In this document: in pieces, positions 1 to 64,000 of the stretch
How positions within the stretch are numbered: position 1 is the stretch's first letter
Layout: every line of letters starts with the position of its first letter
NCBI RefSeq assembly: GCF_006345805.1
Contig: NC_042999.1
Span: 18,972,001-19,036,000 of the forward strand
DNA: 64,000 bases
Direction: 5' to 3'
From: Octopus sinensis
Taxonomy: Eukaryota
Program-made: the position numbers and the translations under genes
The notes under the pieces: model-generated
What the model was told of the DNA's origin: nothing
Databases searched by the model: none
Seen by the model: only the letters and a program-made list of their open reading frames with translations

Positions 1-399
1 GTCTCCCGCCCCTAAGCCCTAGACCATCGCCTAATCGCCCTTATCCGTCTTGTTGCTTAACAACAACACACACATATATGGATACACGCAGGATTGTACC
101 TAAGGATTCATGCTCTGGTTTCTATAACTTCTGGAAACTGAACTATGCTTCTTTTTCCTTCTTTCTTTTCATCTCCTTATCCCTTTACTGCCTTTCTCTA
201 TGTTACCAGCTTATTAATATAAGCCATTCTCATTTTCCATTTTCTTTCCCGCTATTTGTCTCTGATAACGGAATATCCCTTACTAGGGGATATCCCACAA
301 ACAGCTGTAAGATTTTGAATTACTTCCTATAATAATATTGTATATGGCTTGCAACGTTTACCTTGCCTTATGTTTGCTGTCCTATTTAACAATTATATA

Positions 400-432
<33 letters not shown>

Positions 433-709
433 AACGGTAAACTTCGCCCTTTTCAAGCCTAGACAGGCTCATGGGCCCGTTTCCCGGTTTCTGTGGCGTA
501 TATGTTCCTCCCAGTCAATTGCAGCGTTACTCAAGAAACAGGAAGAGAGAGTGAGAGAAAGTTGTGGCGAAAGAGTACAACAGATCACAACCACCCCTTA
601 CCGTAGCCTCGTGCACCTTTCTGGTATTTTACTCAATAACACAGGAAACGCCCGGTCTGGGAATCGAAACCGCGAGTCCGCTGCCCTAGCCACTGAGCCA
701 ATGCGCCTC
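433..709 (-). mobile_element. tRNA-derived SINE
   Basis: Reverse complement begins GAGGCGCATTGGCTCAGTGGCTAGGGCAGCGGACTCGCGGTTTCGATTCC, the same head as 36720 and 38083. Confidence 0.75.
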
Positions 710-712
710 ACA

Positions 713-743
<31 letters not shown>

Positions 744-780
744 CCACACACACACACACACACATACACACACATATATA

Positions 781-837
<57 letters not shown>

Positions 838-838
838 A
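710..838. repeat. (CA)n/(TA)n microsatellite
   Basis: Directly visible. Confidence 0.95.
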
Positions 839-868
839 ACGAGAAAGAAGTAACAAGAATGGATTGGT

Positions 869-959
869 TTTTAGTACAATTGTTTCATACAAAGACAGGC
901 TTTATTACAAGTTGCAAACATTGCAGCAGATAAAAGTGTCCCGTACTCATCAGCTAAAA
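869..959 (-). ncRNA. Type I hammerhead ribozyme (mirror copy)
   Basis: Reverse complement of 1501-1591 with intact core. Confidence 0.8.
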
Positions 960-1500
960 TACATTTGAGTTCTCTAGACATCTTAGTTGGTGAGGATATA
1001 CTCATGAGATATTGGAGATATTTCCATTAGAGGCAGATATAGGTTGTAAACAGTTTTCCAAAGTTCCTTAATGATGATGCACAGTCTTATCACAGATTTT
1101 TAAAAAACTTATTAGTTTCGAAGAGAAGATGAATCAATCCATAGTGTAGATTTAAATTTCCAGAGATATGAAGAGGATGATGCACAGACTTATCACAGGT
1201 TTTTAAAGACTTATTAGCTTCACAGAAAAGGTGAATTAATCCATAGTGAAGATTTACATTTCCAGTGATAAGATGAGGGATTTCATACTCACATCTCTGG
1301 AAATTTAAATCTACACTATGGATTGATTCATCTTCTCTTCGAAACTAATAAGTTTTTTGAAAATCTGTGATAAGACTGTGCATCATCATTAAGGAACTTT
1401 GGAACACTGTTTACAACCTATATCTGCCTCTAATGGAAATATCTCCAATATCTCATGAGTATAACCTCACCCACTAAGATGTCTAGAGAACTCAAATGTA

Positions 1501-1591
1501 TTTTAGCTGATGAGTACGGGACACTTTTATCTGCTGCAACTTTTGCAACTTGTAATAAAGCCTGTCTTTGTATGAAACAATTGTACTAAAA
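1501..1591 (+). ncRNA. Type I hammerhead ribozyme
   Basis: TTTTAG-CTGATGA-GTAC..(long stem II)..GTAT-GAAAC-AATT-GTA-CTAAAA: 6-bp stem I, full core, palindromic stem III ACAATTGT, GUA cleavage triplet. Confidence 0.85.
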
Positions 1592-4008
1592 ACCAATCCA
1601 TTCTTGTTGCTTCTTTCTCGTTTATAATCACCCCACATAACTGTATGGATAACACCATAGAGTTTTTCTGGTGCATCTAAGTTAAGTACCACATTCAAGT
1701 AAATTCATTGGAAGTTACTTGAATCTTAATTGCTTTGATTATATATATATATATATATATATACAAACAGACACACACACACATACACACACATTGTACA
1801 TAATATGGGCTGAGAAATTGCGCTATCATAGAAAACAGTAAAAGGAGGCAAGAATCCTTTGCATCAAATTATTTGTTGCCATATAACATTTGCATATTTT
1901 GAAAATATTGCAGAAATAAATAATACTAGCGCCGTGTAATATACAAAACTTGATGCAAACGGAAACAACCTATTTCCTCAACAACGAAAAATAAATAACG
2001 ATCATAATAATTCATTCCACTATAGACACAATTCCTGAAATTTTGAAGAATTGGATTAATTGATTACGTCGACTCCATTGCTCAGCTTGTACTTATTTCA
2101 TCGACTCGGAAAGAAAGACCGCGAAGTCGACCACGAAATTATTATAACTACCCTTATTCCTTAAGGGATTAGATTCAACGCACAGCCGAGATTAGATTCA
2201 ATGCAAAAACAGGGATTAGATTCAATGCAAAAACAGCCGAGTTGTAATTCTTAAGAGTTGAAACATATATCACTTGTATCCCTTCAGATCATAAGGTCAC
2301 CAGGAAGAAAAGTGATAATGAATGCGCAGTTACCTTGAAATTGAAAATATGTGGTGTATGTAGAAAACGAGTTTGAAAGTAATATAATAGCAAGAGCTCT
2401 CACAAATGAGAATACTAAAAAGGAATCTGACCACTCTCAGAAATTAAGTAAAGAAGCAGTAAAAATAATTTAAAATCCTTGTTCGATGCCTCATCGATCC
2501 CAACGATAGTCATAGAATGTGAACACGACTTGAAAAGCAACACCTCTGCTTTCACTAAGGCGGAGGTAACTAGATAATTATGTATGATAAAGCTGAATAT
2601 CAACATAATTTCTTTTAAATATTCATACAGGCTGTAGAAATGGTGATTCCGTTAAGGACTAATCAAGCTACCTACAAATGCCACACACAAACTCTACACC
2701 ACCATGACCTTATAATGAACACAATGGGAAACCGATATAACGATAAGGTTATCCACTAATGATATAACATGTACGGAAACAACTCAACACATGTTCTACT
2801 CAACTGTGGTCCGAAAATACAATGCCTATGATAAATCGCATAGCACATATTTTACACTACAACCACAGCTTGAACTCTCTAAAGATACAACGGAATGTGT
2901 ACAAAAGACATAAAATAGTACGGAATAAAGACATCGTAAACGAACAGGGTTCTAGACTCCCAAACAACAATGCGGTTCAGCAACAAGATCTTGAAAAACA
3001 ATTGTTGAAATAGCAACAATTAAAGCACGTAGCGATTGGTTATTGAGAATAGATTGAAACTATAAGCATTAGTACGGCGTGTAGGTCTCTGATTTCTACT
3101 AAATTAAGCTCGACGTGTGTTAACAATCCAGGGGATCGGATTTGAGTTTTGAAGGGAGGGATTGAACTCACGAACAGAACCCAACGATAAATTAATTTGT
3201 TTAGCAGATTTATCATCTATTGTTCTACCAAATAATCCATGCCGACATATTAAGTGCCTTCTGAAAAGAGGCGGTTTCACTGTTGATGATTAGATAGTGG
3301 CTTGAAAAATTTCCCTCTCTGAAATTAAAGAAATATAACTATTATAAATTATCTGCTGATTCAAGTATCATCAAAACACTTACGTGAAGAAAAATGAGAA
3401 TTTCAGTGACAGCAAATTCTCATATCAACTATAAATCAATACACACACACACATATATACACGATATCATTGATATTTAACATTTGATTTATTCCAATAA
3501 CATAAATAATCTACTTAGTAAAGAGATGATTTGACGAGAAATAACGCGAAAACGATGATATTTTATAACACACACACACACAAGAACATACATAAACTTT
3601 TCTTTCTCACACTCTCATTCTTAAATCACTATTCAGCATATAAACAAACAGCGAAAAAAAAAACATTTGTCTGGCGCATAAACTCCACATAAATCTAATC
3701 AACCAATCTCGAATTTGTGTTTTCAACACGTCTGTATACAAATTTGCGTCTCATTCGTCAACAAGGCAGCGTTTGCAGTCACTTTTGGCGCATTGCCATG
3801 AAGAAAATTAGATCTACGAGACTCGTCTGGCTATTAAACATGTCTATTGGGATTATCCTACATCCTTTAGCAAGTATAACGAGGACAATTTTACGGTCCC
3901 TAAGAATTGTAACAAATGAAATAAGGATGCTGTAGTTGTGCTAATGATTACTGTTGTTGATTTTGTTAAAACTTGTTGCGTAGCCTTACACGAGCCGTTG
4001 TCTTGTAA

Positions 4009-4472
4009 ATCTGGGATCTTTTCGGTTCGAACGGCAGTTTTTCTAGCGGTGTGATATGAAATTGTCACCCATAATTATGACTAGTATCGATCTATTGCAT
4101 TTCAATCTGTTATAAGGTTAGGGTTAGTTAGGGTTGGTTAGGGTTAGCTAGGGTTAGGGTTAGAGTTAGGGGTGGGGAAAGAGTATCTTTTTTCTTCAGA
4201 AATGTTAATAAACCCAATCTGTTTCTTAAACGAGGGACATATTCATACGGCACAGAATGTTTTCGCCTCAATAGACGTATTTGATTAGTTGAAATTGCAG
4301 AAATTGAAGAAAAAGAACACAAATATCTTACAAACTATAGAATTTTCTCAATAAAGCTAAGAGAAAAATATGTTTTATAAACACATTCTACCAGTATACG
4401 AAGTTTAAAAGTATTTAGGTACGTGCAAATTATTTTAAAAAACTGCCTTTCAAACCGAAAAGATCCCAGATC
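4009..4472. mobile_element. MITE-like element with ~34-bp TIRs and internal TTAGGG-like run
   Basis: ATCTGGGATCTTTTCGGTTCGAACGGCAGTTTTT (4009-4042) vs AAAAACTGCCTTTTCAAACCGAAAAGATCCCAGAT (4438-4472); degenerate TTAGGG at 4115-4172; TSD unresolved. Confidence 0.75.
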
Positions 4473-4533
4473 TGCGATAAAATGTGCTGTCTATCAGTGA
4501 ATATTCAACTTCCTTTTTAGAATATCTAGGTGT

Positions 4534-4740
4534 TATTACTTCCGCCTGGGCGGAGGTATTGATTTTAGTCGTGTATGTTTTTTTTGTTTCTCCGTGAACG
4601 AGATAACACGGGAACTGCTGAATGGATTAGGATGAAACTTTCAGGGATATTTGGCCTCGTGAGTGGCACGAACTTATTATATTTTGGGATCGATCCCGTA
4701 ACGGACAAAGATTCTCGATTATTTAAAAAAATTTACTTTA
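4534..4740 (+). mobile_element. Helentron/HINE-like non-autonomous fragment
   Basis: Starts TTATTACTTCCGCCTGGGCGGAGGTATTG (terminal hairpin), followed by GATAACACGGGAACTGCTGAATGGATTAGGATGAAACTTTCAGG, resembling DINE/HINE-type elements. Confidence 0.5.
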
Positions 4741-5049
4741 CATGAAGTATAAGGATGTTATGCTCTTTCTCTGGTTATCTCTCTTGAAATCAGGCTCATG
4801 ATTTCCACGTAAGCCACGATGGCGTTGCTGTTTCCAAAGTTTTATTTTCGTAAACTCTATTAATAATTTTAATCTCAAACTTCATAAAGAAATGGCAGCA
4901 AAACCGTTCAGAAATTAGCACTAAGCTATTCAGTAACAATAATAAATTTACTTTATCCTCCACAATCTTTAGTTTTACCCATTTTGAAAATATCGCTCCT
5001 GTTTAAAACCTCTTACCTACTTGACAATTGCATTTCTAGCTCTGTTTTG

Positions 5050-5290
5050 AAGGAAGCTTTCATTCTTGAACTCACGTTTTTGTGCTCAACGATGTTGTAA
5101 AACCTCCGTTAAGAGCACCCTATACAGGTCCCTTCCGTTTTCTTTCACGCTCGGATAAATTCTTCACTCTAGACATCAATGGTCGTAAAGACACTATATC
5201 AGTGGCTAGAATAAAAAATATCTTCATAGAGAAAACTGTCCCTCTTCCAGCAGCAGATGACACACATAGAATACCAGCATAGTAATCACA
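5050..5290 (+). pseudogene. Ty3/Gypsy pol C-terminal (post-integrase GPY/F) fragment
   Basis: VFVLNDVVKPPLRAPYTGPFRFLSRSDKFFTLDINGRKDTISVARIK. Confidence 0.75.
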
Positions 5291-5586
5291 AACACGGCCG
5301 GCAAACCCATCTTCACATTTCATGACTACCGTTGGAATCGATGGGGAAAGCATATGACTATAGTATTAAGTCTTTGAATTTTCATAACTGTGATGTGTAA
5401 AAAGTAAAACCACAACATTTAATGACAAAACAATAATCTTGCACCTTTGTTTATTTCAGTGAATAAATAAAAACACATTTCCAAAACTATTTACTATTTT
5501 GGTGGTGGAGTGAAAAAATCCCCTTCAGTAATTTTGTTTCTCTGAATACTGAACTGTAGCAACTAATATTTATTGCATATCACATA

Positions 5587-5810
5587 TATATTTCTTTATT
5601 GCCTACAGGGGCCTAAACACAGAGAGGACAAACAAAGGGATTAAGTCGATTACATCGACCCCAGTGCGTAACTGGTACTTATTTAATCGACCCCGAAAGG
5701 ATGAAAGGCAAAGTACGCCTCGGCGGAATTTGAACTCAGAACGTAACAGCAGACGAAATACCGCTGAACATTTCGCCCGGCATGCTAACGATTCTGCCAA
5801 GAATATTATA
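5587..5810 (-). mobile_element. tRNA-derived SINE (GGGYAATAAAGAAATA-tail family)
   Basis: Core GACCCCAGTGCGTAACTGGTACTTATTTAATCGACCCCGAAAGGATGAAAGGC shared with 31010, 37600, 45925, 60625. Confidence 0.8.
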
Positions 5811-7254
5811 CGTTATACCAAATGTTTCAAAAGTAACATAATTTGCTTTTTCAGGTATTACTTTCGATCGAAAGTCTGTCGTCATTTACTTCCAGGAAAG
5901 AGATGGCCATAAAAATATAAGTTTGGTGGAAAAGACATGTTGCTGCTATTTACTCCTGTAACACAGTGGTCCTCGTGGGTCAGGCGAAATACATATACAA
6001 CCATAGAAGGTAGACCACGTCGGCAATAGTGATGTTGTAAGGAAAGTAGGTGAGAGGATAACAAAACAAATGTTTCAAACGTGTTAGTAGCTTTACTGGG
6101 TATGATGGAAGAATAAACACATTCAATTACGAAGTATCCATCGAATTAATGAAAAGAGAAATTAAGATGAAAGAGATAATTATAATGAAATGAAATAAAG
6201 GAGTGCAGAAATAGCAGACATCGGTCATGTTCAAATTACTATAATCACTTGGACATGTCAACTCCTATTACATATAAATTATTCTATTGATTTTACTAGC
6301 TTTAAATGCGATACAAAAACAGTGACTAAGGCATGCGACAGTTGTTTAGTCTAGACTTTTTGCTCTACTTACAGATGTCAACTTTCGACTAAGTTTCCCC
6401 TTCGAATACAATGGCGTGTGTGAGATGAGAATTGATAGTTTCACATGAGAAATTAACACCACGGAATACGTGCGTATTGTTAACCACTTTAAAATCTCAC
6501 ACGGCCGCCATTAATCATTAAGGTAGTTAGCAATAGTCTAGCAGTTAATAACAGTAAATTACATTGAAGTGGGTAAGACAGATGTACCTGTTGACAACGG
6601 GTATTCAAATAGTTTGTGCTATTGTATATAAAAGTGATGCGGATACAAAATTGAGGCAATAACAAGCCCTCGGTGTTTTATGGTGATCATTTCACGGTTG
6701 CTAAACTCAAGTTCGGTTTCATTTTATACAGAAGGTCTTCGTGCTTGTTATGACAACCTTTTGTCTTTTATCTTTTACCATTTACTTGCTTCAGTCATCA
6801 ATTCGAAGCCATAAATCCAGGCCTAGAACAAAATAAGGAGACCCCCTGAAAAATTAGTCATGGAAATATCTCGATCAGAATTTTAAGAGAAATGTTAGTA
6901 ACTGGTGATAAATTCTAGTAAAGACACAAAATTAGTTTATACATATAACGAATATGTATCGTGTAAGCCACCTAAAGAAACATTTTGATTTCCATGCTCG
7001 TTGATTTTCACACTTTACAAATGTATTTGTAAATTAATTGAATAAAATCAAAGATAAACCTAAGAATAATAACAAAGTTATTATTACTTACATCACATCT
7101 TACCTGCAATATATTTTTACGCAATTTCAATAAAAATACACACATGGTGAAGACATAGATGACTGGTTAAGGATCACGCTATGCAACGACTACACGATTT
7201 CGAGTTCACACTCACTGCGTGACATATCTTAGTCACGTATTTTCTGGTACAGAA

Positions 7255-7487
7255 CCGGCGCCAGCCAATTCCGTTTTGAGAGAAACTGATGTTATCCAAG
7301 GGAAAGGCAAAGGCCGATACAGCTTCGTACCAGTGACATCGCAACTCATTTCTACAGCTGATTGAACTGCAGCAACGTGAAATAAGTATCTTGCTCAAGA
7401 ACACAACACGCAGCCCGGCCTGGGAATTGAACTTACGACCTCACAATAGTAAGCTCGATACTCTAACCACTGAGCCACGTGCCTTCA
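7255..7487 (-). mobile_element. tRNA-derived SINE
   Basis: Matches 26275-26616 (TTGCTCAAGAACACAACACGCAGCCCGG ... AACCACTGAGCCACG). Confidence 0.75.
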
Positions 7488-9317
7488 CAAATATGAGAAT
7501 ATATTCCTCAGTAAATTACATAGCAGTATTTTCTTAACCGTTTTTTAGTATTATTCAAGGAATATTTCGTAGTCTTTATCAACAGGCTGACCATGAATAT
7601 ACGTGGATTACTGGTTAGTGTGGCATTCAGGACCGTACAGTCAAGATTTCGAATCTAAGTGTTACACTGTTTTTTTTTTTTTTTACAAAGAACTTCATTT
7701 CACGTTGCTACAGTTCACTTATCTCTAAAAGAGTTCAAGCGTTCAGGAGGAAATGTTATGTTCTCGATCACTTATATGTCATGGTAACTAGATAACTGAC
7801 TCTGTATGTCTAGGACACGTGAATGTAGTGTCTATCGGATTTATTATCAGTAGACATTACGTGTGTCAAGACGTATAAACAAATATTAGTCTTTTTTTAA
7901 TGCACTCGTTATTCAAGACGTTTAACCAAATATCATCGAGTTAATTTTGTAATGCAAGAGTATTTTTAATAGATTTGAAACAACTTAAGCTTGCTGGGCA
8001 TTTAAAAACCTGAAAACTCCAACATGTCAATGTATAAATATGGTTCCTGGTGTTATATCAAAACATGTTGAGTGCTAAAAATTAGGCACATGACTGTGTT
8101 CGACAAGGTATATTATGCAGCTAAAGGTATACATTAAGGCCTAGGAAAGTGTTTGGTCACTTCAGGTAATCTCTTGGTTAGTCTTCAATACAAGTTTCTG
8201 ATAAGATATCTACTTCCTACTGTTTAAAATATTTCTGTGAATCCTGTTCTAACAACGCATATGTTTGTTCCCAATCACCAAGGGAAGATAAAATATAACT
8301 TGAATACATTTGAAATGATAAATATTTAAGAAAAATGTTGCCAAATGTTTCTACAACAGATATTTATTTACGAAACCTTCCCTCTCTCTTTCCATGTTTT
8401 TTTCCCTTTGGTTTTATATATTTATTTATGTTAGTTTATAAAGAAAAGCAAATAATATTAAAGAATCCTTACAATAAAATGTCTGATTTGTGTGTTAGTA
8501 CGGTTAAAGCAGCTGTGCGCTTTAAAAAAAATGGAGCCTGAAAAATAGAACAATTCAATACATTACCATTATCATCATAATTCTTTTTTTCCGCATCCGC
8601 ACATTTATCATCCTCACATTCATCGTCATCAACATCATCACCATTATTATTATGGCTTTCCTAAGGAGCCACTTTTTTTTTTAACCCCGTTTACTTTTTT
8701 CTGTTTTCAAATGTTGGCAAGCGTTACTCAGATAAAGTATTCTATTCATCAATATTTGAATATGGTCTACGCTTTACGATATTATAAAACAAAATAATGC
8801 AGCATGGAGGAGCAAATTACGAATAACAGCAACGACTGTTGGTGATCTGCTATGAGAAAAAAAGCGAAACGCAAACGATGTTAATGAAAAAAGAAAATGG
8901 CTGCATATTCCAGCAGTTTAGTCGCTCGCTAAAACTAATTAGGTGAATTTGAAAATAGCCAGTTTGTTACATATCCCTTCGTATACCAGTAAATATATCT
9001 ATAGTAAATTCAGTCGGTCATTGCCAAACTTGCCGGAAGCAAAAAGAATGTTTTTTATAAAAACAAAATAAAATAATTCATGAATATTCATTGCCTGGTC
9101 AGGCTAAAAGTATAACTACGTCCATTTTATTGGAAAAGGTGTTCTAGGAATTTTTTGACTCTTTCGCTATTTGTATAAGGTTGCCAAATCTGTAGTGACT
9201 GCCAGCAAATTTATCGACTAGTTAATTGCTTTTGTATAAAAAGAATACAAAGCGTATATGCGTTCCTCTTTTGTATGTTGTGTGTTGCAGAAATAACAGT
9301 TTTGATTATATATTTAG

Positions 9318-9407
9318 GTGAACAATGATTTCATCGGAGAACCTGATACTACTTTACTAATTGTCATTTCTGCAGTTATTGCAATTGAGTTTTGTTTCGA
9401 GGTTATA
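9318..9407 (+). CDS. Candidate isolated host exon (30 aa, hydrophobic)
   Basis: TTTAG|90 nt open phase-0 frame VNNDFIGEPDTTLLIVISAVIAIEFCFEVI|GTACGT; no partner exons identified. Confidence 0.3.
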
Positions 9408-10872
9408 GTACGTATTCCTTATTTTAAACTGTGTTTATATATTTTAATATGTTGATGGTACCTGTCTGTGACCACGGGTACGTTGTCAACATGTATTTAT
9501 AATTTTTCTTTATATACGCTATTGGCAAAATATTTTCCTGGGCATTACTTTAATACATTTTTTTGTACGGTTGGTAATTAGAACCAAGACATTTGGGATG
9601 TTACACAAAATTAACCGGCACCTCACGGTTCCAAGAACCATACAACAATGTTTATAGATGATGATAAACGTATAGCACATTGAGTACATTCTCTGGGATC
9701 CTGTTCAAACTCGGTACATCGAGGTCCTTCTCTTCTCTCACTTTCTGCATTGAAAAGGCAATTTCTGTCCTGTCTTTATATTCGCATCTACTGGTATGTT
9801 GCTAGAGTTTTTCATTTCCATTATCTACATTAGCTTTTCTAATTTCATTTCAAACACATACCGACACAAATTAATTCCTAAGTTGCTTTCACCTAAACCC
9901 ACTCAACTCACATCAAACCTACAATGACCTACCCAAAATCCGTCTAGTTCCTTATGTCTTTGTGGCTTAGATACTAACGTTTTGGCTAAGACTAACCACC
10001 TGTTCTAATGACATCATTAACACCATCCTGTCTGTTATACTATCTGATATACTCTCCGGCTGTCAATATTGACTGTACATCCGACCTTTTGCTCAATAAC
10101 AACAGATCAAACCCTCTTTCTTCTCTCATTTTCAAATCGAACGCTTGTGACCCACCATCCTATATATTTTTGCTTTTCCAAATTCAACCATCAGCCTTCT
10201 ATAACTTTTCACAATACCACCTCCCTTGCTTCTATTGAAGCTTGTAGATCAGTTCCAGCATATATTTCTTTCATCCCTTGTCATACTCATTGAACCCGCA
10301 GTTAATATAATTGTTATTCATCGGATTGAATACAGCTGTACTCACCGACATGAATGAATGGCTTACTTTCCTCCAACGTGTATTTCCTAACACACACCAA
10401 CTTAAATTCTCATAGAGGTTTTTAATCATATTTTCTCCATAACAAAATCACATAAACTCTGCAGGTATATATTTTATGTCTTGTTTACACCGTCAATACA
10501 ATATATGTTATATACACATAAACTTCACTAGCATATGTTAATCCTCCTCTCTTTGAGAGATAACAATATATATATACATATTCATATACATTTTACTCTT
10601 GATCAAATAAAAATACTACGCAATAAATTCCTGGTCCACAACATTCGCATATTATAAATCCTAATTGCAAGCTCAATCTCTATACGTGCGAATACACTTA
10701 TTCACTTACAATCTCTTTCTTTCTCCCTCAAACACCACTGATGACTTGAATTCTCGTAGTCACATATAAAAGCGTGAACGTACGCACACACACACACTTG
10801 CACACCCCCCCATATATATATACATACATACGTACACACATACATATATATATATAGAGAGAGATATAGATA

Positions 10873-11251
10873 GGCGCAGGAGAGGCTGTGGGGTAAGTAG
10901 CTTGTTTACCAACCACATGGTTCTGGGTTCAGTTCCACTGCGTGGCACCTTGGGCAAGTGTGTTCTACTATAGCCCCGGGCTGACAAATGCCTTGTGAGT
11001 GGATTTGGTAGACGGAAACTGAAAGAAGCCTGTCGTATATATATATATATATATACATATGTATGTGTATGTATATGTTTGTGTGTCTGCTGGTGTGTTT
11101 ATGTCCCCGTTACTTAGCGGTTCGGCAAAAGAACCGATAGAATAAGTATTGGGCTTACAAAGAATAAGTCCCGGGATCGATTTGCTCGACTAAAAGCCGG
11201 GCTCCAGCATGGCCGCAGTCAAATGACTGAAACAAGTAAAAGAGTAAAAGA

Positions 11252-11252
<1 letters not shown>
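10873..11252 (+). mobile_element. CORE-like tRNA-derived SINE with internal microsatellite
   Basis: GGCGCAGGAG..GCGTGGCACCTTGGGCAAGTG..; tail GAGTAAAAGAG. Confidence 0.85.
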
Positions 11253-11294
<42 letters not shown>

Positions 11295-11309
11295 ATCCAA
11301 ACAAGAAAA

Positions 11310-11480
11310 CACAGAAAAAAAGAGAAAAAAAACACAGCAACGCGAGGACGTGGAACAATTAAAGTATAATTGACGCTCAGGAAAGAAGGGAAGGAAGGAG
11401 TAACGTTTCGAGCGGAGCTCTTCGTCGGAAAGAAGGAGAAGGAAAGATCCCAAGAAGGGAAGACAGAGGAAAAAATATTT
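11310..11480 (-). mobile_element. Penelope-like terminal fragment with degenerate minimal hammerhead-like motif
   Basis: Minus strand CCGACGAA-GAGC-TCC-GCTC-GAAACGTT; homologous to 48700-48860. Confidence 0.4.
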
Positions 11481-11892
11481 TTGCTGGTAGTGCTCAAGAG
11501 ATCACATGTATATATATATGCGAGTACACACACACATAGACATAGGCAAACACTATTCATTACGTCATCGTCGCGCATATTTCATTTTCCCCACGTACGC
11601 GCATTATACTGAAAACCACTCTTCCTACTTACTACTGTCTGCCAATCCAGCACAATTTATCTTTAAGGATCCAGCATTGTTTATTTCCCTTTCAAAATAT
11701 TTCATTCTTTTATCTCTTTCTACTGATATTAAGAAAGGAAAACTGTCCGAAACATCGATATCTATTCCTATCATTCACACTGCATTGTATATACATTACA
11801 TTATTTTCTTTTCTCTTTTTACGTAATTTTCTGACATATTTCTTCTCGCCATTTAACCTCGATATACATACATATACACTTATATATATATA

Positions 11893-11997
<105 letters not shown>

Positions 11998-12440
11998 ATC
12001 GTTAACTGAGACGAAATTCAATACTTACTGATATGGGGGATTACTCTATTTGCATTGCATTTATATAACATCGATATCTATTGCAACTACACAGCCTTAC
12101 AATCACTAACGTCTGAATCAAATATGTTTCTGTGCTATCTTTACAGTCGCTCAGCATTATTTATAAGAATATAAACTAGATAAGAGACCAATATCACAAA
12201 ACAATATAGTATAAGGATACACGTGACTGAAGGGAATCGCATATAAGATAATTCCTTCAATGTTCGGCACAAGGCCAAGAATGTAAAGAGCAGCTTTAAT
12301 CGATAGCAATGGCTGGTACTTCATTTCGCCTTCGATTCAATTGTTAAGTAACACTGATACAAGGGGCATATTTTTAGAAATATATTTGTGATTAATTGAC
12401 TCAAAAACTTAACTCGTCCTCAATTATTTTACTCAATATA

Positions 12441-12968
12441 TTGCGTTGTCCGGAAAGTTCGTGCCGATTTATAGTAGCTAACCTTGCGACTTATTTTAGA
12501 ACATTGTTGAGTCCAGAAAATAGGATTTGACTACACCTCCATTAATAGTATAGTTTAAGCTATCTTTTCGTGGAAGAAGATTTATGTTCCTATAACCTGT
12601 GTTCATTCTGTAACCCTTTAAAATGGAAGATGAGGAAGTTCCTTTTCGGCACTTGATGCTTTGGGAACCCCACCCTCCATATTCACTAGATATTGCTCCT
12701 TCGGATTTCAATTTATTCAGGTCTCTGCAGAATAGTCTTAATGGTAAAAATTTCAATTCTTTGGATGACGTAAAAAGATACCTTGATGATTTTTTTGCAA
12801 TGAAACAACATCAATTCTGGGAAAAGGGTATTTTCAACTTAAAGGAAAGCTAGAGATGCATTGTGCGACAAAATGGTTCATATTTGGTTGATTGAAAATA
12901 TAACGGCAAGTATTTATTGACCTTATCCTTTCCTTTAAAAATCGACATGAACTTTTCGGACAACCCAA
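12441..12968 (+). mobile_element. Internally deleted mariner (Tc1/mariner), 528 bp
   Basis: ~30-bp TIRs (TTGCGTTGTCCGGAAAGTTCGTGCCGATTT), TA on both flanks, ORF 12623-12853 with PHPPYSLDIAPSDFNLF (YSPDL motif). Confidence 0.9.
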
Positions 12969-13574
12969 TATTTTCGCATTTTTATTATGACATCCAATGT
13001 TTCAATTTTAGTTTATACTGGAGCCGCTGCGGTTATATAGACTGTCTCCCAATAGAAACAGAACTAAGCACTGTATGCCCTTTTTCTATCGGCAAACCAT
13101 TTTATATAGGCAGTTCCACACATCATCATACTCTATGATGAAGAAATAAATTTACTCGTTTACAAATATTAAAATATAATTGTAGTCGATTATTTCGACA
13201 ACTATCCATTGGGACGACTTATTTCATCAGAACTTCAATGATGATATTCAATTCGAACATTCTGTGATTTTTATCGCAGAACATAAAGTTCTAAACATTG
13301 CATGGTATCGTATGTTTCTATCAAATTTTTCCCACATAGTATATCTATAATATTTATCGATTGTTATGTTAGGTTGAAGGTGTCTCTGTGTTCAAATCTC
13401 GCCGGTAACGAATTACCATTTAATTTGTTCAGTATCTGTAAATTATATATCGAAGCACTAGTTAAATGAAATTGCGTCTTCCCAGCTTTAAAATGTTACA
13501 CTGTGTAATATTCGTGTAATATGTCAGTAATATGTACCATTAAAAATACTGTAGAATAACGTTCTTTAATTTTT

Positions 13575-13915
13575 AATTTTAATTTAATTTAACATTTATT
13601 AGCTCAAAAAGCAAAACCAAGGCCATGTAGGGGGACAGGGAGTTATGTACAGGGAGGAAGGTCATACAAAGCCAGACTTTGAACCGAGCGGTCGTCGGCA
13701 TCTTCACTATCTCGTCCGGCAGCTTATTCCACGGATATGCAACCCGGACGGAGACAGCCCCTCTCCTACGATTGAGATGAAATCGTCGTAGATAGAGCTT
13801 TTCGGAGTGACCCCCACAGCCCTCGCTCTGGAGCAGGAGTGACGAACAGCTCTTTCGAGAGGTTACACTTTCCGCTTATGATGTTGTGAGCGAGAATGAG
13901 ATCACCGCGGCGTCC
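13575..13915 (-). mobile_element. CR1-type LINE 3' fragment
   Basis: Homologous to the 3' end of the 21732-22575 copy. Confidence 0.8.
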
Positions 13916-14545
13916 TATAACACCTGAGGGTCTCATGCTGTTTTTTGCAGGTATTGAAGCTGCTTATTCTATTCAAGAACATATTTTCTAGAAATAGCAG
14001 AAAAACCTCCCTGAAATTATACTGTATCGTTTTGAAAAAAGGAAGACTTATTGGATTATTATTCTCTGATATGCTGTGACTGAAAGAGCGACAGGGGTTT
14101 TATGGCTAAAAGGTTTTCATCATACGTCAACTGAATCAATGACTTGCTGTCGGTTATCTTGCATTGTAAGTTAACCTAAAGCAACAATCCGTAGTCGATT
14201 ACGTATTTAACAAATGTGCATTAAAGATATTGGACCCCATGTAAGTGTACTATACAAATATGTGCTTATAAGACAACTTTTTAGTGAAGTTAATTGCTAT
14301 ATCGCATAATACTGAACTTTATCAACAGGAAGATTTTGTTAAAAAATAAATAAAATTAATTTTACTATTGACTCGCATAGCTAGCCAAGCTGAGTTTCAT
14401 CAAGTGATCACACGAAACCGAATGCAATTTAATTAAATAGATCCTCCATTCAAATTGCTGATCCCGTTTCAAAATTAGAAGGAGATATTTGGCGTGCTTC
14501 TGCTACCATAACAATTTAATTTTATGAATATTATACAAAATAATG

Positions 14546-14792
14546 TGGAGGTGCGTAGCTTAGTAGTTAGGGTGTTGAACTCATGATCGTAAGGTTGTGG
14601 CTTCGATTCCTGGACCGGGTGATGCGTTGTGTTCTTGAGCAAAATACTTCATTTTCACGTTGCTCCAGTCCACTCGGCTGGCAAGAATGAGTAATCCTGC
14701 GACGGACCGGCGTCCTGTTCAGATGGGGAATTTCTACGCCACTCAAACCGGGAAACTGGCCCTTATGAGCCTGGCATGGCTCGAGAAGGAAC
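14546..14792 (+). mobile_element. tRNA-derived SINE
   Basis: A/B-box head, then GCGTTGTGTTCTTGAGCAA body as at 27533. Confidence 0.8.
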
Positions 14793-14984
14793 ATTAATTT
14801 TATTTATACAAAATACTAATGTGTATTAATAATAAATAAATACGTCCACTATTTATCGCTTAATAAACTAATCAATATACTTCAAATAACTTTGTATGGA
14901 CTAACATCTGCATTCTATTGTAGCTTCAGACCACTCAAATATTACGGGATATATATAACACTTATAAAATGCATATGCGATGTG

Positions 14985-15160
14985 TAGGCGCTATAGCCCA
15001 GTGGTTAGGAGAGCAGATTGACGGTGGTATGATTGCGGTTTCGATTCGTAGACCAGGTGTTGTGAGGTTTATTGAGGAAAAACACCTAAATGTCCACGAG
15101 GCCCCGACAGGTGGGGGTGGCGAACCATGCTGTACGATTTCACTACACCATTCTTTGTGT
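14985..15160 (+). mobile_element. tRNA-derived SINE (truncated)
   Basis: Diverged copy of the 36720 family. Confidence 0.65.
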
Positions 15161-15375
15161 GACTTGCTCTGTTTTCTATTTTTCTGTCATTGTTTGCGTA
15201 TTTAACTCATTTGTTTTCGTACTTCATGTTGTTTGCTGTTAGTGACGTCCTGTAACCATATATTCAGCAACATTTCCTTAAAGTAAAGTAAAATCGATGT
15301 CCTTGGAGGGGCGATTGTTACTGCTGTTTAGCCCCAGGAGACATAGTTTCCAGCTGGCTATACAACACAGTATCT

Positions 15376-15650
15376 GTGCCTTTATATTTTCGAACAGGGA
15401 TTTCAGCATTCCCATCCAGCACAAAACAACACCTGTGGACCGGTTTTTAGACTATTGCCCTTTATCAACACAGAGTAGCTTCTTGGCTATGTGGTGTTAC
15501 TGAATTCACGGTTCGAAAATATGTATACTGCTGACTTCACCGTTCGAAAAGTGTGTGTTGATAAAGCGCAAGAACCCAGAAACCGGTCCACAGGTGTTGT
15601 TTTGTGATGTATGGGAGTGCAGAATACGCTGTTCGAAAATATAAGGACAC
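15376..15650. repeat. Fold-back/MITE-like inverted repeat (~98-bp arms)
   Basis: 15376-15473 is the imperfect reverse complement of 15553-15650. Confidence 0.85.
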
Positions 15651-15859
15651 ATATAAGGACATATAAGGCCGCCAAGAGAAAACGTAGTCTATGAGTATTA
15701 CGTAATGTTGGAAATTGGAGCGATGATCTCCCTTGCAAACATTATATGGACATAGGCTGTGTGTCGATAGCCAGCTGGAAAAGATGTTTTCCAGGGGCTT
15801 AAACAAGAGAAACACTGTTCTTTATACCCCTGCCACATTCTGTTTGCAAATAGACATCA

Positions 15860-15949
15860 CTATATGTATATATGTATGAGTGTGTGTATGTATTTATGTG
15901 TATATATATATATATACACATAAATACATACACACAAACACACACACAT

Positions 15950-16023
<74 letters not shown>

Positions 16024-16035
16024 TACATATATACT
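15860..16035. repeat. (TA)n/(CA)n microsatellite
   Basis: Directly visible. Confidence 0.9.
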
Positions 16036-17015
16036 CACGCACACATACACAAAGATACAAACTCAAAACCCGCGTTTATTCCATGTATATATATTATATG
16101 GGAGTAAGAACAGAAATCATGTTGTAGCAATGAAACTATTGGCACAACATGAGACACAAAATGTGGAACTCTTTTAATTCAGTGAATCAGTGATATATGT
16201 TACAGCCATCAACATCCATGGCATCTTGAAGTGTGTATCTTAACATTTTTGTAAAGCATGTGGAATGGAAAAAAAAAATATCTGTCTTAGCCGTTATACT
16301 GGCGTATTCATCTATAATGTTGTTTGTCACATTTGGTTTTGTGTTAAGCGAGTATAAATTAAATTTTATGGATTTTTTATTATACTAACAATATATATTC
16401 TTATTAAAACTCCCTAAAATCGTGATACATATTGATTTTTCTTTCCTGGCATGACATAAGTTTGTGAAAGGAATTTCTAACTTTTTCTGTTATTTAATTC
16501 CTGTCAGGAATTTTTTGTATTGCATTTCAGAGCTTCCTATTGCGAACTCTGCATATATGCATGGTGTAAACTATGGGGTTTAGATATGTAATAGGATCGT
16601 GTTAATTTGAATTTCTTGAGTTTTTTAGTTTGGTTTGTTTTTTATTATATGAGTGCATCATTTTAGAGTTTCTTTATTTATGCTGACAATGTTCATTGAA
16701 TAAGGAGGTAAAAACCTGGAATATATACAGGAAGTGTTGTTATTAAATACAATACATACCCAGGGTAGTCTTTAGTAATTATTGTAAAATCAAGACCAGC
16801 AGATTATATTCGTGCGTTTGCTCAGGTTTTATAAATTAAAGACACATATTTTACATACTTTGGAAAATTTACATGCGTGTATAAATATATATGCATGAAA
16901 TATATATACACATACATACAAACATGCTAATATACATATATTATTTATGCATGCACATATGAATATGTATGTATAAGTGTATATGTATGTATGTATATAT
17001 ATAGGCATGTATATA

Positions 17016-17397
17016 TCTATTATATAAAATCTGTTCTGTCTGTGTATGTGTGTCTTCTAGGATCTCGGGCATCCTCCACCCGATAGCGCTCAAATTTGAT
17101 ATGTAGATACCGACGGTATCAGGGCGTGTATAAGTGTTGACAAAATTACTAAAATCGATACCAGGTGAGAATGCGATCGATAAAGCCGTGGGAACGTGCA
17201 TTTGTACGCGCAAGTACATCAGCTGTTGCGATAGATACTACGAGTACACAAGAAAATGCACGTGGAGTTTGCGCAAAAAAAGCCGGCTGGCTTGAAATAA
17301 TGCCACAGAATGCGACGGTCGGACAGGTTGTTTTGACAAAATTTGGTTTAAATGTTTGATAACTCAGCACCGTCCATTGGAGGGGGACGTTTTGCTC

Positions 17398-17398
<1 letters not shown>
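17016..17398 (+). mobile_element. Short non-autonomous Helitron-like element
   Basis: A|TCTATTATATAAAA 5' end; 3' hairpin CGTCC..GGACG then CTCG|T (variant of CTRR). Confidence 0.55.
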
Positions 17399-17463
<65 letters not shown>

Positions 17464-17501
17464 TTATATATATTTATATATATATTATATATATTTATAT
17501 A

Positions 17502-17570
<69 letters not shown>
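17399..17570. repeat. (TA)n microsatellite
   Basis: Directly visible. Confidence 0.95.
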
Positions 17571-17574
<4 letters not shown>

Positions 17575-20500
17575 ACATACCTGTTTTCCGTTCTGGAAGT
17601 GCGTTAACAATATGAAATTACATATATGTTGACCGTTATATATGCTGTTATCTTTGGCCCGTTGGCAAAATTTTTAACAAACTGGGAAAATGCGAGGCGA
17701 CATTTCCTGCATCTTCACGCTCTAAGTTCAAAATCTACGGAGGTCCACCTGGCCTTACATAACTTCTGGATCGATAGAATGAGTACCAGTTGAACAGTGG
17801 GATTAATGTTATCAACTTACCCACTACTCCAAGTTTACTCAACTTGTGCCAAAATATTAATTTGCTAATTTACTATTTTAATGAGTGACATTTATGCTAA
17901 ACACCATAGCACACACCATGGACTTCTGTTGCAATCTGAATCCACGATTTTTGAACCACACTTACACCTCGTATTATTATCCTTTCTGTATTGTCTTGTA
18001 AGATAACAGCTAAGATAAGGATTTTTTTTTTTTTTGGAGATCATGTTTTGTTCATTTCTTGTCCTGCGTTGATTTTTATGTTTTGTTAATCTCAATAATT
18101 CCTTATATAGATCGTTTCCTTGGTGTGATTAACTTTTTGAGTCTTTATTTCCTTCATGAATACAGCCAAAAGTTTGTTTCATATGCTTCCTGTCAGCTTG
18201 ATTATTTCTCCTGCTATATGACATTCATTTGTGTTTGATTTTTTAGATTCACTACGTTTACTTTTGGAATGGGTTTCTTTTTGCAGTTTTCTGGTTTCTC
18301 CATGTTCATACGATAAATGTATCTATTATACATACATAATAAAATTTGTGGAATATTTTTACAGCGTGTTGATTATTTTTCAGATATTCATATCAAAGAT
18401 TGCAATTCCAATGAACATGTATATGATTCTAACAAAATCGTATCTTATTTCGTCGTTGCTAGTGTATTTATATATAATTTCCTTTATTTTTATACTGATT
18501 ATTGATTGAGGATTTATATAGAAATGTATGCAATTTAACATAAGACCAACAGTTTAAGGAGACAAAGGTTAGCCGATTTCGTCGATCCCTGTAATTGACA
18601 GGTATTTTATTTCAACAATCCAGGAAGGATGAAAGACGAAATTAACTTTGGCCGAATTTGAGCCGGAAGACATGCAGCTAAGCCTTTTCTTGATGCGGTA
18701 ACGATTCTGGCAGCTCACGGCTTTTCGATTTCAAATAATTTTTCATTATCCTTCAATGGCGTTTTTTTTTTTTCAGCTTCATCCGTAGCCATATATTTGT
18801 AGTTGAGATCGTATTCGCAAAACTCATTCAGTGTCTAAGTCAAATGCCACAAGTAGGTTTTGAGAACATTTCTCTGTCTTTTCGGAGCAGATTGTCCATT
18901 TGTTGATATATCTATTTTAATATCGTTCTAAAAGCATTTTGTTTCTTGACATCAGTTTTAAAATTTCACTTACACAAATAATACGTAATTAATCGTGAGT
19001 TGTTTTAAGCATATGTAATTTAATTTAGCGCAGTTTCTGATGGTGCATATTTACATTCAAATGAAAACAAAATGATTACAAAATATCAGGATTTTTGTAA
19101 TGCTATCGACGTTAGTTTTCGATGCCATTATTAGTGAGAAAAAGCCCCTCTTCTACTATCCATAAAACAAATTTATAGTATTAGACCATTTAGTAAGTAT
19201 CCGAGTGTTTTAGATATTTTCTCGGTTGTAATCGATTGAATACCATAGCTACAGCTCGACATATACAGGCCATGCATATGAACATGATTTTGCCGTGATT
19301 TCAATTCTAGAACCATCTTACCAACTGACTTCATTTTATTGAAAATCGTCCTGCTGGTTACATTGAGCTATATCTGTAGCGGTATTGTATTTTCTTCAGT
19401 TACATAACGATTGAAATCTATGTATTTTGATATATGTTCCCATAGAAAATTTCAATTTTCTTGTCAGTTACGTGATTTCCGTTATAGACGAGTTCTTGTT
19501 TTTCAAATGACTTTTTATCGCACAAGCAATCGCTTCAATCCTTGATATATTCTTCTCTCTTACTTTCTTTATATATTTGCATAATATATTTTCCTCTATT
19601 TTCGAAGGCACATATTTGACACATTAATAACTGTATTCTGTTGGGCAGTGATCTGTCATCTATTTTTTTTTTTTTTTTACATCTTGTCACTTATTGTCTG
19701 ACATTTTGTGTCATTCTTTTTTTTATATTTGTGTGACAGATGATATACTGTATTAAAATGTGTAATCTTCTTTTGGATAGTACCCTGACTACTCAGAAAG
19801 TTAGGACATTTAGTTTATCTATATATACATTAACTGTTTACTCCAGCCGAACATATTTCTACTCATATATAAATATTGGTGCTTCATTGTTTAATAGTAT
19901 AACTAGGTTTAAAGATATCCTTATGGTCCTTTAAAATTCTTTCTTCACCCTGATAATTTTCCTACTTCGATGTTTTCCTTTATGATAACTATAAAGCAGA
20001 CTTTGTGGGCATGCAGCTGTTTCGTCGTTTTCTAACGTTCTTCATCGGATCATATATTGAACTCTGTATGCTTTCATCTTTAAGACTGTGTGCGAGGTTT
20101 GAAGTATATAAATGATAATTCTGGTGGATTTACTGGATATGTAGACCACACATCTGTGACCCGGTTTGTATACAATACGGAGAATAATTTCCTGACTACC
20201 AAATCATTGTTTCCGGAGAACTTTTTTCTTTATGTTCTACACCGCAAATTGAATCCATTGTTTTTTCTGCTGCCATTTTGGTTGTTTTTAATGTGGTAAT
20301 TAAATATTGCATCTATATTCGTATTTGCGATTTGTTATTTATTTCTTGATCGTCTCATCTGGAATATTTGGTTATTCGGTTTAGTGTATGCATAACAAAT
20401 CAAGTGTCGCTACCTACTAAAAGAATAGAGGAAATCTAAGAATTAACACGACACCTGTCGTTTAAGTTCCGTTTCTTTTTGTTATGTTTCCTATATTCAT

Positions 20501-21731
20501 GAATATACTAATAACGTTTCTTCGATTATTTTTACCGCAGTAGGGTACGTTTTGAGAATATTTTCCTAAGTTGTTGCGCTTTCACCCAATCACTGAAGGT
20601 TGAGGAAGACCAGTATTATCATTTCTGAAAGATTTCACAATTGCCTAACAGCAAATGTGAATTATAGAAATATTAGCAAGTTATACAATCTCGTAAAAGC
20701 TTCCTTTTTCATTTCGAGCGTCTGTTGTGTTTTGCAAGGTTGTGTAATATGTGAAAAATTACAAGGTGTTATTTGCTCTTTGATCCAGCGTTTCTGTGAT
20801 GTTGTCCTTTTATTTTGATATACAACCATTTTTGAGATTTATTATTAGGAGTTAACATACGTATAGGAAACATATGCATAGGACACACATTCTATCGCTT
20901 GTCTTACACGTATTTCGTAGCGTGATCACATTAAATTCACTCTGCAGCATTTCCTCATAAATTCTACTGGATATTGCTTTTACTATCGAATGCATTGTCG
21001 GTCATTGATATATCTTATTTATCGTTCGTTCGTCAATTTTTTTACCCTTTCCTTTTTTTTTATTATTTTCCAGCCTTTTTCAGTATGATCGGTCGATATA
21101 TATATATATATTTTTTTTTATAGTAAACAATATATTTGTTGCATGATCAATACAACGACCTCGTAAAATATGTATTCGTTGTATTTTCTGTCAAACAAAT
21201 ACAAAGCGCATTACTACCTACATCATTTGCTAATTTTGTTCTTTGATTCGGAGATGTTATTGAATCGCACTTTTTTGTATTTTTTCTTATTGAGCGTCAT
21301 AATGCATAATCTTGTTTTCATTAATATTTATATTCTCAGGGAGGAGAACCATAGCCAGAATTGGTAACATATAGGATAAAATGATTTACTGTATTTAGTT
21401 GTGGCTTTTTATATTTCGAGTTTAAATACCACCAAAGTCGAACATTCTTTATGTCATCCCAGGGTCAATAACATAAGGTACCATTTAAGTGCTGGGTCGA
21501 AATAATTAAATATAACCTACTGGAATTTGAAACCTTTTGTCTATGCGAAACATGTATATTTGCTTTTATCGGAGGGAAATAGTTTGACAGAGTTTATAGG
21601 AAAGTAGACAAAAGCGCATTTAGTATTCTATTATATCGTATTTGATTCTGAGTTCAAATCTCTCCAATCCCGTCGTCTGTCATCCTTCATGGATCTTTGA
21701 AAATAATTTGTAGTCAAATAGAAAAGTCGTA

Positions 21732-22575
21732 TGTTAGTTAGTTAGTTAGGTAATTTGGCTCAAAAGCAAATAGCAAGGCCATGTAGGGGGACATGGAGTT
21801 AAGTACAGGGTGGTGTTCATGTAAAGAGTTCAGGCCACTTGAGGTCCAGGGAGGCTTTGAACAAAGCGGTCGTCGGCATCTTCACCATCTCGTCTGGTAG
21901 CTTGTTCCACGGATCCGCAACCCGGACGGAGAAAGCTCCTCTCCTTCGATTGAGATGAAATCGTCGCAGGTAGGGCTTTTCGGAATGACCCCGCAGCCGA
22001 CGCTCCGGAGCAGGAGTGAAGAACAGCTCTTTCGAGAGGTTACACTTCCCGCTTATGATGTTGTGGGCGAGAATGAGATCACCACGGCGGCGGCGTTTTT
22101 CAAGAGAATAAAGGTCGAGCGTCCTCAGCCTTTCTTCGTAGGACAAATTTTTGAGACCATGAACCATGCGGGTAGCCAGCTTCTGGACTCTTTCGAGATG
22201 CTGTATGTCTTTGAGGAGATAAGGAGAAGAGGCTTGAATCCCATGCTCCAATATGGGTCTCACCAGCGTGACATAGAGTGGTAGGAATATGGCTGCTGTG
22301 AGCATTCCGAATGACCGTCGAATCAAAAACAGAATTCCGCGCGCTTTGTTGGGAGCATGGACGCACTGGGCCGAAGGCGAAAAGGAGGAATCCACCAAGA
22401 TACCCAGGTCCTTTACCTGATCGGTCCTCTCCAGCAGCAGACGACCCGGCTCGAAATCAAGTTGAGTAGCAGGAGTAGAGCCGACAGGCAGATGACAGCA
22501 CTTTGACACGTTCAGACACAGGTCCCAATCGTTAGACCACTTCCAAATTTGGTGGAGGCATCGATTATAAGCGAT
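21732..22575 (-). mobile_element. 5'-truncated CR1-type LINE (RT C-terminal region, ORF 21817-22596)
   Basis: VKDLGILVDS, LVRPILE, LERVQKLATRMV, LSYEERLRTLDLYSLEKRRRRGDLI, FSVRVADPWNKLP; (CTAA)n tail. Confidence 0.9.
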
Positions 22576-25500
22576 TATATAAGCGATTATATTCATGTTT
22601 CAGAATATGGCGCATTGGGAAAATCTTTTAATTAGATAATGCTATTTATCAACCTGAACAGGGAGAACGATATAAAGTGCCACTTGATCGGCTACTATAT
22701 AATGGGGGTGGAAGCTACGTTTCTTCAGGCCTCTGCAAACATTGAGGAGGTTTCCAGTTGAATAGTGTCAGTCCGTCAGTCCATCAATACGATGAATGCT
22801 GATATTCAAATAGCTAGTGTTAAAATGGACATTCATAATCGATTTTGATGTTCTACATTTCTGCCTCCTTTTTCCTGAATTTCCCAGATGACCAAGTCCA
22901 AAAGCAACAGCTCTTATCAGCGCAACCACTCTGTAATTAGACAGTGATGTCAGATTAATAAATGGGAACCTTGTGGGATATCTATCGCGTAGGTTTGCTA
23001 ATTAGTCAGACTATTAGTATGTGATATGTAAAAACCATTCAATGATCTGGCTTCGGATAAGAGAAACATAATAAAAAAAAGAACAAAAAATCAAATCCAT
23101 TTTTAACCACAGACTACATGTGTGCAAGCAGATATGTATGGGTTTTCAGACTATTAGAACGAATAATGCATTGGTGTCAGACACTTTATATGCTTACTTT
23201 CGTCGACCATCGCATCGTTATTAATGAGAAATGATGTTGTTCTGCCTGGAACACTAGGTATATATTTGAGCGAATATTGTACATGGGAAGGGAGCAATAA
23301 ATATGTGAAAGCAAGTATTACAAGGTCTGTCCAAATCTTTTGTACCTTTCCACTCGTGCATGCTATTGCCTGAAAACATTCTTTGGCAATGGAGAGGCGA
23401 CTTGGGATCTCACTGGTTTTGTAAGTTCAGGAATGAAAGTAACACGGAAAGCAATTGCGGACAACAAGAAAATGTTGCTAATTTCAGTTTCACAACATTG
23501 CTAAATGTAATAGAGAAATGGCATAGTATTTGCACAATTTTGGATCCTAACTCCTGACGCTTTCTTAGCAGTATCATCTTTAATGATATCTATTCTGGAT
23601 AAATTTATTCTGCGAAACATCATTGCAAATCTGGATGAGTTAGGGCTTTATTAACCTTCGATTGCTAAACGCTTGATGACTGAAAATGCTTGATAAATGC
23701 AAGAATTGCAAACGATTTTCTCGAGTGTTACGCTAAATTTCGATGGCAAAATCATGGTATAGAAGATTTATTTGTGCATAGAGTCAAATTCCGTTATCAG
23801 ATTATATACGCCTTTGTCGGAATTCTTTCATTTCACATGTTCTGCCCCATAAGTGGGAGCTTTTTATACATTACTCAGCCCTTTTGCACTTCTGGAGCAG
23901 GTTCCATGTTTCAGTGTGCATTCCTTTTCAATGCAACAGATCAAAGCATTGTATATACGGGTGAAACCAATTTCATGAGCTTCCTTACCTGAGAGTGACC
24001 TACAAATAGTTAAGACGTCTTTTGACACTGTACTGAAAAAACCGACTTAATAACAGGACACCCTATATAAAACAAAGCATTTGTCTTCCAGCTCTCTCTT
24101 TTGATATATATGTAAATGCCGGCCAAAATTTAGAGATGATTATCATTGGAAATTTAAGATCAATGTCATGATTCCTTTCAGATCTATAATTGTGTAGAAA
24201 TTGCCAGTCTTTCATATAAATAGCTGTGCGGAAGCGTTTACTAAGAGTCGATTATGATTGTGTGATTTTCCTTCATGCCATTTATAAACAAGTTCGAATA
24301 GCTAAGAACAAAAGTATCCACAATACTATAGAATATAGTCACTTTAAGACAGAGTTTTATTCCACGTTGTTTGGGGCACATTACCACCTTCAATTTTCAT
24401 TTTCTGTTTGTTTTATTTTCAGTAAATTTCACTTGTGTGCCATATTGGCTGGAAATACTGTCATCTCAAGGATTTACGTAGAATCTTGATATTTAGTTCG
24501 TGCTTTGAGAGTCCTAAACACGATTAACCCTTTTTCTCGCTCCTAATATTCTTTATCATACCAAGTGCTACAATTACTCCACCACCATCTTCGTTTTCAG
24601 TCACTTAGTTATGACTGATCCCATTTGATGTAGACTGCGTCTCCATTTCGTTCCTAGTTATTTGTGGCCTCCTGCAATATTTTCTACTGTATGTCTCCTG
24701 CGATTGTATAGATTCTTGGTTAAATCAGGACAGTAAAAGAGAATGTGGTAAATAGATTCTTCATCATCTCAATATATTCTGGAATTATTTAGCGTATTGT
24801 GCTTCACTACATTATCCTTTTCTCTTTTTGGCGAGTTATATTCAGTTGTACTTCAAATACATTCACTTCAGTCTCTTGTATATGCCGCACATCCCTCACC
24901 AAATTTCTGGTATTTCTCTATTCCGAAACTTTCAGCTTCATCAAGTATTTGCCATGCGGATGTTTACCTGCCTAACATTTATCATGGAAGCTGTAGTCGA
25001 AACTCTAGCTTAAAGTTGAACTGGAATACAAGTTTGGTTGTCAGACATTTTTTTTCAACGCTACTTGTTATTGTCGATTCTATTTGCATTAGTATTTCTT
25101 GAAGATCGAAAACAAAATTTTCTCGCTGTTATTATGTAGTCATTTGTTGGAATTACAATTATACTGCGCAGAATATCTTTCTTGTCTTACGGGAGATATT
25201 TCGCAATAAATTTCTAGTTGTGCAACGTAACCTACTTTATTTATTCGTGTTTAAACTACTAATTATCTATCAGAAATTTTATATTGTATATTCTAAATGC
25301 AGTCGTTAAAATCCTTGTTTACTTAACTCGTTTTGATAGTTCGTTTAGCACACGATTCAGGATAATATAACTTATTATTGTACAAATTAGCCTATTGATA
25401 CCTATCATCTCTGATTTTTTTTATCTCTGCTCCGCTGAACATATTAATCTTATGCATCTATAATTTCATACCTAATCGGTTTCTACGTTAATGTGTTTTG

Positions 25501-26274
25501 TGCATTGTCTAGTTCATTGATTTCCAAATATCTGTATGCTTGTGCTTAGCCTTGGTCTAATTCTCGTATCTAAGTATCTTTATCTAGCGTGATATAATGT
25601 TTTCCCTTCTTTCAAGGATGCTTAGGCACATTTCTCTAATAAACTCTCTTATCGACTTGTTTGGGAAATCCGTGTAATGTTCTTCGTGCTGTATCCAGTT
25701 GTTTATCATTTGCCACACACAATTTGATATCATCAATCTTACCATAACATTTGTGTTTACATCCGGTTCCCTTTTATCATGTCCGTTAAAGGTGACAGTG
25801 CCAGACAGAAAATGTGTGTGAGACAAAGTACAATCTTGCAGCATTTATTTTCTATTGTAGACTGCTCTAGCTTTTATAATTCACACTTTTTGAAATCTAT
25901 TTGTGTGAAAATATCCAGTTCGCTCAGAGTTACCATCTGTTAGGAATCTCAGACATCGATATTTCTGGTTTTTGCACTCTTGTCAATGAAATATACCTAA
26001 GAGAGGCAACTCTGAACGAACTTCATAAAGCTGGAGCTTTATATTTGCTTCAGACAGCACGTTGATTGATGTGTTATAGTAGATCACCCGATGAAGGTAA
26101 ATAGCGAAGCATTGGCGCAAAGCAGTGTTTAGATTTGAGCAGAATTCCGGTTAATTCAAATATGATGTCACATATAACAACTGGGAAATGGCAAATACAC
26201 TGTAATCACGTGGAGAAAAAAATCTCTCTTATGGTAATGTGTGAAGAAATCCGGTCCCTAATATATATATATAT

Positions 26275-26616
26275 ATGGTGACCTCCCTTCGGTCAGATAC
26301 TGACCATAGGTTTGCACCTAGAGAGTTACCCTCTGAGGTACAAGTCTGGGCAAAGTTGTTTTATGGAAGACCAGTAGTCGCCCATGCATACCGGCCTCCC
26401 CTCTCCACGTCACTGATGTTGTCCAAGGGAAAGGCAAGGGCCGATACAGCGTGGCACCTGTGACGTCGCAACTCATTTCTACAGCTGAGTGAACTGGAGC
26501 AACGTGAAATAAAATGTCTTGCTCAAGAACACAACACGCAGCCCGGTCCGGGATTCGAGCTCACAACCTCACGGGCGTAAGCTCGACGCTCTAACCACTG
26601 AGCCACGCGCCTTCAC
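26275..26616 (-). mobile_element. tRNA-derived SINE, near full length
   Basis: Head at ~26616, body shared with 7255 and 48870. Confidence 0.8.
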
Positions 26617-26619
26617 GCC

Positions 26620-26802
26620 ACACATATACATATATATATATATTATATATATATATATATGTATATGTGTGTGTGTGTGTGTGTCTGTATGTATGTATGT
26701 ATGTATGTATGTATGTATGTATGTATGTATGTATGTATGTATGTATGTATGTATGTATGTATGTATGTATGTATGTATGTGTGTGTGTATGTGTGTGTGT
26801 GT
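26620..26802. repeat. (TA)/(TG)/(TATG)n microsatellite
   Basis: Directly visible. Confidence 0.95.
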
Positions 26803-27107
26803 ATAGGTTAATAATGTTAGCGGTTAGAATAAACATCTTAGGGATAAACAAGAGTGTATCAGGGATCAAATTTAGATTACGAAGAAAAGGTAGAAAATTC
26901 TTGATCAACAAATTGACTACGATCGATTAATATTTTTTAATACAAGATTTTATCACATCTAACCGCCGTTTCTGCGTTCAATGGCCTTCAGCAGTCAAAA
27001 AAATCTCTGAAAATAATATTCGTCATATTCTATAGCACATCTGATCTGGTACATGGCGCTTCATCAGAGTGAAGAAAGATACATAAATGTATATGCATAT
27101 ATGTGTG

Positions 27108-27138
<31 letters not shown>

Positions 27139-27532
27139 CGTATATATATATACGTATATATAATTTTTTCATAATTTTCATATACACGTATATATAGACG
27201 TATGCATGAACGTATGTGTAACTAATTTATGGAATATAACCATATAACACGGAATGAAAATTAAAGTAGGATTTTTATACACATTGGTCCAATATGTGAT
27301 GCTTATTGCCATGACTTCCTAATTACTTATGTCAACGACGTTGTATGAATTCACTTGGGAAAAACAAAAAGAAATAGTTCATAATGCATAATCTCTTGGA
27401 TTAAAATATAGTCACGCTATGGAAATGATGAACTTATATCTGATAAAGAACGACGTCTCTACATATGTTGATCCATTAATGTAAATGAGAATGATTTTTA
27501 TATATTTTCTTTCTTTATTAAATTTGTAATTG

Positions 27533-27782
27533 TGGAGGCGCGTGGCTTAGTGGTTAGGGTGTTAGCATCATAATCGTAAGATTGTGGTTTCGATTCCTGG
27601 ACCGGGCGACGCGTTGTGTTCTTGAGCAAAACTCTTCATTTCATGTTGCTCCAGTCCACTCAGATGGCAAAAATTAGTAACGCTGCGATGGACTGTCGTC
27701 CCGTGAAGCTGGGGAAAACATACGCCATAGAAAATGGGAAAGCGGGCCCATAAGCCTGGCTAGGCTTTAAAAGGGCGCATTT
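27533..27782 (+). mobile_element. tRNA-derived SINE
   Basis: Same family as 14546. Confidence 0.8.
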
Positions 27783-28268
27783 ATATATATATATTTTTCA
27801 GTCTCCGAATTAGGGCTAGACTTCTTAGGAGCATCACATTCATAATGTATGTAAAATTTATTCTATTTCAGAACCGCGGATGTTTATCCTAAACGAACTT
27901 GAATGTTGTATATTATTTATGAATAAAAATAAAATGCTATGATCTGATTATCTGTATCTTCTATTATACGATTTAAAAAAGTCAGAAACGAACTGTGTGT
28001 TCTTTTCTATTATATCCTACTCTAGTGCGACTCTGACCGAACTGCAATCCACTGTTGTCGATTGCACACGTTGAAGACTGGTAAAATAGAAATAAAGGTA
28101 GGAGCGGTTGTGGCCGTATCGTTAAGGAGCTCTTTTGCATGATGTGTGTATTATCAGGGATGTACGAATGTGAGTGTGTTATTGTTTGTATGAGTGCGCA
28201 ACGCTGTTGCATTTGTACCAGCATTAATCTTCCACACTCGCACACATATATACCAAAAGGCATGCATG

Positions 28269-28318
<50 letters not shown>

Positions 28319-28534
28319 ACATACGATATATTTGCATATACGAACTTATACACACAAATATATGCACGTATACACACAACCGGTTTAAATTGCCCGCCTA
28401 AACCTCCTCGTGCGAAACGATCAGAATAGCACCGCAGTGAATATAATGATGAAAATAGATTTATAAATTTATATAAATTAGAAGATCGATATTTAAATTA
28501 ACGATCATATCCTTATTGTATATAGAAAAAATAT

Positions 28535-28700
<166 letters not shown>

Positions 28701-29213
28701 TTGCACACACAAACACCAAACAAAAAAGACATACATGCACGTATATATGATCTTCCACACATAGACACACGCACTCGTACGTTTGCACAAATATACAAGT
28801 ATATATTTATTTACGCACACACATCCATACATTCCTCCGAAACGTATTTGCTCACGCACGCATATAAAGCAGGCACTAGCGTACACGTATTCCCACACAT
28901 ACACACACACATACACTTATAGAACTAATAGCATACCCAGATCTATGATTGCATCCGTTTGGTATACGCACTCTTATACACTCTCACACTCGTTGTTGTT
29001 AGTTATGTCAGTTTCCATAAACCTGGACGGTAGCAGTTGGCTGTCCGAGAAATTCCCTATTCTAACGAAATTGCAGCCGCTGATTGACCGTTCTTCATTA
29101 TAAAGTAACCGTTTGACCCGACTTAAACCGCAGTCATCTTGGTCTTCCAGTAGCAATCTTAGACTCGCTGTATTTCTCCATTCATTAATATAAGACAGAA
29201 TAGGATGGGTTTC

Positions 29214-29625
29214 TGTCAGAAGCCAGTGAAAATGTGTTGGGTGGACGCCCCCTGACGAATAAGTAAGCTAGATATACGTAGATATAGACGGAGAAGTGTA
29301 GACGTCAAAATAGTCAGAACAGCAGTTGTAGTAGAGTAGTGTCGAGTACAGGTCATCCGAGCGTGCGACATAAGAGTTGCAACCTGGATTTCGTAGCACA
29401 CACAGCCACTGTGTAGTATTGCGATATAACAGTGGCGACAAGGTTTCGAATAGTACCAACATGGAAGAGTTACTGAAAGCAGTTTTAAAACAACAACAGC
29501 AGCAACTACAGAAGTTAACAAAATTGTTACTGCAGTCGAGAAATACGAGAGAATCATTTTCAGCAGATGCTATTCCAAATTACATCGAATAATTTCACTA
29601 CAATCCGAACGTGCGACGTAACAAA
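29214..29625 (+). mobile_element. Gypsy-like 5' LTR + PBS + gag start remnant
   Basis: ...ATAACA|G-TGGCGACAAGG (PBS-like, 29433-29443), then ATG 29461 MEELLKAVLKQQQQQ..FSADAIPNYIE*FHY; LTR start uncertain. Confidence 0.55.
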
Positions 29626-30674
29626 ATTCCATTGAGCCGAATCAAATCATTTTAAACATTATATGCAACTCTGACTAAATACCTAAGTACCTTATTCTTT
29701 GGTCACTCACTTGTATACATATATACATATTTATATAGACATATAAACACAAACACATATATACAAACATATATAGTGGGAGAGAGTTAAACAGATAGAT
29801 ATACATATGCGTGGAAAAAAATACTCATGTGTACACGTATGTATATGTGTGTATATTTACGCCGGTGTTACTTCCTGCGCGTGTGTGTATGTGTGTCATT
29901 CCGAGATAAAATATTACATTACATATTCCCGAATATGGTCACAAAATATTTCTATTTAGCAAATTTCTTCCACCTCAGTTGCGTCATTATCTATATGCTA
30001 CTTTAAATATTTTAATATTATTGATTCTTTACTTGTGTGATATAACTTTTCAAGACTGTTACAAAAAAAAGTGTAGCATACTTATTTTATTAGTCCCAAC
30101 GGGATGAAAAAGTAAGCCAAACTCAAGCAATATTTAATATCAGAATGCAAATAAATGAGGTAGATAGGCCAATAAATTTCGTCGTTCTTTCTCTGACGTT
30201 ACTGTCAGACCTCCAGCCTAAATAATCAGTTCTTAATAATTAAATAACATCGACACCATCACATTTAAGTTTCTTTGTATGTATCAATTACTACGTATGC
30301 TTGTATATTGGTTTGAACATAATATAATACTACCAACTGGAAAACAAGAGTGAACAATGGATGGTTAGGGGAATTTTCCTACATAAATATTTATGTTGAT
30401 GCAACATTTAATTGTAAATTGTCTCATGCGAAAATTTCCCTTACAAGACTAAACATATATGCTTGCTGATAATTTGCTGGTTAGTTCTATTTCCGCATTG
30501 ATATAAGCACCAACAATATACTTTACTTCAACATTTCACTCTCTTCCCTTTTCTTCTTTTTATCAGTATATCGCATTGCTCTGTATAATACATTTTTCGT
30601 CTTCAGAAATCCAAGCGTTTTCATATAGAAAGTTCTAACACGTGCCTGTATACATTACATGATTATATGAATGC

Positions 30675-30726
<52 letters not shown>

Positions 30727-30872
30727 CTCTTCTGGGTTTGGTAATAGAAAATAATTATGATTTCATTAAAAACATTCCTCTCTATTTCACACGCCCATTG
30801 GAGCTGTCTTCCAGTTTTTCTAATCTCTGTAAAAGTATTGCAAATGTACTACGAATGTTGGGCCTCCTTCGC

Positions 30873-30922
<50 letters not shown>

Positions 30923-31009
30923 ATATATATATATATATATGTACATATGAGTGTGTATGTGTGTATATATATATATGAGTGTGTGTATGTGTGTATGTAT
31001 ACATATACA

Positions 31010-31365
31010 TATTTGTTTTTTGCCCACAAGGGAAAAAACATAGAGGAGACAAATAAGGACACACAAAGGGATTAAGTCGATTACATCGACCCCAGTGCGA
31101 TTTTAACAGGTATTTAATTTATCGACCCCTAAAGGATGAAAGGCAAAGTCGACCTCGGCGGAATTTCAACTCAGAACGTAGCGGGAGAGGAAATACCGTT
31201 AAGCACTTCGCCAGCGTGCTAACATTTCCTTCTATGAAATCCACAAATAAAAATTTGGTCGGCCCGAGGTTATACCAGGAGTAACTTGCCCAAGGTAATA
31301 CGCACTGGAACCTAAACCCGAACTATGTTGTTGGAAAGCAATCTTCTTACCACACAGCCATGCCT
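31010..31365 (-). mobile_element. Two adjacent SINE fragments (5587 family and CORE-like family)
   Basis: Similarity to other copies in the window. Confidence 0.7.
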
Positions 31366-32158
31366 GTGTCTATGTTTAAGATCTTTTTTCTTTTGATCTT
31401 TATTCTATTACCGCATTTCTTTGTATGTAAATCTTATCAACTACTATAGCAGTCCTTGTCCCTTGTCTGAAATAAACGCGTTAATAAGCATGTTTCGGTA
31501 TTTGCAGTCAAAGAAATATGCTCTTAATCCTTCATGTTTAATCCCCTGTCATTCTTTCTTATCCTATTTTGCGACAGAATGAGACTATATATTTATGTGT
31601 CAGCGATTCATTACTTTTAAGAATAATTGTATTGTTGGTTTGTAATGATTCAAATGTACCTACACCGTTTATTTGCGTGGTGAGTGAGTGTGTGTGTGTC
31701 TGCTTGTGTGTGTGTGAAGACAACTGAAGGAGCAGTGATGTAATCTGACATTTAACGTAAAATCTCTATCTAGTTAATTCAAATTTATGCTGGGGAAATT
31801 ATCAATCTAATCCGACCAAATATGATTCAATTATTCTGGTTTGTGTAGGAACATTTCTCATTTTCTATTACGTTGCTCTCAACTACGTTGCTGAAAATGT
31901 GTACCAACTTAATGTCAGCGCTGCCTTTATCTTCCCAGCTGCCACAGCCACGATGTTCTGTAACCTGAAATGATAGAATGTCGGAGGAAATATATTACTG
32001 GTACATAGTCACTTAAAACTGTTAAATAATTCAGGGGACATATTAATCAAGGGTCGTACTCGCTTACCAATAACAGTATCTTATTTAAAATAATAATTAG
32101 TTGATTTAATTTTCTTTCAAATTATATTTCCACGTCTTCTAAATTATTTCCATTTACA

Positions 32159-32323
32159 GGCGCAGGAGTGGCTGTGTGGTAAGTAGCTTGCTAACCAACC
32201 ACATGGTTCCGGGTTCAGTCCCACTGCGTGGTACCTTTGGCAAGTGTCTTCTGCTATAGCCTCGGGCCTACCAAAGCCTTGTGAGTGGATTTGGTAGACG
32301 GAAACTGAAAGAAGCCTGTCGTA

Positions 32324-32364
<41 letters not shown>

Positions 32365-32587
32365 TTGTTTGTGTGTCTGTGTTTGTCCCCCTAGTTTGCT
32401 TGACAACCGATGCTGGTGTGTTTACGTCCCCGTCCCTTAGCGGTTCGGCAAAAAGAGACTGATAGAATAAGTACTGGGCTTACAAAAAAAGAATAAGTCC
32501 CGGGGTCGAGTTGCTCGACTAAAGGCGGTGCTCCAGCATGGCCGCAGTCAAATGACTGAAACAAGTAAAAGAGTAAAGAGTAAAGAG
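32159..32587 (+). mobile_element. CORE-like tRNA-derived SINE, full length
   Basis: Head GGCGCAGGAGTGGCTGTGTGG, internal microsatellite, GAGTAAAGAG tail. Confidence 0.9.
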
Positions 32588-32744
32588 AGACATAATTACG
32601 AAAATAGGTTTTCTAAATTAAATCCTATTTAATTGTTTGCATTAAAATGCATTCTCATTCATTTTCAATTTGATTAATTTGATAATTCCTAAATTGTTTT
32701 TTGAAAAATTTACTACTGAAAATTTTTGAAAAATTTACATAGAC

Positions 32745-32910
32745 ACAGGAGTGGCTGTGTGGTAAACAGCTTGCTTACCAACCACATTTTGACTCCGGGT
32801 TCATTCCCACTGCGTGGCACCTTGGACCAAATGTCTTCTACTATAGCCACGGGCCAACCGAAGATTTGTGAGTGGATTTGGAAGACGGAAACTGAAAGAA
32901 GCCCGTCGTA
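32745..32910 (+). mobile_element. CORE-like SINE 5' half
   Basis: Same head and core as 32159. Confidence 0.8.
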
Positions 32911-33106
32911 TATATGTGTATATATATATGTATATATATATATATATTATATATATATATATGTATATATATAGTATATGTATATATATGTATATATTAT
33001 ATATATATATAATATATGTATATATATATGTATATATATATATGTATAATATATATATATAATATGTATATATATATAATATATATGTATATATATAATA
33101 TATATG

Positions 33107-33163
<57 letters not shown>

Positions 33164-33167
33164 GATA

Positions 33168-33198
<31 letters not shown>

Positions 33199-33199
33199 G

Positions 33200-33278
<79 letters not shown>

Positions 33279-33462
33279 GATATGTATATATATATATATA
33301 TAATATATAATATATGTATATATATATATTTATATAGATATATATATGTATATTATATATATATATATATATAATATATGTATATATATATATATATATG
33401 TATATATATACATATATATGTATATATATATATATATATATATGTATATAGATATATATATG

Positions 33463-33514
<52 letters not shown>

Positions 33515-33518
33515 TATG

Positions 33519-33558
<40 letters not shown>

Positions 33559-33599
33559 TGTATATATTATATATATGTATCTATATATAATATATATGC

Positions 33600-33626
<27 letters not shown>
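32910..33626. repeat. Long degenerate (TA)n array
   Basis: Directly visible. Confidence 0.95.
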
Positions 33627-33632
<6 letters not shown>

Positions 33633-33805
33633 TAAATATTAGGGAATAAATCCAAATTTTACAGGGAAAAAATCAGATTTAGGATTAAATCGATTTTTAT
33701 TAAAATATTATAAAATATTATTCGAGACAAAACCACTATTTTGCCAAACAAACAAGGAAAGACTTAATTAATACATAAAATTTTAATAAATAGTCAAAAA
33801 AACCG

Positions 33806-33848
33806 CCACTACAATCGTTTCTTGTCTTGATCGACAATCTTCAGGTGG
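33806..33848 (-). ncRNA. Minimal type I hammerhead ribozyme (mirror copy)
   Basis: Reverse complement of 35393-35435. Confidence 0.8.
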
Positions 33849-35392
33849 ACTTCAATCTAAAAAATCAATATTTTAAAATATAAAAAAAATAATTTTAAAA
33901 TAATTAAAGTATGAATGAAAAATATAAGTATATAATCCATATATAACCTATCTATAATCCATATATAAACATATATAAACAATATATAAAACTAAAAAAA
34001 CCTATCAACAATTAAATATAAAATATAAAATATAAAATATAAAATATAAAATATAAAATATAAAACAAAACAAAAAAAAAAATAATAATAATAATATAAT
34101 AATAAAATATATATACACCCATACGCATATACCTAATTATATATAACCATATTAACTACATACACTAAATCACCCACCTATATATATATCTCTATACATA
34201 CACATAAAATGTCTAGGCAACTATAAATAAATAAAATAGCTAAATACTTCAACACAATACTTATTCATACTCCCCCACACACACACATATACAACCCACA
34301 TTCACGCTCTAGAAAACGGACATCACTAAAACTATGAACGGAGAAATGGAATAAATGGAATTAAAAATTATATTCACTTGGTAAAACGAACACTACTTAA
34401 AAATTATGAATGAAACAATGCAATAAAACAACAGACATCGCAAATAGACACAATTACTACAATTCCTTATCAAACCTACCATGATAACCAAAACTCATAA
34501 AAACATATAATGATAAAATCTCCCTTTACTAAACTCTATAACAAACCTATATAGCAATCCCCCTAACCTAAACATTCACACACAAATACACACACGTAAA
34601 GTGGTGTGGGTATTTGTATATGTCGTGGGTGTGTGGTTTACGTGGTGTGTATTGTGTGTGAATGTTTAGGTTAGGGGGATTGCTATATTGGTTTGTTATA
34701 GAGTTTAGTAAGGGAGATTTTAGATTTTATCATTATTGTTTTATGAGTTTTGGTTATCATGGTAGGTTTGATAAGGAATTTGTAGTAATTTGTGTCTATT
34801 TGCGATGTCTGTTGTTTTATTGCATTGTTTCATTCATAATTTTTAAGTAGTGTTCGTTTTACCAAGTGAATATAATTTTTAATTCCATTTATTCCATTTC
34901 TCCGTTCATAGTTTTGGAGTGATGTCCGTTTTCTAGAGCGTGAATGTGGGTTGTATATGTGTGTGTGTGGGGGAGTATGAATAAGTATTGTGTTGAAGTA
35001 TTTAGCTATTTTTTATTTATAGTTGCCTAGACATTTTTATGTGTATGTATAGAGATATATATATAGGTGTGTGATTTAGTGTATGTAGTTAGATATGGTT
35101 ATATATAATTAGGTACTGCGTATGGGTGTAATATAGTTTATTATTATATTATTATTATTATTTTTTTTTGTTTTGTTTTGTTTTATATTTTATATTTTAT
35201 ATTTTATATTTTATATTTTATATTTAATTGTTGATAGGTTTTTTAGTTTATATATTGTTTTTTATATATTGTTTATATGGATTATAGATAGGTTATATAT
35301 GGATTATATACTTATATTTTTTCATTCATACTTTAATTATTTTAAAATTATTATTTTTATATTTTAAAATATTGATTTTTTAGATTGGAAGT

Positions 35393-35435
35393 CCACCTGA
35401 AGATTGTCGATCAAGACAAGAAACGATTGTAGTGG
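35393..35435 (+). ncRNA. Minimal type I hammerhead ribozyme
   Basis: CCAC-CTGAAGA-TTGTC-GATCAA-GACAA-GAAAC-GATT-GTA-GTGG: 4-bp stem I, 5-bp stem II, short stem III. Confidence 0.85.
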
Positions 35436-35527
35436 CGGTTTTTTTGACTATTTATTAAAATTTTATGTATTAATTAAGTCTTTCTTCCTTGTTGTTTTGC
35501 AAAATAGTGGTTTTGTCTCGAATAATA

Positions 35528-35629
<102 letters not shown>

Positions 35630-35654
35630 TATATGCGTGTGTATGTATGTGTGT

Positions 35655-35815
35655 TTGTGTGTCTTTGTTGTCCCCTCCCCCACCAACATCGCTTGACAAC
35701 CGATGCTGGTGTGTTTACGCCCCCGTAAGTTAGCGGTTCGGCAACGTAGGCCGATAGAATAAGTACTAGGCTTACAAAGAATAGGTCCTGCGGTCGATTT
35801 CTGCGCTACACAGGC
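35655..35815 (+). mobile_element. CORE-like SINE 3' half
   Basis: CGCTTGACAACCGATGCTGGTGTGTTTACG..TTAGCGGTTCGGC. Confidence 0.75.
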
Positions 35816-36719
35816 GCGACTCTCTCGCATCAATACTTTCTCTTTTTACTTTTTTTTCCATGACAACAGTATCTTCCATATTACTTTAGCTTTATCATAC
35901 GTTTTTTTTTTTTACATATATAAAGCTAAAGTAGTTAAGAAGCTCGTTTTAGAACCTCGTGGTTTGAGTTCCTTTTTCCGATGCGCAGCGTCTTCAACGA
36001 GTTTCTTCTACTATAGCGCCGATACGACCAATGCCAATTGAGCATCTGAGCTGCGTAGAAACCCGTCATATCTGTGTGGGGGCGGAGTGACTACGTGTTT
36101 GTGTATCGTTGTGACTCTGTTTGACACCATCATCCCTCTGCTTGATGATCGGTGAAAAGGACAGACACCTACGTTTTCCCTTGTGTGCCAAATTGAAAGT
36201 AACTGGAAAGGAAATGCACTTGAGAGGCTGGAAATCGGCATTTTATGCAACACAAATAGAAAAAAATTTGTTCTCCTAGTTCAAAGTATTACCAGGCAGG
36301 GTATCTATGTAAACGTGGCCTCAATACATTCATTTTTTTGACATGAATGTAGAGGTATGAAGATATCAAAATTAGCTTTGTTTTAGTAGAGCAGTTTTCA
36401 CACAAATTCCTTGCTGCTTAACCTCTATTCGAGGAACTCGAATGGATTAACCCGTTGAAACCATTATAATGGAAACAAAATATGTGTATAAAGTGATTTT
36501 TTCAAAAACAATATAATTTTTTGGGAAGTACTTTTTTCATTTTTGTACTCTCTTTTTTGCAGCTTTCCCGCATAAAATTAAAGTTAGTTATGAAAGCCAG
36601 AATTGTTTTTATTATGATGCTATAAATATATGAATATATAACGACTAATCACACATCGACACACACTCAATTACACATACACACACACACACTCAGACAC
36701 ACGTACATGGTCGTACCAG

Positions 36720-37080
36720 TGGAGGCGCAATGGCCCAGTGGTTAGGGCAGCGGACTCGCGGTCATAGGATCGCGGTTTCCATTCCCAGACCGGGCGTTGT
36801 GAGTGTTTATTGATCGAAAACACCTAAAGCTCCACGAGGCTCCGGCAGGGGATGGTGGTGATCCCTGCTGTACTCTTTCACCACAACTTTCTCTCACTCT
36901 TACTTCCTGTTTCTGTTGTACCTGTATTTCAAAGGGCCGGCCTTGTCACTCTCTGTGGCACGCTGAATATCCCCGAGAACTACGTTAAGGGTACACGTGT
37001 CTGTGGAGTGCTCAGCCACTTACACGTTAATTGGGATCAACCGGAATTCTCGTCGTCGTAACCGACGGAGTGCTTCCATC
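36720..37080 (+). mobile_element. tRNA-derived SINE, near full length
   Basis: GGAGGCGCAATGGCCCAGTGGTTAGGGCAGCGGACTC head. Confidence 0.8.
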
Positions 37081-37599
37081 CACATGGTCGTACCTATGTT
37101 ATGCTACATTCAACTATCTATATTTTCCGTTGCTTATGAATCTGTAAATTTATCAACATATGCTGACGATATAATTGTAATTATTAGCAAAGAATCCTGT
37201 TTTATTTACGAGTCATTCAGCTTATTTTGCAAGGTAATTTGTTGTCTGCATTTTAGTCTATATTTTTAATGATTCTCGTTTCTTTCGACATTTTTGCTTG
37301 TCTCGAATCTTTTCAGAGCTCCGTCATATTTGTCAAGTGATACTGTTCTTTATCTTACCTTGAATTGCTTAATAATTACTGGTTTATAGTTGGACTCTTA
37401 TGCTTATACAAATCACAACATGCATTTAGGTACATTTATAAGATGCATATGCATGCAGACAGCGTTAATTGTATTTCTCGAATTTGGACTCTACATAGAT
37501 AATACAATAATTCATAGTCTGAAATAATTCAACATAATGACTACTTGAACCAGTTGACTTATTCACTATTGAAACAAAATGATCCTTGCCAACATATAT

Positions 37600-37895
37600 A
37601 TTATGTTTTTATTGATCACAAGGGGCTAAACATAAAGGGGGCAAACAAGAACAGACAAACGGATTAAGTTGATTACATCGATCCAGTGCATAACTGGTAC
37701 TTATTTAATCGAACCCGAAAGGATGAAAGGCCAAGTTGACCTCGGCGGAATTTGAACTTTGAACGTAGCGGCAGACGAAATACCTATTTCTTTATTACCC
37801 ACAAGGGGTTAAACACAGAGGGAACAAACAAGGCAGACGAAATTCCGCTAAGCATTTCACCCGGCGTGCTAACGTTTCTGCCAAATCGCCGCCTT
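37600..37895 (-). mobile_element. SINE (5587 family) with duplicated 3' tail
   Basis: Two tail motifs (~37605 and 37785-37808). Confidence 0.75.
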
Positions 37896-38082
37896 ATATA
37901 TTTAGCCAACATCTAGACAACATATATATTGATATAGAAGCAGGTTTCTGAACAGTCCAGCTTGAATTGAACAACTTTTAGTATTGGCGATATTGACATA
38001 TCTGTTGGAGTGTCATAAATTCATAACCCAGATTGAACACCTGCACTGTTTGTCTAAATTGTATATTTTTATCAAATATATG

Positions 38083-38295
38083 TAGAGGCGCAATGGCCTA
38101 GTGGTTAGGGCAGCGGACTCGCGGTCGCAGGATCGCGGTTTCGATTCTCAGACTGGGCGTTGTGTGTGTTTATTGAGCGAAAACACCTAAAAGCTCTACG
38201 AGGCTCCGGTAGGGGGTGGTGATCCCTGCTGTACTCTTTCACCACAATGGCGGTGCCCCAGCATGGCCACAGCTCAAGAGCTGAAACTGGAAAAA
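38083..38295 (+). mobile_element. tRNA-derived SINE (internally shortened)
   Basis: Head as 36720; ends with CAGCATGGCC-type tail. Confidence 0.7.
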
Positions 38296-39763
38296 CAAAA
38301 AAAAAAAAACAAACGAATATATCAGATCACCATCAACCGTCTTCTCAGAACTACTGCTATTTATTTAATTTTGTTATTTGATTTGCAAGCTACTTGGTGT
38401 GAACTCTTTTGTCGAAACGGATGTTATTATATCTCGGGAGGGTCATTATGCCAATAATATTCTTATTATTCACTTCTTTTACATTAAGCCTATGTACCAA
38501 TCGATTTTGATTAATCGTCCGGCATGTCATTGATGAAACCATGAACAGCGATGAAAGAACTGTGACAAACCTACCTGACTGATTGATTGCTTGAACAATT
38601 AATGAAACAAGCAATTAGTTAATTGGTTAAATGTCAATGTGTTGACAAATAATGAAAGAAATGAAGATGATCCAGTGCGTGTGCTTATTATTAGCATAAC
38701 GACCCTCTAAGGATACACGTGGAGGCTATAAATATGGCATTAATATGAGCAGTGTATAATCTACTGAAGATTTTCCCGTTTACCAGCACATTTCTGATAG
38801 ATGATAAAGCTTAACAATAAATAACAACACAAGCGGGAAATGTAAACTTGGAAATTCATAAGTTAGTCATGTCACACGTGGACACTAATATTACAATGTC
38901 TATCCAAATTAAAGTTTGGCTGTCAGTGACTTTGCAAATGAAATACACCGTTTTGTCGAAAAAACTATATATAGAAACACCCAAAAATCAAGAACGGTAC
39001 GGGGACCAATTATAATTATTATAAAACAAAATATGAACGTATACGAAAAGGTACATTATTCATACAATTAATAACGAAAGGACGTAAATGAACAAGGTTT
39101 TAAGAGTGTCTATTATTGAATTTCGGAGAACGCCAAGATAAGAGGTGTTTGTGAATCACAAAAGACATTAATATATGTATGCATCACCGGTATTTTCAAC
39201 AAAAGAACATTTCAACGTTATCCAAAACGATTATTCCTCCCAAACTATGCAAAAATGAAATGGAAAGCAATGTATTTGCAACAAAATGGGAACCAAAATT
39301 ATTAACAGGACTATGGTCCGGGAAGACACATTCACAAAGAAAATATTCAAGATAAATTATGTAGCACTCGCAGTCATAGGGAGCCACATGAACGCAAAAG
39401 ATAACAGAAGCGGGAAACAAAAGCTATGTTGAATGTTTGATACAGTTATAAGAAACTAGATTTCTGGTCGCAATATGTAACAATGTCACATGCAGTGCTA
39501 GCAATAATTATAAATAACTTAACATTGTAGGAAACATACTGGAACTGCTCATTAATTGCAAGCTCCAAGATTAAACGAAGAATAACCACTAAAATCACTA
39601 CAAAATATTTCTACCTGCTTCCACAATTCTTACACCCCGGAATAATGATAATGCTACACGATAAAACTATCAAGTCTAGTACGCATAAAAATAAATTAAT
39701 CTCCAAAACAGAACACAAATTTTCGAAAAAAAAAACAACAAATGTTATAGTTTTATAGATAAA

Positions 39764-42700
39764 CTAGCAGCATAGCCCGGCGTTGCCCGGGTATGTAAGA
39801 GCCCCTAGTAGGCAACGACTAATCCCAATGTAGTCCTTTCCCTCCAGGGAACGAAGGTGCATGTGGACGTTGCAATGTCTTGTCTTCACTGGAATACTTC
39901 TGTATATACGATGTTCCTAGCTGTCCGTTTGGGCGAAAACATGAAAACATCATTGCGCCTCCCAACGCGTGAACAGCCCCGTAGAGTTGACCGTGGGCGA
40001 AGCACTGTTCGCCCAAATGTAACCCAGCGACTTGTAGCGTTTGGCCTTGGGATTTATTGATGGACATTGCAAGCAGAGTTTAACAGGAAACTGAGAACGC
40101 CTGAAGTGGATTGGTAGGTCAGCGCCCGACGGTTGAAGGTGCATCCGTGGAATGAAGACGTCCTCTCCCTTCCCACAACCGGTAAGTATTGTGGCCGTTA
40201 TTAAATGTGGTGCCAAAGTGTTTCACAACCAAACGTGTGCCGTTGCACTGTTTAGGTGGAACCAAATTCCTGATGAGCATAATGGGCGCACCGACTTTTA
40301 ACTTCAGGATGTGTGGTGGCAGGCCTGGCGGTTCAAGTGAATTCAGGAATTCAACAGGATAATCGGCAAGCTGGGCGGGGTCTGCTGTCCTATCTATAGA
40401 TTTGTAGACGTGGACATCACCAGGAATAACTTCAAGTAGCTGGATATTGATGGAGTTGACGGTTGTATTTTTGGGTGCGAGAATAGCTCTGCCTGCCAGC
40501 CATTTTAGGTCGCGTAAATTGTTTTGTAGGTCGTGGAAGACAGCGTCCCGGAGGCTAGCAGGGGTGTCGACAATGGTGCAAAGTGAGTCCAATTGAACGT
40601 AGCCATCCGCATCAGACAGCATCCTATTTTCACCGAGCGATAAGAGGTCCCTGGAGAATGCAGCGGATCCGCTGTCACCAATTAACTGCGCGCGCATGTT
40701 AGTTTGGAGGTGCAAGGGCCGCACATGTGCCAAAGAGCTGACGACTTAAGGCACGCGCGCACGGCATCGGCACGGGTTCCTTTTGGAATAACAGGTAGAG
40801 TCTGCCTGAAGTCTCCTGAAAGAAGTAAAGTTAATCCTCCCATGGGGGCCGTAGAGTCTCTGATGTCTTGCAGGGACCTGTCCAGTGCCTCAAGGGCGCC
40901 TTTGTGTGCCATAGTGCACTCGTCCCATACGATGAGTTTGCATCTGCGAAGAATGTCGGCCTGTTCTGAGTTCTTGGCGATGTTGCAGATAGGTGACTCG
41001 GACTTTGCCAGATCGAGCGGGAGTCTGAAGGCAGAGTGGGCGGTTCTGCCACCCGGAAGCAACGTGGCCGCGATACCAGAGGAAGCTACAGCCAGGGCAA
41101 TGTCCGTGTTGCGTCTGACCTCTGCCAGAATTAGTTTAGTGACGAAGGTTTTGCCTGTGCCGCCGGGTGCATCAAGGAAGAAAATCCCCCCACGTTGCTG
41201 TCTGACAGAGTCTACGATGGTGTTGTTGTAGCTATGCGCTGGTCTGGAAGCAGCCGTGGTTCATTATCTTGGACGCACTGGTGCAGTTCCTCAATGCAGT
41301 AGGAAGTTTCGCGTAACAATTCAGCAGACATAACATTGGCGTGTTCACGTGTGGGTGGTGGAAGGCCGTACTCTGTTAAAGCAGACCCACCCATATCGAT
41401 GACAGCGTCTTCGAGTTGAATGAGCGCAAAATGTAAATGAAGTTGGTGAACGTGATCTCGGCGGAAGGGCAGTGTTGCTGAGCCGTACGTAAGAAGTCGT
41501 GTGACATGTCATCCCTGTATTTCATCCAGAGACTTAGTGGATGACTAAGCTGACATTTTTGAAGAAGGATTGCGAAAAGATGTCGTAGGGCCGAATGCGT
41601 TTGCAGTAAAGCACCCTCTGCCATCGTGGCGTCCCACTGGGAGTCATCCTCTAGAAGGCCAAGTCTCATACATGCTTCCCTGAAGGTGTCGCACAGAACC
41701 CCATTGACGGTACGTATATTGGCGAAACCTGTTGGACCAGTGACCTCATGTAGAAGGAGACGGAGGTAGAAGCATTCTTGCTGGTTTGGCGGGATGTTGT
41801 AAACTCGACCCAGGCAGGAGTCAAACTTGACGCCTGGGAAGCTTTCGACGTTTTTGCCGGATTTCCGTCGAACCCAGGTGTTTTTAGACCACACGAAGTA
41901 CGATGGGCTGTGGGTACAAAAGCGTTCGAGCGAAGTCATCACGTTGGCATAATTTGAAGAAACCAGTCAACGTTGTGTCTTTAGGGCTGGTGGCTATCTG
42001 CACAGCACTTTGCTCTGTGAAGTAAATCCGCTGTCCATTTTCCAAGTGTACAGAAAGCTGCACCACAGCCGGGTGTCTCTGATGGAGCGGGAAGCCGTAA
42101 ATGCGCCAAAACGCTTCGTTGCTGCTGAGAAGTAACGGCCAGCCAAGTAGTTGGACACTTCGTCGCGACTGGTGGTCCTCTGGATGCTGAACATGGCAGC
42201 ATCGCTGCCTTTGTTGATATATTTGCAGACATATTGTATTGACTGATGATGGAGCTGCAGAACTCAACGTTGACGTGGGCTTTGAATATCTTCGACAGGA
42301 GAGGACAGTGGGGGACAATGTAGCTGTTGTCCACTTGATGTCGCCCAACCGTAATCGTGCGGCCTCCATTGGCTGGACTCCTTCGTTTGTACAGCGGATA
42401 CCCATCGCCGCCTGTTTGAGTCTCCAAAGTGAACCGTTTAGGGAATCCCTTTGAGCAGGCTAATCCGTTTTTGTAGCATGGTGTGTTGGCGTAATTTGGT
42501 CCACAGGGCCCGTGTACCATGGTAGTGCGGACAATTTCGTAGAGTCCGGGGTCCTCATCGGGGTCAGGAATCTCGGCGGAAATGAATTGTCAATGTCATT
42601 AGTCTCGATTTTATGAGTGAGCCAAAATTAAGATGTGAGCATGTGGCAAGCCCTTCTTTTGCCACTCGACCGAAAACATGTGGCACCTGACATGCCCGAA

Positions 42701-45700
42701 AATCTGACCCGTAACTATCAAATCCTTCATTTTGCCCAAATTCAGACGGAAAACCCTAGCAACGATGTCGTGTCGATGGGTGTGAGATTGACCCGGGAGG
42801 ATTTCGAGAGTGATTTCGTCGCAGCTGGGATTGCACGTGTAGGTGAAAAGAGGTCCGGCCGGCCGTAAATGCGCACGTAGGTCAAGGCGTCTTGGGTCCT
42901 TTCACGCATATATCGCGGTCCTCCCGTGAAGGTGGAGGGTAGAATGCATGGCTTGCCGATGTTGCGAGGGTCATTTTCTTGTGTTGCAAACCGTCACGGA
43001 GATGAATGTAGGAGTCGGAGCGAAGTTTGGTCTGATTAAGTTAATGTATAGCAGCCTTTCCGATTCCATTTTTGCGGCCATGTCGACGGCGAACTGGTTG
43101 AATAGCTGACGACAACGGGGCAATAAGTTGAACTCACCCTCCCTGACCATGAACCGGTATGAGTAGAACGCCCTGCAGGAAACCGTCTTTGATGCCGCAG
43201 TAGTTTGATTGGAGGGCTGCCGTAAAGGAATTCCGAAGTGGTAGCCGTCTTCCCCATAAGGGAAAAGCAATGGATACTGAAGCGCGTCATAAGATCTGTG
43301 AGTCTCGCTGATCCTGTGTAGGTTGTTACCACGGGAGGAGATGATTATGTCACGGCTGTTGTGTTGCTCTCCGTGTATAACTGCGGCAATTTCGTTGCAC
43401 GCAGGTGCGTTGAAACGGCGTTCGTGCCCCCGGGGTCGTTTATCAGCATCAATGACAACGGTGACGTTTGGAGAATGGAGCACTGTCCAAGGCATATCTG
43501 AAGCTGCAGACGTAGCTGTTGATATCATGAAGCATGGTTGGAGACGGAGAAGAATGTCTTTGCGGGGAACATAGCTTGTACCCGGTATTATTCCAAGGCG
43601 TGCATCAACCTGGTGGTTGTAGTCGGCAATGAAGTATATTTGGAGAAAGAAGACTGCTGAATCTCGTCTGGCAGAAGTGACCCAATAAGATGGTAGACCT
43701 GTCCCTGCACTTTGAAAGTAGGCATCCAGCCTTCTCTGGGAGGAATTTTGGCCCCGAAAGAGGTCATTTGGAATGAGCAGTTGTACTTTCGAATTATTTC
43801 AAGGAATTGTGACGAATCGGGGGTTAAACCCGCCGCGAGATCCTTCAGTGGTTGAGGTGGTTCCCGTAGGGGTGGCAGGTCCACTTTGCCACCAGAGCAG
43901 CACAAACCAGGTGGCTCTCCGGGCCATTTCTTGGCTTTGCAAAACTGGCATACAATTGTCATTGACCCTATCTTGATGTCGTCACGCAAGGAGAAGTTAA
44001 TTGTGGCGTCGTAGTTGAATGCTAGTGACAACCAGAAAGCGGGGGCAGGGGTACGTACACCACGAATGATATCCCGACGTTTGTTGATACTCTCAAGTCG
44101 AGTGCACCGTGCCTCAGCAGATTCAGATGCACGTGCGACAGCGGTAGCAGTGGCATCCCTTGAAAGCCTTTCAGCTCTCGCCTCAGCACCCTCTGAAGCC
44201 CTAGCAGAAGCAGTGTTAATGCCATGTCTGGATGTCCGAATAGTCCGTTGGTGTGGAGTTTCGGCAGATCGAGCCCTGGCTGTGTTTGCGGCGTTAGCAG
44301 CTTGGCGAGCTCTCCTCTGTTGAGGTGTTTCGGCAGCTTTGGCCATGGCTTTGTTTGCGGCGTCAGCATCTTGGCGAGTTCTCCTCTGCTGTGAGGTTTC
44401 GACAGATCGTGTCCTGGCAGTGCTAGTGGCGTTAGCCGCATTCCAAATGGCCCTTTGTTCGGGGTTCTCGCGAGCTCTGCGGATGGAAGCACAGTAAGAA
44501 GCCCGCATGTTTTGGCTGGACTGTTGCTCTTTCGTCAACCTCGAGCGGAGGGAAGATCTGTACGCTGCGACCCTTGCAAGTCGGGTAGAACGGTCGCTAG
44601 TAGCTTCAGATGCCTGAGCAGCGGCATAACGGGAAGCTGTTTGCGAGAGGCGCAAGGCGGTTTCCTCGTGGGTCTCGCGTGCCCTTCTAGCCCTAGCAGC
44701 CGATGCCTTGGCCGTCCGAGGGCTGAGGAGGGTCCTTCTCTTCTTGGGTGGCATTTTGGTGGATAGCAATGTGTTTGGCAAAGGTGTAATAAAAAGGAAC
44801 ACGTGGGGTAAGTATTTTGGTGGATAGCAATGTGTTTGGTAAAGGTGTAATAAAAAGGAGAGCTCGTGGGGGGTAAGTATCCGAAAATGTATAAAAATGT
44901 ACAAAAACGGCCAAAAAGCTGGCAGCAATGTGAGTGACAACAACGAAAAAGTCAAAAGTGATCAAACTGAACAAACGAAAGGAAAAGTTTTTTGATGCAC
45001 ACGACAAAAGTGGTTTATAATAAACCAAGAGTTTGCAAGTAGCGTCCGAGGACCGTTAGGGTACGTCAAAAATTGAAGGTAAAACGTTTGGGGTGGTAGT
45101 TATAAGAAAGTTTAAACCCAAAAAGTATTCGAATAACTTGCGGCTGCAGCAGCTATTAGCAGAAGTGGCGGTGTTGGGGGAAGTCTCGAATGTAATTTCT
45201 TCCTGGTAGGAATTGGTTGGATCGAATTATCGATAGCTAAAAAGGTCAAGTTGCGTCCCCTAGACAGTCTGGTTTGTGTTTAATACACAAATTTGTTTGC
45301 TATGTGTGCCACATATGATTAAATTAACCGATTTTTTCCAATAATGTATCCTATTGGAATAAAAAGGGCTATATAGCTCCTTGGAGCAGACATGATGCTC
45401 GTTGAAAAAAAAAAAAGATTCCTGCCAATTTGTGAAAGATATTGTCGAAAATATGTCATCTTGAATTTGAACGCGATTTCCCAAAATGGCATGATTTTAT
45501 CGATGTTTCTGATGGTAAGGTATTGCATGGAAAACTAACGTCAGAATTGAGTTCTTAGGGTAACATTAAGCTTGACCATGAGTTTGGTGAAAATCGATTG
45601 CAAGTTGTGAAAACTACCATAGATAATGCGTTGCATAAAAAAAGCTTAGATTCTCGAGTTGCGTCCCCTAGACAGTCTGTGGTTCATGTTTATGATTCTC

Positions 45701-45904
45701 GACCCCATGTCGAATTTATCAATTTTTTTCAGAACTGGGGGAACTTTTCAAAATTTTCGCTTCGTTAGTTTTGAATTATGACATTGGGCTATGTGTGTGT
45801 CAAGTTTCATCAGAATCGGTTGAAAGCCGTGGTCAGGGTGAGGGTACGAGAAAACAGACACACAGAAGCACGCACAGACAAACTGCCGTTTATATATAGA
45901 GAGA
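39764..45904 (-). mobile_element. Full-length autonomous-type Helitron
   Basis: Minus strand: A|TCTCTCTATATATAAA 5' end; 3' hairpin CCCGG-GCAACG-CCGGG then CTAG|T; AT target; encodes Rep/helicase. Confidence 0.95.
39886..44754 (-). pseudogene. Helitron RepHel (23-aa repeats, Zn finger, HUH Rep, PIF1-like helicase), multiple frameshifts
   Basis: MPPKKRR start; CQFCKAKKWPGEPPGLCCSGGKV; GRPDLF..TYTCNP; VEWQKKGLPHAHIL; MVHGPCG; FFLDAPGGTGKT; IVWDECTM; GDFRQTLPV; MSINKSQGQTL; CFAHGQLY. Confidence 0.93.
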
Positions 45905-45924
45905 TGGAGACTTGTCCTTGAAAA

Positions 45925-46150
45925 TATTTATTTCTTTATTGCCCACAGGTGGCTAACCATAGAGGGTCAAACAAGGACCAACAAAGGGATTAGGTCAATT
46001 ACATCGACTCCAGTGCGTGACTGGTATTTATTTAATCGACCCCGGAATGATGAAAGACAAAGTCGACTTCGGCAGAATTTGAACTCAGAATGTAACACCG
46101 ATCGAAATACCGCTAGGCATTTCGCTTGGCATGCTAACGATTCTGTCAGT
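45925..46150 (-). mobile_element. SINE (5587 family)
   Basis: Shared core and tail. Confidence 0.8.
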
Positions 46151-46884
46151 ATATCAGTCGTATTGAAAATATTAGCCGCAAGTGTAGCAGCACATTATAA
46201 AAGTGTGCTTAGTATGTACTATTAGCATTCTGTGGATAAAATTCAGATAAGGATTCGGGTACAAACAAAACCAGATAAGAAGTAATTTTCTTTTCTTTGC
46301 GAAGAGCAACGCTGCAAGAGACTTTTCTATATCTTATGCATTTTTAAAAAAATCATGATAAACCCAACTAAATATATAAACGGTATAAAAACATTAATCA
46401 ACTATCTTTTTTTATAAACTGCAGATAATCAGAGAAGTAAAGTAAGCTACATGGATTTACTAAAGGAATTCATATGAGATTCAATTTAGAAGACTGTGAC
46501 AATACAATGCTGAAGAAAAGAGAATTATTTTCGAAAAATCTCTGCTGTTTATGTTAGTGATAATTGAGCAAACGCAAACTTATAAATACTTAGGAATTAA
46601 TGTGTAAATCTATGTGAAGGACACATAAGTAAAAATAAATAGAAACTGGAAAAAATATCATTGACGTATTTGATTAATTCTTAAAGCACTTCTAATTGCA
46701 AAAATACGTGAGGTAATTGGTTTGAATATTCTAAGTATCCTACTAATATCTTATAGATTAATTCTCCACTCATAGATATATTACTTGATCGATAAACTTA
46801 GATAAACTTAGATATGTTTCGACCAAAGATTGGTCCAGGCCATGTCTAACTTAATAGCACCAACTGATAGGATTATTCGAATCC

Positions 46885-47230
46885 TGTTTAAGTCAAGTTT
46901 TGTTTAAGTCAAGTTTTGTTTAAGTCAAGTTTTGTTCAAGTAGTGAGTTCTTGTTGGGTGAGTTGTATCCAATTATGGGTGGCTTATCTGGTATTCTTTG
47001 AAGGAATCTATCCAGACTCCGTTTAAAGTTGATGGGATCCTTTTCCTCTTTGATCTCCCTCGAGACAATGTTAAATAGGGCCTGTTGAGGAAAAGAAATT
47101 ATGTTGCAGTGTACATGTATGTTGTGATCTTGAATTGGGAAGGGGACGTATGGCCCGTGGTCCCAGTCTTGGATGAACCTTGAAGCTAATGTTTAGGTCG
47201 TTTGGGGAAAGTTGGCGGCGCTTCCTTCAT
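46885..47230 (-). mobile_element. LINE 3' fragment (CR1/L2-group-like RT C-terminus) ending in 3x16-bp tandem repeat
   Basis: Minus-strand translation ALFNIVSREIKEEKDPINFKRSLDRFLQRIPDKPPIIGYNSPNKNSLLE; TGTTTAAGTCAAGTTT x3 at 46885-46932. Confidence 0.6.
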
Positions 47231-48367
47231 TTGCAACTCTAGACAAGCGATAACGTTAGGAAGATGAGATGATGGCGACAATAACGACAACGACGACGCG
47301 ACGGTGAGGAAGATGATAAGGATATTTGTGAAATTTGAAAGCAGAATAACAAAAATGGCAACATGAGTGTGATAACTATATGATATCGTCTGCAACGTTT
47401 GTGATTGATTTTTAAGTAGATTCAACTTTGAGTTTTGTCTTTATAATATCGCAGAAACTACGAAAATCTTTTACTTTATTTGTTATGCTTTCAAAATCAT
47501 CGTCTCTATATTTACATTGCTTCTGAGCTAATTTATAAACATTTATTATTTCTAGTATGTTTAGTTGCCTATTCTTAATATATGGAGTAGAATTATATAC
47601 GACTTGTCTATAACTATATTTTTATTCTTCATAACTTTCTTGAATATGAAGAGAACTTACAATGCAATTTACTTTAGGCATTACATAAATTTACATTGTA
47701 TTCTGAAGTCTGCCACTAACATAAATTTCTGTCGTTTGTCTTTACAAAATATTCCTAGACATGACGTTAGTATTGTGCAAAATTCGACTTTATTTTTCCC
47801 ATGTAACTAAATAAATGTCATATAAAATTACACTGAATGTTAGATGAATTAAAACGTTTTTTTTAAATATTCTAAATACTTGTTTTGAAAACAATGATCA
47901 GGTATTCTCAAATGTGCTTGTACATTTTCTAATCAAATATGACACTTCACAAACAACTCTAAAATATACACTTCTATCAAACGTTTAGATCTTTCAGTTG
48001 TAGAAAAATTTTTTTAATATAGTTAGCTACATCAAAGCTTAATTAGTCTGCTGCGTCCATTCCATTCTTGCAAGTTGTTATATTTGATCAGCCTTTGCTG
48101 GTTCCTTACTCTCTCATTCTAGGTTCTGATCGAGTGGATCTATGATGTAAAGTGATTTTTCCAACTGTGACACACAGACACACACTTGTCTTAATTTTAT
48201 CGCAAGCATTATTGTCCACCATGTCTTTCCTTTCTTTAAAATCATAGAGTATGATTTGAAAAACATTTGAGAGAAGCATTCATTAAAGCCCCATGAAATC
48301 ATAACTTATCAACGCAGGAAAAGTACAGAGAGGATAACGGAGTCCATAACAAAATAATATCATAGCG

Positions 48368-48398
<31 letters not shown>

Positions 48399-48699
48399 GG
48401 TAAATGGGATACAAAGATGGATGATACGAGAATGAATTTTTGATAATCACTAAAATTGTTTCGACACATCTACCATCGATCCCTCACGGGTGGGATTACT
48501 TAGCAACTGGTTCAGGTACATCCAACTGTGCATGTGTTTTTTCGGATTATATATATAATGAATATATATATATATACATACATACTTATATATATATATA
48601 GTCACACATCATATATATATATATATATATAATATATATATATATATGATGTGTGACTATATATATATATAAGTATATATATATATATAATAATTCCCC

Positions 48700-48860
48700 A
48701 AAAGAACAAACGCAAAAATACAACAACGCGAGGACGTGGTACATGTAAAGTATTAGTAGAGGCTCAGGAAAGGAAAGATGATTTAACGTTTCGAGCAAAC
48801 GCTTTCCTTCGGAAACGGAGGCAAGTCCAAGAGGAGGGGAAATGGAAGAAGAAAATCGCC
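48700..48860 (-). mobile_element. Penelope-like terminal fragment (decayed)
   Basis: Homologous to 11310-11480 (CAACGCGAGGACGTGG..GCTCAGGAAAG..AACGTTTCGAGC). Confidence 0.4.
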
Positions 48861-49919
48861 AACGATCTATTTCACACAGCTGTAGAAATGAGTTGCGATA
48901 TCACTCATGTAACGCTGTAATGGCCTTGCGTTACCCTTGAATAACATCGGCGTCATGGTGAAGGGGCTGGTACGCATGATCGATTGCTGGCCCTCCATGA
49001 ACACTTTCCCGGTCTTATGCCTTGCAGGTGAACTCTCTGAGTGCAATCCCACGGGGGATTCACTTGCTGTATATGTAAGTAAATCTTTGCCATTAGAAAA
49101 AAGACGAAATTTCTATTTAATGATTACTTGAGCGAAAAACCAGTAATATGGCAAGCGTGTAAAAATTTGGTCAACATTTGGACATCTAATGTGACCTTTA
49201 AAATCGATTGTTTCCGTGCGCTCGCAGACACACTTTTCACATGGTCGACAGACATGAAAAATGAATGTAAGTCTCACAAACTGCTTAGATGGTTGTTGCA
49301 CTAACCTTCAGATGTACATAAATTTTGAGGAAAATGCTTCCAAACTGAATGAAATTTATCCGAATGTAACACATCTAATAAATCGAGTGAATGTAGAATG
49401 GCTTAATATAAAATTCTATCTTTAGTACTCTTCAATTCGATGAGATTTTGCAGGATTTTAGAATTACGTTCATGTTTCCCAGTTCCAAGTGCTTCATTTA
49501 GAGGTTGTTCAATTATGATTTACTTTTATGGTATGTTAAGTCGTTGTGGCATTCTAATCTAGAAGTTTTCCTGTTGCTTGTGGGGGAAGATTGACAGGTA
49601 GAAAGGGTTATAGACTGAAGGTGCGCGTAATCACTTACGTTCCTATCTTTGTCTTAATTGTTGTAGGAAATTATCAGGAAATGTTTGATAACGATTCCGT
49701 ATTTTATTGCTGCACGGTAAATTATTTTAGGCTGTTCTCACTTCCTGTGTCACATAATGCTTTCAAATAGAGCGTCCATATTACATAGTTTTGTACATAT
49801 TTTTCTATCTGGTTCTTCATTGAATATTTGGCTAATCTCCCTATGTTTTATTCATTTATTATTATTATTGTTGTTGTTGTTGTTGTTTCCTCGTTAGTTT
49901 GTTTGATTAAAATGTAGCA

Positions 49920-50200
49920 GTGACACAGTGTCAACAGAACCAGATATTAAACGACGTAGCCGTAAAGCTCGACCAGCAAATAAATGTCTTCAAAGGAACC
50001 TGGAAATCCAAACTCTCAGAAATTTTAAAATGACGTTCTTACTTGCAGTAATTGAATCTGTGCTGTTTTCCAGCGCTTCAACCTGGCCCTTAAGCAAACG
50101 TTAGGGCACTATGATGGACGGAACCTATATGCACTGGCATTTGGCTAATTTCTGCATATTTCCTAGAAAGAACAGCCCACCTGCAAAAAATTGATACAAA
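49920..50200 (+). pseudogene. Decayed RTE-like LINE RT fragment
   Basis: Pieces translate to STEPDIKRR.., TWKSKLS.., IESVLFSSASTWPLSK, DGTY, resembling RTE RT C-terminal motifs. Confidence 0.5.
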
Positions 50201-50671
50201 ATCTATGATGCCAATGAAGAAGCGCTAACGTGGAAAGATCTGGTAAATGATATCTTACTTCGGACATATCGATAAAGTCCTTATTGCATTCTTTACATGT
50301 AAAGACACAGGTCAATAATTCCACTGCTAATAATCGATCTCATCGACTGAAGATATCAAATCCTGTAGCAATAATACCTGGATAGAAGATCTCGAGTTCA
50401 CGCCGAATCCGAAAGCTCTAATTGAACACGACGAAATACTGGTGGCTCCCAAATTTTTATTCTTACCGTATGTAATGTTGTTGAGTTGTATTTAAGATTG
50501 TCGCAACAGGTTCATTCTCCCTGTCGTGCTATAAGTTTATATTGGTGTATGTTATATTGCGATGAGTCGGCAAAAATACTTATGATATATTTTGTTGTAT
50601 ATTTCTGAAATAAGCTTTCACTTATATATACTTCCACTCATCACGGACAGGCGTACAACAACACACTTACC

Positions 50672-50704
<33 letters not shown>

Positions 50705-50726
50705 GTGTGGGTATATATATATATAT

Positions 50727-50782
<56 letters not shown>

Positions 50783-50844
50783 GGTATTAGTAAATATGTA
50801 TATGTATATATATATTTATATATATATATATATATATATATTCT

Positions 50845-51215
50845 TTTGTTCTTTTACTTGATTCAGTAATTTGACTGCGGCCATACTGGAGCACCGGCTT
50901 TAGTCGAACAAATCGACAAGAGGAGTCATTCTTTGTAAGCCTAATACTTTTTCTATCACTCTTCTTTGTATAACTGTTAAGTTATGGGGACGTAAACACA
51001 CCGACATTGGTTGTAATGGTGTGGTGGGGGAGATATAAAGACACACAAATACATACTTGTATATATATATATGTGTGTGCGTGTTTCTGTGCGTGTATGT
51101 GTGTGTGCGCATACAACGGGCTTCTTTCCCACTTCCAAATACACTCACAAAGCGACGTAGTGGGACTGAACCTGAAGCCATGTGGTTGGGAATCAGGTTT
51201 CTTACCACACAGCCA
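50845..51215 (-). mobile_element. CORE-like SINE (diverged)
   Basis: Reverse-complement similarity to 32159. Confidence 0.7.
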
Positions 51216-51328
51216 CAAATGTGTTTGGCTGTATATGAAGTGCAGAATCAATATTCTTGGAAAAGGTAGCATTGAATTAGGTGAGCTAAACAAATATTCT
51301 TGCGCACATAGGCATACATCCATGCAGT

Positions 51329-51425
<97 letters not shown>

Positions 51426-51430
51426 CATAT

Positions 51431-51467
<37 letters not shown>

Positions 51468-51849
51468 TCATATATATATATATCAAATGAACACACTGAA
51501 GAGAGTATGTTTATTCATTAAATTTGTTGCTTTTGAATAATTTTCTTTACAAAGCTTTCGCCATGCTAATCATATTTTATTGAACATCGTATTGATGCAG
51601 TACGAATGCGACTATTTAATGTGTGCCAGATGTGAACATCAACAGTAACATATGAAGTTATCTCTAAAAGTATAATTAAGTTCTAAGTTAAAATATAATT
51701 AAATGCATCTGTTAACTGAATCTTATAAATAAACAATACAAAATCGCTTCGTATACTTTCTATTAGCTCTACTTGTAAAGAAATTAATTATATAGGATAA
51801 AAATAGCATATCTCTAGTTACATAAATTGGCACAAATAATGAGTTGTAT

Positions 51850-51982
51850 TTTCATATATATATATATTATATATTATATATATATATATAATATATACAT
51901 ATATATATATATACATATATATATATTATATATATATATACATATATATATACATATACATATATATATACTATACATATAT

Positions 51983-52029
<47 letters not shown>

Positions 52030-52065
52030 TATAACATATACATATATATATACATATATATATAC

Positions 52066-52109
<44 letters not shown>

Positions 52110-52137
52110 AATTCATGATATATATATATATAATTCA

Positions 52138-52173
<36 letters not shown>

Positions 52174-52410
52174 CATGATATACATATATATATATATAAT
52201 TCATGATATATATATATATATAATCATGATATATATATATATTATATATATATACCTATATATACATATATACATATATATATACATATACATATATATT
52301 ATATATATATATATAATTCATGATATATATATATATATATATACCTATATATACATATATACATATATATATACATATACATATATATATACATATATAT
52401 ATACATATAC

Positions 52411-52456
<46 letters not shown>

Positions 52457-52490
52457 ATACATATATATATACATATACATATATATATAC

Positions 52491-52541
<51 letters not shown>

Positions 52542-52614
52542 CATATATATATACATATACATATATATATACATATATATATACATATACATATATATAT
52601 ACATATATATATAC

Positions 52615-52666
<52 letters not shown>

Positions 52667-52668
52667 GC
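51850..52668. repeat. Long (TA)/(TACA) array with recurring AATTCATGA motif
   Basis: Directly visible. Confidence 0.95.
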
Positions 52669-52902
52669 AATGAACAGTATTTGTGTCTATGCACTTTACC
52701 TGAGTGCATGCATACATACATATGCAAACGTGTCTTATGTAAGGTACATGTTAGTGAGTATCGTTATGCACACACATATGTATGCATATGAGTAAGAAAA
52801 TGTGTATGTCCATATGTTTATCTAGACATTCATACATAAATATATTTATACTATTTATTAGTGAGCACATGGCAATATACATTTACAAACATGATCACAT
52901 AT

Positions 52903-53305
52903 ACTCCTTTACTCTTTTACTTGTTTCAGTCAGTTGACTGCGGCCATGCCTGAGCACCGCCTTTAGTCGACCAAATCGACTCCAGGACTTAATCTTTAAA
53001 AGCCTAGTACTTATTCTATCGTTCTATTTTGACGAACCACTATGTTACAGGTGACGAAAACAAATACACCAGCATCGGTTGTCAAGTGATGCTAGGGGGA
53101 CAAATACAGACATACAAACACACACATACATATATATATATATACGACGGGCTTCTTTCAATTTCCGACTAGCAAATCCGCTCACAAAGTTTTGGTGGGC
53201 CCGAGTATATAGTAGAAGACACTTGCCCAAGGTGCTACACAGTGGGGCTGAACCCAGGACCATGTGGCTGGTAAGCAAGCTACTTACCACACAGGCAATC
53301 CTGTG
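52903..53305 (-). mobile_element. CORE-like SINE, full length
   Basis: Reverse-complement similarity to 32159. Confidence 0.85.
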
Positions 53306-53783
53306 CCATATATATGTAATTTTTCATTTTTATATTTATACTAGCATTAATGACCCGTCATTGCCGGGTTATAGTGCTAGTGCATGTATATACGTGTATA
53401 TATATATGTGTACATATTACATGTACATCTATATATATACATCTACACATAAAATACAAAATACAAAGTTATATATTGATATCGCTAGTGATAACAATAC
53501 TCAAAATATATAACAGACTGGAATTGTTAGCCCGTCTCTTTTAATTTTGATCAATTGTATCTTGTCCTCACACTTGTATAGAAGTGTGGCTACATTCCAG
53601 CCTACCTCTACTTCTGGGGCGGGGGCATTTTAAATTTTTTTCCGGGACGTCCTACGTCCCAGATATAAATGTAAAAATAAAATATTTCCACTTTGCAAGT
53701 TCGAGTCGAGTACTCCCTTTCACGCTCCGTTGACTCGAACCTTGCTTCTATTGTGGCGAATTTATCGCCTCTGATTAGATACC

Positions 53784-53903
53784 TTTTACTGATATTCAAA
53801 ATCGTACACTGAATCTCAATTTATACATACTTTGGCTTGGAGTATATATTTTCGCGGAGAAGCTAGCGTGTCTAAATGATTAATGATGTCATATATACAT
53901 TAT
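53784..53903. repeat. 120-bp inverted repeat, left copy
   Basis: Reverse complement of 62380-62499 with one visible mismatch. Confidence 0.9.
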
Positions 53904-53945
53904 AGTCGCACCAAGACACTTTTCGAAGGTGCTTTCCTCCATGTT

Positions 53946-55849
53946 GTTTTATTATTAGCCACTAGGGGCTACATAGATGGGACAATACAATCGGGAAAAT
54001 GAATAATGAATTATGAAGTTTGTACAATGTGGTGCAATGCCCACTCGATCCCCGAAATCGAGCGGTTACATTTCGTCATTTATTTTTATTCGTCAACAAT
54101 ATTTTCCAAATAAAACATTTTATACATTTTCAACATACATTTCAAAAGTTTTACAAAGTTCAACATTTCCTTTTTTTTTCCGAATTTAAAGTTCTTTTTA
54201 TCATTTCCAAATTAAAGTTTTCACAATACCTTTTCTTTTATATATACTCCATTATGTCTACCAAATCTGAGTAAACTTCCATCGTTCGAGGCCACCTTGT
54301 AAGTCGGCATTTCATATGTTTTAACACGTTCTCGCCAGCTGCCTCGATGAACGCCTCGGCGTCGTTCTCGTGGACGAGTGCACCTGTTTCTTTCCATTCG
54401 GTGCCCATCCTGACCCACGTATATCCGTTTGTTCCGCTTATTAAATCTTCCATCTCCTCACAGTGCTTGTGATGGATCAACGTTCCATAGTACTTGAATT
54501 TTCTATTCGTACCTACGTTTTCTCTAGTTTTTCTCTTAGGACTTACTTCCTCTTTTTTCTCCTCCCTCGGTTTCTCTCTTTCTCTCTTTTTGCTTTCTCT
54601 TCTTTCTTTTTCCTTCTCTTGTCTTTTTGGCTCTTTGTCTACCGTCTCTCTACCATGTGCCTTAAGTTCCTTTCCTGTTGTTTCTTTTCCTTTTTGCATA
54701 CCATCTTTTCCTTTCTCTTGGTTCTGTTCCTTCTCTTGTTCTTTTCCTGCTTTTTCTCTTTCCTTTAATGTACTTTCCTTTTCTTTCTCTTGCTTCTGCC
54801 TTGGCTCCTTCTCCACTACTTCTGCACCCTGTGAATTTTGCTCCTTTTCTACTATCTTCTTCCCTTTGTTTTCATTTTCCTTCAGTGCGCTGTTACTTCC
54901 CTTCTCTTGTTTCTCCGTTATTTCCTTTTCCTTGTTTTCGCTGTTCTTTCCTTCGTGTTCGTTTTCCTTCTCACCACTTTGTGTCTCTTTTTGCTCCGCT
55001 GTGAATTCATACAGCGGACATTCCTTTTTTATGTGCCCTCTTGAACCGCACAGGTAGCAATTCGGTTTTCTGCCTTCCACTATTACACTAATTGTTTTCT
55101 CGTTTTCTATTTCTATTTGGAAGGGAAATCTTTCGATGTCTTCCATTGTGGCCATCAGCCACAACTCTACTCCGAATCCCTTCCAATTTACAACGTTCGT
55201 CTCCTTAATTGACCCTATTTCTACTTCCTCTTTTGCTGCCCCAATAATGGCTGTTACCAGCATTTCTGTTTTAATATTTGGGGGCACCTTTGGGACTCTT
55301 ACCCGTACCCCTCGTCTTCCTTTATACGTCGGCCACATGGTGAAATTTTCCGCTTTCAGGACAGTGGAAGCCACTTCCTTTGTTGCGCATCTCACCTCCA
55401 CCGTACCATATTTCTTTCCTCTGTCTACAAAAGTCGCTTTTTTCATGATGTCCCCCAGACATTTCTCTATTTCTTCAATCGTCACTCTCACCAGTTTTCT
55501 CGTGTTTCTATCTTGCGTTCTATACGTTATCGTCTTGTTATTTTTCTCTTCTATTGTTTCCACAGGCGGGACCAGCTTCACGCTGTCACCCTCCCTTTTG
55601 ACGAACTTCTCGTATTCCTTCAATTGTTCTTTTCTAAAGAACACTTCTTTTATTCTAAGTGACTCGTCACTTTTTGTTGTGGCGACCCCCGCGTAAGTCT
55701 CCATGACTTGAGGGTCGACACACCTTCTATAAAAGGTTCAAACACGCAGCGGCAAACGCCTCGCGCGATTCAATTTTTGACAATTTTTTAACAGTTTTTT
55801 TCCAAATTTTCACATGCAAAAAATAACTAACCAACACACTAGCTTGAAG
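53946..55849 (-). mobile_element. ORF1-only non-LTR-like element, unit A
   Basis: Single ORF, 3' tail CCCCTAGTGGCTAATAATAAAAC, flanked by CCATGTT direct repeats. Confidence 0.7.
54238..55704 (-). CDS. L1/Tx1-type ORF1 (gag-like) protein, 488 aa, CCHC zinc knuckle
   Basis: Intact ORF; CYLCGSRGHIKKEC; RRM-like N-half; long E/K-rich linker; globular-looking C-terminus. Confidence 0.85.
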   Translation of the reverse strand: METYAGVATTKSDESLRIKEVFFRKEQLKEYEKFVKREGDSVKLVPPVETIEEKNNKTITYRTQDRNTRKLVRVTIEEIEKCLGDIMKKATFVDRGKKYGTVEVRCATKEVASTVLKAENFTMWPTYKGRRGVRVRVPKVPPNIKTEMLVTAIIGAAKEEVEIGSIKETNVVNWKGFGVELWLMATMEDIERFPFQIEIENEKTISVIVEGRKPNCYLCGSRGHIKKECPLYEFTAEQKETQSGEKENEHEGKNSENKEKEITEKQEKGSNSALKENENKGKKIVEKEQNSQGAEVVEKEPRQKQEKEKESTLKEREKAGKEQEKEQNQEKGKDGMQKGKETTGKELKAHGRETVDKEPKRQEKEKERRESKKREREKPREEKKEEVSPKRKTRENVGTNRKFKYYGTLIHHKHCEEMEDLISGTNGYTWVRMGTEWKETGALVHENDAEAFIEAAGENVLKHMKCRLTRWPRTMEVYSDLVDIMEYI

Positions 55850-55856
55850 CCATGTT

Positions 55857-57511
55857 ATTTCTTCATTACCCACCAGGGGCTACGAAGAATGGCGGACATA
55901 ACAAAACATGGGGGACATAGAACAATATGATTTATGAGCAAATGAAAATGAAAAAAATGATAATATGAAAGCGATTCTAGCGGCCCCCTCCGCCAGCATC
56001 ACTTACCTGTCCTTTTGTTTTCACTGTCACCTGAATGTTCATTCCCAATACGAAGACCATCCATATCCATTCTTACTCCGAAACTGTCCTCCATATATTC
56101 CACGAATTCATCGCTCATTCTTGTATCTTTCACCTCCCAATTCTCCCTTTCACACCTCAACACAAACTCATCTATATTCTTCTTTTCCAGCACTGCATAT
56201 CTGGTCCCATCCATTTCATACCATTCATACTCCTCCATTACCCTTTCAACCTCTTTCTGTTCAGTCACAATATAAATGTTCGGCCTCGGTTCGTTTTCAA
56301 ACTCTTGTCTGTCTGTATTGTTATTTTTCTTTTGTTTTCTTGTTGGAGGGGAGCGGGTGGGTTCACTGTCTGCAGGGGAAGGGTGGATTCAGAGGGTGCG
56401 GGTGGTGTTGGGGTGGGTGGGGCTTCGCACAGTTTTTCTTTTTCTTTCTTTTTCTCTTTTTTCTTCCTTCTTCCCACTCTTGTTGCATCTCCTCTTCTTC
56501 TGTCGTTTCTTTTTCCCTTTGGTTCTCTTTGGTTTCTTCCTCTTTTGGGGCTTCCGCGACGATTTCCTTTTCTTTTTCCTTTAGTGGTGGAGGGCAGTAG
56601 GCTCTTATGTGACCCCTCATGCCACACTTGTAGCACCTGGGCGCCCTACCCTCCACCCACACTCTCATAATAATATTTCCAGTTTTTATACTGTCCGTAA
56701 GCTTTTCTATAACTTCCGCCTCCGTCTGTATGTTCATTACTAGTGTGGCACCTCTCACGCCTTCATAGTTCATAATTGCGTGGAGGATGTCCACTTTATC
56801 TTCATTTCCTTTGATAACCGCAGCCGTTATTAATTCGCCCTCTAGGTGTGGAGGTATTCCTTCCACCCTAATTCTGGTGGTCCTTCTATTCAAATACGAG
56901 GGGAACAAGTAAAACTTTTCTGTACTCACCACCTTGGCTGCTATATTCCTGGCTGCTTTCTCACTTTTAAATTGTACCGTTATGGTTCCATATTCTAATC
57001 CTTTTGTCATGTACACAATTTCTTCTCCTGTCCGTTTGAAAGCCTCTTCAATTGCTTCCATGTTAATCACTTCCATTTTTCTACCTCCATTCATAAATAC
57101 TTTATATTTAATGGTTCTACGATGGAACCAGTCTCCGCGCCCTGCTAGAGGCAACAGCTCAACCTCTCCGTTCTCCTCCTCCTTCATGAACTCCTGGAAG
57201 TCCGTCAACTTAGCCAGGTCTATCTCTTTTTCTGTTGACTTCTTCGTTATACCTGCATAGGTGCTTTCAATTTTTTTCACCGCCAACTCCTCCTCAGATG
57301 TCGACGAATTTTCAGAGAAATTTCTCCCTTCCATCTCATCCGTTTGGTAGAGGCGGCTCATAGTCGCCTCAGACCGAAAAACGGCCTCCCGAACAGAAAA
57401 CGTGCGACGCACAGAACCAGTGCGACGCGAAACCGCACCAACCGACGTTCCAATTCCGCAACCACAATTCACTTTTTGTTGTTTTTCTTTTTTAACCGAA
57501 TTTTACAGAGC
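55857..57511 (-). mobile_element. ORF1-only non-LTR-like element, unit B (1655 bp)
   Basis: 5' GCTCTGTAAAATTCGGTTAAAAAAG; 3' tail CCCCTGGTGGGTAATGAAGAAATA. Confidence 0.75.
55977..57361 (-). pseudogene. ORF1 (gag-like) CCHC protein, frameshifted
   Basis: VWVEGRAPRCYKCGMRGHIRAYC; C-terminal pieces in other frames end VSDAGGGGR*. Confidence 0.8.
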
Positions 57512-59175
57512 TATTTCTTTATTACCCACTAGGGGCCACGAAGAGGGGACATTACAAAACATGAGGGACATAAAACAATGCGGTTAAATTATGATTAAAT
57601 GAATGTTAAAAATGAAAAAATGATAACATGAAAGCAATGCTAACGGCCCCCTCCGCCAGCATCACTTACCTTTCCGTTTCCTATCACGATTCCAAAGTCT
57701 TTCACCTCACCTTTCATTTCTCTCTCAAACCTCTCTATCATATCATTTCTCATATATTCTGACAAACAATTTATACGTAGTTCATTGCACTTGCTCATCA
57801 AAGAGCCCATGAGTTCGAAATCGAATACCGCATAACTTCCGTCCTCATACTCCTGCCATACATTGTCTTCAAAAAGCCTTCTTGCATTCTCTGTATCTCC
57901 CTTCCTCACAACACACAAAAAGTAGGACTGGGGCTTTTGTATGTTTTTGTATGTCTGATTTCGTTTTTCTTGTAGGCGGGGTGGGTGGGATTGCTGTTTG
58001 CGGGGGCAGGATGGGTCTCCAAAGGTGTGGGTGGTGTTTGGGTAGGTTGGGGCTTCACACAGTTTTTCCTTTTCTTTCCTTTTCTCTTCTTTCTGACCTC
58101 TTCATACTCTTTTTGCGTCTCTTCCTCATCTGTCGTTTCCCTTTCCATCTGCTTCTCTTGATTTCTTCTTCTTTTGGGGCTTCCTCTTTGGAGTTTCCTC
58201 AACAATTTCCTTTTCTCCCGGTGGGGGAGGGCAGAAGGCTCTTATGTGGCCCCTCAGGCCACACTTGTAACAACGTGGAGCTCTGCCCTCCACCCACACT
58301 CTCATAATCACGTCTCCCAATTTAATGCTCTCCGCCAGGTCCGCCAGCACCTCACTCTCCGCCTGCACGTTCAGCTCCACTGTTACTCCTCTCCAGCCCT
58401 CGGTCCTGACCGAGGCATGGAGAATATCAACTTTCTCCTCGTGGCCGCTGATCACAGCCGCCACAATCCATTCAGCCTCCACGTTTGGTGGCACTCCCTC
58501 CACCCTTACTCGTGTAATCCTTCTATTCATGTACATAGGTAGGAGTGTTACCTTTTCTGACCTCACCGCCCTCACCGCCATCTTCCTCGCTGCAGTCTCA
58601 CTCTTAAAATGTACCACTACGGTACCGTACTTCGATCCTCGAGTCAAAAAAATGATTTCCTCCTCCGATTTTCTCAGGGCCTCCTCTATCCATTCCATTT
58701 TACGATCTCTATTTCTTTCTTTCGTTCAGGAACACCCTGTAAAGTATAGTCCTCTTATTGTACCATTCCTTTCTCTTTGGCGGTGGTTCCAGTTCTACCT
58801 CGCCGCTGTCCTTCCTCATATACCTCTGGAAACCTGGCAATTTTTCTAGGTTTATTTCATTTTCCTGTTTCGTCTTCTTTTTTGCAACTCCTGCGTACGT
58901 TTTCCTGTTTTCAGTCTCCACATTTTTTACCTCACCGATTTGCTCGTTTTCAGAGTTCGATGTCTCCGACAAGCTCTCAAATATCCATTCTTCCTCCGAC
59001 TCCTCCACAAGGAGTGGTCATCCATCTCCTCCCGCCTGACAGGCCAAAACGGCCGTCAAAACAGAAAAAGTGTAACGCGCAGAACCAGTGGAACGCGAAA
59101 CCGCTTTAACGCCGTTCAAAATTTCCACAACAACAACAATTCTTTTTGATCTTTTTTAACCGAATTTTACAGAGC
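57512..59175 (-). mobile_element. ORF1-only non-LTR-like element, unit C (1664 bp)
   Basis: Same 5' start and 3' tail CCCCTAGTGGGTAATAAAGAAATA. Confidence 0.75.
57640..59025 (-). pseudogene. ORF1 (gag-like) CCHC protein, frameshifted
   Basis: VWVEGRAPRCYKCGLRGHIRAFC; segments 58709-59008, 58126-58698, 57640-57918. Confidence 0.8.
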
Positions 59176-60624
59176 GCAAAAAAACGCGACCTTTTTTCTC
59201 TACATTGTATACTTTATAGACAATAGTCTTTTCTTTAATTTAGCTTTTTAATATCCATCTGGACTATTCTATTTCTGCACGCTAATTTTATTTTTAATTT
59301 ATTCCCATTCATGTGAAACCACTCATTCAAGTTCAAATCATTGATGCAATTTTATACCGATTGCTATTTTTACTTTTGTTATGTTACGATTATATTATAC
59401 TTTAGTTTGATTTTAATTATTACTTGCTACATATAATTCAATTGTTATTATTATTTTTATTGTTAAAGTGAAAGTATCTGACATAAAATAGAGAAACGTT
59501 TTTGTTTCACTTTTAACACTTAATACTGAAATAGTGGAGAAGATATGATATTGCTATGGGCTCGCTCTATGCAAGAAGCTGAACATTTCTTTTCCCCATG
59601 AAACTACATGGACCCTAAGGAAGGCATGTGTAAAATTTGAATGGAATTGGTTGTGTAGTTCTCAAGTTTTAGAGAATCGTAGTGGAGATATTGTTGTGGG
59701 CTCGCCCTAGGCAAAATGGTAAAAAAAGGTTTTTGCTGATGACACTCCCGGGACCTTAAGTAAGGCATGTGTAAAATTTTAATGAAATTGGTTGTGTAGT
59801 TCCCAAGTTTTAGGGAAACAGACAGACAGACAGACACACATTCTCAGTTTTATATATATAAAGATTATTTTTTTATTCAATGCAAACGCCACCATATATA
59901 ATTTTAGCTCATATGTTAATATTTTTTATCGTGATATCATAATATCTCAACCGCCAGGAATTAATGAAACAAATATTAACAATTCAAATAAAATATAAAT
60001 TTAGTTAGATTCTGCAAAATAAAATTAGAAACAATTTTCCCAGAGGGTACGGTTGTTTCTCTGTCATCAGCATCTATAGCAACTACAGCAAGGTATGTGA
60101 AAAAGAAAGATTTTTTTAATGTTGGAAGAAATGAGAACAGATGCGTTACAATCATCTAACTTCTATAATATTTTCTGAGAATCTTTAGTTATAAAGTGGA
60201 AAGTATGGTACATTGCAGTACATTACATGTAACTAACATCCTTGTTGTAAGAATGACACAGCGCCATAGTACTGAGGCACAAGTTCATACAACTAAATGC
60301 CATCTCGGTTTGAATTCTCGTTTTAAAAATTTTATCTTCTTTATTCACAGAAATACGAACAATAGTTATTAATAACATGTACACCAAAGATTCTCATAAG
60401 TTTTGACATAGTAAAGAGAAGCAAAATCATTGTTAGTATAGCAAAAGAATCAAATAAACCATATGGGGTATTTACATCTCAGTCTATGGTCTGAGGCGGA
60501 AACGAAACTTCTGATGAAATATTTCTTAGGAATCTTACACACACCAACATGAGGCCTCTCTTGTCTATATGAATATGACACATTTGTAACAACAGTTGTT
60601 GTGCCCGTAATATGTTCACTTCTT

Positions 60625-60995
60625 CAAGGCAGTGAGGTAGCAGAAACGTTAGCATGCCAGGCGAAATGCTTAGCAGTTTTTCGTCTGTCGATACGTTCTG
60701 AGTTCAAATTCCGCCGAGGTCGACCTTGCCTTTCATTCATTCGGGGTCGATTAAATAAGTACCAGTTACGTACTGGGGTCGATCTAATCGACTTAATCCA
60801 TTTGTCTGTCCTTTTTTGTACTCTGTGTGTAGCTCCTTGTAAAGAAATAAGAAACATTAGCAGTTCAAATTCCGCCGACGTCGACTTTGCCTTTCATCCT
60901 TTCGTGGCCGATGAATTAAGTACTGGTTGCGTACTGGGCTTGCTAAAATCGACTGGCCCATCCCCCAAAATGTCGGGTCTTGTGCCTTGAGTAGG
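60625..60995 (+). mobile_element. SINE (5587 family) plus adjacent partial copy
   Basis: GAGTTCAAATTCCGCCGAGGTCGAC B-box head and shared core. Confidence 0.75.
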
Positions 60996-62379
60996 AAAGA
61001 ATATGTTCACTTCTTTGTTTGAGTTTTGTATTAATATCTAACTGTGTATTACACAGTGTAAAAATATATTTACTTTTTTGTGTTTCCTTTATAGTAAAAG
61101 AGGTGTCCATATTCTTCAACTGTGACAGAGCTGTAATACATAACCTTTCGAAGTATATTCTACAGTCGTAAGTAGATGAAGTTGTCGTGGACATTTCTGA
61201 AATTTTAACCGAAGTGGTCTTACATGACTATTTTATCACGGGTACGTTTGATATACACAGACATGAGATCTTTTTTTGTTGGAAAACAACAGACATTATA
61301 TATTTGTGTAAAGCATCAGCGAATGTTGTTTTGGAGCCACTCAATGCACTTGAAATTATCCCCAGAGAAAATGTTTGCTCCTGCAAAAGAAATTACGTTA
61401 TAGTCATTAGAGCAGAGTTCACAAGTTGCGCGTGAAAATATACGAATATATAGACGACGGAGCTTTGGTTGTCTTGGCAATGAACAGTCAAACGTCAGTA
61501 CTCTATAAAGAATTGCTTACACATTTGGAGATATTCTTACAATTCACTGACTGTCTCTACTATACTAGATTAGATTTTATCTAACTGTATTTGATCATTT
61601 TATTAACTTTTATTAGTTTGTTCTTTCGAAATTTTACTGAATTCATCCAATATATTCGTTAAACTGATAATACTCAAAACTAAAATAGTAACTTTATATT
61701 TTATTTTACGTTTACATTTCTTAATTCTTTAACATTTTAGTTCTGCTTATCTTGATTTATTATCATTTTATTTAGCTTAACCAATTAAAATGTCAGTTGT
61801 GCTAAAATAATAGTTAGATTTTATGGGTTTTATGCAGGAATTATACGAAATAATTGTCGAATACTAAATGCTAAATATGCTTTTATATGGTTTCAGTAAA
61901 AACAGACAAGAGGAAATTAAAAGAGAATGAAATAAAAATATAAAAATATTGAATGATGAAATTAGTTCTAGACAGATGAGTTGATAAAAATTATAACAAT
62001 GTTTGGCAACGTATCATGATATCAAAAATACATTAAAAATGGCAACTTTCTGGTAGTTTAATAAGACATGCGGTTCCGTTTTCATACGTAAGCCAGCTGT
62101 GTCAATCTCCTCCCTTAACTGTGTCACCTTATTCAAGTAACAAGTACTTAAATTTATACGGTATATCTTGCAGGATGTTTACTTTTTTTATACTTCAAGT
62201 GATAAAATATTTTGTTAAATAAATTTCGTAGGAGGTGAGCAGGAGAATAAAGAAATTATTTGGAGGACAAGTATGCTTAATCTTGGAATCTGCTGTCAAT
62301 AAGTTTAACAAATCGTGAGTGAAAGGTAATCTGCTTTTGATCCGGATAACTGCAATAGAATCAACGCATTTAAAAGCAC

Positions 62380-62499
62380 ATAATGTATATATGACGTCAT
62401 TAATCATTTAGACACGCTAGCTTCTCCGCGAAAATATATACTCCAAGCCAAAGTATGTATAAATTGAGATTCAGTGTACGATTTTGAATATCAGTAAAA
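62380..62499. repeat. 120-bp inverted repeat, right copy
   Basis: Reverse complement of 53784-53903. Confidence 0.9.
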
Positions 62500-62789
62500 C
62501 TAGGTACCAGTTAAACTCTTCTACCATTTCAAGCCTATTTTGAAGAATGTACGAGCTAAATATACGTTCTATTTCTATCATTGTGTTTCCATATTATATT
62601 TTAAGTATTACACGTGCAGAGCAACGGCAAATGGCAAATTATTTATATGTTCTCAAAACCGTGTGGAGTTCTTGATATAATTAACACAGCTATCTTCTTG
62701 CTGAGTTGGCGGTCCACTTACTATTTCACAAAAAACAACTTCCTAGTACGAATGTAAGCTGTAATCAAAGATTCATCGTAAGCAATATA

Positions 62790-63196
62790 CTCTCTTTACT
62801 CTCTTTTACTTGTTTAAGTCATTTGACTGCGGCCATGCTGGAGCACCGCCTTTAATCGAGCAACTCGACCCCGGGACTTATTCTTTTGTAAGCACAGTAC
62901 TTATTCTATCGGTCTCTTTTGCCGAACCGCTAGGTACGGGGAAGCAAACACACCAGCATCGGTTGTCAAGCAATGCTAGGGGGACAAACACACTCACAAA
63001 AACACATACACGCATATACATATACATATATGCGACGGGCTTCTTTCAGTTTCCGTCTACCAAATCCACTCACAAGGCTTTGGTCGGCCCGAGGCTATAG
63101 TAGAAGGCACTTTCCCAAGGTGCCACGCAGTAGGACTGAACCCGGAACCATGTGGCTGGTAAACAAGCTACTTACCACACAGCGACTCCTGCGCCT
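62790..63196 (-). mobile_element. CORE-like SINE, full length
   Basis: Reverse-complement similarity to 32159. Confidence 0.9.
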
Positions 63197-63599
63197 ATAA
63201 TATAGGCATGATAACAAAAATTATAAATTATAATTTGGGCTTCTGTTTTCAGTGATGTATGAAGATTAAAGAATAAAATAAGACGGTAGTTGAGACATTA
63301 AAACGTTGGTTAATTCATATCATATGTCATGTGCTTTCTATGATAGTGGGAACAGCATCAGAAATAAGTTTTCACTTTCAGCATTTTCTTCAATTGTGAC
63401 TTTCTAGAACACAGGATAAGTTAAACAAGCACAATTAATTGTGCTCTTATACATGCAATTCTTGAAATACAATGATTATACTAAATCATAGAATATGATA
63501 TCAAACAGAAGCGCAATCCAACTGTAAGTGACAACAATATATTATAACGAATATCGCCGATATTTGAACATTAAACGTCCAAATTTCTATTGAACATTA

Positions 63600-63638
<39 letters not shown>

Positions 63639-63729
63639 TAGATAGATAGATAGATGGATAGATAGATAGACAAACAGATAGATAGACAGACAGACAGACA
63701 AATAGATAGATATGATATACAGATATATG

Positions 63730-63897
63730 CACCGGAGTGGCTGTGTGGTAAGTAGTTTGCTTAGCAATCACATGGTTCCGGGTTCAGTCCCACTGTGTGG
63801 CACCTTGGGCAAGTGTCTTTCACTATAGTCTCGGGCCGACCAAAACCTTGTGAGCGGATTTGGTAGTCGGAAACTGAAAGAAGCCTGTCATGTATAT

Positions 63898-63947
<50 letters not shown>

Positions 63948-64000
63948 CCGTGTGTGTGAGTGTTTTTGTGTCTGTGTTTGTCCCCATAACATCGCTTGAC
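63730..64000 (+). mobile_element. CORE-like SINE (runs off window)
   Basis: GGAGTGGCTGTGTGGTAAG..GGCACCTTGGGCAAGTG. Confidence 0.85.

What the first reader, a model, noticed from the sequence alone, without database searches (positions are those of the whole stretch)
53946..59175. Head-to-tail array of three diverged RT-less, ORF1-only retroelement-like units
Seen: three same-strand units of 1.65-1.9 kb. Each has a short 5' UTR, one ORF with an RRM-like region and a single CX2CX4HX4C knuckle (EGRxPxCYxCGxRGHIxxxC), a short 3' UTR and a shared tail. No ORF2 (endonuclease/RT) follows any of them. B and C are clearly diverged in protein sequence and A is more distant, so this is not a recent segmental copy. 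Known: this ORF architecture is typical of L1/Tx1-clade ORF1, and gag/ORF1-only elements exist (Drosophila HeT-A arrays, mammalian HAL1). Inference: a protein-coding non-autonomous retrotransposon family, mobilised in trans, that stacks onto its own ends. I do not know of a description in this lineage but cannot check.
Basis: partly seen in the sequence, partly recalled or inferred. Interest (0 to 1): 0.88.

Follow-up and report, generated by a model that had tools for sequence, protein, structure and literature searches.

The report
Stacked ORF1-only retrotransposons in octopus
Three diverged copies of a small octopus jumping gene, which keeps only the RNA-binding gene of its parent LINE and has lost the copying enzyme, sit head-to-tail inside a Helitron transposon; other octopus loci show the same pattern, so this is a real parasitic element family of a kind already known from mammals and flies.

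Summary
On the minus strand lie three head-to-tail units: C 59190-57512, B 57511-55856 and A 55855-53945. Each has one ORF1-type gene (two RRM-like folds, one CCHC knuckle, a further C-terminal domain) and a shared 45-nt tail. None has an ORF2. Only A is intact.

The window is octopod DNA. In O. vulgaris and O. sinensis, related ORF1s are followed by a 1132-aa APE/RT ORF2 and the same tail, so the gene is a genuine LINE ORF1 and the tail a LINE tail. About 22 further ORF2-less units at six other loci form two exclusive, well supported ORF1 clades. dN/dS among them is 0.15-0.54. One 5'-truncated copy has a 15-bp target-site duplication.

Everything carrying this tail (ORF1-only units, full LINEs, SINEs) stacks head-to-tail. 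The window's array, like four O. vulgaris arrays on different chromosomes, sits at one site inside a non-autonomous Helitron.

Best reading: HAL1-like, ORF1-only, L1/Tx1-type non-autonomous retrotransposons, mobilised in trans and added by repeated insertion at one junction. The components are known (HAL1, HeT-A, Tx1L in Tx1D); the combination in cephalopods appears undescribed. Repbase and Dfam could not be checked.

The parts
59191..59864 (-). 5' part of a non-autonomous Helitron ('T') that hosts the array
   Evidence: 88-96% identical to the sequence just upstream of arrays at L004, L007 and L008. Its first bases TCTTTATATATATAAAACTGAG align with the 5' end of the autonomous Helitron at about 45905 in this window.
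57512..59190 (-). Unit C: ORF1-only element of subfamily B2, decayed
   Evidence: ORF pieces lie at 58709-59008, 58126-58698 and 57640-57918 in shifted frames with stops. The middle piece is 83% identical in protein to L003_B, and C groups with L003B, L009u5 and L009u2 at 100/98 support.
58231..58272 (-). CCHC zinc knuckle of unit C
   Evidence: CYKCGLRGHIRAFC; Pfam zf-CCHC hit at residues 142-157 of the 190-aa piece.
57512..57575 (-). 3' terminal tail of unit C
   Evidence: Aligns with the tails of the LINE, the A and B units and the SINEs. Unit B's head follows with no spacer.
55856..57511 (-). Unit B: ORF1-only element of subfamily B1, lightly decayed
   Evidence: Its head lacks the first 15 nt present in C. 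It is 84-88% identical in protein to the intact 457-aa ORF of L009 unit 4. It has one frameshift near 56424 and a stop before the C-terminal domain.
56363..57361 (-). Unit B ORF1, N-terminal part (TYAG motif, RRM-like domains, CCHC at 56594-56635)
   Evidence: Met at 57361 corresponds to Met1 of the intact L009 unit 4 protein.
55999..56268 (-). Unit B ORF1 C-terminal domain, out of frame with the N-terminal part
   Evidence: 89 aa, 100% identical to the C-terminal domain of L009 unit 3, and continuous with the N-terminal part in L009 units 4 and 5.
55856..55919 (-). 3' terminal tail of unit B
53945..55855 (-). Unit A: ORF1-only element of the A clade, with an intact ORF
   Evidence: 90.6% identical in DNA to unit A' in O. 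vulgaris locus L004. The A clade has 98/98 support.
54238..55704 (-). Unit A ORF1, 488 aa, uninterrupted (CCHC at 55018-55059; K/E-rich linker; C-terminal domain at about aa 405-470)
   Evidence: AlphaFold model; fold search.
53945..54008 (-). 3' terminal tail of unit A
   Evidence: Over about 40 nt it is nearly identical to the tail of the autonomous LINE (L004 16270-16333, L009 18064-18127).
53331..53944 (-). 3' part of the host Helitron-N ('T'), ending in a hairpin plus CTAG
   Evidence: 88-90% identical to the sequence just downstream of the arrays at L005 and L009, and over its distal 220 bp at L004. Its end ACCCGGCAATGACGGGTCATTAATGCTAG|T aligns with the 3' end of the autonomous Helitron at about 39790.

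Best explanation
The three units are members of two old lineages (A, and B with subfamilies B1 and B2) of protein-coding, non-autonomous non-LTR retrotransposons of an octopod L1/Tx1-type LINE group.

Each unit is a 1.65-1.9 kb element made of:
- a short 5' UTR;
- a complete ORF1 (N-terminal TYAG motif, two RRM-like domains, one CCHC knuckle, a charged linker, a C-terminal domain);
- a short 3' UTR;
- a roughly 45-nt 3' tail that it shares with the autonomous LINE and with SINEs.

The elements have no endonuclease or reverse transcriptase. Inferred: their RNA is copied into the genome by the ORF2 protein of the autonomous relative, which recognises the shared tail.

The array sits at one defined site inside a non-autonomous Helitron. 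Inferred: it grew by repeated target-primed reverse transcription at the same junction, the 3' edge of the array or tail, so that the oldest element (C) is 5'-most and the youngest (A, still intact) is 3'-most.
For: SHOWN

(a) ORF1 homology and an autonomous partner.
- A profile of the three ORFs finds 939 proteins at E<1e-3, and the named ones are octopod.
- In L002 (O. vulgaris) and L001 (O. sinensis) the homologous ORF1 is followed directly by ORF2. In L002 that ORF2 is an intact 1132-aa APE + RT + zf-RVT protein and is followed by the same tail; in L001 it is degraded.

(b) The ORF2-less state is inherited.
- About 22 further ORF2-less units lie at L003, L004, L005-7, L008, L009 and L010.
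- In the ORF1 tree they form two exclusive clades, and every sampled autonomous ORF1 lies outside them.

(c) Coding constraint.
- dN/dS is 0.15-0.54 in all 16 informative pairs.
- Intact 457-471-aa ORFs occur in L009 units 4, 5 and 6.

(d) Retrotransposition of an ORF2-less RNA.
- L003 1018-1268 is a 5'-truncated B-type copy: the end of the C-terminal domain, the 3' UTR and the tail, flanked by a 15-bp duplication AGAATGCCGCTAAAC.
- Unit heads vary by 0-15 nt at junctions.

(e) Shared tail.
- The tail is shared by the LINE, the A units, the B units and the SINEs.

(f) Stacking is general.
- LINE on LINE, period 5278 bp (L002).
- A' followed by a LINE, with a sandwiched duplication ATTCCAG(C/T)CTGTTATAT (L004).
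- B, then A, then a SINE within one duplication pair (L003).
- B then a SINE, followed by a second SINE, with a repeated duplication (L010).
- Five B units, three A units and a LINE (L009).

(g) Same host site.
- The window, L004, L005-7, L008 and L009 share the Helitron-N flanks at 87-96% identity but hold different fills.
- For example, the upstream flank is 95.7% identical between the window and L007, while their A units are only 71% identical. The fills are therefore independent of the host copy.

(h) Gradient consistent with sequential addition at the 3' edge.
- In the window, decay runs C > B > A.
- dS to the nearest sampled relative is 0.52-0.62 for C, 0.26 for B and 0.20 for A.
- In all mixed arrays the order is B units, then A units, then a LINE or SINE.

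PRECEDENT
- Many Tx1-clade elements are target-specific. Tx1 inserts in the piggyBac derivative Tx1D, and SINEU-3 inserts in tandem in Mariner-N4, sandwiching a duplication (PMC4494074).
Against: - No genome-wide copy count or consensus could be made. The loci were reached through gene models, so the sample is small (11 loci) and biased.
- An unsampled autonomous LINE with an A-type or B-type ORF1 cannot be excluded.
- There is no transcript or protein evidence.
- Trans-mobilisation is inferred only from the shared tail.
- The eight near-identical 1.78-kb units of the L005-7 array all share one frameshift near residue 47. That looks like tandem amplification by unequal crossing-over, so not every array need grow by insertion.
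- All five sampled Helitron-N copies are occupied and no empty site was seen. It is therefore not excluded that the Helitron spread after it had acquired an element.
- Most internal junctions lack a target-site duplication, which also fits end-to-end template jumping in a single event.
- Placement in the Tx1 clade rather than L1 proper was not tested by an RT phylogeny with reference sequences.
- The tail shows only a 4-bp hairpin with no covariation.
Confidence: 0.75

Rival explanations
1. The array was made in one event. The reverse transcriptase jumped end-to-end from the 5' end of one tail-bearing RNA to the 3' end of the next (A first, then B, then C), giving a composite insertion.
For: - Unit junctions are precise, tail against head, with no spacer and no duplication between units.
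- In L003 the composite of B, A and a SINE is flanked by a single duplication pair, ATATATTTAACCT. In L010 the B unit plus SINE1 is flanked by one pair.
- In L004, L008 and L009 the full LINE is the 3'-most element. That is expected if ORF2p copies its own RNA first.
- End-to-end template jumping is documented for the R2 reverse transcriptase (cited in PMC4494074).
Against: - L004 has a duplication sandwiched between A' and the LINE, and L010 has one between SINE1 and SINE2. These indicate separate events.
- In the window, the decay gradient C > B > A and the different dS to nearest relatives point to different ages.
- B's head is 15 nt shorter than C's.
Confidence: 0.15
2. The array is a local tandem duplication (unequal crossing-over, satellite-like amplification) of one ORF2-deleted LINE remnant, followed by long divergence in place.
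For: - The L005-7 array of eight near-identical units sharing one frameshift shows that this process does occur in the family.
- B and C have the same architecture and are alignable along their whole length.
Against: - Each window unit is much closer to units at other loci than to its neighbours. C is 83% identical to L003_B but 57% to B. B is 84% identical to L009 unit 4. A is 89% identical to L004 A' but 31% to B.
- The unit boundary coincides exactly with the end of the LINE and SINE tail.
- Heads are truncated to different extents.
Confidence: 0.05
3. The units are host genes: a domesticated ORF1-derived gene family (as L1TD1 is in mammals) arranged as a gene cluster.
For: - dN/dS is below 1.
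- ORFs are intact in several copies.
- Genome annotations call them genes: 'CCHC-type domain-containing protein', 'EPM2A-interacting 1-like'.
Against: - The family has many dispersed copies, with frameshifted and stop-bearing members, including B and C here.
- A LINE and SINE tail lies at every 3' end.
- A 5'-truncated copy carries a target-site duplication.
- The units lie inside a Helitron and are interleaved with full LINEs and SINEs.
- Purifying selection is also expected for retroelement lineages whose masters need their own ORF1p.
Confidence: 0.05

Closest known systems
HAL1 (half-L1) of mammals
   Same: A non-autonomous LINE derivative that encodes only ORF1p and depends on the ORF2p of an autonomous relative. 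It arose more than once (PMC5753468, citing Bao & Jurka 2010). Here too the tree requires two separate ORF1-only clades.
   Different: From my own knowledge, HAL1 derives from L1 proper, with a Type II ORF1p (coiled coil, RRM, CTD) and a poly(A) end, and it is dispersed. The octopus units have a Type I ORF1p (RRM-like domains plus CCHC), a specific 45-nt tail shared with SINEs and no poly(A). They stack at one site.
HeT-A / TART / TAHRE telomeric arrays of Drosophila
   Same: A gag-only (ORF1-only) element, HeT-A, coexists with RT-encoding relatives, and all form mixed head-to-tail arrays.
   Different: Those belong to the jockey clade, carry oligo(A) tails and are added to chromosome ends. 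The octopus arrays are chromosome-internal: for example 12.6 Mb into 118.9 Mb, and 115.8 Mb into 225.7 Mb. They lie inside a Helitron.
Tx1L in Tx1D (Xenopus) and other target-specific Tx1-clade LINEs
   Same: An L1/Tx1-type LINE nested at a defined site in a non-autonomous DNA transposon family (PMC4494074). The ORF1 is of the RRM + CCHC type (PMC5203782).
   Different: The host here is a Helitron derivative, not a piggyBac derivative. The inserts are mostly ORF2-less derivatives and multi-element arrays. Tx1-clade membership of this ORF2 was not tested phylogenetically.
SINEU-3 tandem insertions in Mariner-N4_AMi (crocodilians)
   Same: A non-autonomous retroposon inserted repeatedly at one site of a DNA transposon, giving tandem copies that sandwich a target-site duplication (PMC4494074). 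L004 and L010 show the same pattern.
   Different: SINEU is a short non-coding element. Here the stacked elements encode a 460-490-aa protein under purifying selection.

Membership tests
ORF1-only non-autonomous LINE derivative (HAL1-like kind) | Encodes a protein homologous to the ORF1p of an autonomous LINE | tested here: met
   30-39% identity to the ORF1 that precedes the APE/RT ORF2 in L002 and L001 (tblastn E 1e-35 to 1e-37). Profile search.
ORF1-only non-autonomous LINE derivative (HAL1-like kind) | No endonuclease/RT ORF2 between ORF1 and the 3' end | tested here: met
   No tblastn hit of the family's ORF2 in the window at E<10. Only 140-290 bp separate the ORF1 stop from the tail.
ORF1-only non-autonomous LINE derivative (HAL1-like kind) | Shares its 3' end with the autonomous partner | tested here: met
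   The roughly 45-nt tail is conserved among the LINE (L002, L004, L009), the A units, the B units and the SINEs.
ORF1-only non-autonomous LINE derivative (HAL1-like kind) | Propagates as such: multiple copies at different loci, with hallmarks of target-primed reverse transcription | tested here: met
   Units occur at six other loci. The P0135 cluster has 7 proteins at >=90% identity on 6 O. vulgaris sequence records. A 5'-truncated ORF2-less copy carries a 15-bp duplication. A genome-wide count was not possible.
ORF1-only non-autonomous LINE derivative (HAL1-like kind) | Mobilised in trans by the partner's ORF2p | not testable with these tools
   Inferred from the shared tail only; needs a retrotransposition assay.
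HAL1 proper (L1-derived) | Type II ORF1p (Transposase_22: coiled coil, RRM, CTD) and a poly(A) 3' end | tested here: not met
   Pfam finds only zf-CCHC and no Transposase_22. The 3' end is a specific tail without poly(A).
L1/Tx1 group of non-LTR retrotransposons (for the autonomous partner) | ORF2 with an N-terminal APE endonuclease, an RT and a C-terminal Cys-His motif, closest to L1-type ORF2p | tested here: met
   Exo_endo_phos E 1.9e-15, RVT_1 E 8e-31, zf-RVT E 5e-9. Human L1 ORF2p matches at E 2e-71 over residues 3-868, against 1e-24 for R2.
Tx1 clade specifically | RT phylogeny places the element with Tx1 reference elements | not tested
   No reference RT set (Repbase) was on hand. PMC13282606 reports 13 recently active L1-Tx1 families in O. 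vulgaris.
Tx1 clade specifically | Type I ORF1p (RRM plus CCHC knuckle) | tested here: met
   The CCHC knuckle is found by Pfam. The RRM-like folds are supported only by an AlphaFold model and weak Foldseek hits to tandem-RRM proteins.
Tx1 clade specifically | Target-sequence-specific insertion | tested here: inconclusive
   Five Helitron-N copies carry arrays at the same internal site. Arrays also exist outside it (L003, L010). No empty site was seen and no genome-wide statistics were possible.
HeT-A-type telomeric retrotransposon array | Arrays located at chromosome ends | tested here: not met
   The related arrays lie far from the ends of O. vulgaris chromosome records. The window's array is flanked on both sides by ordinary repeats.
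Domesticated ORF1-derived host gene | Single or low copy number, intact, in conserved synteny | tested here: not met
   The family is multi-copy with decayed members, and the units are nested in a transposon with LINE tails.

The most novel reading that the evidence does not exclude
One Helitron-N family may act as a landing pad. The LINE's endonuclease would re-cut the same junction after every insertion, so each array would be a time-ordered log of retrotransposon activity: B types, then A types, then the current LINE and SINEs. The ORF1-only elements would be hyperparasites that keep their own packaging protein, under selection, to compete for the LINE's ORF2p. Two such lineages would have arisen independently and persisted across octopod speciation.
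Probability: 0.3. Interest if true: 0.75.

Novelty: new variant of a known kind. Interest (0 to 1): 0.6.

Why it matters
- ORF1-only LINE derivatives are known from few lineages (mammalian HAL1, Drosophila HeT-A). Why a non-autonomous element should keep ORF1 remains an open question.
- Octopus offers two independent, long-lived ORF1-only lineages under purifying selection. They share a defined 3' tail with an intact autonomous partner and with SINEs, which makes a compact natural system for asking what ORF1p contributes in cis versus in trans.
- The arrays at a fixed site in a Helitron family may preserve the order of past insertions. If so, they would help date bursts of LINE and SINE activity in cephalopod genomes, where repeats make up about two thirds of the DNA (PMC13282606).
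- Practically, many octopus 'uncharacterized protein' or 'CCHC-type domain-containing' gene models (and one 'EPM2A-interacting 1-like') are these ORF1s. At least one model (P0030) fuses two neighbouring elements.

Tried and rejected
- Word-indexed protein search with unit B's ORF found nothing. The exhaustive profile search was needed instead.
- Rfam gave no family in the window.
- Sequence search of PDB with the ORF1 profile returned only zinc-knuckle matches.
- Tail structure: only a 4-bp hairpin with no covariation, so a structured recognition element is not supported.
- Intron idea: the conserved CAG|GTAAGT near the 3' end of B-type units looked like a splice donor. It is simply the last codons, GGT AAG TGA (Gly-Lys-stop), of the intact ORF. 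The O. vulgaris gene model P0030, which splices from there into the next unit, is probably an annotation artefact.
- Terminal inverted repeats for the host repeat: an inverted copy of its 3' end next to L008's 5' end is a neighbouring partial copy, not a terminal repeat. The termini instead match Helitron ends.
- The 6-nt 'ACATGG' on both sides of unit A is probably not a duplication. The upstream copy aligns with A-type 5' UTR sequence in L004.
- Loci for P0002 and for the window's own A protein are not on record, so the window's species could not be named beyond Octopus.
- No empty copy of the host Helitron-N exists in the DNA held.
- Names for the non-octopod ORF1 relatives were not available.


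Full report
**1. What is in the window**

Reading the minus strand from 59190 to 53945 gives three consecutive units.
- C: 59190-57512, 1679 bp.
- B: 57511-55856, 1656 bp.
- A: 55855-53945, 1911 bp.

Each unit has a short 5' leader and one gag-like ORF. The ORF carries a TYAG(V/I) motif near the N-terminus, a region of about 200 residues that aligns among the three units, and a single CX2CX4HX4C knuckle within EGRxPxCYxCGxRGHIxxxC. A charged linker and a further alignable C-terminal domain follow. After 140-290 bp of 3' UTR comes a shared tail...TGTCCCCTCT.TG..GCCCCT.GTGGGTAATAAAGAAATA.

B's head abuts C's tail with no spacer. A's head abuts B's tail in the same way.

B and C share 57-61% of residues and 72-85% of bases. 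A shares 31% of residues with B.

Only A has an uninterrupted ORF, of 488 aa. Compared with intact relatives, B has one frameshift near 56424 and a stop before the C-terminal domain. C has at least one frameshift and several stops.

No ORF2 is present. tblastn with the family's own 1132-aa ORF2 gives no hit in the 64 kb even at E<10.

**2. What the ORF is**

Pfam recognises only the zinc knuckle. A word-indexed search found nothing. An exhaustive profile search found 939 proteins at E<1e-3 and 238 at E<1e-10. The named hits come from Octopus bimaculoides, O. vulgaris, O. sinensis and Argonauta hians, annotated as uncharacterised or 'CCHC-type domain-containing'. The window is therefore octopod DNA.

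Fetching the loci of two hits was decisive.
- In O. vulgaris OX597840.1 (L002) the homologous ORF1 is followed within a few bases by an ORF2. One copy of that ORF2 is an intact 1132-aa protein.
- That ORF2 has Exo_endo_phos, RVT_1 and zf-RVT domains. It matches human L1 ORF2p at E 2e-71 over residues 3-868, against 1e-24 for R2.
- About 230 bp after ORF2 comes the same tail, CCCCTTGTGGGTAATAATAAAA.
- O. sinensis L001 shows a second, more distant lineage: ORF1 followed by a degraded ORF2.
- A non-octopod relative (L011) is also followed by an RVT_1 gene.

The window's ORF is thus a genuine LINE ORF1, and the tail is a LINE 3' end.

An AlphaFold model of A, built from a 26-sequence alignment, has pLDDT 75-86 over residues 20-220. 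It shows two beta-alpha-beta-beta-alpha-beta domains before the knuckle and a third such domain at the C-terminus. Foldseek's best PDB matches are tandem-RRM proteins (Raver1, nucleolin RBD12, hnRNP A1 UP1), but weakly, at E 1.6e-3 to 1e-2.

RRM plus CCHC is the Type I ORF1p, which PMC5203782 describes as consistent with the Tx1 clade. PMC13282606 lists 13 recently active L1-Tx1 families in O. vulgaris and does not mention ORF1-only forms.

**3. Are the units deletion remnants or a lineage of their own?**

Seven further loci were fetched, and six of them (L003, L004, L005-7, L008, L009, L010) carry ORF2-less units. They hold about 22 such units with the same architecture as A or B.
- L003: B-type, then A-type, then a SINE.
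- L004: A' (90.6% identical in DNA to A), then a full LINE.
- L005-7: eight A-type units with a period of 1780 bp.
- L008: three A-type units, then a LINE.
- L009: five B-type units, three A-type units, then a LINE.
- L010 (O. sinensis): a B-type unit, then SINEs.

A maximum-likelihood tree of the ORF1 core puts all ORF2-less units into two exclusive clades. The A clade has support 98/98 and the B clade 100/100. All sampled autonomous ORF1s lie outside them. Window C groups with L003B, L009u5 and L009u2 (subfamily B2). Window B groups with L009u3 and L009u4 (subfamily B1). Window A groups with L004 A'.

dN/dS among ORF2-less units is 0.15-0.54 in every pair that could be estimated. Full-length ORFs of 457, 471 and 469 aa survive in L009 units 4, 5 and 6.

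A 251-bp, 5'-truncated B-type copy at L003 1018-1268 contains the end of the C-terminal domain, the 3' UTR and the tail. It is flanked by a 15-bp direct repeat, AGAATGCCGCTAAAC. That is the signature of target-primed reverse transcription of an RNA that already lacked ORF2.

One cluster of A-type proteins has seven members at >=90% identity on six O. vulgaris sequence records.

Together these results reject both 'three local deletions' and 'single-copy host gene cluster'. They support a protein-coding, non-autonomous retrotransposon family. More precisely there are two families, each old.

**4. The tail and its other users**

The last 45 nt or so are conserved among the autonomous LINE, the A units, the B units and a SINE family. 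In the window that SINE ends at 5589, 31010, 37785 and 45929. The A-type tail is almost identical to the LINE tail.

The only predicted structure is a 4-bp hairpin without covariation. Any recognition by the reverse transcriptase is therefore inferred from sequence conservation alone.

**5. Stacking**

Head-to-tail stacking is a property of everything that carries this tail.
- Full LINEs form a tandem array with a period of 5278 bp in L002.
- ORF1-only units precede a LINE in L004, L008 and L009.
- SINEs follow ORF1-only units in L003 and L010.
- A SINE dimer lies at 37.6-37.9 kb in the window.

Junction details vary, as follows.
- In L004, A' and the LINE are separated by ATTCCAGCCTGTTATAT, and ATTCCAGTCTGTTATAT recurs after the LINE. 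This is a sandwiched target-site duplication, hence a separate insertion at the end of A's tail.
- In L010 a 17-bp sequence recurs before the B unit, after SINE1 and after SINE2.
- In L003 the whole composite of B, A and SINE is bounded by one ATATATTTAACCT pair.
- Most other junctions are blunt, tail against head. Heads differ by 0-15 nt; window B lacks the GTCGCGTTTTTTTGC that C has.

**6. The host site**

The 674 bp upstream of C (59864-59191) and the 614 bp downstream of A (53944-53331) are not unique DNA.
- The upstream piece recurs immediately upstream of the arrays at L007 (95.7%), L008 (90%) and L004 (89%).
- The downstream piece recurs immediately downstream of the arrays at L005 (89.7%) and L009 (88%), and over its distal 220 bp at L004 (87-89%).
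- These loci lie on four different O. vulgaris chromosomes.

All copies start at TCTTTATATATATAAAACTGAGAATG, after TA-rich DNA. All end at ...ACCCGGCAA(C/T)GACGGGTC.TTAATGCTAG|TA. Both ends align with the termini of the Rep/helicase-encoding Helitron that lies at about 39790-45905 in this same window.

The host is therefore a non-autonomous Helitron of about 1.2 kb, and the arrays sit at one internal site.

The fills differ from copy to copy and do not co-vary with the flanks. The window and L007 share 95.7% in the upstream flank, but their A units are only 71% identical. The elements therefore entered the copies independently.

This mirrors Tx1L in the piggyBac derivative Tx1D, and SINEU-3 in Mariner-N4 with tandem copies sandwiching a duplication (PMC4494074).

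Two caveats apply. All five sampled copies are occupied and no empty site was seen. Arrays also occur outside this Helitron (L003, L010).

**7. Mechanism**

Shown:
- The units are LINE-derived and lack ORF2.
- They share the LINE's tail and are dispersed.
- At least one ORF2-less copy carries the marks of target-primed reverse transcription.
- Their ORF1 is under purifying selection.

Inferred:
- Their RNAs are reverse-transcribed by the ORF2p of the autonomous relative through the shared tail.
- The endonuclease nicks again at the 3' edge of an existing tail or array. Either the downstream Helitron sequence that it recognises stays intact, or the A-rich tail end itself resembles the target. 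New copies are therefore added at the 3' side.

Three observations fit sequential addition:
- the constant order of B types, then A types, then a LINE or SINE, in all mixed arrays;
- the decay gradient C > B > A in the window;
- the rising similarity to the nearest relatives (dS 0.52-0.62 for C, 0.26 for B, 0.20 for A).

Two alternatives remain open. Single-event template jumping is a serious rival for blunt junctions and for composites bounded by a single duplication pair. Unequal crossing-over clearly contributes in the homogeneous L005-7 array, whose units share one frameshift.

**8. Comparison with known systems, and novelty**

In function the units resemble HAL1: ORF1p-only, dependent on L1, and arisen several times (PMC5753468). 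They also resemble HeT-A, which is gag-only and forms mixed head-to-tail arrays with RT-encoding relatives.

They are not members of either family.
- They have no Transposase_22-type ORF1 and no poly(A), so they are not HAL1.
- They are not telomeric and not of the jockey group, so they are not HeT-A.

The nesting in a DNA transposon and the tandem insertion are Tx1-clade habits. Tx1 membership of this ORF2 was not tested by phylogeny.

I found no description of ORF1-only L1/Tx1 derivatives, or of these arrays, in cephalopods in the searchable literature. Repbase and Dfam could not be consulted.

I rate it a new variant of a known kind. It is of solid interest to transposon biologists and modest interest beyond that field.

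Noticed in passing
window 53331-53944 and 59191-59864 (-); L004, L005-7, L008, L009: The DNA on both sides of the array is a dispersed non-autonomous Helitron of about 1.2 kb. It starts with 5' TCTTTATATATA... and ends with a 3' hairpin plus CTAG|T. Every one of the five sampled copies is occupied at the same internal site by a different mix of tail-bearing retroelements.
   Followed up: partly
window ~39790-45905 (-): A large Helitron with Rep/helicase-like ORFs, broken into several frames (ORFs at 40119-44955). Its two termini are homologous to those of the small Helitron that hosts the array.
   Followed up: partly
window 5589-5800, 31010-31230, 37603-37930, 45929-46145 (all -): SINE copies end in the same tail as the ORF1-only units and the LINE. 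The copy at 37.6-37.9 kb is a head-to-tail dimer with one internally deleted and one 5'-truncated member.
   Followed up: partly
L003 8595-8640, 10264-10290, 12288-12310; L010 9425-9460, 11057-11075: The 5' ends of B-type and A-type units at some loci begin with AGAAACGT(T/C)AGCACGCC, the same motif that opens the SINE. This suggests a shared 5' module or promoter, or chimeric origins.
   Followed up: no
window 53784-53903 vs 62380-62499: A 120-bp segment inside the Helitron's 3' part is absent from the homologous O. vulgaris copies. It is 119/120 identical, in inverted orientation, to a sequence 8.5 kb away. This looks like a recent local templated insertion and is unexplained.
   Followed up: partly
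L004 11166 vs window 53944-53529: The O. vulgaris copy L004 lacks the first 415 bp of the Helitron's 3' part, which the window, L005 and L009 retain. In L004 the A' tail is joined directly to ATTCCAG..., so a deletion accompanied or followed an insertion there.
   Followed up: partly
L003 10001-13015 (O. vulgaris gene model CAI9718410.1 = P0030): An annotated 'hypothetical protein' splices the C-terminal domain of a B-type unit to the middle of the next A-type unit, using the Gly-Lys-stop codons GGTAAGTGA as a donor. It is probably an annotation artefact. Many octopus 'uncharacterized' or 'CCHC-type' proteins (and one 'EPM2A-interacting 1-like') are these ORF1s.
   Followed up: partly
P0048, P0121, P0132, P0097, P0064; L011: Non-octopod relatives of the ORF1 (410-861 aa, from unnamed ENA assemblies) form their own clade. 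The longer ones (P0048, P0121, P0132) share a C-terminal '...FP.DVG...' domain with some octopus members. One (L011) is followed by an RVT_1 gene, so the ORF1 type is widespread.
   Followed up: partly
window 21817-22596 (-): A 259-aa ORF resembles the C-terminal region of a CR1/L2-type LINE reverse transcriptase (judged from memory of the motif pattern). It is unrelated to the family studied: the L1/Tx1-type ORF2 gives no tblastn hit there.
   Followed up: no
window 38100-38290 and 36670-36900: SINE copies that appear tRNA-derived (GCGCAATGGCCTAGTGGTTAGGGC... on the opposite strand), of the type common in octopus genomes. The tRNA origin is judged by eye; no tRNA scan was run. TA/TATG microsatellites are extensive at 51.8-52.8 kb and 28-35 kb.
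   Followed up: no
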